41,143 nucleotides of DNA, taken from assembly GCA_041740655.1 (NCBI GenBank), contig JBGSLP010000072.1, forward strand, positions 1 through 41,143. Reading direction: 5' to 3'. Origin of the DNA: Alphaproteobacteria bacterium (GTDB lineage Bacteria; Pseudomonadota; Alphaproteobacteria; Rhizobiales; Rhodomicrobiaceae). Made by a program: the position numbers and the translations under genes. The notes beneath the pieces were generated by a model that saw only the letters and a program-made list of their open reading frames with translations, ran no database searches and was not told where the DNA came from. Positions 1 through 41,143 of this stretch are shown here, piece by piece. Within the stretch, counting starts at the first letter, position 1. Every line of letters begins with the position of its first letter.

Positions 1-1176
1 GTCATCGCCGTGGCCGCGCTGGCGTTCATTGCGTGGTCGATCTGGGGGCCGGAACCGCGCTTCACGTATGGCCTCGTCGCTGCCGTATCCGTGCTTATCA
101 TCGCCTGCCCCTGCGCGCTCGGCCTTGCCACGCCGATGTCGATCATGGTCGGCGTTGGGCGCGGCGCGCAGGCCGGGGTGCTCATCAAAAACGCTGAGGC
201 GCTCGAACGGCTGGAAAAGGTCGACACGATCATCCTCGATAAAACCGGCACGCTAACGCTCGGCAAACCGGCGGTGACTGCGATAAAAACCGCCCCCGGC
301 TTTCAGGAAGACGACGTGCTGCGTTTCGCGGCCAGTCTTGAGCGTGGCAGCGAACATCCCTTGGGCGCGGCGATCGTGAAGGAAGCGGAGGCGCGCGGCC
401 TCGCGTTGAGCAACGCAGCAGATTTTGACGCCGTTACGGGTAAGGGGATTGCCGGCAAAATTAACGAAGCCCTAGTTCTCATAGGCACAGCCAAGTTTTT
501 GACAGAGCGCGGCGTTTCGCTGGGCGCACTGGAGACCGATGCCGAAGCTCTACGCCGCGAAGGCGCAACTGTCGTGTTCGTCGCAATCCGCGATCAGATG
601 GCTGGCGTCATCGCTATCGCCGATCCGATCAAGGAAACCACCGCGCCCGCGCTTGCCGCCTTGCGCGACGCGGGCATCCGTATCGTCATGCTGACGGGGG
701 ACAACAAGACCACGGCGCAAGCCATTGCCGCCAAGCTTGGCATAACCGAGATCGAAGCCGAAGTGCTGCCCGCCGACAAGGCCCGCATCGTGGAGCGTCT
801 GCGCGCAGAGGGCCGCGTTGTGGCCATGGCAGGCGACGGCGTGAACGACGCGCCAGCGCTCGCCGCCGCCGATGTGGGCATCGCCATGGGCACGGGAACG
901 GACGTTGCGATAGAGAGTGCGGGCGTAACGCTACTTAGAGGCGACCTTATGGGCATCGTGCGGGCGCGGGCTCTGTCGAAGGCGGTGATGAGCAACATCC
1001 GCCAAAATCTGTTCTTCGCCTTCATCTACAACTCAGCGGGCGTACCAATCGCGGCGGGCCTCCTCTACCCGTTTCTGGGCCTGCTGCTGTCGCCCATGAT
1101 CGCCGCCGCCGCGATGGCGCTCTCATCGGTCAGCGTCATTGCGAATGCGCTTCGCCTCCGCACAAAGGAACTTTAA
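1..1176 (+). CDS. copA: Cu(I)-translocating P1B-type ATPase, C-terminal ~390 aa (5' end lies outside the window)
   Basis: The frame is open from base 1. Motifs present: CPC in [20 protein letters not shown] phosphorylation site, LTGDN, and [10 protein letters not shown] hinge. [14 protein letters not shown] (N-x6-YN-x4-P) and [11 protein letters not shown] (M-x2-SS-x5-N) fit the Cu(I)-type TM7/TM8 signatures. Confidence 0.9.
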
Positions 1177-1181
1177 AGACT

Positions 1182-1587
1182 TTATGCATGCAAAGCGGTG
1201 AAACAGAAATCAATCAGCAGCTTAATGTTTAGCATGGCTATGACGATTGCGATCAGCCCGGCAAAATGAGCCATCGCGGCGCGACCAGCGCGCCCATTTT
1301 TGCTTTATCCGCCGTAAACATCACAAGCAGAAAACACGGCGAATGAAAGCTGCAAACTGAGAACAACCTGCTTCAAGATCAAAAGCTTCGCAGTCCCGGC
1401 GTCGCCATCCCAAATTGTTACTATCGACGCGGGAACGATGGCAATTGCGCGCGTGATGAGCCGTCTAGGCCACGGCGGCAGCTTTATGTCGAGAAAGCCC
1501 TCCGTGACGATCTGACCGGCAAGCGTCGCGGTCTCTGTCGAATTGATTCCGCAGCACAGGAGTGCGATGCCGAATGGAGTTGAGAAG
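1182..1587 (-). pseudogene. mntH: Nramp/MntH-family Mn/Fe transporter, disrupted 3' fragment
   Basis: Reverse-strand reading has no ATG, so it is absent from the ORF track. It gives [54 protein letters not shown]...[16 protein letters not shown], which is Nramp-like (GQ-x-V-x-EGFL, RRLITR, Q-V-LS-QL-FA). An in-frame stop and at least one frame change follow, then a [13 protein letters not shown] / LIAIVIAMLNIKLLIDF tail. The N-terminal two thirds are missing and the fragment abuts the CDF start at 1588. Confidence 0.55.
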
Positions 1588-2348
1588 ATGTCAGCCAGTT
1601 GCTGCGGCCACGACGCGAAATTCGAGGGTTTGTCAGCCGATTAGAAACGGCGGTTCGGCTGTTAACCGATCGGTCGTTGGTTCGATTCCAGGCCGGGGAG
1701 CCATTTTTTCTTTGGATCGTCATTGCTATTAACGCGGTCATGTTCGTTGGAAATGACGGACTGCCCTCTCGCAGGCAGCCAAGCCTTGCAAGCCGACGCG
1801 CTCGACTTCCTCGGCGATACGCTCACCTATGGCATAAGCCTCGCGGTCATCGGCATGAGCTTGCAAACACGCGCCATCGCAGCGCTGGCAAAGGGCATTA
1901 GTCTATTTTTTATGGGGCTCTGGGTGTTTGGCTCAACAGCTTATCAGGTGTTAGTGCTTGGCGTGCCGAGCGCGGAGATCATGGGGGTTGTAGGATTTCT
2001 CGCGCTTGCCGCCAATGTCGCCAGCTTTTGCTGCTGGTACTTTACAAGGATGGCGACGCTAATGTCCGCTCCGTTTGGCTATGCTCCCGAAATGACGCCA
2101 TCGGCAACGTGGCGGTGATGGGCGCAGCTGTGTCTGTTTGGGTGACAGCGACGGCTTGGACGGACTTAATTGTGACCTCCATTATGGCCGGGTTGTTTTT
2201 GACGTCATCCATTAGCATTCTGCGGCTAGGCATCGGTGAATATCGAGGCAAGCTAACACACTCAGCGCCTTCGGACGACCATGAAGGCCATCGCCACGCC
2301 ATGGACGATAAATCCCATGTGATACCCCCCACTAATTCCAATTTGTGA
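1588..2348 (+). pseudogene. Short cation-diffusion-facilitator (CDF) transporter with multiple inactivating lesions
   Basis: ATG at 1588 gives [18 protein letters not shown]-stop-KRR. Track ORFs in alternating frames then join into one CDF-like sequence. ORF 1599..1901 contributes WIVIAINAVMFV. ORF 1723..2118 contributes EMT..LAGSQALQADALDFLGDTLTYG...LAANVASF. ORF 2028..2348 contributes LYKDGDANVRSVWLCSRNDAIGNVAV plus a His-rich tail. Lesions: TAG at 1642-1644, an insertion at 1654-1703/1709, and frame changes near 1745-1765 and 2025-2030. Confidence 0.7.
1654..1709 (+). other. tRNA-Asn(GTT)-like 3' half (anticodon arm to CCA) plus T-run, inserted inside the CDF pseudogene
   Basis: Sequence is TTCGG-CTGTTAA-CCGAT-CGGTC-GTTGG-TTCGATT-CCAGG-CCGGGGA-G-CCA followed by TTTTTT. 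It shows an anticodon-loop GTT, a canonical T-loop, an acceptor 3' strand, a discriminator and CCA. One mismatch each occurs in the anticodon stem and the T stem. No convincing 5' acceptor or D arm lies upstream. Confidence 0.5.
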
Positions 2349-2400
2349 AAGTGGTGACTCCTGAAAAATCACCCTTTCTTCATGATGATTGTGGTGCGCG

Positions 2401-2514
2401 TTATTGCAATTCATGCTCCGTGCTGCCCTCACGGCAATCCGCCGTGTCGGTTTGCAAGGTGACGTGTTGGATTTGAAACTTTTGGGCGAGCAGCACGCTG
2501 TGAACGCCAATCAT
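2401..2514 (-). pseudogene. C-terminal remnant of a second CDF (CzcD/ZitB-like) transporter
   Basis: A 37-codon reverse ORF reads MIGVHSVLLAQKFQIQHVTLQTDTADCREGSTEHELQ. The pattern F-x-I-x-H-V-T-L-Q...C is the typical extreme C-terminus of CzcD/ZitB-type CDFs. No upstream body is present. Confidence 0.45.
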
Positions 2515-2544
2515 TGCCGTGCGATCCGAATGTGTTTAGTGGTA

Positions 2545-3894
2545 TTACGCAGGGACTGCGCCTTGGTGCGCATGCCCGTGGTTTTCTGAACGATCCCGGC
2601 GTATGACGTATGCTGTCAGAAGCGACGCGACCATCATGGCGATCCCGTGCCGCCCGCTGATAAAGATCCACAGACCTTCAGCTTTAGTTCCCCAGGTATC
2701 GGGGTTTCCAACCTCGAAGGGCAATCTCACCGGCGAGAGCAGGACGATGAACGCAAGCCCCCAGGCAATGCAGACGGTGACCCAGAGAAATCTGTTCGGC
2801 GAGTTGTTTGCAAAACTCCGAGCAGTGAACATGAGGGACGCCGCCAGAACCGGGAGCGCGACGAACAAGTGATCGCCCAGGGAAAGCGGACCGCAACTTA
2901 AGCTTAAGGCAATAAGCAGACCAAGTTCAAGGAGCGAGCGTTGCCGGCTCTGTTCAGGCGGTTCTCGCAGTGGCGTCCCAGCAGGAACGGCATACAGATA
3001 GGCCCACACGGCGACACCAACGACAGGCAGGAGCAGCACGTTCACAAGGCGCGGGTTGTTGACATACGGAACGCTAAAGGGGTTTTCCGAAAAAAGCCTG
3101 ATGAACAGGCCATTGAAGGACTGGTTGTCGGGCTTGGCGGCTTGATCGTATTGCGCATAAATCCTGGTCGCCTCGAGCCATCCGAAAAACGTGCTCCAGA
3201 GATTTTCGACCATGGGCATAAAGGACAATGCGAAAATCACGGCGCTTGCCCCGACGACAAACCCTGCGGTCCACCAATCCCGCCGCCTCAGGAGAAAGAA
3301 AACCATGACTCCCATGAAGGGCTTCAACACAATCATGAAAGCCCATAGGACAGTCGACAATTTTTTGCGCCCGTCCAGGTAATATGACAAGCCAAGTACG
3401 AGCAAGAGGAGCAGAAGGAAATTGATCTGCCCGTGATAGATGTCGACGCGCGTAATATGACTGACGGCGACCAAACCAACAAAAAAAGTTAAGAAATGCC
3501 ACGAAAACTGTGTGCTAAAATTACGAAACATCACGATGATTGACGCCATCATGATTATGAAACAGAGAACAACCCATATCCATACGAACCAACTGCCAAA
3601 CGCGATGTCCATAACGGCGATAACGTCGGCGAGCAGTGGAGGATACACATAAAGATCGAAGCCATACTTGCTTAGGTCGTAAGGATTTTCTCCCTCGGCG
3701 ACAATTCGAGCTGCTTTCAGGTAAAGGCCCAGATCCGTCCACAAGGGGAATTCTGTATTTTGCAGAAAACGCCGTATGATGCCGTAAATACCAACGATAA
3801 AGAGTAACAGCCCAACAAATGCAATCGCGGAAAGGAATACTTTCTTTAAAGGATAGTCTTGAGAACCGAGCATCTTTGACGGAGACATGTTCAT
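2545..3894 (-). CDS. Polytopic membrane glycosyltransferase-like protein (DUF2029 / GT87, GT-C fold)
   Basis: Track ORF 2545..3954 contains many hydrophobic segments. The N-terminal loop DLGLYLKAARIVAEGENPYD...YVYPPLLA is typical of DUF2029/GT87. The ATG at 3894 (MNMSPSK) is preferred over the TTG at 3954. The gene is visibly AT-richer than its neighbours. Confidence 0.65.
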   Translation of the reverse strand: MNMSPSKMLGSQDYPLKKVFLSAIAFVGLLLFIVGIYGIIRRFLQNTEFPLWTDLGLYLKAARIVAEGENPYDLSKYGFDLYVYPPLLADVIAVMDIAFGSWFVWIWVVLCFIIMMASIIVMFRNFSTQFSWHFLTFFVGLVAVSHITRVDIYHGQINFLLLLLLVLGLSYYLDGRKKLSTVLWAFMIVLKPFMGVMVFFLLRRRDWWTAGFVVGASAVIFALSFMPMVENLWSTFFGWLEATRIYAQYDQAAKPDNQSFNGLFIRLFSENPFSVPYVNNPRLVNVLLLPVVGVAVWAYLYAVPAGTPLREPPEQSRQRSLLELGLLIALSLSCGPLSLGDHLFVALPVLAASLMFTARSFANNSPNRFLWVTVCIAWGLAFIVLLSPVRLPFEVGNPDTWGTKAEGLWIFISGRHGIAMMVASLLTAYVIRRDRSENHGHAHQGAVPA

Positions 3895-4379
3895 CTTGAG
3901 CCCTGTTGAAAGGCAACATTTTTGACGCGGATTTTCACCCGCTGCAATGCGCAAAATCTAACTTATTTGGTAGCCCACTTAAGCTGCTCGAATGGAGCAC
4001 AAAGTCTTTTGAGGTTATTCCTCGATCTCCGTAAAAGCAATCCAAGACGTTCCACGTTGCTAGTTTTGGTTAAACGCAATATCGCGTCATGTGTAAGACA
4101 AACCACAGTGAGTTTTCTTTGGTGGTAGAGATGGCTGCTGCGCGGCGACCTCCCGCCCAAACTCTGCATATTGATGCGGGAGGACGGCGAGAACGATGAG
4201 CTTACTACACCTAGCAGCGTCATCGTCGAGGCCGCACCGAACCCTGAAACGATTGGCGGCTAGGACATCACCATCCCTGCAGGCATGCGGCGCCGCGAGC
4301 TTCGCATCATCGACAGCACGGTTATGACGCAGTGACGATTATTGCCCGCAGCGATCACTTTAAAAGGATAACGTGCAAA

Positions 4380-4417
4380 TGGCGATCCCGGCCGGGTTCG
4401 AACCAGCAACCCCCGTC
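4380..4417 (-). other. tRNA-like 3' fragment (T arm + acceptor 3' strand + CCA)
   Basis: The reverse complement reads GACGGGGGTT-GCTGG-TTCGAAC-CCGGC-CGGGATC-G-CCA, with a canonical T-loop and CCA end. No matching 5' acceptor strand (GATCCCG), D arm or anticodon arm lies in the adjacent 80 nt. Confidence 0.4.
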
Positions 4418-4474
4418 ACAACGATTCCAGGCGGCGGATGCCTCTTGGCCGCTGTGGCTAACGCGTCATCACCG

Positions 4475-5263
4475 CTAACCGCCATTTCCCGGGTAGGAGC
4501 GGCGCACGGCCTCCGTTGCGGCGGCAAGGCGCGGCGAATGGGCGGGACCAGCAAGAGCGTAGCCATGACGTCCGTCGAACCAGAAGCGGGTTTCGATGCC
4601 TTGGCTTACGCGGATTTGCAATCCCTTCGGGCGTTCGCCAGTTGTCGCGCGAACGTAGAAGATAAAGCGCCGTTTTTCGGCGTCTTCGTAGAGGAACATG
4701 CCTGCCGGGCCTGCATCGGCGGACAACAGGCGTCCGCCCATGAACTCTAATCCGGCCTCGGTGAGATCGGGAATATCAATGCTGCGACCTACTTGACCAG
4801 ACACCCAACTGGCAAGCCGCACCCGGTTATCGGCCGTGAACTCCACTGGCTGAATTTGATCGTTGGCGAACACGCGCCAGGCTGCTGTCGCGTCCGCCAT
4901 TGTACCCAAAGTGGAGGGCGGCGATAAGCCATCGCGCGCAGCCCAGCCCCCGACCCCTCCCACCATCAAGAGTACGACGGATGCAACCGCCCGTTTTACC
5001 ATACGCCGATGGGCGTTAGCACCTGCCCGGCGTAATTCAGCAAGCCGCATTGTGGTAGGGATCGGTTCAAGGTGAGTTGCAGCGGCAACTCTAAGATTAT
5101 CCCTGATGCGCTTGTCTGCTTTGAAGGCGTGAGCTTTATCTGGGTTCGCGGCAAGCCAGGCTTCGACGCTCACCGCACGGGCCTCGTCGAGACGCCCGTC
5201 GATGAAGGCTTGCAAATCATCCTCGCCAATTGCTCCTAAACCGTTTTCGTGGCTTCTGCTCAC
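4475..5263 (-). CDS. Anti-sigma factor (single-pass membrane protein, periplasmic C-domain)
   Basis: The GTG start overlaps the sigma stop (GTGA). The N-terminal anti-sigma segment reads DLQAFIDGRLDEARAVSVEAWLAANP. One TM segment (AVASVVLLMVGGVGGWAA) is present. Its position directly after the ECF sigma gene is typical. Confidence 0.75.
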   Translation of the reverse strand: MSRSHENGLGAIGEDDLQAFIDGRLDEARAVSVEAWLAANPDKAHAFKADKRIRDNLRVAAATHLEPIPTTMRLAELRRAGANAHRRMVKRAVASVVLLMVGGVGGWAARDGLSPPSTLGTMADATAAWRVFANDQIQPVEFTADNRVRLASWVSGQVGRSIDIPDLTEAGLEFMGGRLLSADAGPAGMFLYEDAEKRRFIFYVRATTGERPKGLQIRVSQGIETRFWFDGRHGYALAGPAHSPRLAAATEAVRRSYPGNGG

Positions 5264-5778
5264 TTTGTTTTCCTCAATGCAATCACTGCGCCGCCTTCTA
5301 GAATCTGTCTTAGGCGCTCCCTCCCTCGCGCCAGCCGTGACATGACGGTCCCGAGCGGCAGCCCGAGCATCTTAGCGACGTCTGCATAAGCCAAATCCTC
5401 GATGGCAACGAGCCACAATACCGTTCGCTGTTCATGGGGCAACAACGTCAATGCGCGTAGCGCCTCGTTTTGCGCCAGCGCCTGCTCTTGCATAGGCGGT
5501 GTCGCAAGCGCCATCGCCTCGTCGATGTGGGAATGCTCGCCCCGCCCTCGCTCCCGCCGTTCGTCCGACAAAAACTTCCGGTAGAGGATCGCAAATAGCC
5601 AGCTTTTGACACTTTCAGGCTGGCGCAGCGCAGCCCAGTTCGACAGCGCCGCCAAAAGCGTATCCTGCACGAGATCGTCGGCGCTATGGCGCTCGCGAAC
5701 AAGCGTCAGCGCGAAGCGCCGCAGGGCCGGGATGTGAGCCTCGATGGCGGCGTCACGCTCCCGCCGGTTCCAGAACAA
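5260..5778 (-). CDS. ECF (sigma-70 family group IV) RNA polymerase sigma factor
   Basis: Region 2 reads LRRFALTLVRERHSADDLVQDTLLAAL and region 4 HTH reads LAYADVAKMLGLPLGTVMSRLARGRERL. A TTG start is preceded by GAGGAGG at about 8 nt. Confidence 0.9.
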   Translation of the reverse strand: MFWNRRERDAAIEAHIPALRRFALTLVRERHSADDLVQDTLLAALSNWAALRQPESVKSWLFAILYRKFLSDERRERGRGEHSHIDEAMALATPPMQEQALAQNEALRALTLLPHEQRTVLWLVAIEDLAYADVAKMLGLPLGTVMSRLARGRERLRQILEGGAVIALRKTK

Positions 5779-5792
5779 AGTTTAACACCTCC

Positions 5793-6218
5793 TCAAGACG
5801 GGCCCCGATTGCCGTCAAGTTGCGGATAGTCAGTCTCGGCGGCTGAGCTATCCCTCCGCAACGTCGCAAGGCGTCCGCGCATACCGGCGATCTCACCATT
5901 CTGATCCGCGATCATCGCCTCCGCCAGCGCCCGGGTCAGAGGGTCCTTACCCGCCGCCAGCACCAGCCGGGCCATCTCGACCGCCCCCCAATGGTGCGGG
6001 ATCATCATGGCGAGAAAGTCGATATCGGCATCACCGGATGGCGGATCGCGGTGCATATCCTCCATCATCGTCTTCATCGAGCTATGCATTTCGGACGTGA
6101 AGCGCTGATAGCTGTCTAACTTGGCTTCGCCGGTGTGTGCGCCATGGTCATGCGGCCCATGGCCATGGCTGGAATCGGCAGCGCCAGGTAAATCTCGCTC
6201 GTTCATCGGTCTTTCCAA
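5793..6218 (-). CDS. DUF305 family protein with His-rich N-terminus
   Basis: DIDFLAMMIPHHWGAVEMARLVL and ALAEAMIADQNGEIAGMRGRL match the DUF305 four-helix repeat (HH-x-GA-x-MA). The N-terminus SSHGHGPHDHGAHTGE is His-rich. The start abuts the upstream stop at 6219. Confidence 0.8.
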   Translation of the reverse strand: MERPMNERDLPGAADSSHGHGPHDHGAHTGEAKLDSYQRFTSEMHSSMKTMMEDMHRDPPSGDADIDFLAMMIPHHWGAVEMARLVLAAGKDPLTRALAEAMIADQNGEIAGMRGRLATLRRDSSAAETDYPQLDGNRGPS

Positions 6219-7595
6219 CTAAGCCGTTGCGCTTGGTGCGCCGGGTCGCACATAGACGAGATTGATGCTTTTCTTGTTCCGAAGCTTACCAGACGGCAAT
6301 TCCAGATCACCGAGCGGAATTTGCGTGATAAAGCGCGGCTTGAACACATCAGTGACGTCGAAAGCGCTGCAAACGGTTTGGCCCGCGTTCGGCGTTCCCG
6401 GTAATTCATCCGCCTCATGCGCCACGTAAAGCTTGGTGTTGGACGGATCGGTCCAGATGCCGTGGCTGTCGCGGCCCTGGCTAAAGAACGTAGAAACCAC
6501 CTTACGCGCGCCGGTTGCAGCGCTCCGGTCTATGACGCCGACACGGCTGGAGGCCACACCGCCAGGGGCGTCATCGTCGATGCGGGCAAACGTTACGTAA
6601 GCCACGCGCCCGCTTGCGTTTTCCACGAACTCCACATGGTTCGGACGCGCCTTGTCTCCAAGACTGATGGTTTCCAGCAGTTTCGTGTCGTCAGCGCTCG
6701 AAATGACCGATACCGCATCGGCAAGCTTGTGGGATACCCACATTTCGGCGCTGTTTGGTGCGCGTTTCAGGAATGGGCTGAAGCCGAATTTGTCCGGGGC
6801 TGAGATATCGAGCGTGGCTTTGCGCCGCTCCGTCGAAAATCCCTTCGCGTCGTAGCTCACCTCGAACACGTCGATCCGCGATGTCTTTTGCGAGATGATG
6901 AATGCCATGCGCCCGTCGCCGGAGAACCAGACCATCGCCGGGCCGGGCAGCACGGGGATCATACGCAGAAGCGACGAGCCGCGCGGCGCTGCGCCTGCAC
7001 ACTCGGCCTTAGCTTTGTCCACGTCGATGACAGCGATCTTGTTTTCCCCGCGGACCGCCACCCAGATCTCGCGGCCGGTGCGGGTGAAGGTGGGCTCATG
7101 CGGCTCGCGCCCGACCAAAATGCCGGAGGTGAGAATCTCTGCGTTTGCCGTCGGCCCGGCTTGGCTGTTGGGCTGATTGCCGATCACTTTCAAGGTGCGA
7201 GTATCGATCAGATAGAGATTGCTCGTACCGCGGCCCGCCGTTGCAAGCAATGTCGAGTCGGGTGAGGGAACGCAGCCGTGAATGGAGATGGCGCCGTGAT
7301 ACAGCGGCTTTTGCACCATGGCGCCGTGGGTTGGAGTCATCCCGCCGGTGACGAAGCGGAAGGGAGGGCGCGGGTCTTCGTCGAAACTGGTGAGGTTGAC
7401 GGTCGCCTCGACAGCGTCTTTGACTGGATCGATCACGGTCAGCGTGTTCGAATCCTCGTTGGTCAAAAATACCCGGTCCCCGTTTTGTGGCCCATTGGCG
7501 GCATGTGACGGCGATGGTTTCATAGCGACCGCCACGGTCGCGGCGCCAACGCCGGCTAAAAAAGTTCTACGGTCCAACGCCCAGTCATTCGCCAT
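6219..7595 (-). CDS. Tat-exported YVTN/lactonase-type beta-propeller protein
   Basis: A twin-arginine leader reads MANDWALDRRTFLAGVGAATVAVAM..SHA. Blade-like repeats recur: LTVIDP, LYLIDTR, IAVIDVD, RIDVFEV, VSVISS, VGVIDRS and LYVAHE. The ATG at 7595 is preceded by GAGGGGAG. The track ORF start at 7646 was rejected. Confidence 0.75.
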   Translation of the reverse strand: MANDWALDRRTFLAGVGAATVAVAMKPSPSHAANGPQNGDRVFLTNEDSNTLTVIDPVKDAVEATVNLTSFDEDPRPPFRFVTGGMTPTHGAMVQKPLYHGAISIHGCVPSPDSTLLATAGRGTSNLYLIDTRTLKVIGNQPNSQAGPTANAEILTSGILVGREPHEPTFTRTGREIWVAVRGENKIAVIDVDKAKAECAGAAPRGSSLLRMIPVLPGPAMVWFSGDGRMAFIISQKTSRIDVFEVSYDAKGFSTERRKATLDISAPDKFGFSPFLKRAPNSAEMWVSHKLADAVSVISSADDTKLLETISLGDKARPNHVEFVENASGRVAYVTFARIDDDAPGGVASSRVGVIDRSAATGARKVVSTFFSQGRDSHGIWTDPSNTKLYVAHEADELPGTPNAGQTVCSAFDVTDVFKPRFITQIPLGDLELPSGKLRNKKSINLVYVRPGAPSATA

Positions 7596-7835
7596 AATGC
7601 TCCCCTCACGAAATTGAAAACGCGCCATCTTTGCAAGACGCGTCATTGAGTAAGAGACATCGGGAGCGGATTTAATCCCTGGGGCGTTCTCGCTTTTATA
7701 AAAATCTACTTAATTGGGTTCCGCTGCGGCACAAAATCCTTGGCGCTGCGAGGAAAATGGCTTCAGCGGACTCACTGGAACCGGCAAAACCAAAATCCCG
7801 ATCTGGGTCCCAAACCCGCCGTTCCAACAGAGCGC

Positions 7836-8198
7836 CTAATCGGAACTGCCCACATTTCCCGAAATAACCTTTGCGCACTGTGAACTAAGATTACCGAGCT
7901 GTTTTTTCATGCAGTTCACTACTTCGCTGCCCGGTTTGGCGGAGGAACACAGGCGCTGATAGTCGGGCAAACAGATCTCCCCCATAATGACTGCCTCACG
8001 ACATTGTGGTTTCAAAGTCGGCATCTGCTCGCTCAAGCATTTGATGATACGTCCGCCGCCCGGCATCACCCCCGCGCAATAACTTAGATAGTCGCTTCGG
8101 CATGCGTTCATCACATCGCTCGGATTTAATCCTTGCGCCGACACTTGCGAGACCGTGGATATGACTGCGGCTACCGTAAAACCTGTTATTGACCTCAT
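7836..8198 (-). CDS. Secreted cysteine-rich-repeat protein (two C-x-x-D-x4-C...C-L/M...C units)
   Basis: A signal-like N-terminus reads MRSITGFTVAAVISTVSQVSAQG. Two repeats follow: CRSDYLSYCAGVMPGGGRIIKCLSEQMPTLKPQC and CLPDYQRLCSSAKPGSEVVNCMKKQLGNLSSQC. The ATG at 8198 avoids overlap with the upstream gene. Confidence 0.65.
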   Translation of the reverse strand: MRSITGFTVAAVISTVSQVSAQGLNPSDVMNACRSDYLSYCAGVMPGGGRIIKCLSEQMPTLKPQCREAVIMGEICLPDYQRLCSSAKPGSEVVNCMKKQLGNLSSQCAKVISGNVGSSD

Positions 8199-8221
8199 GG
8201 TTTGTCCTATTGCGTCTATGG

Positions 8222-9061
8222 TTAAGGGGTTCCAAAAAGCGCACGCCAGCGCTGGCGCCACGTCTGTGCCGCGTTGAAATCCCTGACAATCTGAAGCCAT
8301 TCACCGAAAACAATGCGGAATGGGTTCTGTGAGCTCACCGGCTTGACGAGACCATAACGCAGCGGTTCATCTTCAGGCGGGACTGCGAATGTGCCGAACA
8401 GGCGGTCGTAGATAATCAACATGCCTCCGTAATTCTTATCCAAACACGCGTCGTTGGAGGCGTGGTGCACCCTGTGATGGCGCGGCGTGTTAAGCACCCA
8501 CTCCAGAGGCCCTAAGTGAGGCGCAAGCTCGGTATGAATGAAGAACTGATACCCAAGATTGACCGCGAGCATGGCCAGCACGGCTAACGGATGAAACCCA
8601 ATCCAGACCAGAGGCAAAAAGAACAGAAAGTTGCCGGAGATGGAGCCTGTCCAACCGAGACGTATGGCGGCTGTGTAATTCAGCTTTCGCGGTGAATGAT
8701 GCACAGCATGCGTCGCCCATAGCCAGCGGATGCGGTGCGCGGCGCGATGATGCCAGTAATAAAAAAACTCGCTGCTGAGAAAGAGGGCGGCGACTGTCCA
8801 GGCTTGGTTCAGGTCAATGTCGAACAGCCGATACTGGTAGGCAAGCGCAAAAGGTACGGCGAGGAGGGCGGCCTCCAGCGGGCGGATAAACTTGCTTCCC
8901 GCCGCAATAGCTAGAGACGCCGCGCTTTCCTTGAGGTCATGGCTATCGCGGTCGGCAAGTTTTGACAGTCCATATTCCAGCGCCATGAAACCAATGGCAA
9001 TCACCGGCGCAATCATGCGCAAGTCGCCGCCGACAATGCAGGATAATGTGAGGTCGATCAT
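8222..9061 (-). CDS. Fatty acid hydroxylase / sterol desaturase superfamily membrane di-iron enzyme
   Basis: His boxes are HHRAAH, HAVHH and HHRVHH, with hydrophobic segments between them. The internal ATG at 9061 (MIDLTL) is preferred because the longer ORF overlaps the upstream gene. Confidence 0.8.
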   Translation of the reverse strand: MIDLTLSCIVGGDLRMIAPVIAIGFMALEYGLSKLADRDSHDLKESAASLAIAAGSKFIRPLEAALLAVPFALAYQYRLFDIDLNQAWTVAALFLSSEFFYYWHHRAAHRIRWLWATHAVHHSPRKLNYTAAIRLGWTGSISGNFLFFLPLVWIGFHPLAVLAMLAVNLGYQFFIHTELAPHLGPLEWVLNTPRHHRVHHASNDACLDKNYGGMLIIYDRLFGTFAVPPEDEPLRYGLVKPVSSQNPFRIVFGEWLQIVRDFNAAQTWRQRWRALFGTP

Positions 9062-9132
9062 AGCAAACCTTAATGTCGTTTTGAATAGCCGCCGCCGCGC
9101 GGGAGTTTCGCAAGCGGCGGCGATTTGAGCGG

Positions 9133-9516
9133 TTAGTATCGTCGGTAGCTCCCCGACCACGAAGAGTCACCGCGCGGGCCAGAACGTCCGCCGCTGTAGG
9201 CGCAGCGCCCGTCATGGCAAGAGCCGGAACCGCCAAAGTGGGCTGATCCATTCGGACCTGACACAGTGCCGTGTCGCCGCCAGCCGTAAGGCGTGCGAAC
9301 AAGGGTTCCGCGTCGCGTCCAGACCCGTCCGCCAGGGCCAACGACAGTGCGTTTCGTGTAGCAAACATCGCCGTTGCATTCGCGCGTGACGCGGGTGTCC
9401 CATCGCCCGCCGTGAGGGCCATAGAATGTCCCACCACGTTCATAGGCGCTGGCGTCTCCTGCTATGGAAGCTAGAGCGCCAACCGCTAGAAGGGCGGCCA
9501 CCATCAGGTTTCTCAT
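9133..9516 (-). CDS. Small secreted Gly/Cys-repeat protein, paralog B
   Basis: The signal peptide ends in GDASA. The mature part carries GP-x-G and C-x3/4-C motifs and ends in WSGSYRRY. GGGAGA lies upstream of the ATG. It is clearly alignable to the adjacent gene 9541..9930. Confidence 0.6.
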   Translation of the reverse strand: MRNLMVAALLAVGALASIAGDASAYERGGTFYGPHGGRWDTRVTRECNGDVCYTKRTVVGPGGRVWTRRGTLVRTPYGWRRHGTVSGPNGSAHFGGSGSCHDGRCAYSGGRSGPRGDSSWSGSYRRY

Positions 9517-9540
9517 GGTTTTATCTCCCTGCGGTTTGCG

Positions 9541-9930
9541 TTAGTAGCGGGAGCCGCTGCCGGACCACGTCGATGTGCCAGCCGGACCAGTGCGCCCGCC
9601 GCTGTACGAGCATGTGCCGCCCGAACACTGGCCTGAGCCGCCATAGGTTGCGGAATTTCCGCCAGGGCCGGTTACTGAACCTTGACGGCTGTAACCGCCC
9701 TCGCCGTCACGCGTGACTCTGCCCTGACGGTTGTAGATGTTACCCTGGGGACCTGTGATAGTGCGGCTGCGGCTGCATGTGCCGCCGGAGCAGCTACCTT
9801 GAGCTTCGCCCGAAAAGGTGTTGCCCCGCGGGCCGGTGACTGATCCATTGCGTTCCCACGCACTTGCGTCAGCAGCGAAAAGCGCGGCGGTGGAGGCGGC
9901 AAGCGTCGCTGCTATAATAAACTTTCTCAT
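9541..9930 (-). CDS. Small secreted Gly/Cys-repeat protein, paralog A
   Basis: The signal peptide MRKFIIAATLAASTAALFAADASA starts at ATG 9930, preceded by GGAG at about 7 nt. The mature part is two units of about 44 aa, each GSVTGP-x-G...G-x-C-SGGTC-S...TGP-x-G, and ends in WSGSGSRY. Confidence 0.6.
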   Translation of the reverse strand: MRKFIIAATLAASTAALFAADASAWERNGSVTGPRGNTFSGEAQGSCSGGTCSRSRTITGPQGNIYNRQGRVTRDGEGGYSRQGSVTGPGGNSATYGGSGQCSGGTCSYSGGRTGPAGTSTWSGSGSRY

Positions 9931-10034
9931 GATAGTCTCCATTGGGTTTATGGGATTGGTTCCCCGTGCACCACGGAACCTGACAGCTGCGTTTTGCTCG
10001 CGTTGGCCAATGACGAAACGTTTTTTTGTGATTA

Positions 10035-10060
10035 GTTACAAACACGTAACTTTTTGTAAC
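10035..10060. promoter_or_regulatory. Inverted repeat GTTACAAA-N10-TTTGTAAC containing GTAAC direct repeats spaced 10 bp
   Basis: GTTACAAA lies at 10035-10042 and TTTGTAAC at 10053-10060. GTAAC occurs at 10046-10050 and 10056-10060. The site sits in the 180 bp divergent region between the secreted-protein operon and the response-regulator gene. Confidence 0.3.
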
Positions 10061-10110
10061 GCGCACAGATCGCGACTTGCTTTTCTGTTCCTCGCGTTTA
10101 TCGTTCCGGT

Positions 10111-10833
10111 ATGTCCGCCTTGAACGACGCGCTCATTCTTGTGATCGAGGACGACGAAGAAATTCGGCGTTTGATCAAGGATTTGCTCGAACGCGAGGGC
10201 TTTGGAGTTGAAACGGCGGACACAGGCGAAGCCGCGACCGCCCGTCTCGCCCGTAACAGGCCTGATCTTGTTATTTTGGATTTGATGCTTCCGGGTGAGG
10301 ACGGCCTATCGATTTGCCGACGTTTGCGCAGTGGCGACACTCTTCCCATCCTGATGCTGACCGCCAAGAGCGATCCGGTAGACCGCGTCGTCGGCTTGGA
10401 AATGGGCGCCGACGATTATTTAACGAAGCCTTTCAATCCGCGCGAATTGCTTGCCCGGGTGCGCGCCATTCTACGGCGCAGCAAAGGCGGCCAAGAGGCA
10501 AACGGCAATCGTCGCTATGGTTTCGAGGGCTTTATCATTGATCTGGACGCCCGAACGCTCGTCGGCGACGCTGGCGAACCCATATTTCTCACCAGCGCCG
10601 AATTTGACCTGCTTGGCTGCTTTATTTTGCGGCCACGCCGCGTGCTCTCCCGCGATCAATTGCTGGACTGGACGCGGGGACGCATGGCCGATCCGCTCGA
10701 CCGCACCATCGATATGTCGATCTCACGTCTGCGGAAGAAAATCGAAGTTGTAAGCCCAGGTATCAACCTGATCTCCACCATTCGAAACAACGGTTACCTG
10801 TTCGTGCCCGCTGTCAAACAGCTGAGTACATGA
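10111..10833 (+). CDS. OmpR/PhoB-family response regulator
   Basis: The receiver domain shows LVIEDDEEI, DLVILDLMLPGEDG and the KPF motif. The winged-helix output domain shows LTSAEFDLL...RTIDMSISRLRKKI...IRNNGY. Confidence 0.9.
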   Translation: MSALNDALILVIEDDEEIRRLIKDLLEREGFGVETADTGEAATARLARNRPDLVILDLMLPGEDGLSICRRLRSGDTLPILMLTAKSDPVDRVVGLEMGADDYLTKPFNPRELLARVRAILRRSKGGQEANGNRRYGFEGFIIDLDARTLVGDAGEPIFLTSAEFDLLGCFILRPRRVLSRDQLLDWTRGRMADPLDRTIDMSISRLRKKIEVVSPGINLISTIRNNGYLFVPAVKQLST

Positions 10834-12203
10834 TGCGCCTTGGTTTTGGCTCCCGGCTGGCCGTTATCGTCGTTATTAGCCTGCTGGCAATTCAGCTTCT
10901 CGCAATTCTCGCCTATTTCATGCAACGCGGGCGCTACACGGACACGGGTTTTCGTATGCCTCTGCCCGATCAAGTTGCGGCGATCGTCGAACTTATGGAG
11001 AAGTCCACTGGCCAAACTGAGCGCCAGGCCGTCTTGCGCGCCCTGAACGGCCCCAATCAGCGCGTGCGCATAACAGCCGGCAAGGCCGAGACGCCGCCGC
11101 CAGAAAGCTGGCAGCAATCTCCATTCGTTGAGCGCACCTTGAAGCGTTATCTGAACGCGCTCGGAGAACGGCGGGTTACCGTGCTGGTGGAGAAACAGCT
11201 TGGCCCATTGGAAAGACGAAAGTGGCTGAACTACGCGTCTCCAGCGGCGATCGAAGTTCAGGTTGTAATGCTGACGGGAGAAACGCTTCTCGTAAATTCA
11301 ACAGGCTGGCTGTCGATCAACATTTTCGGCTTTCCGCCGGGCTTTTGGGCGGGGGTGGGCGGGGTGATTATTGCGCTTGTGACCATCATCATTGTCCGAC
11401 GTGAAGCGCAACCGTTGCGCAGTCTGGCACAAGCGGTCGACTCCATGAAGCTGGATGGCGAAGGCGGGCCGGCCCCCGATGCGCCAAAAAGCGCTCCTGA
11501 AATCCGTGCGCTCATTGCCGCCTTTAATCGCATGCAGGAACGCATCGCCAAGCTTTTGCGCGACCGCATGGCGCTGGTGGGCGGCATCTCGCACGATCTT
11601 CGCACCTACGCGACCCGGCTTCGACTGCGGGCAGACAAAATCCCCGATGATGGCGAACGCGGCAAAGCCGTTCGGGACATCGACGACATGATCAAGCTAC
11701 TCGATAACGCGCTGCTTGCGATGAAGGACGGCATCGCGGTTCAGGCCGAGGAACTCGTCGACATGTCGGAAATTTTGAATCGTGAGGTTGAAGATCGTCA
11801 GTTGCATGGCTCCGCCGTGTCGCTTCGTATTGATGGGGACGGCAAGCCATTGCTCGTTCTTGGCGACGCCCTTGCGCTACGCCGCATGGTGTCAAATGTC
11901 ACCGAGAACGCTATTCTATACGGCGAACGGGCCGCAATCAGCGCCTGGTTAAGCTCAGAAGACATTATGATAACTGTTGCCGACTATGGACCGGGAATAC
12001 GACCCGAGTTTAGGAAGCAGGTCACCGAGCCATTCATGCGGCTTGAAGCGTCCCGTAACCGCGAAACTGGAGGCGCAGGGCTCGGACTGTCTATCGCGAA
12101 GAATGCGGCGGAATCCCATGGCGGTTCTCTGAAAATTGGCGACGCCGATACCGGGGGAGCGCTTATAACGATCTCACTGCCTGTTTTCAGATTTGCCACG
12201 TAG
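10830..12203 (+). CDS. Sensor histidine kinase (two TM segments, periplasmic loop, HAMP, HisKA, HATPase_c)
   Basis: ATGA overlap with the regulator gene. The H-box reads GGISHDLRTYAT. N/G boxes read VTENAILYG, DYGPGI and GGAGLGLSIA. About 150 aa separate the two hydrophobic segments. Confidence 0.9.
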   Translation: MMRLGFGSRLAVIVVISLLAIQLLAILAYFMQRGRYTDTGFRMPLPDQVAAIVELMEKSTGQTERQAVLRALNGPNQRVRITAGKAETPPPESWQQSPFVERTLKRYLNALGERRVTVLVEKQLGPLERRKWLNYASPAAIEVQVVMLTGETLLVNSTGWLSINIFGFPPGFWAGVGGVIIALVTIIIVRREAQPLRSLAQAVDSMKLDGEGGPAPDAPKSAPEIRALIAAFNRMQERIAKLLRDRMALVGGISHDLRTYATRLRLRADKIPDDGERGKAVRDIDDMIKLLDNALLAMKDGIAVQAEELVDMSEILNREVEDRQLHGSAVSLRIDGDGKPLLVLGDALALRRMVSNVTENAILYGERAAISAWLSSEDIMITVADYGPGIRPEFRKQVTEPFMRLEASRNRETGGAGLGLSIAKNAAESHGGSLKIGDADTGGALITISLPVFRFAT

Positions 12204-12208
12204 GACTT

Positions 12209-12680
12209 TGAGTTCACCCCAGCTGAACTGCACGGGTTTGCCGGGGACTGACTGACGTTAATTACTCGCCATGGCTTCAGTTTTCCAGAGCTACGTAGTC
12301 GTTGGTCGCTGCTTCGGCGGGTGAGATATTCCCGATCGGCTCGAGCGGGCGACTGGTGTTGAACCCAGTCTACCCATGCACGCGGCGCGTCTTCCACGGC
12401 CTCGAAGTTGCGCCAAGGGCCGCGTTGGTGGATAATTTCGGCTTTGAAGAGGCCATTGATCGTCTCAGTCAAGGCGTTGTTATAACTGTCGCCGACGCTG
12501 CCGCCCAAAGGTTTCATGCCTACCTTGACCAGCTGTTCGGTGGCAGGGGTTCGGCAGCATGTCGCAAATCGGCTCGACCCCGTGCGCACCTCGATAGTCG
12601 TCTTCGATAAAATTCACCATCACTTCGTCGGCTTCTGGCGGCATATTGCAGTGATGCTTGGGCTGTCAGCGGAACTATGG
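12209..12680 (-). mobile_element. IS3-family insertion-sequence remnant (transposase with internal deletion and frameshift; one TG... terminus)
   Basis: The reverse reading gives an orfB N-terminus-like VMVNFIEDDYRGAHGVEPICDMLP. It is joined directly to the C-terminal ATEQLVKVGMKPLGGSVGDSYNNALTETINGLFKAEIIHQRGPWRNFEAVE...WVDW, so most of the DDE core is missing. A 1-nt frame change then leads to FNTSRPLEPIGNISPAEAATNDYVALEN-stop at 12277. A TGAGTTCACCCC end lies 5 nt after the kinase stop. Confidence 0.6.
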
Positions 12681-12686
12681 CGATTA

Positions 12687-13970
12687 TTAGCATGATCCTA
12701 TTGGAGCGCCGTCAGCGACGAATACCGGCGCGAAGCCGCCGCCCTCAGTTCGGAAGTTGGTTGTTTGACCTTGATACAAGCGCGCTGCAATCAACTGAAT
12801 CTTGCCGTCATAGGTGTAGTTGCGAAAGTCCGCTTTTAAATTCTTCTCCTTTCCATCAACGAGAATTTTCCGCGTGCTTGGCTTGATAACCTTTTGGGCT
12901 ACGTAGTTCGCATTCAGTATCTCGGCCCAGACTCGACGCGTAATCTTATCGCCTCGATACGCCGCTTTGCCGCCGTACCCGGCACTTGGCTTGAAAAACC
13001 ATTGATCACGTGCACTCCACAGATCGTCGGCGGATCCTGACGTCACCGTGACCGTGAGGGGAATGCCGGCATGGAGCACACTGACCAGGTCGTTAGACAC
13101 GCTCCAACTTCGCAGTAGATCGGTGTCGCTTAAGAGCACGAGATTGGACTTGTTCGCGTAGATGGCATGGGTCCACGGGTTGGGCGTAACAACGACATCT
13201 CCGGCCAAATAAGCGCTGCGAAGCACGAGGTTCTCGGTTTCCTCCAAAGGAAAGTCCGTCAGCCTGTTGTAAACGAGATCGACGCGCTGCTCTGCGCACC
13301 ACAATCGACCGTCGCGATGCGTAAGTTCGGTAGGTGACGCAATGATTGCCCTGATATCGTGTTTTTCGAACAGCCGCTGGAACAATACAAATTCAGGATA
13401 AAGGTACTGTTCGCGAGGTGCATGATCCACGATGGCGATTGTCTGAAGTTGTTCAGCACGGCCCTGTAATCGCCATTCAGCATCGAAACTTCGAACGAAG
13501 TCAAAGCATAGGGTATCTAAGTTACTTCGCATAGATTCTGCAAGATCGATATCATTGCAGCAAGCCCGCTGAGCCTGCAACAAGTAGGCGTTGATAAGCG
13601 CACCACCCGCATTTGTATTGATCTCGATCAGCATGGGCCCGTCGGCGCCCAAATGAAAATCATATCCCATGAAGACGCCAACGGGGCCGGGCCGATACCG
13701 CGCGATTTCCGTAGCCTGCCCAAGCACGACCGACTGGTATTGCGGCAAACGTGCTATCGCCTCGATGGCCAAGATGATCTGCAGCATCCGCTCAGCGTGC
13801 GCTTTTGTCAGGAATACTGGTTGAGCCGATAGCAGATGAGGATGGCTCCACGCCAATGCGCGGCAAAATTCCGGATCGCCGACCGCCATTTCAAGCGCCT
13901 GAGAAAGCGCAACACGATCGAGCGTCACGCAGGTGCAATCCGTATTGAGGCGCTCGATATCGTTACTCAT
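12687..13970 (-). CDS. Circularly permuted ATP-grasp protein (glutathionylspermidine-synthetase-like fold), function unknown
   Basis: The E-x-N metal/ATP motif comes early (YDFHLGADGPMLIEINTNAGG, about aa 105-125). The Lys/Gly-rich segment comes late (FFKPSAGYGGKAAYRG, about aa 335). The tail reads DFRNYTYDGKIQLIAARLYQGQTTNFRTEGGGFAPV. This motif order is reversed relative to classical ATP-grasp enzymes. The gene is AT-richer than the surrounding core genes. Confidence 0.6.
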   Translation of the reverse strand: MSNDIERLNTDCTCVTLDRVALSQALEMAVGDPEFCRALAWSHPHLLSAQPVFLTKAHAERMLQIILAIEAIARLPQYQSVVLGQATEIARYRPGPVGVFMGYDFHLGADGPMLIEINTNAGGALINAYLLQAQRACCNDIDLAESMRSNLDTLCFDFVRSFDAEWRLQGRAEQLQTIAIVDHAPREQYLYPEFVLFQRLFEKHDIRAIIASPTELTHRDGRLWCAEQRVDLVYNRLTDFPLEETENLVLRSAYLAGDVVVTPNPWTHAIYANKSNLVLLSDTDLLRSWSVSNDLVSVLHAGIPLTVTVTSGSADDLWSARDQWFFKPSAGYGGKAAYRGDKITRRVWAEILNANYVAQKVIKPSTRKILVDGKEKNLKADFRNYTYDGKIQLIAARLYQGQTTNFRTEGGGFAPVFVADGAPIGSC

Positions 13971-14234
13971 GGCGACCGCTCCGCGTACTCAAACTATAGC
14001 ATGGTCAATCAGTGGCAGACACTGGCCATAGAGACATTTATCCCGTTGCTTCGCGAAACATGGTGCATCTGACGCCTGCGAGGGCAACACGGCTAACCGG
14101 ATGCGTCTCCGTTTAGCAACCGATGGAAGGTCGGGCGCCGCCACCTGATTGTTCACGTCGCGCCAAGCGTTTCCTGTCGTATCAGTTGATGCGTCGGGTA
14201 GCGCTGCGGCGTGTTGGCCTCATTGTCAAGGCGT

Positions 14235-14330
14235 TCAGCATGCGACCGTCAGCAGCCCCGTTCCAACCAGCGCGATGACTTGCGCAAGAAGTAAGCGGCG
14301 ATAGGTTCTGTTGAGAAGCGGTTCAAACAT
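14235..14330 (-). pseudogene. N-terminal 31-codon fragment of an MFS-type transporter
   Basis: The sequence is MFEPLLNRTYRRLLLAQVIALVGTGLLTVAC-stop. N-R-x-Y/F-R-x-L...AQ-x-I-S/A-x-x-G is a common MFS N-terminus. No continuation is found in any frame. Confidence 0.3.
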
Positions 14331-14418
14331 GGCGGCTTCCTGGCCGGATTTCGAAATCCCGGCACTCTCGATCCGCTCGTGGCCGGAAGCCTGGGGGCAT
14401 CGGTTCCCCTGTGAGTGA

Positions 14419-14640
14419 CGTTCCCGCCGTGCTTTTTTCCTCTTTCTGGGCGGGCCTTATGTTGAGGCGGTCCGCGGCAATAAGGCGCTCGCCGCCAGTC
14501 TCTCCGCCAGTCTCTCCGCCGTCACCGCCGCCGTGGTCGGCGTCATCCTCAATCTCGCGTTTTGGTTCGCCTTGCATGTCTGGGCCGGCGAGGTGCGCGA
14601 GTGGCGCGACTTCGGCCTTGGCTGCGCTGACGCCCCTGGT
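14419..14640 (+). pseudogene. chrA: Internal/C-terminal fragment of a chromate transporter (ChrA family)
   Basis: An open frame without ATG reads FFLFLGGPYVEAVRGNKALAASLSASLSAVTAAVVGVILNLAFWFALHV...FGLG. This matches the conserved ChrA C-terminal repeat (LG-x-PY...RGN-x-AL...ITAAVVGVILNLA-x-WF). The rest of the roughly 400-aa protein is absent. Confidence 0.55.
14494..14517 (+). repeat. Perfect 12-bp tandem duplication GCCAGTCTCTCC x2 inside the ChrA fragment
   Basis: Direct reading places the copies at 14494-14505 and 14506-14517. The duplication is in frame and encodes ASLS-ASLS. Confidence 0.9.
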
Positions 14641-14727
14641 CGTTTAAACGCCCGTTGCGATAGCTACCTAGAATACCGCGCCAGATTGCAGCTTTCGCCT
14701 TAAGTCTTTGTTCTTATTCTGGAAATC

Positions 14728-14770
14728 TGGTGAGCCCAAATGGATTCGAACCATCGACCTACTGATTAAA
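14728..14770 (-). other. tRNA-Lys-like 3' fragment (anticodon loop to CCA)
   Basis: The reverse complement reads TCTTTAA-TCAGT-AGGTC-GATGG-TTCGAAT-CCATT-TGGGCTC-A-CCA. The TTT anticodon context, T arm, acceptor 3' strand and CCA are recognisable. Upstream sequence lacks the 5' anticodon stem, D arm and GAGCCCA acceptor strand. Confidence 0.5.
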
Positions 14771-15265
14771 GAACGCAAAAATCTTTAGAGACCTAGCATA
14801 AACAATGACTTACACGAGCGATCGTTGCACATTCTGCCCTACTCTGCCGCGCAATGCACAGCTCATTCACGCAAAACTCACGCCCGCTGAAACTTAAAAG
14901 AACCGAACTGTGCATGTGGTTAAAGCTAATAGCGCGATCCGCAAGCGTACTCGTTAGAGTTCGACCGGGAATGATGACCACTGGCCATCACTAAATCGCG
15001 GGAAGCTGAGATCACCGTTATGAAGGTGTGGCAGTGAACCGACCCCTCCTTGTGGGGTTTTCATCCGCGCTGGGACACGGATACCACAACAATTGCGCCT
15101 TTCTCCAAAGACGCGGCGAGTGGGGCGACGAGCTTATCCGCGCGAACCAGTTAAATCTGCGCCTCGCCGACGATACGAAGGCGTTGCAAATACAAACTCC
15201 AGAATTGCGCCGAGGGAAAGAGGCGCTTTTGATCTAAATCAAAGCAGCCCATCCCAAAATGCAGT

Positions 15266-15616
15266 TTGGTAACTAGCGCTTCATCGCGGCGCATGGCGTC
15301 AGCCTGTCATACAAAACAGTCCTCGCGCATCGGTACAAAAGTGCTGAATGCTACCTCAGGCAAAAAGTCTCTCGCGGCTTCAACGTATCAACTCACGAAG
15401 ACGCTCGTCTGGCATGGCGTCAAAGCGCAGTTGAAACTGAATAAAGACAGCGACAAGAGCGACGCCGCTGCGGTGCTGTCGACCGCCGCTGAATTCGATT
15501 TCGACCTGCTTGTCATGGGCTGCTATGGGCACTCGCGCTTTCGCCAGATGTTGTTCGGCGGGGTCACCAAGCAAGTCCTTGGCAATCTCACCGTTCCCGT
15601 TCTGACCTCTCACTAA
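15266..15616 (+). CDS. Universal stress protein (UspA) family, short or N-terminally degraded
   Basis: The C-terminal half is a clear USP: WHGVKAQ...AAVLSTAAEFDFDLLVMGCYGHSRFRQMLFGGVTKQVLGNLTVPVLTSH. The N-terminal half is weakly USP-like and only a TTG start is available. Confidence 0.55.
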   Translation: MVTSASSRRMASACHTKQSSRIGTKVLNATSGKKSLAASTYQLTKTLVWHGVKAQLKLNKDSDKSDAAAVLSTAAEFDFDLLVMGCYGHSRFRQMLFGGVTKQVLGNLTVPVLTSH

Positions 15617-15627
15617 GGAGCATCGCA

Positions 15628-15978
15628 ATGCGTTTCCTCCCTATCGGCTTTTTGCTGATGACCTTCGGGCTTTCCCAACATGCAGCGGCAGACGACGTGG
15701 CCGCCGGCAAAAAGCTTGCTGAAAAGTATTGCTCGTCCTGCCACGCGACGGGCCCTGAGGGCAAAAGCAAAGTCGCGACCGCGACGTCATTCCGGAATTT
15801 CTGGAAAAGGTGGTCGAACGCGGATTTCGACACAGCCGTTGCCCGAAGCATGGTGATGGGGGCGCATCCGCGCACGCCGAAGTCGGTGACGGAACCGGAG
15901 GGCTTTTCGGACATCATCGCCTATATCCGCAGCATTCAGGTCGTTCGCATGTCTGAACAGGAGGCCGCAAAGCCATAA
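15628..15978 (+). CDS. Secreted mono-haem c-type cytochrome (paralog A)
   Basis: The signal peptide reads MRFLPIGFLLMTFGLSQHAAA and the haem motif is CSSCH. An AAGGAG SD overlaps the USP stop. It aligns to the cytochromes at 17767 and 21613. Confidence 0.8.
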   Translation: MRFLPIGFLLMTFGLSQHAAADDVAAGKKLAEKYCSSCHATGPEGKSKVATATSFRNFWKRWSNADFDTAVARSMVMGAHPRTPKSVTEPEGFSDIIAYIRSIQVVRMSEQEAAKP

Positions 15979-16162
15979 ACCCGCCGTTACCACATTCTCG
16001 TAGCCAATAGTTGCCGCGCCCACGTCCCCTCCGCGTCACAAATAATGCGAGAATTTTAGTCGGCCAAACCGTTTTCTTTGACCTGGATCAAAGCATTGCG
16101 GCAACGCACGGCTTAAAGTTTGAAGGCGAATGAATAGTGAGCAGTATTCTCGCTGAGGGAAC

Positions 16163-17770
16163 ATGATGCAATCTTCAACCGAAACGCCGCCTCCTTTTAG
16201 GCAAGCGTTGGCTGTGGAGGAAGCGATCTCAGACCAGACTGCGACCATCGAATTTCTGTCAAAGCCCGAGAGTTACGCCGAGGTCCCAACTATAGTCCAG
16301 CGGATCGACACTCACGCCGCCATCGTGTTTCTGGCCGGCGATAAGGCTTACAAACTCAAACGCTCAGTGATTTTGCCGTATCTCGATTTCTCGACGTCGG
16401 AGAAGCGGCGGCAAGTATGCGAGCGCGAACTGAGCCTCAATCAACAAACCGCGCCAAGCCTTTATCTGCGAGTATTGCCAATAGTGCGTAAACCGCGAGG
16501 CAAAGCGCTAATGCTTGGCGGCGTTGGCCTCCCCGTTGATTGGGTGATCGAGATGAGGCGCTTCGATCAGGACGCACTGTTCGACCGGCTTGCCTCCTCC
16601 GGGCGGCTCCAAATTGCGGATATCGAAAACCTGGCCACCGCCATCGCAGCATTCCATAAAGACGCGCCTGCCGCCCTCACCGCGCGGTGGCTGCAAAGCA
16701 TTGATGAGATAGTCGAAACTCTTGACCAAGTATTCCGGTCTGACGTCTCGCGCCGCGTGGGTATCGAGATGGACGGATATGCCGCCGCGCTTCGCAGCGA
16801 GATCGGCAAGCGCGAACAGCTTCTCGCCGAGCGCCAGTACGGCGGCTTCGTTCGGCGATGCCATGGCGATTTGCACCTGCGTAATATCGTGTTGATCGAT
16901 AGGCAGCCGGTGTTGTTCGACGCTCTGGAATTCGACGAACGCCTGGCAACGATCGACGTGCTTTATGACCTCGGCTTTCTCATTATGGACTTGTGGCGTC
17001 GCGACCTTAAGGGTCACGCCAATGCCCTGCTGAATACCTATCTTCTCCATGACGCCAGCGGCAGCGCGCTTGCCGGGCTGCAATGCATGCCGCTTTTCCT
17101 GTCTCTGCGGGCCGCAGTGCGCGCGATGGTCGGCCTGCATGGCCTGGCTCATGTCGGTCTGGAAAAGCAGGATGACATCCTCTTGGATATACAGGGGTAT
17201 GCACACTTGGCGCGCGAACTGCTGTCGCCGCCCCATCCGCAAATGATTGCAATTGGTGGGGTGTCCGGAACCGGGAAATCATCCCTTTCTAAGCGTCTGG
17301 CCCCATTTATTGGCGCCGTGCCGGGCGCCGTACATTTTCGTACGGATGTCGAACGCAAACGGATGGCAGGCGTCGCGTTGAGCGAGAAACTGGAGAGCGG
17401 GCATTACTCAGCCAGCGAGCGAAGCTGCATCTATCGCCATCTTTGTGACCAAGCGGAAGTTGCTCTTGGCGCCGGACAGTCCGTGATTATCGATGCGACA
17501 TTTCTGGATGAAGCGGACTGCGCGTTGGTCGCCAAGAGCGCGCGCGAGCAAAACGTGAAATTTCAGGGCTTATGGCTGGAAGCCAGTCCAGAGCTATTGG
17601 TGGCGAGGGTGACTGTGCGATGCGGCGACGCCTCCGACGCCGACGCAGATATTGTCCGTCGCCAGCTTGGGAGAGCGTGCGCTCCCAAGGGCTGGATCAA
17701 AATCGATGCGAGCGATGATGAGCAACAAACGCTCCAGCGCGCGATCTCAGCTCTCGGGCTGAAACCATGA
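16163..17770 (+). CDS. Bifunctional protein: aminoglycoside-phosphotransferase-like kinase domain + C-terminal P-loop (AAA_33-type) kinase domain
   Basis: The APH-like catalytic loop reads RCHGDLHLRNIVL...FDALEFD. The C-terminal Walker A reads IGGVSGTGKSSLSKRLA. Length is 535 aa. Confidence 0.8.
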   Translation: MMQSSTETPPPFRQALAVEEAISDQTATIEFLSKPESYAEVPTIVQRIDTHAAIVFLAGDKAYKLKRSVILPYLDFSTSEKRRQVCERELSLNQQTAPSLYLRVLPIVRKPRGKALMLGGVGLPVDWVIEMRRFDQDALFDRLASSGRLQIADIENLATAIAAFHKDAPAALTARWLQSIDEIVETLDQVFRSDVSRRVGIEMDGYAAALRSEIGKREQLLAERQYGGFVRRCHGDLHLRNIVLIDRQPVLFDALEFDERLATIDVLYDLGFLIMDLWRRDLKGHANALLNTYLLHDASGSALAGLQCMPLFLSLRAAVRAMVGLHGLAHVGLEKQDDILLDIQGYAHLARELLSPPHPQMIAIGGVSGTGKSSLSKRLAPFIGAVPGAVHFRTDVERKRMAGVALSEKLESGHYSASERSCIYRHLCDQAEVALGAGQSVIIDATFLDEADCALVAKSAREQNVKFQGLWLEASPELLVARVTVRCGDASDADADIVRRQLGRACAPKGWIKIDASDDEQQTLQRAISALGLKP

Positions 17771-18162
17771 AACTGGCAAACCCGCATCCAGCATACCTGT
17801 TGTTCATCCTGGCGCTACTTGTTGTGGCATCACCAAACGCTGCGGAGAAAACTGGGGAGGCGCGCGGGCAGGAACTTGCGCAAACTCATTGCGCCCGGTG
17901 CCATGCAACAGGCGCCGATGATGCGAGCGCTCATCCCTCCGCGCCGAGATTCCGCGATCTGCATCGACGCTGGCCGGTCGAAACGCTTCAGGAGGCTTTG
18001 ACCGAAGGATTGATGACCGGTCATCCTGACATGCCTGAATTTCAATTCACGAGTGAGGAGGCGGCCGCTTTCGTCACTTACCTTGAAACTCTCGCTCCCA
18101 AGACTGCGCCGACAGAACCCGCCCGATCCCAAAAATCACAAGGATGGCGCGATGACAGATGA
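17767..18162 (+). CDS. Secreted mono-haem c-type cytochrome (paralog B)
   Basis: ATGA overlap with the kinase stop. A signal-like segment reads LLFILALLVVASPNAA. The haem motif is CARCH and HPDMP is the candidate axial-Met motif. Confidence 0.8.
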   Translation: MKLANPHPAYLLFILALLVVASPNAAEKTGEARGQELAQTHCARCHATGADDASAHPSAPRFRDLHRRWPVETLQEALTEGLMTGHPDMPEFQFTSEEAAAFVTYLETLAPKTAPTEPARSQKSQGWRDDR

Positions 18163-18523
18163 ACCGCCGATGGATTTAACGGGGCAAAAGTCTCAGCCAA
18201 AATGGCGACGCGGGCTTTTCATGCTCCTGTTTCTTCTCCTGTTCAGTTTCGGTCAATTGGTGATGACGGCCGCTGCCGTGCTGCAGTTTTTCTGGCTTGT
18301 TTTCGCCGATGGGCCAAACGCTCACATAGCGCGATTTGGGCGCTCATTGGCGCGCTGGATGAATGACGTCGCGCTCTATCTCTTTCACGACACCGACCAG
18401 AAGCCATTTCCTTGGGCTGCCCGGCCGACTCCGTGGACACGCAGATTGCAAATCGGCCCACTTTACCGAAGCATAGCCGTTCCTCACGGTGATACACTAA
18501 GACGCTTTTCCGATCACTCCTGA
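18152..18523 (+). CDS. Small membrane protein (DUF4389-like)
   Basis: The ATG at 18152 overlaps the end of the cytochrome gene. The hydrophobic hairpin reads LFMLLFLLLFSFGQLVMTAAAVLQFFWLVF, followed by GPN..ARFGRSLARW...KPFPW. The family name is recalled from memory and unverified. Confidence 0.5.
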   Translation: MTDEPPMDLTGQKSQPKWRRGLFMLLFLLLFSFGQLVMTAAAVLQFFWLVFADGPNAHIARFGRSLARWMNDVALYLFHDTDQKPFPWAARPTPWTRRLQIGPLYRSIAVPHGDTLRRFSDHS

Positions 18524-19645
18524 GGTCCAGATGATCAAGTCGGTCACAGCGGCCCCAAACGCTTCGCCGAGTGCGGTGGTGGCGGATGCCGCATCCACCA
18601 CAGGCGCCGGGCGGGAAGCCTTGAAAACGCGGGCGTCAGCCATCCGCCCGTCCGGTGTCGAGAGTTTCGCGGTGAACTCAACCACAGCTTTTCGATCCGG
18701 TGCGGCTCCGATCTGAAAGCTGCGTATCTCCGTCAGAAGCGTGAAGTCGGCCGTAAGCCCATCGCTCAGCCGCGCGACATGTTGAAGATAACCTGCGTTC
18801 TCAAAGCTTTGAATGACCTTGGCCTGAAACAGTTTCGGCAAGGTGTCGCTCCATTGCGCCGCGCCAAAATCAATCCTTTTACCATCGTCGGCCGCCGCCA
18901 AAATACGCACCGAGTCGAATTCAAACAGGACGACGGGGTCCGCGACAACGATCTGACCGCGTGGCTGAAATGGCAGTGGAGGAAACTGTGTGGGGGGCAC
19001 CAAATCGTAAATCACCGCTGGCGGCTTTCCAGAAGCGCCGCCCGTCATGCGCTCCAGCCCGGCGACCACGCCATCCACGCGATCGGCATTGCGCGCGAGG
19101 GCCTTGGAGAATATGTCGATGTTAGCGATTGTATCCCTAAGCGGTTCAGCATTATCGGCCAAGATGCCATCGAGGCGGTTAAGCGTCTGCCGTGCGGATT
19201 GAGTGAGGCTGGCGCTTGAGTCATCGGCGGCGATCAGCAGCGGCGCAGCGTTGCCCTTACGGTCGAACGGCGCACTCGTCGCATCTCCGCCTGTGAGCGA
19301 GATCGTCGGCACGCCGGTGAGGCCCTGATAATCGATGCCCACGCGCGTGTCGACCCGCACAGCGGTTTCACTCGCAACCGCGATCGTGACTTCGACCCGT
19401 TTCGGCTCGGCCGGGTCGAGTTGCAGCTTCACCACCTCGCCGACCCGCACGCCATTGAACAGAACGCCAGCGCCCGTGTTGAGGCCCGCGACCCCGCCCC
19501 GAAACTCAATCCGGTAAAGCGCGCGCTTTTGAAAGCCGCCGGATCCCTCTAGCCAGTACACAAAGGCGAAGCCGCCGAGAATGACGAGCAATGTGAATAT
19601 CCCGATGAGCGTGTAACGGGCTTTCGTTTCCATTGTATCCCTCAT
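18497..19645 (-). CDS. MlaD/MCE-domain protein fused to a PqiC/YmbA-like ABC-transport auxiliary domain
   Basis: The N-terminal TM plus MCE domain reads YRIEFRGGVAGLNTGAGVLFNGVRVGEV. The C-terminal ~170 aa (AQWSDTLPKLFQAKVIQSFENAG...DFTLLTEIRSFQ) resemble the auxiliary lipoprotein component. ATGA overlap with the ATPase gene. Confidence 0.75.
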   Translation of the reverse strand: MRDTMETKARYTLIGIFTLLVILGGFAFVYWLEGSGGFQKRALYRIEFRGGVAGLNTGAGVLFNGVRVGEVVKLQLDPAEPKRVEVTIAVASETAVRVDTRVGIDYQGLTGVPTISLTGGDATSAPFDRKGNAAPLLIAADDSSASLTQSARQTLNRLDGILADNAEPLRDTIANIDIFSKALARNADRVDGVVAGLERMTGGASGKPPAVIYDLVPPTQFPPLPFQPRGQIVVADPVVLFEFDSVRILAAADDGKRIDFGAAQWSDTLPKLFQAKVIQSFENAGYLQHVARLSDGLTADFTLLTEIRSFQIGAAPDRKAVVEFTAKLSTPDGRMADARVFKASRPAPVVDAASATTALGEAFGAAVTDLIIWTSGVIGKAS

Positions 19646-20430
19646 GCAAAAGCGTGCGGTGGCGGCGCGATCGCTTGCGCCCGCTTACCGCGAAAATAGG
19701 ACTGCACCCATGGATGCGTCGATAGCCGCATCGCCTCCATCGAGCCGACCGCGGCAATGCGGCCGTCGGCGACCACAGCGATGCGGTCGCACACCGCCTG
19801 GAGGCTTGCGAGGTCGTGGGTGACCATGAAAACCGTCAGATTAAGCGTTTCCTGCAAGGTTTTGATCAGCGCATCGAAATCGCCTGCCGATATGGGGTCG
19901 AGGCCCGATGTCGGCTCGTCGAGGAAAACGATTTCCGGGTCGAGCGCCAGGGCCCGCGCCAGCGCCGCCCGCTTCGTCATGCCGCCGGAGAGCTCTGCGG
20001 GAAATTTCTCGGCGTCGTTTGCGTCAAGGCCGACCATCTCTAGTTTGGCCAGCGCCAACTCGTCCATAAGATGCTCGGAGACGTCGAGATATTCGCGCAT
20101 AGGGAACTGAACGTTTTGTCGGACGGTAAGCGAGGAAAACAGCGCGCCATGCTGGAAGAGCACGCCCCAGCGTCGCTCGGTGGCGCGCCGTTCGTCGTTA
20201 GTCATGGCGTCCATGTCCTGGCCGATCAGCATGATGCGCCCGGTGCGTTTTGGGATAAGGCCAATAATGGTTCTCATGAGCACGGACTTGCCACTGCCTG
20301 ACCCGCCGACAACGCCCAAAATCTCGCCCGGAAGGACGTCCAGCGACAGCCCGTCGAGAACCAACCGCTCGCCGAACCCGACCTGTAAATTCTCCACGCG
20401 GATCACCGCCCCGCGGTTTGTATTCGCCAT
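19642..20430 (-). CDS. ABC transporter ATP-binding protein (MlaF-like)
   Basis: Walker A is GGSGSGKS, the signature is LSGGM, and Walker B is IVFLDEPTSGLD. The ATG at 20430 (MANTNRG) is chosen. The longer track ORF to 20721 overlaps the permease and was rejected. Confidence 0.9.
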   Translation of the reverse strand: MANTNRGAVIRVENLQVGFGERLVLDGLSLDVLPGEILGVVGGSGSGKSVLMRTIIGLIPKRTGRIMLIGQDMDAMTNDERRATERRWGVLFQHGALFSSLTVRQNVQFPMREYLDVSEHLMDELALAKLEMVGLDANDAEKFPAELSGGMTKRAALARALALDPEIVFLDEPTSGLDPISAGDFDALIKTLQETLNLTVFMVTHDLASLQAVCDRIAVVADGRIAAVGSMEAMRLSTHPWVQSYFRGKRAQAIAPPPHAFA

Positions 20431-20435
20431 CCCGG

Positions 20436-21581
20436 TCACATCCCGATCGACGCGAAGAAGATGGCGAACAGGCCATCCAGCACGATGACCAGAAAGATGG
20501 ACTTGACCACGGAGGTCGTCGTTTGCAGGCCGAGCGACTCCGTGCTGCCTTTGACGCGCAATCCTTCGGAGCAGGCGACGACGCCGATGACCAGCGCCAT
20601 GAACGGCGCTTTGATGATCCCGACCTGAAAATGCGTGACGGTGATCGCCTCTTTCAGTCGTTCGATAAAGATCGCGGGGGCCATGTCGCCATAAAGCCAG
20701 GCTACCAGCCCCGCGCCGCATAGCGCCGACATGGAGCCGAGAAATGTCAGGATCGGCAGCGCAATGATGAGCGCCAGAACGCGAGGCAGAATGAGGATTT
20801 CGACAGGGTCGCGGCCCATGGTGCGCAGCGCGTCGATCTCCTCACGCATTTTCATCGCGCCAAGCTCCGCCGTGTAGGAGCTCGCAGACCGTCCGGCGAC
20901 CATGATAGCGACGATGAGCACGCCGATTTCGCGTAAAATCAGGATGCCGACGAAATCGACCACGTAGATATCGGCGCCAAACTTCCGAAAATGGAAAATC
21001 CCTTGCTGCGCGAGGATGCAGCCAATCAGAAAGGTGATGAGGAGTATGATGGGAACGGCTTGCCAGCAGACCCGGTCGATCTGATGCACAACCGACGTCA
21101 AACGAAACGTTCGCGCCCGGGAGATCGTACGCCCGCTGACGGCGGTCAATTCGCCGAGCATGGAGGCGAAAGGCGTCAGTTCCCGCCCCTGCCCCACGAC
21201 AGAACGCCCGAGACCTTCGAAAATCGAGGCAAACTCAAACTTCGCGATCGTCGTTTTGCTCGGAACGCGGCCCAAACCTTGCATTTTGTCGAGCAGCTTA
21301 GCAAAATTGGGGGCTAACCCGGTGAGTTGAACCTCGCGTCCGGCCGCTTTGGCCTCCCGCATGATACGCTGCAAGAGCGAGGCGCCGAAGGTGTCGAAGG
21401 CTGTGATGTTTTTCGCCTCGAACACGACGCGACGTGCAGTTCCATAGTTCGGGTTGAGGTCGATACGCTGTTCGATGTCCCCTGCGTGCGTTGCAGTCCA
21501 TGGGCCGACAAGCTCAATGGTTTCGCCAGTGGGTGAAAACATAAATGATGGCTGAGACGGCACTGCATTCTCCTTACTCAA
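20436..21581 (-). CDS. MlaE-family ABC permease with N-terminal STAS-like (MlaB-like) domain
   Basis: The first ~120 aa (IELVGPWTATHAGDIEQ...FEAKNITAFDTFGASLL...EVQLTGL) look STAS/anti-sigma-antagonist-like. The rest is a typical MlaE permease (REIGVLIVAIMVAGRSASSYTAELGAMKMREEIDAL). Confidence 0.85.
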   Translation of the reverse strand: MSKENAVPSQPSFMFSPTGETIELVGPWTATHAGDIEQRIDLNPNYGTARRVVFEAKNITAFDTFGASLLQRIMREAKAAGREVQLTGLAPNFAKLLDKMQGLGRVPSKTTIAKFEFASIFEGLGRSVVGQGRELTPFASMLGELTAVSGRTISRARTFRLTSVVHQIDRVCWQAVPIILLITFLIGCILAQQGIFHFRKFGADIYVVDFVGILILREIGVLIVAIMVAGRSASSYTAELGAMKMREEIDALRTMGRDPVEILILPRVLALIIALPILTFLGSMSALCGAGLVAWLYGDMAPAIFIERLKEAITVTHFQVGIIKAPFMALVIGVVACSEGLRVKGSTESLGLQTTTSVVKSIFLVIVLDGLFAIFFASIGM

Positions 21582-21612
21582 CGGGGGGGCGTTGCACTTA
21601 TGCAGCGTTGAT

Positions 21613-21990
21613 TCAATCCTTCAAGGTGAGGATGTAGGCGATCAAGTCTTCGCGCGCGGTTTGAGGAATGACCAGATTTGGCATGTCCCTGTGCGGCGTT
21701 TGCAGCAGAACTGAGATGGCTATCGCGGAAATGTCCTGCGTATTGGCGATGGCGTCAAAGCTCGGCGCCTTGTCGACTGGCGACGCCGGGTCTTCATCGT
21801 TCGTGGCGTGGCACTCAGCGCAATTTTTCTCGGCATAGTCGGAGCCCGCCTTTGGATCGGCGATACCTTGGGCGGCAACGCTGCCCGGGATTAATAGCAG
21901 TAGAAACAGAAGGACAATGATTTTCCTTGGTATTACAGCGAGATCGCCTCGTTGAAGGCTCCTATGAAAGTGCTTCCTTGAATTGTCCAT
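21613..21990 (-). CDS. Secreted mono-haem c-type cytochrome (paralog C)
   Basis: The haem motif is CAECH and the candidate Met-ligand motif is HRDMP. The signal segment reads IIVLLFLLLLIPGSVAAQG. The ATG at 21990 has a purine-rich SD and is preferred over the GTG at 22023. Confidence 0.75.
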   Translation of the reverse strand: MDNSRKHFHRSLQRGDLAVIPRKIIVLLFLLLLIPGSVAAQGIADPKAGSDYAEKNCAECHATNDEDPASPVDKAPSFDAIANTQDISAIAISVLLQTPHRDMPNLVIPQTAREDLIAYILTLKD

Positions 21991-22037
21991 GCTCTCTCTT
22001 TCCTGAAAGGGACTACGGTTCACAATTCGCGGCGCAA

Positions 22038-22208
22038 TCAGTCAAGCGCACGCTCAATATCCGCGACGGACGCTTTGGTCAGCGTTTTGCCTACCTCTCG
22101 GATGTCGGCGGAGAGGGAAACCTTGCGCTCGCTCCGCGAATTGCGGAAAAACCTGGCGCCTTTTCCATCAGCCACAACGATAAGCGCATGGTGAGAAATG
22201 TTATGCAT
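22038..22208 (-). CDS. 56-aa ORF resembling the N-terminus of host-attachment-protein family proteins
   Basis: It is below the track cutoff. The sequence is MHNISHHALIVVADGKGARFFRNSRSERKVSLSADIREVGKTLTKASVADIERALD. The segment ALIVVADG-x-x-ARFF is recalled as typical of that family, whose members are normally about 140 aa. This could therefore be a truncated gene or non-coding. Confidence 0.3.
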   Translation of the reverse strand: MHNISHHALIVVADGKGARFFRNSRSERKVSLSADIREVGKTLTKASVADIERALD

Positions 22209-22404
22209 CTTTCAGGTCCCCCCGGTTGGTCGAGTCCAGGACTCTCGCAGACAGACGCGAGCGAGGCTTTGATCAGCGTCAAACAACGGCGAAAAAACCA
22301 GGAAACTCCAGGTTTGAAAAGATGTTAAAGCGTTCGCGCGTAATGCCGAGGGCCGCTAGGCATATGGGATGAAAGCGGCAATGCAACGGAAAGGGGAATG
22401 ATTC

Positions 22405-23031
22405 CTATTTCTGAACTAACCCGTGCAATATGCTATCCAAATGCGCGTCGCGTAAGCCGTCGATGTCTAGCGGTTCGAGATTGTCGAACATCATCTTCCA
22501 CAGTGCGCCTATCAAGGCTGGCCCAAAAATCACGTGCGGATAATTGATGGCCGCAGATGCCCGGAACTCGCCCCGTTCCACACCGTATTGCAGCACATTG
22601 CGCATGGCCGCCATGCCCCGTGAAAGCACCTCGGCGTGGTAGAAGGCCAGAAGGCGAGGAAAGCGCGGCCCTTCGGCGATGAACAGTCTCAGAATACGTC
22701 GGCGATCCGTGCCGATCACGTCGCGGTAGAAGATCGAGATCATTGCCCGAAGAGCCGCCTCAGCGCTGCCCTGCGGATCGACCGAGAAAGTCTCGATGCG
22801 TTGCAGCACAGGCAAAATAGCGCTGCGCACCGCCTCCTCGAACAGCGTTTCCTTGCTGTCGAAATAGAGATAAATCGTGCCCTTTGCGACGCCCGCGCGT
22901 TCGGCGATTGCGTCGAGCCGTGTGGCGGCGAAGCCCTCTTGAAAAAACTCCTCCAGTGCGGCTGAGAGGATTTCGCGCATCCGCTCGTTCTTCGCGTCTT
23001 TGCCGCCGGGCGGCGGCGTTGGGTTGTTCAA
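22405..23031 (-). CDS. TetR/AcrR-family transcriptional regulator
   Basis: The N-terminal HTH reads EILSAALEEFFQEGFAATRLDAIAERAGVAKGTIYLYFDSKETLF. It is divergent from the exporter operon. Confidence 0.9.
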   Translation of the reverse strand: MNNPTPPPGGKDAKNERMREILSAALEEFFQEGFAATRLDAIAERAGVAKGTIYLYFDSKETLFEEAVRSAILPVLQRIETFSVDPQGSAEAALRAMISIFYRDVIGTDRRRILRLFIAEGPRFPRLLAFYHAEVLSRGMAAMRNVLQYGVERGEFRASAAINYPHVIFGPALIGALWKMMFDNLEPLDIDGLRDAHLDSILHGLVQK

Positions 23032-23122
23032 CAGGCTCTCCTAATCTGTGGCAATGCATTTCTTTCTGGAAAAGATGCCGTCTTTGACATGGATCATTGA
23101 CAGGGGCAAATACAACCCACAC

Positions 23123-23148
23123 GTTATGACTGACCAGTCGGTCATAAC
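23123..23148. promoter_or_regulatory. 26-bp near-perfect palindrome, candidate TetR operator
   Basis: The sequence is GTTATGAC-TGACCAGTCG-GTCATAAC, with perfect 8-bp outer arms. It lies 13 nt upstream of the exporter ATG at 23162, inside the divergent intergenic region. Confidence 0.5.
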
Positions 23149-23161
23149 AAGGATGAGGGTC

Positions 23162-24181
23162 ATGAGCAGGCGTTTACTTGGCATCGCTGCTATCACCGCC
23201 GGAGTTTTGGCTGGATCATGGTGGATCTATAGCACTCTTATTCGTCCGCGAGAGACCGCCGCTGTCTTTTACGGCAATATCGACATCCGTGAAGTCGATC
23301 TGGGCTTTCGCGTCTCCGGTCGCATCGGCGCGATGAACTTTGACGAAGGCGACGATGTCAAACAGGGCGATGTGCTGGCCGTTCTGGACAAACAGCCGTT
23401 CATGAACGAGTTATCCCTGCAAGCCGCCAATGTGGCGCAGCAGGAGGCCAATGTCGCCAAGCTGCAAGCTGGCAATAGGGTGGAGGAGATTGCGCAGGCC
23501 CGCGCCGATCTCGCGTCACGAAAATCCACGCTTGAGAATGCGCGTGGCGTTTTTCAGCGCCAGAATGAGCTTCAGAAAAAAGAGTTTGCGTCCAAGCAAA
23601 CCTTTGAGGACGCCGCCGCATCGCTCCGGGACGCCGAGGCGAAAGTGCGGTCATCCGAAGAGGCGCTGAAGCTGTCGCTCGCCGGATCGCGCGTCGAGGA
23701 TATCGCCGCTGGCGCGGCCGCGCTGGAGGCTGCAAGAGCGCAGCGGGATGTGGTGCAAACGTCGCTCGCCGACACCGAGTTAAAAGCGCCTGCCGATGGC
23801 GTGATCCTCACCCGCGCCGTCGAGCCGGGCGCTATCGTCGCCTCCAGCACCACCGTTTACACACTATCGCTGCGGAACCCGGTCTGGGTCCGCGCCTATG
23901 TATCGGAGGCCCAACTCGGCCTGCTGCGCCCTGGTTTGGCGGTGAAACTGTACACCGATACGAGGCCCGATGCGCCCTACGACGGCCAGGTCGGCTTCAT
24001 CTCGCCAGTCGCGGAGTTCACGCCAAAGTCGGTTGAGACGACCCAATTACGCGCCGACTTGGTCTACCGCTTCCGCGTGATCGTGAAAACCGCCGATGAC
24101 GCGTTACGGCAAGGCATGCCGGTGACGATCAAAATTCCGGAGAGCGAAGGCGCCCCGCCCGCCATCGCTTCAGGGTCTTGA
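23162..24181 (+). CDS. ybhG: HlyD-family periplasmic adaptor (YbhG-like)
   Basis: An N-terminal TM is followed by a lipoyl-like region (GNIDIREVDLGFRVSGRI), a coiled coil and a beta-barrel region. The ATG at 23162 follows AAGGATGAGGG. Size and gene order match YbhGFSR. Confidence 0.8.
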   Translation: MSRRLLGIAAITAGVLAGSWWIYSTLIRPRETAAVFYGNIDIREVDLGFRVSGRIGAMNFDEGDDVKQGDVLAVLDKQPFMNELSLQAANVAQQEANVAKLQAGNRVEEIAQARADLASRKSTLENARGVFQRQNELQKKEFASKQTFEDAAASLRDAEAKVRSSEEALKLSLAGSRVEDIAAGAAALEAARAQRDVVQTSLADTELKAPADGVILTRAVEPGAIVASSTTVYTLSLRNPVWVRAYVSEAQLGLLRPGLAVKLYTDTRPDAPYDGQVGFISPVAEFTPKSVETTQLRADLVYRFRVIVKTADDALRQGMPVTIKIPESEGAPPAIASGS

Positions 24182-24188
24182 AGCGACA

Positions 24189-25922
24189 ATGACCTCGCCC
24201 ATTGAAATCTTAAATGTAACCAAACGTTTCGGCGGACACGCGGCGCTCAGCGACATCTCGGCGACGGCGGATGGCGGTCTGGTGACCGGGCTTGTCGGGC
24301 CCGATGGCGCGGGCAAGACGACGCTGATACGTCTGATGACTGGGCTGCTCGCGCCCAATAAAGGCGCCATTCGCTTGATGGGCTTTGACACGCAAACCAA
24401 CGGCCCGGATGTGCAAAACGAAATCGGCTACATGCCGCAGCGCTTCGGTTTGTACGAAGACCTGACGGTGCAGGAAAACCTCAATCTCTACGCCGATTTG
24501 CGTGGACTGCCGCAGCCCGAACGTGCAGCGACCTTCGATCGGTTGCTGGAATTCACCGCCCTCAAGCCGTTCACCACCCGTTTCGCGGGCAAACTATCCG
24601 GCGGCATGAAACAGAAGCTGGGGATCGCCTGCGCGCTCATCCGCACGCCGCGAGTGCTGCTGCTCGATGAGCCGAGCGTCGGCGTCGACCCGATTTCGCG
24701 GCGCGAGCTTTGGCGCATGGTGCAGGACCTGAAAGACGAAGGCATTGCCGTCATCTGGTCGACAGCCTATCTCGACGAGGCCGAGCGCTGCGACCGCGTG
24801 CTGCTGCTGAATGAGGGCAAACTGCTTTTCAACGGCGCGCCCGGCGATCTCACGAGCCGCATTAAGGATCGTGTCTTCCAATTGCGCGGCATCAAAGGCG
24901 ACAGGCGCGCCGCGCTGACCGCATGCCTTGAAACCGAAGGCGTCATCGACGGCGTCATTCAGGGCGATACCGTGCGTGTTGTCGTGGGCGTTGACAAAAA
25001 CGGTCCTAAAGACCTCCATGCGGAACTCCGGAAAGCCGCGCCCGGCGCCGACATCGTGGCCGTCGAACCGCGCTTCGAGGACGCCTTCATCGACACGCTG
25101 GGCGGCAGCCATGGCGGGCGCTCGGCGCTGGCTGCCTGCGTCGCGGAGAAAAAGCGCGGTGGTCCGGTTATCGAAGCGCGCGGCCTCACCAAGACCTTTG
25201 GAGATTTCACCGCCGCTAAGGACATTACATTCGCTATCCCGCCGGGCGAAATTTTCGGCCTGCTGGGGCCGAACGGCGCGGGTAAATCCACTACGTTTAA
25301 AATGCTGTGCGGGTTGTTGAAGCCCACCCGCGGAGAGGGCCGGGTCGCGGGCTTCGATCTGCGGCGCGCGGCGGCGGACGCACGTAACCGGCTTGGCTAT
25401 ATGGCCCAGAAGTTTTCGCTGTATGGCGATTTGAGCGTGCGGCAGAACCTCGATTTTTTCGCCAGCGTCTATGGTCTGGGCGGGGCGATTAAACGCGGCA
25501 AGATCGACTCCATGATCGAGACCTTCGATCTCGGCGCATATCTCAATACCAACGCCAAGCTGCTCCCCCTCGGCTTCAAGCAGCGGCTCGCACTGGCCTG
25601 CGCAGTCATGCACGAGCCGGACGCGCTGTTTCTCGACGAGCCGACATCGGGCGTCGATCCGATAACCCGCCGCGAATTCTGGGGGCATATCAACGGGCTG
25701 GTCGCCAAGGGCGTCGCCATCCTCGTCACCACGCATTTCATGGACGAGGCGGAGTATTGCGACCGCATCGCGTTGATTTACAGGGGCGAGACCATCGCGC
25801 TCGGCTCGCCGGACGACCTCAAGGCGAGGGCGGTGTCCAGCGAAAACCCGGAGCCATCGCTGGAGGACGCCTTTATCCACCTCGTCGAAGCATCGGAAGC
25901 GTCCGAGGAGGCGGCGGCATGA
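24189..25922 (+). CDS. ybhF: Fused double-ATPase ABC protein (YbhF-like)
   Basis: There are two Walker A motifs (GPDGAGKTT, GPNGAGKST), two signatures (LSGGMKQ; the second is degenerate, LPLGFKQ) and two Walker B motifs (LLLDEPSVGVD, LFLDEPTSGVD). Length is 577 aa. Confidence 0.9.
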   Translation: MTSPIEILNVTKRFGGHAALSDISATADGGLVTGLVGPDGAGKTTLIRLMTGLLAPNKGAIRLMGFDTQTNGPDVQNEIGYMPQRFGLYEDLTVQENLNLYADLRGLPQPERAATFDRLLEFTALKPFTTRFAGKLSGGMKQKLGIACALIRTPRVLLLDEPSVGVDPISRRELWRMVQDLKDEGIAVIWSTAYLDEAERCDRVLLLNEGKLLFNGAPGDLTSRIKDRVFQLRGIKGDRRAALTACLETEGVIDGVIQGDTVRVVVGVDKNGPKDLHAELRKAAPGADIVAVEPRFEDAFIDTLGGSHGGRSALAACVAEKKRGGPVIEARGLTKTFGDFTAAKDITFAIPPGEIFGLLGPNGAGKSTTFKMLCGLLKPTRGEGRVAGFDLRRAAADARNRLGYMAQKFSLYGDLSVRQNLDFFASVYGLGGAIKRGKIDSMIETFDLGAYLNTNAKLLPLGFKQRLALACAVMHEPDALFLDEPTSGVDPITRREFWGHINGLVAKGVAILVTTHFMDEAEYCDRIALIYRGETIALGSPDDLKARAVSSENPEPSLEDAFIHLVEASEASEEAAA

Positions 25923-27055
25923 GCGAGAACGCCCCATCCACTGGACGCGCTCGTCGCTTCCTCGCGTTGCTGCGCAAAGAGTCCATCCAGATCCTGCGCG
26001 ATCCGAGCAGCATCCTCATCGCCTTCGTGCTTCCAATCATCCTGTTGTTTTTGTTCGGCTATGGCGTGTCGCTGGACGCCAATCATGTCCGCATCGGCGT
26101 CGCGGTCGAGGCGTCGAGCGAACCATCACAAAGCCTTGCCGCCAGTTTCCGCGCCTCGCGCTTTTTCGACGTAACCGAGGCGCGGGACAGGCGCGCGTTG
26201 GTGCCGCTGCTCATTGCGGGCAAAATTCGCGGTATCGTCGTCATACCGGCGAGCTTTGGCGAGGACGCCGCCCGCAACGTGCGGACGACCGCTATTCAGG
26301 TCATCACCGACGGCTCCGAACCCAACACTGCCAAGTTCGTCGAGAATTACGCGCAAGGCGTTTGGAGCAATTGGGCGGCGGGCAGGCAGAGCGCCGCCAG
26401 CATGACGCAGCCAGTTAGTCTGGAGCCGCGCTATTGGTTCAACCCGGAACTGACCAGCCGTTATTACCTCGTGCCCGGCGTAATCGCGATTGTCATGGCG
26501 CTGGTTGGCACGCTGCTCACCGCTCTTGTCGTGGCGCGCGAGTGGGAGCGCGGCACGATGGAGGCGATGATGGCGACGCCCATCTCCGTCGCCGAACTCA
26601 TCCTGGGCAAGCTTATCCCGTATTTCGTGCTAGGCCTCGGGGCGATGGCGCTCTGTACGGCCATCGCCATTTTTGTGTTCGGCGTGCCGTTTCGCGGCTC
26701 GTTCCTGGCGCTGCTCCTTATCTCAGCCGCATTTTTGCTGCCCGCGCTCGGCCAAGGGCTGCTCATTTCAGCCGCCACCAAAAACCAGTTCGTCGCGTCC
26801 CAGGCCGCGCTGCTGTCCGGCTTTCTGCCAGCGTTTCTGCTCTCCGGCTTTATTTATGAAATCGGCTCCATGCCGACAATCATTCAGTACATCACGTATA
26901 TCATCCCGGCGCGCTATCTCATTCCCAGCCTGCAAACGGTGTTTCTGGCGGGCGACATCTGGCCGCTGTTCCTTACCGATATTGCCGCCATGCTCGGCAT
27001 CGGCGCGGTGTTCGTGTTCCTCACTGCGCGCACAACACGAAAGAGCCTCGAATAA
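25919..27055 (+). CDS. ybhS: ABC-2 type permease (YbhS-like)
   Basis: ATGA overlap with the ATPase stop. The N-terminus LALLRKESIQILRDPSSILIAFVLPIILL is typical of ABC-2 permeases, followed by a large loop and five C-terminal TM segments. The longer track ORF from 25757 was rejected. Confidence 0.85.
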   Translation: MSENAPSTGRARRFLALLRKESIQILRDPSSILIAFVLPIILLFLFGYGVSLDANHVRIGVAVEASSEPSQSLAASFRASRFFDVTEARDRRALVPLLIAGKIRGIVVIPASFGEDAARNVRTTAIQVITDGSEPNTAKFVENYAQGVWSNWAAGRQSAASMTQPVSLEPRYWFNPELTSRYYLVPGVIAIVMALVGTLLTALVVAREWERGTMEAMMATPISVAELILGKLIPYFVLGLGAMALCTAIAIFVFGVPFRGSFLALLLISAAFLLPALGQGLLISAATKNQFVASQAALLSGFLPAFLLSGFIYEIGSMPTIIQYITYIIPARYLIPSLQTVFLAGDIWPLFLTDIAAMLGIGAVFVFLTARTTRKSLE

Positions 27056-28176
27056 TGTGGCGGCGTCTGCGAGCTTTGATCGTAAAGGAACTGCTGGCGG
27101 TGCTGCGCGATCCGCGGGGACGTTTTATCCTGATCGGCCCGCCGCTTTTGCAGATTTTTCTGTTCAGCTACGCCGCGACGCTTGATGTCAGAAATATCGA
27201 GATCGGCGTACTGAACCGCGACGGCGGACGTGTGAGCGCCGAATTCCTTCAGCAGCTCGACGGCGCACCTGTCATCGCTGGCATCACCCAACTATCGAAT
27301 CTCGCCGAGGTGCGCGAGGCCATCGACAACCGCCGGGTGATCGCGGTGTTGCATTTCGGGCAGGAGTTTTCGCGCGATGTGGCGGCCGGTCGGCCCGCAT
27401 CCGTGCAGGTGATCCTCGATGGGCGGCGCTCGAACTCGTCCCAGATCGTCTTTGGCTATTTATCGAGCATCGCGAGCGGCGTTTCTAATGCCGTAACCCT
27501 CAGCGCTGCAAATTCCGACTCCGGGCCACATGGCGGATCAAACATCGCGGTGCGGCACTGGTTCAACGCAAACCTGAACGACATCTGGTTCATCGTGCCA
27601 AGCCTGCTCGGCACCTTGACGCTGCTCATCGCCCTCACCGTCACCGGCCAATCGGTGGCCCGGGAGCGTGAACTCGGCACTGTCGATCAGCTTATGGTCT
27701 CACCGCTGCGGGTCGGCGAAATCCTCATCGGCAAGACCGTGCCGCCGCTACTTATCGGCCTGGCGCAGACCACGGCGTTTCTCGCTATTGCTACGCTCTA
27801 CTTCCAGGTGCCATTTCGCGGCTCGCTGCTTCTGTTGTATCTCAGCGTGATATTTTTTCTGGCGGCGGTCATCGGCGTGGGCCTGTTCATCTCCTCAATC
27901 GCGCAAACGCAGCAGCAGGCGTTTCTCGGCACGTTCATGTTCACGTCGCCCGCGATCCTGCTCTCCGGCTTCGCGACCCCCATTGAAAACATGCCCGGCT
28001 GGCTTCAGATCATCACCATGGGCAACCCTTTGCGCCATTTCCTCGTCATCGTGCGCGGGGTGTTTTTGAAAGGCATGCCAGCGCTGGACGTGCTGGCTAA
28101 CATTGCGCCGCTTGTCCTTATTGCCGCATTTACGCTCACAACCGCCGCATGGCTGTTCCGCGCCCGTATGGAGTAG
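27055..28176 (+). CDS. ybhR: ABC-2 type permease (YbhR-like)
   Basis: TAATG overlap with the upstream gene. The N-terminus reads LRALIVKELLAVLRDPRGRFILIGPPLLQ. It is a paralog of the preceding permease. Confidence 0.85.
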   Translation: MWRRLRALIVKELLAVLRDPRGRFILIGPPLLQIFLFSYAATLDVRNIEIGVLNRDGGRVSAEFLQQLDGAPVIAGITQLSNLAEVREAIDNRRVIAVLHFGQEFSRDVAAGRPASVQVILDGRRSNSSQIVFGYLSSIASGVSNAVTLSAANSDSGPHGGSNIAVRHWFNANLNDIWFIVPSLLGTLTLLIALTVTGQSVARERELGTVDQLMVSPLRVGEILIGKTVPPLLIGLAQTTAFLAIATLYFQVPFRGSLLLLYLSVIFFLAAVIGVGLFISSIAQTQQQAFLGTFMFTSPAILLSGFATPIENMPGWLQIITMGNPLRHFLVIVRGVFLKGMPALDVLANIAPLVLIAAFTLTTAAWLFRARME

Positions 28177-28250
28177 ATATTCGCTCACAGTGGCAAAAAG
28201 CTATCGGGATGCGGGCTGGCTAAAATTCAATGACTTTCGTTTTGCGCCTC

Positions 28251-29013
28251 CTAACGCTGCAAACGACCCTGCCAGTAAACAACTTCCGCACCGTTTATTT
28301 CCCATGCGACCTCGCCCGCAAATGGAAGCCACATCCCGTTATACTTGCGATAATCGGAGAAACGGCCTCGCCATGGCGTCGGCAGAAGCGGCGCTGTGGG
28401 GGAGCGCGGTCGATCCCGGGTAAACGGCGGATGCAATTCGCCCTTCCCCGTCGACGCGAAGTGCGACCTCGCCTGCGGTCGCTCCAGAACCCGCACTGAC
28501 GGCCAAAGTGTCGGCGCCGTCCACACGCCAGCGCAATGCGGAGTTCAGGAGAATGGCGTCGGGCGCCCAGGCAAGTTCGGCCAGGTAGCGCATCCGCTCA
28601 CCGCGCATGAGCGCGGGCGTGTGCTCGGCACGGGCGATCGGGATGATGCCGAGCGCGGTGATATCAAAATGGCCCTCGCTATCTGTCAAAGCATCTAGCG
28701 CCGAGATCATGCCAAATGGCCCAGCCCGCGCCCGCCAGTCGAAGGTGCATTCTAGCGTCGAGATCGTTTGGCTCGCGGTGAACGCCATCCACGATTGAGC
28801 GTCAATGGTCAGCATTTCGCCTAAAGCCTCGTTGCGAGGATTGGCTAGCTTTGGCCGACGCCACAATGATAACTTTCGTCGCGAGCACCAAGAGAAGCAA
28901 GATACGGGCAACGGAGCGACGTCGCGCTCATCGGCTCTCGGCCCACGGATCGTAACTGCCGAAGTTCCAGACATGGCCTTCTGGATCGCGGCACGAATAC
29001 ACGCGCCCGCCAT
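28251..29013 (-). pseudogene. Frameshifted gene (DUF6544-like, tentative)
   Basis: Track ORFs 28339..29013 and 28251..28526 overlap in different frames. They read as one protein if a 1-nt indel near 28420-28432 is corrected: ...GEVALRVDGEGRIASA / FTRDRPRSPTAPLLPTPWRGRFSDYRKYNGMWLPFAGEVAWEINGAEVVYWQG. The 5' end also overlaps the upstream VOC gene. Confidence 0.45.
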
Positions 29014-29362
29014 AGTCCTCGTCCTTGATCTCGATCACGATCTGCGCTCCGGCTTTGACGGCTTTTGCGTAATGCGCATCGACGTCTGCAACGATGATGT
29101 ACACGCTTTGCGAGCCTATTCCGCCGATTTGCGCAGGGGATTTAACGAGTTTGCTGAATTCATTGTTCATCGCCGAACCCAACATAATCATCCCGTTGGC
29201 GTAGGTGAGTTGAGCATGGGCGATCGCGCCGCTGGGGTCAGGCACCACAAGATTTTTCTCGAAACCGAAAGCTTCGCATAGCCATTTTATCGCTGCCTGC
29301 CCGTCGCGGTAACGAAGGGTCGGAATGATCGTGCAGTACATAGCCTTAGGTGTGCTCGCCAT
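28928..29362 (-). CDS. VOC (glyoxalase/bleomycin-resistance) family protein
   Basis: IIPTLRYRDGQAAIKWLCEAFGFE...HAQLTYANGMIMLG...YGGRVYSCRDPEGHVWNFGSYDPW is typical of PhnB-like VOC proteins. Confidence 0.8.
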   Translation of the reverse strand: MASTPKAMYCTIIPTLRYRDGQAAIKWLCEAFGFEKNLVVPDPSGAIAHAQLTYANGMIMLGSAMNNEFSKLVKSPAQIGGIGSQSVYIIVADVDAHYAKAVKAGAQIVIEIKDEDYGGRVYSCRDPEGHVWNFGSYDPWAESR

Positions 29363-29413
29363 TGCAGTTTCCTCATTGCCTATTGGTTCAAAGTAGGTCG
29401 GTGCGCCAAAGCA

Positions 29414-30511
29414 TTATCCCATTGTGACCGCGTTCACGGGGCGGCGCGACGAAAAAGGTAGCGCGGCGCCAAAGCCGAAGCGCATCACGATGTCGGTGCG
29501 ACGGCCGGGTAAGCCGACAAGGCTCGCCAATAAGGGGCGGAGTTTGGCAACTTCGACGGGCTGGTTGATGAAGGCGTGCTTAAGGCCGAGCGCCGTCGCC
29601 TGTAGTGCAAAACGCTGGCAGGCGCGCCCTGCGCGGAACCAATGTTCTTTGTCCTCGCGCTGGGAGACGAACACTGCGATGCCCGCTGACGATCGGATCT
29701 GCCGCGCATATTTGTCGTTCTCCGCGTCCACACCCGCGAACCAGTCAAATGCGAGTGGCCCAGCCCAGGCCGGAGCGATCGGGAGGCCGCTTGCCGCGCT
29801 GAACAGGCCGTCGCCGGTCTCTATCGCCTGGCGCGGGCTGAAGCGGAGCCATGATTTCAACTCGGTTATGAACGCTTGGTCCGCCATCTGCGCGCTGTTG
29901 CCCGCGACGACCAGATCACGCACCTCGTCAATTTGTGGCCGCTCAGTGATGAGCACCAGATCGACGCCGGGAACCGACGCTGTATTCGCCAGTCTCTTCA
30001 AATCGGCGGCGCTGACCGGCCTGCTATCATATTCGGCGCGTGTCGATTGGCGCCGCGGGATGGCGTCAAAGAGGGCGGGCTCGACTGCCTGCCCGCCTCC
30101 GAATGCGAACGCTACGGAGCCATCATTCGCCGGGTTGAAGCTGAGTTCGCCAGCGCGTCCGCGCGCGCCCGCCGCAATCGCCAAATTCTCGGCCGCGCAG
30201 CCCAGACTCGCAAAGAGGTGGTGGTCGTCGGGATCGACAACCGGGGTTCGCCGCGTAAAGTCTGGCAGTATCTCGATGCTTTCGTTGCTAGCGCGAAACA
30301 GCCAAGGTTGGGTGTTGTGGCCGTTCGCGGCGAGGGTTGCGAAGCGGATGAAGTCGCACAGCTCCGGGCGTTCGGCGAGGGCGGCGCGGCTCTCGCCGAC
30401 CCGGGCATCGTAGTCCGCCATCGAACCCATCCGCCGCCATCCAGCATAAGCCGCGCCAGCGCCCGCAACCGCCAAAGCGCCACCGCATAATAGAATTTGC
30501 CGTCTGTTCAT
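29414..30511 (-). CDS. Acg-family FMN-binding nitroreductase-like protein with twin-arginine-type leader
   Basis: The N-terminus reads MNRRQILLCGGALAVAGAGAAYAG. The HNTQPWLF motif and a duplicated nitroreductase-like architecture of about 330 aa are present. ATGA overlap with the upstream gene. Confidence 0.75.
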   Translation of the reverse strand: MNRRQILLCGGALAVAGAGAAYAGWRRMGSMADYDARVGESRAALAERPELCDFIRFATLAANGHNTQPWLFRASNESIEILPDFTRRTPVVDPDDHHLFASLGCAAENLAIAAGARGRAGELSFNPANDGSVAFAFGGGQAVEPALFDAIPRRQSTRAEYDSRPVSAADLKRLANTASVPGVDLVLITERPQIDEVRDLVVAGNSAQMADQAFITELKSWLRFSPRQAIETGDGLFSAASGLPIAPAWAGPLAFDWFAGVDAENDKYARQIRSSAGIAVFVSQREDKEHWFRAGRACQRFALQATALGLKHAFINQPVEVAKLRPLLASLVGLPGRRTDIVMRFGFGAALPFSSRRPVNAVTMG

Positions 30512-31524
30512 AGCGTCGGCGCCGAGTGCGCGCCGACCTGGTAGCCCTGGAGAATTTTCCGATAATTCGCGCGCTCGTACTCTTCCGGATTGCGGATTTT
30601 GCCTTGCGCGAGAAGCCCGCGAATGCGCGAAAGCCCGTCCATGTCGCGCTGGTCCAGCCAGTCGGCCAAACCATCGACGAGTTTGCGCATATGGGGCACG
30701 CCGTGTTCCAGAAGCGCCGATGTCGTCATCACCACGTCCGCACCCGCCAGCAGATATTTGACGACATCCTCGGTGTTATGCACGCCGGTGGTGGCCGCAA
30801 GCGACGCCTTGATCCGGCCATGCAGCACGGCGATCCACAACAGCGGCAGCCGCATGTCGGCCGAACGGCTCAAATCGAGATCGTGGGTAATCTTGAGGCG
30901 CACCACGTCAATATCCGGCTGATAGAACCGATTGAACAGCACCAGGCCGTCCGCGCCGGCCAGCGCTAATTCCCCCGCCATATGCCCGGGCGAGCTGAAA
31001 TACGGGCCGACCTTGACCGCCACCGGGATGGTAACCCGGGATTTCACCACGCGGACGATATTCAGATAGCGATCTTCAATGTCGCGGCCTGAGAGGCTGA
31101 TGTCCGTGGGCAGCAGATAGATGTTCAGCTCCAATGCGTCGGCCCCGGCCTCCTCAAGCTGAGCAGCGTGCTCGACCCAGCTATCTTTGTTTCCGGCATT
31201 GAGGCTGGCGATGATCGGGATTTTGACCGCCGCTTTCGCAGCCCGCACGATTTCCAGATAATGGTCCGCGCCGATGTTATGCGGGTTTGGCGGTGGAAAA
31301 TAACTTGAGGCTTCGGGTGAGCTTAGGGCGCCTGCGCCCGTCAGCGCGTCATGCCGGTGCATCTCGGCGTCGATCTGCTCCGCGAAGATCGAGGGCAACA
31401 CGACCGCGCCCGCGCCTGCGTCCTCCAGCGCGCGGATGTTGCCAAGATCGTTGTTAAGCGGCGAGGCCGACGCGACCAGCGGGTTGCGCAAGGTCAGGCC
31501 CATATAGGTCGTGGTGAGATCCAT
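30508..31524 (-). CDS. Dihydroorotate-dehydrogenase-like TIM-barrel flavoprotein lacking the canonical catalytic Cys/Ser
   Basis: The fold is DHOD class-1-like (LRNPLVASASPL, GADALELNI, GADGLVLFNR, ATTGV). ELNIYLLPTD replaces the N-x-S-C/S-P-N active-site loop. The ATG at 31524 is preceded by GAGGGAG and lies 1 nt after the nifJ stop. Confidence 0.8.
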   Translation of the reverse strand: MDLTTTYMGLTLRNPLVASASPLNNDLGNIRALEDAGAGAVVLPSIFAEQIDAEMHRHDALTGAGALSSPEASSYFPPPNPHNIGADHYLEIVRAAKAAVKIPIIASLNAGNKDSWVEHAAQLEEAGADALELNIYLLPTDISLSGRDIEDRYLNIVRVVKSRVTIPVAVKVGPYFSSPGHMAGELALAGADGLVLFNRFYQPDIDVVRLKITHDLDLSRSADMRLPLLWIAVLHGRIKASLAATTGVHNTEDVVKYLLAGADVVMTTSALLEHGVPHMRKLVDGLADWLDQRDMDGLSRIRGLLAQGKIRNPEEYERANYRKILQGYQVGAHSAPTL

Positions 31525-31525
31525 G

Positions 31526-34500
31526 TCAGACTCCCTCAATGAGCGCTGCGGCGGCGAGCGCGTGGCCGTTGGCCTTCACCGCCGGGCTTGGGTGTTGCTG
31601 TGGCTCCGCCGCGACGCCGGCCTGGTGGATTGCGGCCAAATCTTCATATTGTTGATATTTCGCAGTCGCCCCTGCTTGCGCTTGGGCCATCAGTTCGGCA
31701 GCGACCTTGGGCATGGTGCGCGCCAGCGACGTGTAGCGGATCTCGTTTTTCGCATAGTCCATGAACGGGATGGTGGGCCGCGGGCTGTCGAGCCGGAACG
31801 GGTTCTCGCCAATGGCACGCATGGCAGGGCTGTAGCGGATCAGCGGCCAATACCCGCTCGCCACCGCCAAGTCCTGCTGCTTCATGCCAAAGCGCATGTC
31901 GATGCCGTGGGCGATGCACTGGCTGTAGGCGAGGATGAGCGACGGGCCGGGGTAAGCCTCAGCCTCGCGGAAGGCCTCAAGAGTGTGCTGCGGGTTAGCG
32001 CCCATGGCGACCTGCGCCACATACACGTTGCCATAGGCCATGGTCTGCAGCGCGAGGTCCTTGCGCGCCGTGCGCTTGCCGCCGGTCGCGAACTTGGCGA
32101 CGGCGCCGAGAGGCGTCGCTTTGGAGGCTTGCCCGCCGGTGTTGGAATAAACCTCCGTATCGAGGATCAGCACGTTCACGTCGCGGCCGCTGGCGAGCAC
32201 GTGGTCAAGGCCGCCATAGTCGATGTCATAGGCCCAGCCATCACCGCCGACCAGCCACACGCTGCGCCGCACGAGATGATCGACGACCGAGAGCAGGTTG
32301 CGCGCCGGTTCGCTGTCGATTTTCAGCAGCTTGGTTTTGAGTTCCGCCACTCGGATGCGCTGTCTGCGGATGTCAGATTCCTGGATTTGCTGCGCATTGG
32401 CGATTGCCGCCGCCAGTTCCGGCCCGACGATCGGCGCGAGATCGTCGAGCAGCGTCAGCGCCAGATCGAGATGCTTATCGGCCGCCAATCGAAAGCCAAG
32501 GCCGAACTCAGCGTTGTCCTCGAAGAGCGAGTTCGACCAGGCCGGGCCGCGGCCCTCCCGATCTTTCGTCCATGGCGTCACCGGCAGGTTTGCGCCATAA
32601 ATCGAGGAGCAGCCCGTGGCGTTGGCGATCATGGCGCGGTCGCCGAACAATTGCGACAAAAGCTTGAGGTAAGGCGTCTCGCCGCAGCCCGCGCAGGCGC
32701 CGGAAAACTCAAACGTGGGTTCGAGAAACTGCACGCCCGAGACGTTGGCAAAGTTCACCCGCGCGCGGTCGTTCACCGGCAGCTTTTCGAAGAACGCCAT
32801 GCTGACGCGCTCGGCGTCGAGGATCGGCGCTTTTTCCGCGAGGTTGATGGCTTTCTTGTCAGGCTCTGTTGGGCTATGGGCTGGGCACGCCTCGATGCAG
32901 AGCCCGCAGCCGGTGCAATCCTCCACATAAAATTGCAGCGTAAAGCGCGTTTCAGGATAGCCGCGCGCATTCACGGGCGCCGATTTGAACGCGGCGGGCG
33001 CGCCAGCGAGCTGGTCCTCGTGGTAATTGCGCGAGCGGATCACGCTGTGCGGGCAGACAAAGCTGCACTGGCCGCATTGGATGCAAAGATCGGCCTCCCA
33101 AACGGGCACGAAATCCGAGATGTTGCGCTTTTCATACGCCGCCGTGCCGGACGGGTACGTGCCATCGATCGGCATCGCGCTCACCGGCAGCGTGTCGCCT
33201 AGCCCTCGCATAGCGACCGCTGTAAAAGTCTGCACGAAGGCGGGCGCGGATTTCGGCACGATGGGCGGCTGGTCGAACGCGCTGGTCACGGCGCTCGGCA
33301 CGCGCACTTGGAACAGCTTGGCGAGGGCGCCATCGACTGCGGCGAAGTTTTTGGCGATCACCGCCTCGCCCTTGCGCGCATAGGTTTTTTTGATGGATGC
33401 CTTAATCTGGTCGATGGCCTCGTCGCGTGGCATCACCCCGGAGATGGCAAAGAAGCAGGTTTGCAGGATGGTGTTCGTTAATCCGGCGAGACCCGCCTCG
33501 CGCGCCGCGTTTGACGCGTCGATGACGTAGAATTTCAGCCGCTTGTCGATGATCTGCCTTTGCACAAGGCGGGGGAGACGATCCCACACCTCGTCGGGCC
33601 CATAGATCGTGTTTAGCAAAAAGGTTGCACCGGGCGCGGCGATGCGCAGCACATCCTGCCTGTCCAGAAAATTGAACTGGTGGCAAGCCACAAAGCTCGC
33701 AGAGCCGATGAGATATGGCGCGCGGATTGGTTTTGGCCCGAACCGCAAATGCGAAACCGTCATCGCGCCCGATTTGTGGCTGTCGTAAACGAAGTAGGCT
33801 TGCGCGAACATGCCAGCGTCTTCTGCGATAATTTTCGCGCTGTTCTTGTTCGCGCCAACCGTGCCGTCTGCGCCGAGGCCGTAGAAAACCGCGCGGACTT
33901 CGTCGGCGGCCTCGAGTGTGAAGCTCGGGTCTACCGCCAAACTGGTGTGGGTCACATCGTCGTTGATGCCGACGGTGAAGCTGTTTTTCGGGTCGCGGTT
34001 TTTCAACTCGTCGAACACGGCTTTCGCCATCGCCGGGTTAAAGTTCTTCGAGGATAGGCCGTAGCGCCCGCCGATCACCATCGGCATGGCGCGGCGATTG
34101 CCACGGGCGACGGCTTCGGCGAGCACGGTTACGACATCGGTGTAAAGCGGCTCGCCAACTGCGCCAGACTCTTTTGTCTGCTCGATCACCGCGATATGCG
34201 TGCAACTCGCTGGCAAGGCGGCAAGAAAATGCTCGACCGAAAAGGGCCGGTAGAGCCGCACTTGCAGCACGCCGACGCGCTCGCCCTTCGCCCGCAATGC
34301 CTGCGCCACCTCCATCGCCGTCTCAGCGCCTGTGCCCATGGCGATGACGACCTGCTCCGCATCGGGCGCGCCGTAATAATCGAACAGGCGGTATTGGCGT
34401 CCTGTGAGCTTGGCGAGGGCGTCCATCTGCGCCTGGACGATGCCGGGAACCGCCGCATAAAACGAGTTCGCCGTCTCGCGGGACTGGAAAAACGTATCCG

Positions 34501-35248
34501 GATTTTGCGCCGTGCCGCGAATGAACGGCCTCTCCGGGTTGAGCGCGCGGGCGCGGTGGGCGCGCACCAGATCGTCGCGGATCATGGCGCGGATGTGCTC
34601 GTCCGAGATCAGCTCCAGCGTGTTGATCTCGTGGGAGGTGCGAAAGCCGTCGAAGAAATGCATGAACGGCACGCGGCTCTCCAAAGTCGCGGCTTGAGCG
34701 ATCAGCGCCTGGTCGTGGGCTTCCTGCACAGAGGCGGAGGATAGCAGCGCGAAGCCGCTTGTCCGCACCGCCATCACGTCCGAATGATCGCCGAAGATCG
34801 ACAGCGCCTGCGTCGCGATCGAGCGCGCCGCCACATGGAACACGGTCGCGGTCAGTTCGCCCGCGATCTTGAACATGTTGGGCAGCATCAGCAGCAGCCC
34901 TTGGGAGGAGGTGAAGGTGGTGGTCATCGCGCCCGCTTGCAGCGCGCCATGGACGGTGCCAGCCGCCCCGCCTTCGCTCTGCATTTCCTGAACGACGGGC
35001 ACGTTGCCCCAGATGTTTTTCAGCCCTTCGGATGACCACTGATCCGCCAGTTCCGCCATGGTGGACGACGGCGTGATCGGATAAATCGCGCAGACCTCGT
35101 TCACGCGATAGGCGATGTGCGCGCACGCCGTGTTGCCGTCGATCGTGGTTTTCACGCCAGCTTTTAAAGCGGGTTTGGGGATCGCTACGGTGATTTTCTC
35201 ATCGGGCGCTACGACGGCAACAGCCGCTTTTCCGGTCAACCAGTTCAT
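31526..35248 (-). CDS. nifJ: Pyruvate:ferredoxin (flavodoxin) oxidoreductase, single-polypeptide type
   Basis: The N-terminus reads [28 protein letters not shown]. Ferredoxin-domain motifs are [13 protein letters not shown] and [12 protein letters not shown]. The TPP motif reads [40 protein letters not shown]. The ATG at 35248 overlaps the upstream stop (TGATG). The track ORF start at 35485 was rejected. Confidence 0.9.
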   Translation of the reverse strand: [1240 protein letters not shown]

Positions 35249-36948
35249 CACGCCACACCTATTCCGTTTGAGGTCACTTGCGCCTCGCCATTCACGACGG
35301 CTTGGACGCTCGTCGCGGTTCCGGCGGGTTCGGGGATCATTTCCATGGCGTGGCATGGGCATTGCTCGACACAGACGGAGCAGCCCGTGCATAAATCGAA
35401 GTGGATTTCGTAGCCCCGGCCCGGCCCCAGCTTCTCGATAGCGTCTTCTGGGCATGCGGCGTAGCAATTGTCGCACTCGAAGCAATTGCCGCAGGAGAGG
35501 CAGCGTTTGGCTTCGTGTAGCGCGGCTTGCTGGCTGAGGCCGCCCATGATCTCGGTGAAGCCCTTGAGGCGCGTCACGACGGGCGCTTCGATCTGGGAGG
35601 ATTGCTCGGCGTCGGCATAAATCGGCAGGTTCAGCATGGCGAAGCTGACGAGCGGCGCGAGCGCGGCCTCGGTACGCTTCTCACCCTGCAACCAGGCATC
35701 GATATTGCGAGCGGCTTTTTTGCCGTGGCCGGTAGCGGAGGTCACGGTGCGGTCGCCTGGCACCAGATCGCCGCCCGCGAAAATGCCGGGCGCGCCGGTC
35801 ATCATGTCAGGGGCAACGATCACCGTGCCGTCGGGTTTGAATGCGACGCCTGTCAGCTTGCTTAGGAAGCCGCTATCCGCCGCTTGGCCAAGCGCGAGCA
35901 CCACCGAGTCTGCTTGCAGCGTCTCAAACTCGCCCGTGGGCTGCGGCTTGCCGTCCGCGTCGAGCGCCATGATCTCGACCTTGATATCCCCGTGGCCGAT
36001 GTCGCGAATGCTGGACAGCCACTTGATCTTAATCCCCTCGGCGAGCGCTTCCTCGGCCTCGAAGGCGTTGGCCTCCATGTGCGCGCGGTCGCTGAAGAAC
36101 ACGATCGTGGCTTCCTCCGCGCCCAGACGCTTAGCGGTGCGGGCGGCGTCCATCGCCGTGTTTCCTGCGCCGTAAACCGCTACCCGGCGGCCAAGCTTGG
36201 GCGCCGCGCCCATTTCAGTACTGCGCAGCAGGCTGACGGCGGTCAGCACGCGACCCGCATCCCGCGCCGGGATGTCGATGCGCTTGCCAATCTGCGTGCC
36301 GATGGCGATAAAAACAGCGTCGAAATTGCCCGCTTGTTTCTCGGCGGCCACGTCCTCCACCTTGTGGTTGAGAACGATCTTCACGCCCATCTCTTCGATG
36401 CGTTTGATCTCATGCATGAGGTCTGCGCGCGGCAGCCGGTAGGCCGGAATGCCGAAATGCATCATGCCCCCCGGCATCGGCGCCGCGTCGTGGATTTCCA
36501 CCGCATGACCCAGCCGCCGGAGGTGATAGGCCGCCGAAAGTCCGCTCGGTCCCGCGCCCACCACTAGCACGCGCTTGCCCGTGGGCTTCCCGACGGGCAC
36601 TTTCCAGCCTTGCTCGGAGGCCAGATCGCCAAGATACCGTTCGACCGCGTGGATGCTCACCGCGCTGTCGAGGTCTTTGCGGTTGCAGGCCGTTTCGCAG
36701 GGGTGATAGCAGACGCGCCCATGGACGGCGGGAAACGGGTTATCCTCGACAAGTTTCAGCCAAGCCTTCTGAAACCGTCCAGCCTGCGCATGGTCGAGCC
36801 AGGCCTGAATATCCTCGCCAGCGGGACAAGCGTTATTGCAGGGCGGCAGAAGGCTGACATAGATTGGTCGGTTCACCCTCGCCGGGCCGGTGCCCTTCTC
36901 GTGGGTGATATCGATTATAGGGGTCATATCGCGGGTCTGTATGGTCAT
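35248..36948 (-). CDS. GltD/NfnB/PreT-like NAD(P)H-FAD oxidoreductase with C-terminal 2x[4Fe-4S] ferredoxin domain
   Basis: The N-terminal Fe-S region reads PPCNNACPAGEDIQ...VCYHPCETACNR. The FAD site is VLVVGAGPSGLSAAYHL and the NAD(P) site is VAVYGAGNTAMDAART. The C-terminal clusters read CLSCGNCFECDNCYAACP and CTGCSVCVEQCP. Confidence 0.85.
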   Translation of the reverse strand: MTIQTRDMTPIIDITHEKGTGPARVNRPIYVSLLPPCNNACPAGEDIQAWLDHAQAGRFQKAWLKLVEDNPFPAVHGRVCYHPCETACNRKDLDSAVSIHAVERYLGDLASEQGWKVPVGKPTGKRVLVVGAGPSGLSAAYHLRRLGHAVEIHDAAPMPGGMMHFGIPAYRLPRADLMHEIKRIEEMGVKIVLNHKVEDVAAEKQAGNFDAVFIAIGTQIGKRIDIPARDAGRVLTAVSLLRSTEMGAAPKLGRRVAVYGAGNTAMDAARTAKRLGAEEATIVFFSDRAHMEANAFEAEEALAEGIKIKWLSSIRDIGHGDIKVEIMALDADGKPQPTGEFETLQADSVVLALGQAADSGFLSKLTGVAFKPDGTVIVAPDMMTGAPGIFAGGDLVPGDRTVTSATGHGKKAARNIDAWLQGEKRTEAALAPLVSFAMLNLPIYADAEQSSQIEAPVVTRLKGFTEIMGGLSQQAALHEAKRCLSCGNCFECDNCYAACPEDAIEKLGPGRGYEIHFDLCTGCSVCVEQCPCHAMEMIPEPAGTATSVQAVVNGEAQVTSNGIGVA

Positions 36949-36975
36949 GCCGTTATCTCCAGGAGCCGCTTAACC

Positions 36976-38274
36976 TTAAACTTTGACGGGTGCGCCAATT
37001 GGCGGGATGACAATGAGCGGCGCGTGCGCTGCGGAGCCTGTTTCTTTCAGAAAGAATGCGAGCACGATGCCGACTGCGATGGCGGCAAGGCCCAAGAGGC
37101 CCCATTGCTGGAAGTCCTGCAGATCCAGCGGCGCGCCGCGCGATATCTTCTGCAACGCCCATCCAGCCAAAGGCGCGGCAATCGCGCTGAGCGTGAAGAC
37201 CAGGAAATTCATCGCCCCCGTCGCGCTGCCTTTCACGCCGTCCGGATTGACTTCCTTGATTATGGCGTAAGGGATCATGGCGGCGCCAGACGCGAAGCCG
37301 AACAGGAACCCGCCGAGGTAGGGCGGCAGAATTTCCGGCGGCAGATAAAGGATGGCGGCGGCAAGTGCGAGCATGGCGAAACCGCTGACGATCAGCACGG
37401 GTTTACGGCGGCCCATCCGGTCGGCGATGTAGCCCAGGATCGGCGCGCCAAAGACCCAGCCGAGCGGTATCATGGCTGCCCGATTAACCGCCGTTGCGTG
37501 ATCGACTCCAAACCCCTGCTGAAGCATCGGCACGCCCCAGATCATGTCGCCAATTGTTGTGGGCAGGAACAACAGCCCCGCGCAAAAGCCGCACAGATAG
37601 GATTGCGGATTGGAAAGGACGATTTTGTAGGGCGCGAACATTTGCAGCAGCGAGCCTCGCCCGGCCGGCGTGCGATCGGACTCAGTTGGCGTCGCAAAGA
37701 ATGTGATGACGGCCAGAACCGCGCAAACTGCGCCGGAATAAAGCCAGAAATCCTGCCAGGTGACAACGCCGTGCACGAGCGGCGAGACGGCGAACTGCCC
37801 GGCGAACCCGCCCAGCATGCCGAACATTTGCGTCGCGCCAACCGCCGTCGCCAGGAAACGCGCCGGGAACCCGCGCGCCGCGAGATACACCGCGCCGACA
37901 AATGCAAATGCCGAGCCTGCGCCCTGCAACAGCCTGCCAATGTAGGCCTCTGTGACAGTGCCCCAGCCAAACAAAACCGTTCCCAAGGCCAGACAAGCGA
38001 TGCCCGCCGGGATCGTCCACTTCGCGCCATACCGGTCGAGCGATGCGCCCGCGAACAGCGCGAACGTGGCATAAGTGAAGAAATAAACGCCGAGCAGCGA
38101 GCTGAGGCCGAGCGCATTTAAATTCCACGCCGTAGTCAATTCCGGCACCATCACGCCAGGCGCGGACCTGAGCGCATATTGGATGAAGTAGAACACGGCG
38201 CATAGCAGCCACGCCGCGATGAAAAGCTTGTGAAATTCGCCCGAGCTGCGCGTACCGACTTGAGTTGGCGCCAT
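36976..38274 (-). CDS. MFS transporter
   Basis: Twelve hydrophobic segments are present. The motif-A-like loop reads GASLDRYGAKW. Only 27 nt separate it from the next gene on the same strand. Confidence 0.85.
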   Translation of the reverse strand: MAPTQVGTRSSGEFHKLFIAAWLLCAVFYFIQYALRSAPGVMVPELTTAWNLNALGLSSLLGVYFFTYATFALFAGASLDRYGAKWTIPAGIACLALGTVLFGWGTVTEAYIGRLLQGAGSAFAFVGAVYLAARGFPARFLATAVGATQMFGMLGGFAGQFAVSPLVHGVVTWQDFWLYSGAVCAVLAVITFFATPTESDRTPAGRGSLLQMFAPYKIVLSNPQSYLCGFCAGLLFLPTTIGDMIWGVPMLQQGFGVDHATAVNRAAMIPLGWVFGAPILGYIADRMGRRKPVLIVSGFAMLALAAAILYLPPEILPPYLGGFLFGFASGAAMIPYAIIKEVNPDGVKGSATGAMNFLVFTLSAIAAPLAGWALQKISRGAPLDLQDFQQWGLLGLAAIAVGIVLAFFLKETGSAAHAPLIVIPPIGAPVKV

Positions 38275-38283
38275 GACCTGATT

Positions 38284-38302
38284 CTCCTGAACTTTTCAGG
38301 AG
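38284..38302 (-). promoter_or_regulatory. Perfect 7-bp hairpin enclosing the MFS Shine-Dalgarno sequence
   Basis: The mRNA sense reads CUCCUGA-AAAGU-UCAGGAG-AAUCAGGUC-AUG. The only GGAG upstream of the ATG at 38274 lies in the 3' arm of the stem. Confidence 0.35.
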
Positions 38303-38432
38303 CATGACGTACCGCCAGTTTGGCCACTTTGCGCAATGTCAAAGCCCAGTCGATTTTGCCATTTGATTTATGTCATAGCGCGCGCAGTGCTTTGAGCGTT
38401 GTTAGAGGCTTCGCAACAACGGAGAGACCGCC

Positions 38433-38849
38433 ATGAAGGGCTTTGTCGAAGACATTGAAAAATTGACCGAAGATAATGACGATTTCCGCCGCGTTCTCTA
38501 CACCGGCAAACACATTCAGGTGGTGCTGATGTCGTTAGCGCCGGGCGAGGACATTGGCGAGGAAGTACACGCCGACGGAGACCAGTTTTTCCGCGTGGAA
38601 AAGGGCAAGGGCGAGGTTGTGATCGACGGCAAGCGCACCAAAGTTAAGGGTGATGACGCCATCGTCGTGCCAGCCGGCGCGCGGCATAATGTAATCAACA
38701 CCGGAGATAAGCCCCTAAGGCTTTACACCATCTATGGCCCGCCAAGACACCGCGATGGGTTCGTCGCGGCAAAGAAAGCCGACGCCCAGGCCTCGACAGA
38801 GCGCTTTGACGGAAAAACGACGGAGAGAACTATTGAGAACAGTCGATAA
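38433..38849 (+). CDS. Cupin-domain protein
   Basis: The cupin motifs read GEDIGEEVHADGDQFFRVEKGKGEV...VVPAGARHNVIN. Confidence 0.75.
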   Translation: MKGFVEDIEKLTEDNDDFRRVLYTGKHIQVVLMSLAPGEDIGEEVHADGDQFFRVEKGKGEVVIDGKRTKVKGDDAIVVPAGARHNVINTGDKPLRLYTIYGPPRHRDGFVAAKKADAQASTERFDGKTTERTIENSR

Positions 38850-38855
38850 CGCGCT

Positions 38856-38887
38856 GCGATCATGATCGCTCTCTGTGTTTCTTTATT
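38856..38887 (+). terminator. Weak intrinsic-terminator-like hairpin plus T-rich tail
   Basis: The palindrome GCGATCATGATCGC is followed by TCTCTGTGTTTCTTTATT, directly after the cupin stop. The stem is short. Confidence 0.3.
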
Positions 38888-38918
38888 GCTTGGGCGGATC
38901 TGATTCAAGGGGTACGAA

Positions 38919-39620
38919 ATGAGCCGTCTTCGCCAACACCCGGAGAACCATCTTGTCGACCGCATTGGCTGGTTGCGCGCGGCCGTGCTCGGCGCGAATG
39001 ACGGCATCATTTCGACCGCCAGCATCATTGTGGGCGTCGCGGCCGCCACTGCCACGCAAAGCGACGTGTTGATCGCGGGCGTCGCGGGGATGGTGGCAGG
39101 GGCCATGTCGATGGCGGCGGGCGAATATGTGTCGGTGAGTTCGCAATCGGATACGGAGCGGGCCGATCTGGCGCGCGAGACCAAGGAATTGGCGGAAGAT
39201 GCCGATGGCGAACTTGATGAGCTTGCTGAAATTTATGTAAAACGCGGCGTGGATGTGACGCTGGCCCGACAAGTCGCGCAGCAATTAACGGCGAAGGACG
39301 CGCTCGGCGCTCACGCCCGCGACGAGCTTGGCATTTCCGAAATCACCACCGCGCGGCCTGTGCAGGCGGCTCTGACTTCGGCGGTCACGTTCGCGGTGGG
39401 CGCGGCGATGCCATTGCTCATGGTCGCCTTGGCGCCCGCGAACATGCTTATGACGCTCGTATCGTTTGCTTCGCTCGGTTTTCTCGCGCTTCTCGGCGCA
39501 ATAGGGGCAAAAGCCGGCGGCGCAAATATCTGGCGCGCGACGGCACGAGTGACGTTCTGGGGCGCACTCGCGCTGGCGATCACCGCTGGCATCGGCAAAC
39601 TATTCGGCACGGTGGTTTAA
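38919..39620 (+). CDS. VIT1/CCC1-family iron/manganese transporter
   Basis: WLRAAVLGANDGIISTASIIVGVAAA, MAAGEYVSVSSQ and the acidic cytoplasmic helix region ERADLARETKELAEDADGELDELAEIY are typical of the family. C-terminal TM segments follow. Confidence 0.85.
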   Translation: MSRLRQHPENHLVDRIGWLRAAVLGANDGIISTASIIVGVAAATATQSDVLIAGVAGMVAGAMSMAAGEYVSVSSQSDTERADLARETKELAEDADGELDELAEIYVKRGVDVTLARQVAQQLTAKDALGAHARDELGISEITTARPVQAALTSAVTFAVGAAMPLLMVALAPANMLMTLVSFASLGFLALLGAIGAKAGGANIWRATARVTFWGALALAITAGIGKLFGTVV

Positions 39621-41143
39621 TCCGTAATTCCAGTTGTTTTTCGGCTGAACCAGTTGGGCATAAGTCCACCCCAAGCTGGTTTGATCTGGTGGCTTGAAGC
39701 GGCTGCGGGCGTAGGCTCCGCGGTCGCTGACTTTAAATCGAGGACGACGGAATAGAGCGTTGTATCGTCCGGCGTTTGCTCGACGCTGAAGCCAAGCTCG
39801 CGGCACATGTGAATCATGGTCGTGTTTTCGTGCATGACGTTGCCGCGCATCTCGATCAAGCCTTCGCTGCGGGCATAATCGATCAGGTGTCGCATCAGCG
39901 CCCAGCCGAGGCCCTGCCCCTTCAAATCCGAGCGCACGAGGATCGCATATTCGGCATGCTCGTAATCCGGATCGGCGAAAAAGCGGGCGGCGCCGAGCAT
40001 TTCAGGGTCGCCGTACGTCGCCGGGCGCAGGGCGATGAACGCCATTTCCCGCCCATAATCGATTTGGGTCAGCCGGGCAAGAAACTCATGCGTAAACTCG
40101 TCGATGGGCGTGAACATGCGAAGGCGCATATCGCTGGGCGTGACTTTCGCCATGAAGGCGGCGTAGTGGCGCTCATCGTCCGGGCGGATGGGGCGAATAA
40201 GCACGTCGCGGCCATCGCGTAGCTTTTGGGTGGTCTCCCATCGCGCAGGATATGGCCGGATCGCGGGAGGCGGCGCGGGGTGTTTTGCGGTGTCCTCAAC
40301 CCGGATACGCGCATCGAGCGCGATCATACCCTTGTCATCGACGAGGAGCGGGTTGATATCCAACTCGCGGATCGACGGGTGTTGCGTGGCGAGCGCGCTG
40401 AGTTTGACGAGACACAGCGCGAGGCCTGCCAAATCAACCGGCGGCTTATCCCGAAAGCCTTTCAGAAGTTTGTAAACGCGGGTCGACCCGATGAGGTCGG
40501 TCGCCATCATCAGGTCGAGCGGCGTCAGCGCCATCGCAGTGTCGCCGATGACCTCGACACCTGTGCCGCCAGCACCGAACAGGATCACGGGGCCGAAGGT
40601 CGGATCGACTGTGATGCCCAGAATGAGTTCATAAGCGTCGGGCCGGGTGATCATCGGCTGCACCGTGACGCCGTCCAGCGTCGCATCGGGCCGTTTCGCC
40701 TTAATGTCGGCGAGCATCTGGCGCGTGACGTTTTCGACCTCATCCGCCGATCGCAGATCGAGGCGCACGCCGCCAATGTCGGATTTGTGGGAGAGGTTGG
40801 CCGAGAGGATTTTCACCACAATCGAGGTGTGGTCGCGCAGCAATTCTTCTGCGGCTTTCCGCGCAGCTTCGGGTGTCGCCGCGATGCGCGTCGGCACCGT
40901 CGGGATGCCATAGGCGGCGAGCACGGCCTTGGCCTCTGGCTCGCTCATCAGCTTGCGGCCCTCTTTCAACGCGCGTCCGATGCTGATATCGACCGCCTCC
41001 GCATCGAAATGCATGTCGGCGGGCCAGGCGGGCGGCGTATGCATTAATTCAGCCTGCGCCCGGCCATGGCGGGCCAACTGCATGATGCCGCGCACGGCCG
41101 CGCCGGGCGTCTCGAAATCGGGGATGTTCGCGTCGCGGAAAAG
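39617..41143 (-). CDS. ADP-forming acyl-CoA synthetase-like / GNAT fusion (Pat-type protein acetyltransferase-like), N-terminus outside the window
   Basis: The frame is open to the window edge. The ATP-grasp subdomain reads EPEAKAVLAAYGIPTVPT...IVVKILSANLSHKSDIGGVRLDL. The C-terminal GNAT domain reads EYAILVRSDLKGQGLGWALMRHLIDYARSEG. The gene overlaps the VIT gene end by 4 nt, convergently. Confidence 0.85.
   Translation of the reverse strand, partial: LFRDANIPDFETPGAAVRGIMQLARHGRAQAELMHTPPAWPADMHFDAEAVDISIGRALKEGRKLMSEPEAKAVLAAYGIPTVPTRIAATPEAARKAAEELLRDHTSIVVKILSANLSHKSDIGGVRLDLRSADEVENVTRQMLADIKAKRPDATLDGVTVQPMITRPDAYELILGITVDPTFGPVILFGAGGTGVEVIGDTAMALTPLDLMMATDLIGSTRVYKLLKGFRDKPPVDLAGLALCLVKLSALATQHPSIRELDINPLLVDDKGMIALDARIRVEDTAKHPAPPPAIRPYPARWETTQKLRDGRDVLIRPIRPDDERHYAAFMAKVTPSDMRLRMFTPIDEFTHEFLARLTQIDYGREMAFIALRPATYGDPEMLGAARFFADPDYEHAEYAILVRSDLKGQGLGWALMRHLIDYARSEGLIEMRGNVMHENTTMIHMCRELGFSVEQTPDDTTLYSVVLDLKSATAEPTPAAASSHQIKPAWGGLMPNWFSRKTTGITD

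Follow-up and report, generated by a model that had tools for sequence, protein, structure and literature searches.

Conserved association of a pyruvate:ferredoxin oxidoreductase gene with genes for a GltD-like ferredoxin-domain protein and a dihydroorotate dehydrogenase-like protein in an alphaproteobacterial operon

Results and Discussion

In the 41,143-nt stretch of alphaproteobacterial DNA analysed here (the window), a gene for a single-chain pyruvate:ferredoxin oxidoreductase (PFOR, nifJ) is placed between the genes of a GltD-like protein with a C-terminal ferredoxin domain (GltD-Fd) and of a dihydroorotate dehydrogenase-like protein (DHODL), and these three, alone among the five genes of the local operon, form a conserved unit. 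Indeed, PFOR genes with adjoining genes of these two flavoprotein families occur in hundreds of bacterial species. We propose, with about even confidence, that the three genes encode a low-oxygen, PFOR-centred pyruvate-oxidation module with two dedicated and separable redox partners.

Organization of the locus

Five minus-strand ORFs follow one another in the order MFS, GltD-Fd, nifJ, DHODL and Acg; their near-seamless junctions, reported in a preliminary description, were all confirmed, and the domain calls made there for the five products were upheld by profile matches. The MFS gene (nt 36976–38274) and the GltD-Fd gene (nt 35248–36948) are separated by a 27-nt gap. The latter overlaps nifJ in a TGATG sequence, its TGA stop codon (nt 35250–35248) sharing position 35248 with the nifJ ATG (nt 35248–35246). 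A single nucleotide separates the nifJ stop codon (nt 31528–31526) from the DHODL gene, whose ATG at nt 31524 is preceded at 6 nt by a Shine-Dalgarno-like GAGGGAG read within the nifJ 3' end (nt 31531–31537, minus strand), and the DHODL stop overlaps the Acg start in an ATGA (nt 30511–30508). The nifJ product (nt 31526–35248, minus strand; 1240 aa), a pyruvate:ferredoxin (flavodoxin) oxidoreductase, matched TIGR02176 over residues 35–1205 with 1706 bits (cutoff 911) and includes POR_N, PFOR_II, POR, EKR, Fer4 and TPP_enzyme_C domains; since the PFOR model does not cover the initial ~34 residues, its start codon is putative.

Conservation of the gene neighbourhood

Two independent surveys were performed, one on 80 species using the DHOD-like protein as seed and the other on 80 metagenome loci using the GltD-like protein. 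nifJ was found immediately 5' of the DHODL gene in 77 of 79 species loci and immediately 3' of the GltD-Fd gene in 70 of 71 metagenome loci, an adjacency far above chance expectation and spanning more than ten phyla, so that the flanking of nifJ by these genes, noted in the preliminary description, holds as a conserved trait. In homologous loci the median gap is 35 nt between nifJ and DHODL and about −4 nt between GltD-Fd and nifJ, and translational coupling is usual within this conserved unit of the PFOR gene and its flavoprotein neighbours. The triad is also annotated on Methylovirgula and Phenylobacterium plasmids and is plasmid-borne in several genera, and a cyanobacterial nifJ-DHODL pair was confirmed in Chlorogloeopsis (locus L044).

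This adjacency bears on the rather unlikely explanation that these are co-regulated but physically independent hypoxia or fermentation genes, with GltD-Fd as a general ferredoxin:NAD(P)+ reductase and DHODL as an unrelated FMN reductase, both accompanying nifJ solely through a need for them in the same conditions. Such independence would agree with the presence near the clusters of other hypoxia/fermentation genes (ppsA, USP, CBS, PFK, ADH and LDH), with the location away from nifJ of distant DHODL homologues (37–46% identity; Bacteroides, Parabacteroides, Acaryochloris and Stanieria) and with the lack of any fusion of DHODL to PFOR or GltD-Fd among 150 family representatives. It does not agree with the fidelity and fixed order of the adjacency or with the frequent start/stop overlaps seen across phyla, no other neighbour gene being found in more than about 8 of 80 loci, and the ferredoxin tail fused to GltD-Fd suggests a dedicated docking partner.

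At the level of the cluster, and not of the whole genome, the GltD-Fd gene was present in 24 and absent from 27 of 51 loci carrying nifJ and DHODL, and the DHODL gene was present in 28 and absent from 12 of 40 loci carrying GltD-Fd and nifJ. All three combinations (the triad, nifJ with DHODL, GltD-Fd with nifJ) thus exist, and DHODL was lost repeatedly, in several independent events, inside the GltD-positive PFOR clade. No PFOR residues or indels separating the clusters with GltD-Fd from those without it were found. Among the 160 surveyed loci, GltD-Fd was never seen directly adjoining DHODL without nifJ in between.

These counts do not sustain the earlier view of the two flavoproteins as halves of one split dihydropyrimidine dehydrogenase (DPD). 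In its full form, this explanation, which we regard as unlikely, has GltD-Fd and DHODL forming an obligate PreT/PreA-like heterotetramer for NAD(P)H-driven substrate reduction, PFOR being merely co-expressed or an alternative electron input. The domain sum of the two proteins is indeed that of DPD (pig; E. coli PreT/PreA), namely N-terminal Fe-S, FAD, NAD(P), FMN barrel and 2x[4Fe-4S]; DHODL is nearest in structure to the DPD FMN domain, and the two genes occur together in roughly half to 70% of the clusters. An obligate split DPD is nevertheless disfavoured because each gene occurs beside nifJ without the other, and at the surveyed loci the two are never neighbours without nifJ. Moreover, GltD-Fd is nearer to NfnB and StnC than to PreT or DPD, the cutoffs of the PreA, PyrD and GltD families are not reached, and the catalytic Cys and substrate Asn of DPD are missing from DHODL. 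In DPD, as in class 1B DHOD (PyrD/PyrK), an adjoining Fe-S domain supplies the FMN barrel with electrons; here the 2x[4Fe-4S] domain belongs to the other subunit, domain matches confirming that it is carried by the GltD-like and not by the DHOD-like protein.

The GltD-Fd protein

GltD-Fd (566 aa) gave a full-length match with NF009410 (740 bits) and consists of Fer4_20, Pyr_redox_2 and Fer4_7/C-terminal dicluster domains, its best solved relatives being the GltD domain of StnC (8oh5_C, E = 8e-86), 9bov_A, 9n5u_A and NfnB (4ylf_B). Alignments identify it as a circularly permuted FAD and Fe-S protein of the NfnB/StnC type with a ferredoxin tail: by HMMER, NfnB residues 46–462 fall on GltD-Fd 36–423, and NfnB residues 14–43 on GltD-Fd 458–487. 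The N-terminal Fe-S region (residues 37–88; nt 36685–36840, minus strand) retains only five Cys conserved in 27 orthologues (Cys37, 41, 80, 84 and 88), aligning with NfnB Cys47/51/90/96/100 (ligand numbering from PMC7596348), and the first two distal-cluster ligands are missing there. Their counterpart, equivalent to the canonical NfnB/GltD N-terminus, is the segment EAKRC483LSC486G within residues 458–535 (nt 35344–35577, minus strand), followed by two CxxCxxCxxxCP motifs; eleven Cys are conserved between residues 483 and 532 in the 27 orthologues, and residues 485–540 show a PorD/KorD-like match (TIGR02179). GltD-Fd carries FAD and probably four [4Fe-4S] clusters. Its AF2 model (pLDDT 56) is too poor for cluster geometry.

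Compared with NfnB and StnC, GltD-Fd shares FAD, two Rossmann domains and the conserved ligand positions of the proximal and distal [4Fe-4S] clusters, and the permutation of the EAxRCLxC segment to a position after the Rossmann domains is found in StnC, 9BOV and 9N5U as well. NfnB, NfnB-like proteins and the StnC GltD domain transfer electrons between NAD(P)H and Fe-S clusters or ferredoxin, that of StnC (8OH5) being of the non-bifurcating NADPH:Fe-S type, and stand-alone NfnB-like proteins (CAC0764, Tsac_2085) are demonstrated ferredoxin:NADP+ oxidoreductases (PMC9365771; PMC12221290). GltD-Fd differs from NfnB and StnC in the additional C-terminal PorD-like 2x[4Fe-4S] domain, in having FFS instead of YRR, in the lack of an NfnA, StnAB or NuoG-like partner and in the position of its gene immediately 5' of that of PFOR. 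The same architecture with a C-terminal ferredoxin domain is known from DsrL, an NAD(P)H:partner-enzyme oxidoreductase (PMC7596348); unlike DsrL, which is an NAD(P)H:DsrAB oxidoreductase, GltD-Fd would have PFOR and not a sulfite reductase as partner, and its distal-cluster ligands are permuted into the C-terminal part.

The YRR motif, which binds the 2'-phosphate of NADPH according to work on DsrL and NfnB, is replaced in GltD-Fd by VFFSDR (residues 283–288; nt 36085–36102, minus strand), where the alignment shows IVYRRT in NfnB and IIYRRT in StnC; D287 is invariant across the family. In DsrL, use of NAD(H) goes together with a missing YRR (PMC7596348). Since the motif is missing, GltD-Fd probably prefers NAD(H).

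The DHODL protein

DHODL (nt 30508–31524, minus strand; 338 aa) is a DHOD/DPD-like TIM-barrel protein devoid of cysteine, with a 447-bit match to NF005741 ("dihydroorotate dehydrogenase-like protein"). Its AF2 model (pLDDT 79) retrieved in Foldseek the DPD FMN domain and then class-1 DHODs as top matches, with TM of ~0.6. The loop ELNIYLLPTD (residues 132–141; nt 31102–31131, minus strand) takes the place of the catalytic N-x-S-C-P-N loop, the aligned segments being ELNISCPNV in DHOD B and LELNLSCPHG in DPD. A set of 143 diverse family members retains E132 and N134, has mostly Tyr at position 136 and varies at 137, and no conserved catalytic Cys/Ser occurs in the loop, in agreement with the loss of the catalytic residue deduced previously; the C-P-N loop has also lost its Asn, and the DPD substrate Asn is likewise missing.

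It is therefore very improbable that DHODL is the PyrD of the cell, a true but divergent dihydroorotate dehydrogenase located after nifJ by chance. A Pfam DHO_dh match (E = 2e-10) and the JGI annotations as "dihydroorotate dehydrogenase (fumarate)" would speak for it. However, no Cys/Ser base is available, the PyrD equivalog models gave 72–77 bits against cutoffs of 269–330, with the PreA model also far under cutoff, and the triad is carried by plasmids in several genera; the family is named "DHOD-like" by the NCBI curators.

The motif F-N-R-F-Y-Q-P-D (residues 197–204; nt 30913–30936, minus strand) is invariant in sets of 74 and 143 sequences. Its N198 is the counterpart of the FMN/substrate Asn of DHOD, by alignment with the DHOD B segment MINT, and R199 is a hallmark of the family. 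DHODL probably binds FMN, as K171, N109, N134, N198 and G247 match FMN-site positions of DHOD/DPD; the binding is termed putative because Lys43 of the DHOD FMN site has no conserved equivalent in the family.

Comparison with known clusters

The preliminary description knew of no characterised example of this gene combination. This stands for the biochemistry, the clusters of Propionibacterium and Synechocystis being uncharacterised in this respect too, but the arrangement itself had been noticed: a PFOR gene between "GltD-like" and "DHOD" genes was reported in Propionibacterium (PMC7650540), the Synechocystis nifJ operon sll0741-sll0743-sll0744, a single transcription unit, includes a gene annotated as DHOD, sll0744 (PMC11368403), and the authors of the DsrL work explicitly kept out of the DsrL family those homologues whose genes are associated with genes for pyruvate/ketoisovalerate oxidoreductase (PMC7596348). 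Gene families and order are as in the window, with orthology taken from the annotations in these papers; the Synechocystis operon lacks a GltD-Fd gene and has an additional small ORF, and the window differs from both in the MFS gene upstream and the overlapping Acg gene downstream.

For the homologous Propionibacterium cluster, flavin-based confurcation or bifurcation was proposed from co-regulation and the phenotype of a PFOR knockout (PMC7650540), the NfnB-like FAD joining low-potential electrons from PFOR and higher-potential electrons from DHODL, with quinol or a dihydro-substrate as candidate DHODL inputs, to reduce NAD(P)+, or the reverse. In favour of this proposal, the Glu ligand position of NfnB is retained in GltD-Fd as the invariant E103, and R171 aligns with NfnB R201. 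We consider it quite unlikely, given that the closest solved homologue (the StnC GltD domain) is non-bifurcating, that the stand-alone Fnor enzymes of the NfnB-like type are not bifurcating either (PMC9365771) and that many clusters do without the third partner. DHODL, moreover, has no equivalent of the NfnA [2Fe-2S] cluster and, starting directly with the barrel, is without the N-terminal quinone-binding domain seen in class-2 DHODs.

Proposed function

In the PFOR-centred module that we favour, the two dedicated, separable partners would make PFOR independent of the free ferredoxin pool. We infer that the ferredoxin-like tail of GltD-Fd docks on PFOR in the fashion of ferredoxin and that electrons travel singly from the tail to the FAD, which would then reduce NAD+, so that PFOR and GltD-Fd together would act as a pyruvate:NAD+ oxidoreductase and, if so, as an oxygen-independent substitute for pyruvate dehydrogenase. 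The DHODL flavin might take electrons from the ferredoxin-type domain of either PFOR or GltD-Fd, on the model of the DPD FMN domain fed by an Fe-S domain, and reduce some acceptor at its remodelled site (Y136, R199, Y201, Q202 and D204).

PFOR electrons reach pyridine nucleotide via a dedicated flavoprotein in the PNO of Euglena and Cryptosporidium and in the PFOR-flavodoxin-FqrB route of Helicobacter, where the net reaction is that proposed here. PNO has a fused FMN/FAD module of the cytochrome-P450-reductase type, and FqrB belongs to a different flavoprotein family and requires flavodoxin; GltD-Fd differs in being NfnB-like with Fe-S clusters, a separate polypeptide and probably NAD+-specific. 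Of the pyruvate-driven electron module suggested earlier, the direct route from pyruvate to NAD(P)+ is plausible, stand-alone NfnB-like ferredoxin:NADP+ reductases being proven (PMC9365771, PMC12221290), but the MFS protein as a partner is not conserved.

Possible low-oxygen context and local additions

Two candidate Fnr/FixK boxes, ATGACATAAATCAA (nt 38376–38363) and TTGACATTGCGCAA (nt 38342–38329), each with one mismatch to TTGA-N6-TCAA, were found on the minus strand 55–100 nt 5' of the MFS start, and both are kept in a 93%-identical relative. Perfect boxes are ~11-fold enriched 5' of homologous clusters (11 of 125 loci). The two imperfect boxes might, as a weak possibility, constitute a low-oxygen promoter element. 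In Synechocystis, microoxic conditions induce the nifJ operon that includes sll0744 (PMC11368403), and the flanking genes of Propionibacterium are co-transcribed and co-regulated with PFOR (PMC7650540). As further context in favour of the proposed module, the window encodes, besides Acg, USP-like and Rv2004c-like proteins.

The MFS and Acg genes are lineage-specific local additions and not conserved partners in the module. The first gene of the operon codes for an MFS transporter of 432 aa (minus strand; PF07690, MFS_1, E = 1.6e-36), with only weak, under-cutoff NCBIfam matches and no match in a PDB sequence search; it is found upstream of the cluster in a close relative (L081), in none of 80 species loci and in 4 of 80 metagenome loci. 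The last gene (nt 29414–30511, minus strand) codes for an Acg-family (Rv2032/Rv3131-type) nitroreductase-fold FMN protein of 365 aa (NF047509, 292 bits) and, though translationally coupled in the window, lies outside the conserved unit: it occurred at none of the 160 loci of the two surveys, and in the closest relative a SulP/STAS gene is interposed between DHODL and Acg. A motif read from the Acg translation, MNRRQILLCGGALAVAGAGAAYAG (nt 30440–30511, minus strand), suggests an N-terminal twin-arginine (Tat)-type signal.

Gene Content and Junctions of the PFOR Operon

The gene identities assigned in the preliminary description were upheld by profile searches with all five proteins of the operon, and sequence reading retrieved the five minus-strand ORFs and their four junctions as reported there. 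The operon comprises an MFS transporter gene (MFS_1, nt 36976–38274), a gene for a GltD/NfnB-like FAD and Fe-S protein with a C-terminal ferredoxin tail (GltD-Fd, nt 35248–36948), nifJ, coding for PFOR (nt 31526–35248), a gene for a DHOD-like TIM-barrel protein (DHODL, nt 30508–31524) and Acg (nt 29414–30511), all on the minus strand. MFS and GltD-Fd are spaced by 27 nt, the TGA of GltD-Fd shares bases with the ATG of nifJ (TGATG), a single nucleotide separates nifJ from DHODL, whose start is preceded by a GAGGGAG read from the sequence (nt 31537–31531, minus strand), and DHODL and Acg overlap at an ATGA.

PFOR matched TIGR02176 with 1706 bits (cutoff 911) over residues 35–1205 and has, in order, every Pfam domain required of a single-chain PFOR/NifJ, namely POR_N, PFOR_II, POR (gamma), EKR, 2x[4Fe-4S] and TPP-binding. 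GltD-Fd was assigned to NF009410 (PRK12771, "NAD(P)-binding protein"; 739.8 bits, cutoff 516, residues 5–540), with Fer4_20, Pyr_redox_2 and a C-terminal dicluster domain, DHODL to NF005741 (PRK07565, "dihydroorotate dehydrogenase-like protein"; 446.9 bits, cutoff 303, residues 1–330) and Acg to the Acg family FMN oxidoreductases (NF047509; 292.2 bits, cutoff 199, residues 54–362). Regarding the substrate of the MFS protein, the searches gave sub-cutoff family matches only and no PDB match. No promoter or terminator signal above background was found inside the operon, and no Rfam family was found across the whole window.

Conservation of the Gene Neighbourhood

Using DHODL as seed against a species-representative genome collection, homologues were retrieved from at least 596 species, and the best 80 loci were examined. 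These span Pseudomonadota, Nitrospirota, Bacteroidota, Ignavibacteria, Chloroflexota, Cyanobacteria, Verrucomicrobiota, Acidobacteriota, Actinomycetota, Gemmatimonadota and Planctomycetota, among others. Within this best-80 set, 79 loci had enough sequence, and in 77 of them DHODL is immediately preceded by nifJ; GltD-Fd is directly upstream of nifJ in 24/51. An independent survey, seeded with GltD-Fd and covering 80 metagenome loci, placed nifJ directly downstream of GltD-Fd in 70/71 loci and DHODL after nifJ in 28/40, with no conserved gene 3' of nifJ in the 12 GltD-Fd loci without DHODL. The median nifJ–DHODL distance is 35 nt, with overlaps in 16/107 loci, and the median GltD-Fd–nifJ distance is about −4 nt, a value skewed towards small gaps because the start candidate nearest the stop was chosen.

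The flanking genes are thus kept around nifJ, and the counts define the conserved entity as nifJ with two separable neighbours, neither a five-gene unit nor an obligate pair split by an insertion. Indeed, the five-gene set as a unit has to be abandoned, since the loci of either survey contained practically no MFS or Acg homologues and, in the closest relative (GCA_031399085.1, 92–94% identity), a SulP/STAS transporter gene lies between DHODL and Acg. The initial view of GltD-Fd and DHODL as two halves of a split flavoprotein was not supported by the same counts, each being found at only part of the loci seeded with the other. Their genes occur independently, which makes an obligate split DPD-like reductase formed by the two decidedly unlikely. 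We favour instead, at roughly even confidence, a PFOR-centred module in which GltD-Fd and DHODL are separable partners.

When PFORs were grouped by sequence, those of clusters without GltD-Fd formed one group and GltD-Fd clusters without DHODL fell in at least five places among the triad clusters (GltD-Fd, nifJ and DHODL), implying repeated loss or relocation of DHODL. In the search for a docking signature, no PFOR column or indel separated proteins with a GltD-Fd neighbour from those without. Clustering of all ORFs of the 80 loci retrieved merely sporadic other neighbours (ppsA, USP, CBS, histidine kinase and PFK, each in at most 8 loci). Methylovirgula sp. HY1 and Phenylobacterium zucineum, according to PGAP annotation, also have the triad on plasmids; small ORFs found 3' of DHODL on two plasmids are unrelated to each other.

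More distant DHODL homologues (37–46% identity) are not beside nifJ in Bacteroides, Parabacteroides, Acaryochloris and Stanieria, and the detached cyanobacterial ones keep PFK, hyp, LDH, ppsA and ADH genes as neighbours, indicating that in cyanobacteria DHODL remains among fermentation genes even when parted from nifJ. Among the cyanobacterial loci (L044, L084 and L167), DHODL is directly 3' of nifJ in Chlorogloeopsis, detached and beside PFK/hypD in Acaryochloris, and beside LDH/ppsA/ADH in Stanieria.

Gene arrangements of this kind are very widespread, and the locus adds one more example. Dedicated NCBI families exist for its proteins, and the arrangement had been noted as GltD-like/PFOR/DHOD-like in Propionibacterium (PMC7650540) and, as nifJ with a DHOD-annotated gene, in the Synechocystis nifJ operon (PMC11368403). 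The earlier remark that no characterised example is known therefore stands for the biochemistry, as the literature search found no biochemical characterisation of DHODL or of the GltD-Fd/PFOR pair, but not for the arrangement itself.

Acg opens with MNRRQILLCGGALAVAGAGAAYAG (MNRRQILL...AYAG; residues 1–24, nt 30440–30511), read as a twin-arginine-type signal, because of which the protein is probably periplasmic and outside any cytoplasmic PFOR assembly. The Acg family is best known from cytoplasmic mycobacterial proteins, and such a signal was thus unexpected. Acg as a member of a cytoplasmic complex was rejected on account of this signal and of its lack of conservation with the cluster.

DHODL, a Probable Flavin Barrel without the Catalytic Residue

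The AF2 model of DHODL (pLDDT 79) is a TIM barrel, closest to the DPD FMN domain and then to class-1 DHODs (TM about 0.6). The protein contains zero cysteines, and ELNIYLLPTD occupies the place of ELNISCPNV in DHOD B and of LELNLSCPHG in DPD. Across 143 diverse DHODL members the catalytic position is mostly Tyr136, followed by a variable residue 137, with no conserved Cys or Ser, and the Asn of the C-P-N loop is lost; the loss of the catalytic residue suspected at first reading was thus confirmed by both the alignment and the family-wide conservation. In the same 143 members E132 and K171 are invariant and S107, F197, G247, S45, R199, N134, N109 and N198 nearly so. Taking the equivalents of Lys164, Asn67, Asn127 and Asn193 together with Gly-rich phosphate loops as criterion for a DHOD FMN site, K171, N109, N134, N198 and G247 (kept in 130–143/143) match DHOD/DPD FMN/substrate positions, and the Lys43 equivalent is not conserved. 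After the conserved Asn there is an F-N-R-F-Y-Q-P-D motif specific to the family.

That DHODL is a genuine PyrD is barely credible, and this candidate was rejected: the loop reads NIYLLPT, without catalytic Cys or Ser, the scores are 77 against a cutoff of 269 (NF005574) and 72 against 330 (NF041011), and plasmids carry the triad in several genera. As PreA of DPD it reached 72.5 bits against a cutoff of 335 (NF006183), over residues 2–198 only, and has neither an Fe-S domain nor a Cys. Some sources still label the family "dihydroorotate dehydrogenase (fumarate)", which is a mis-annotation. Similarly, a 2009 paper on rooting the tree of life equates PRK07565 with the membrane-bound class-2 PyrD (PMC3224940), an assignment that looks mistaken for a family devoid of the catalytic residue.

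The DHODL family counts about 975 clusters at 50% identity (E ≤ 1e-30). None of 150 representatives showed an informative fusion, be it to PFOR, to GltD or to ferredoxin, and all are about 330 aa long except P0385, a 500-aa protein with an N-terminal response-regulator receiver domain ahead of the DHODL part, the sole domain fusion of the set. Barrels of the DHOD/DPD type are normally supplied with electrons by a neighbouring Fe-S domain, which is PyrK in DHOD B and domain V in DPD. DHODL has no Fe-S domain of its own, and its constant neighbour PFOR as well as GltD-Fd each carry a ferredoxin-type two-cluster domain. On this basis we propose that DHODL may be reduced by PFOR and/or GltD-Fd and would serve as a flavin (probably FMN) side acceptor.

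GltD-Fd, a Putative NfnB-Type Reductase

The best solved relative of GltD-Fd is the GltD domain of StnC (8OH5, E = 8e-86), followed by the Bfu-type proteins 9BOV and 9N5U and by NfnB (4YLF_B, E = 1e-64), with GltD and DPD structures scoring far lower. As a GltD or PreT-type small subunit the protein scored 229.8 against a cutoff of 482.95 (TIGR01318) and 186.9 against 447.7 (TIGR01317), and its N-terminus is without the first two Cys of the GltD two-cluster arrangement (CxxC...CxxxCP), whose counterparts are at positions 483/486. By HMMER, NfnB residues 46–462 align to GltD-Fd 36–423 and NfnB 14–43 ("...EAQRCLQCP") to 458–487 ("...EAKRCLSCG"); as the N-terminal segment of NfnB aligns behind the Rossmann domains, GltD-Fd is, judging from the sequence, a circular permutant of the NfnB type. 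In StnC the segment with the first two distal [4Fe-4S] ligands is likewise behind the Rossmann domains.

Conserved Cys of GltD-Fd are 37, 41, 80, 84 and 88, plus eleven within 483–532. In the alignment to 4ylf_B, from which ligation is deduced, Cys37/41/80/84/88 equal NfnB Cys47/51/90/96/100 and E103 the Glu ligand. With the ligand numbering of the DsrL paper (PMC7596348), Cys41/80/84 and the invariant E103 would correspond to the NfnB proximal cluster, and Cys37/88 with Cys483/486 to the distal one; the remaining eight Cys would form a PorD-like two-cluster ferredoxin domain, matched by TIGR02179. This correspondence points to four [4Fe-4S] clusters plus FAD as the likely cofactor set. The AF2 model (pLDDT 56) was too poor for testing Cys483/486 as distal-cluster ligands, and the NfnB/StnC alignment was used instead.

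The YRR motif of NfnB binds the 2'-phosphate of NADPH, and its loss in DsrL proteins accompanies NAD(H) specificity (PMC7596348). At this position the GltD-Fd family reads F-x-x-D-R (VFFSDR in the window protein), and the absence of YRR, as in NAD(H)-specific DsrL, makes use of NAD(H) likely. As to a partner of the NfnA type, no PyrK-like gene was found among the five operon genes, and YRR is replaced by FFS. The order of Fe-S, FAD, NAD(P), linker and C-terminal ferredoxin regions is similar in DsrL, a dedicated NAD(P)H:DsrAB oxidoreductase whose authors set aside homologues tied to pyruvate/ketoisovalerate oxidoreductase genes (PMC7596348). GltD-Fd as a DsrL was rejected, its direct gene linkage to nifJ being an explicit exclusion criterion in that study (PMC7596348).

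The NfnB-type Glu and Arg positions are kept in GltD-Fd, in favour of an electron-confurcating complex of PFOR, GltD-Fd and DHODL. The NfnB-like FAD would there combine low-potential electrons from pyruvate with those of higher potential that are exchanged at the flavin of the cysteine-free DHODL. As a flavin-based electron-confurcating (or bifurcating) pyruvate oxidoreductase, such a supercomplex would represent a novel class, and it would let microaerobes, propionibacteria and others form NADH with conservation of energy. We regard this as a long shot, since either partner is dispensable and the nearest homologues are non-bifurcating: the GltD domain of StnC (8OH5) serves as an NADPH-to-Fe-S entry module that does not bifurcate, and stand-alone NfnB-like proteins are true ferredoxin:NADP+ reductases (PMC9365771, PMC12221290). 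In the favoured module with separable partners, GltD-Fd would dock on PFOR via its ferredoxin tail, and the pair would act as a ferredoxin-independent pyruvate:NAD+ oxidoreductase.

Significance of the Proposed Module

PFOR holds a central place in carbon metabolism under anaerobic and microoxic conditions, and its electrons are commonly depicted as entering a free ferredoxin/flavodoxin pool. The genes of the proposed NAD+-linked partner and of the second, putatively FMN-binding partner both adjoin that of PFOR, in no fewer than 589 loci or species in each survey, spread over more than 10 phyla; among the carriers are a model cyanobacterium, industrial propionibacteria, methanotrophs and wastewater glycogen accumulators. 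If the partners are functional, PFOR electrons are wrongly routed in many metabolic models, with relevance to redox engineering, for example where pyruvate is to yield acetyl-CoA and NADH independently of ferredoxin. Unlike in characterised systems, PFOR is here joined with an NfnB/DsrL-like reductase and a DPD-like flavin barrel; eukaryotic PNO is a functional analogue of the proposed module, but is built from different modules. We believe the following to be new: the quantitative linkage figures and the separability of the two partners, the permutation and likely NAD(H) specificity of GltD-Fd, the family-wide loss of the catalytic base in DHODL with retention of flavin-site residues, and the finding that MFS and Acg do not belong to the conserved unit.

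Regulation and Low-Oxygen Context

The Synechocystis nifJ transcription unit includes sll0741 (nifJ), sll0743 and sll0744 ("dihydroorotate dehydrogenase (fumarate)") and is transiently induced upon microoxic entry (PMC11368403). In Propionibacterium both flanking genes are transcribed together with PFOR and share its regulation, a PFOR knockout cripples growth, and a bifurcating complex was postulated (PMC7650540). Our proposal of a physical PFOR/GltD-Fd/DHODL complex is based on gene linkage; that the three genes are simply co-regulated, without physical coupling of their products, appears unlikely. Perfect Fnr/FixK boxes (TTGA-N6-TCAA) were found at most 300 nt upstream of 11/125 related clusters, at a density of 0.29 per kb upstream of clusters versus 0.026 per kb elsewhere in the loci. 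The window operon has just two boxes with one mismatch each, 5' of the MFS gene.

Elsewhere in the window, two perfect Fnr/FixK-type boxes, TTGATCTAAATCAA (nt 15229–15242) and TTGACCTGGATCAA (nt 16078–16091), precede three plus-strand ORFs, coding for a protein with a universal-stress-protein-like C-terminus (nt 15266–15616), a small c-type cytochrome (CSSCH; nt 15628–15978) and a 535-aa AAA_33/Zeta_toxin-domain protein (nt 16163–17770), which we take to resemble the mycobacterial hypoxia-regulon protein Rv2004c and whose gene is accordingly described as an Rv2004c-like kinase gene. The occurrence of perfect boxes beside these genes, together with Acg and PFOR, suggests that the window is a low-oxygen response (hypoxia) island.

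Other Genes of the Window

The minus-strand ORFs at nt 12687–13970 (427 aa) and nt 6219–7646 (475 aa) gave no Pfam match at E ≤ 1e-5. A TetR regulator divergent from an HlyD-family adaptor, a double ABC ATPase and two ABC-2 permeases (nt 22405–28176) constitute a complete efflux system, which adjoins the PFOR region on its downstream side and seems unrelated to it. After Acg, on the same strand, are Glyoxalase/VOC and DUF6544 ORFs (nt 28339–29013 and 28928–29362, minus strand), which overlap by 86 nt as called, so that one of the two starts is probably wrong; a one-mismatch Fnr-like box, TTGATCTCGATCAC, is found at nt 29025–29038.

Divergent from the MFS–PFOR operon are a Cupin_2 gene (nt 38433–38849, plus strand) and VIT1, of the vacuolar iron transporter family (nt 38919–39620, plus strand), so that an iron transporter adjoins an Fe-S-rich operon, an arrangement kept in the close relative L081. 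Close to the PFOR operon and running off the window end, a minus-strand ORF (nt 39617–41095) with ATP-grasp_5 and GNAT acetyltransferase domains is the C-terminal part of a Pat-like/ADP-forming acetyl-CoA synthetase-like protein; it may be linked to PFOR-made acetyl-CoA and is also beside the cluster in L081.
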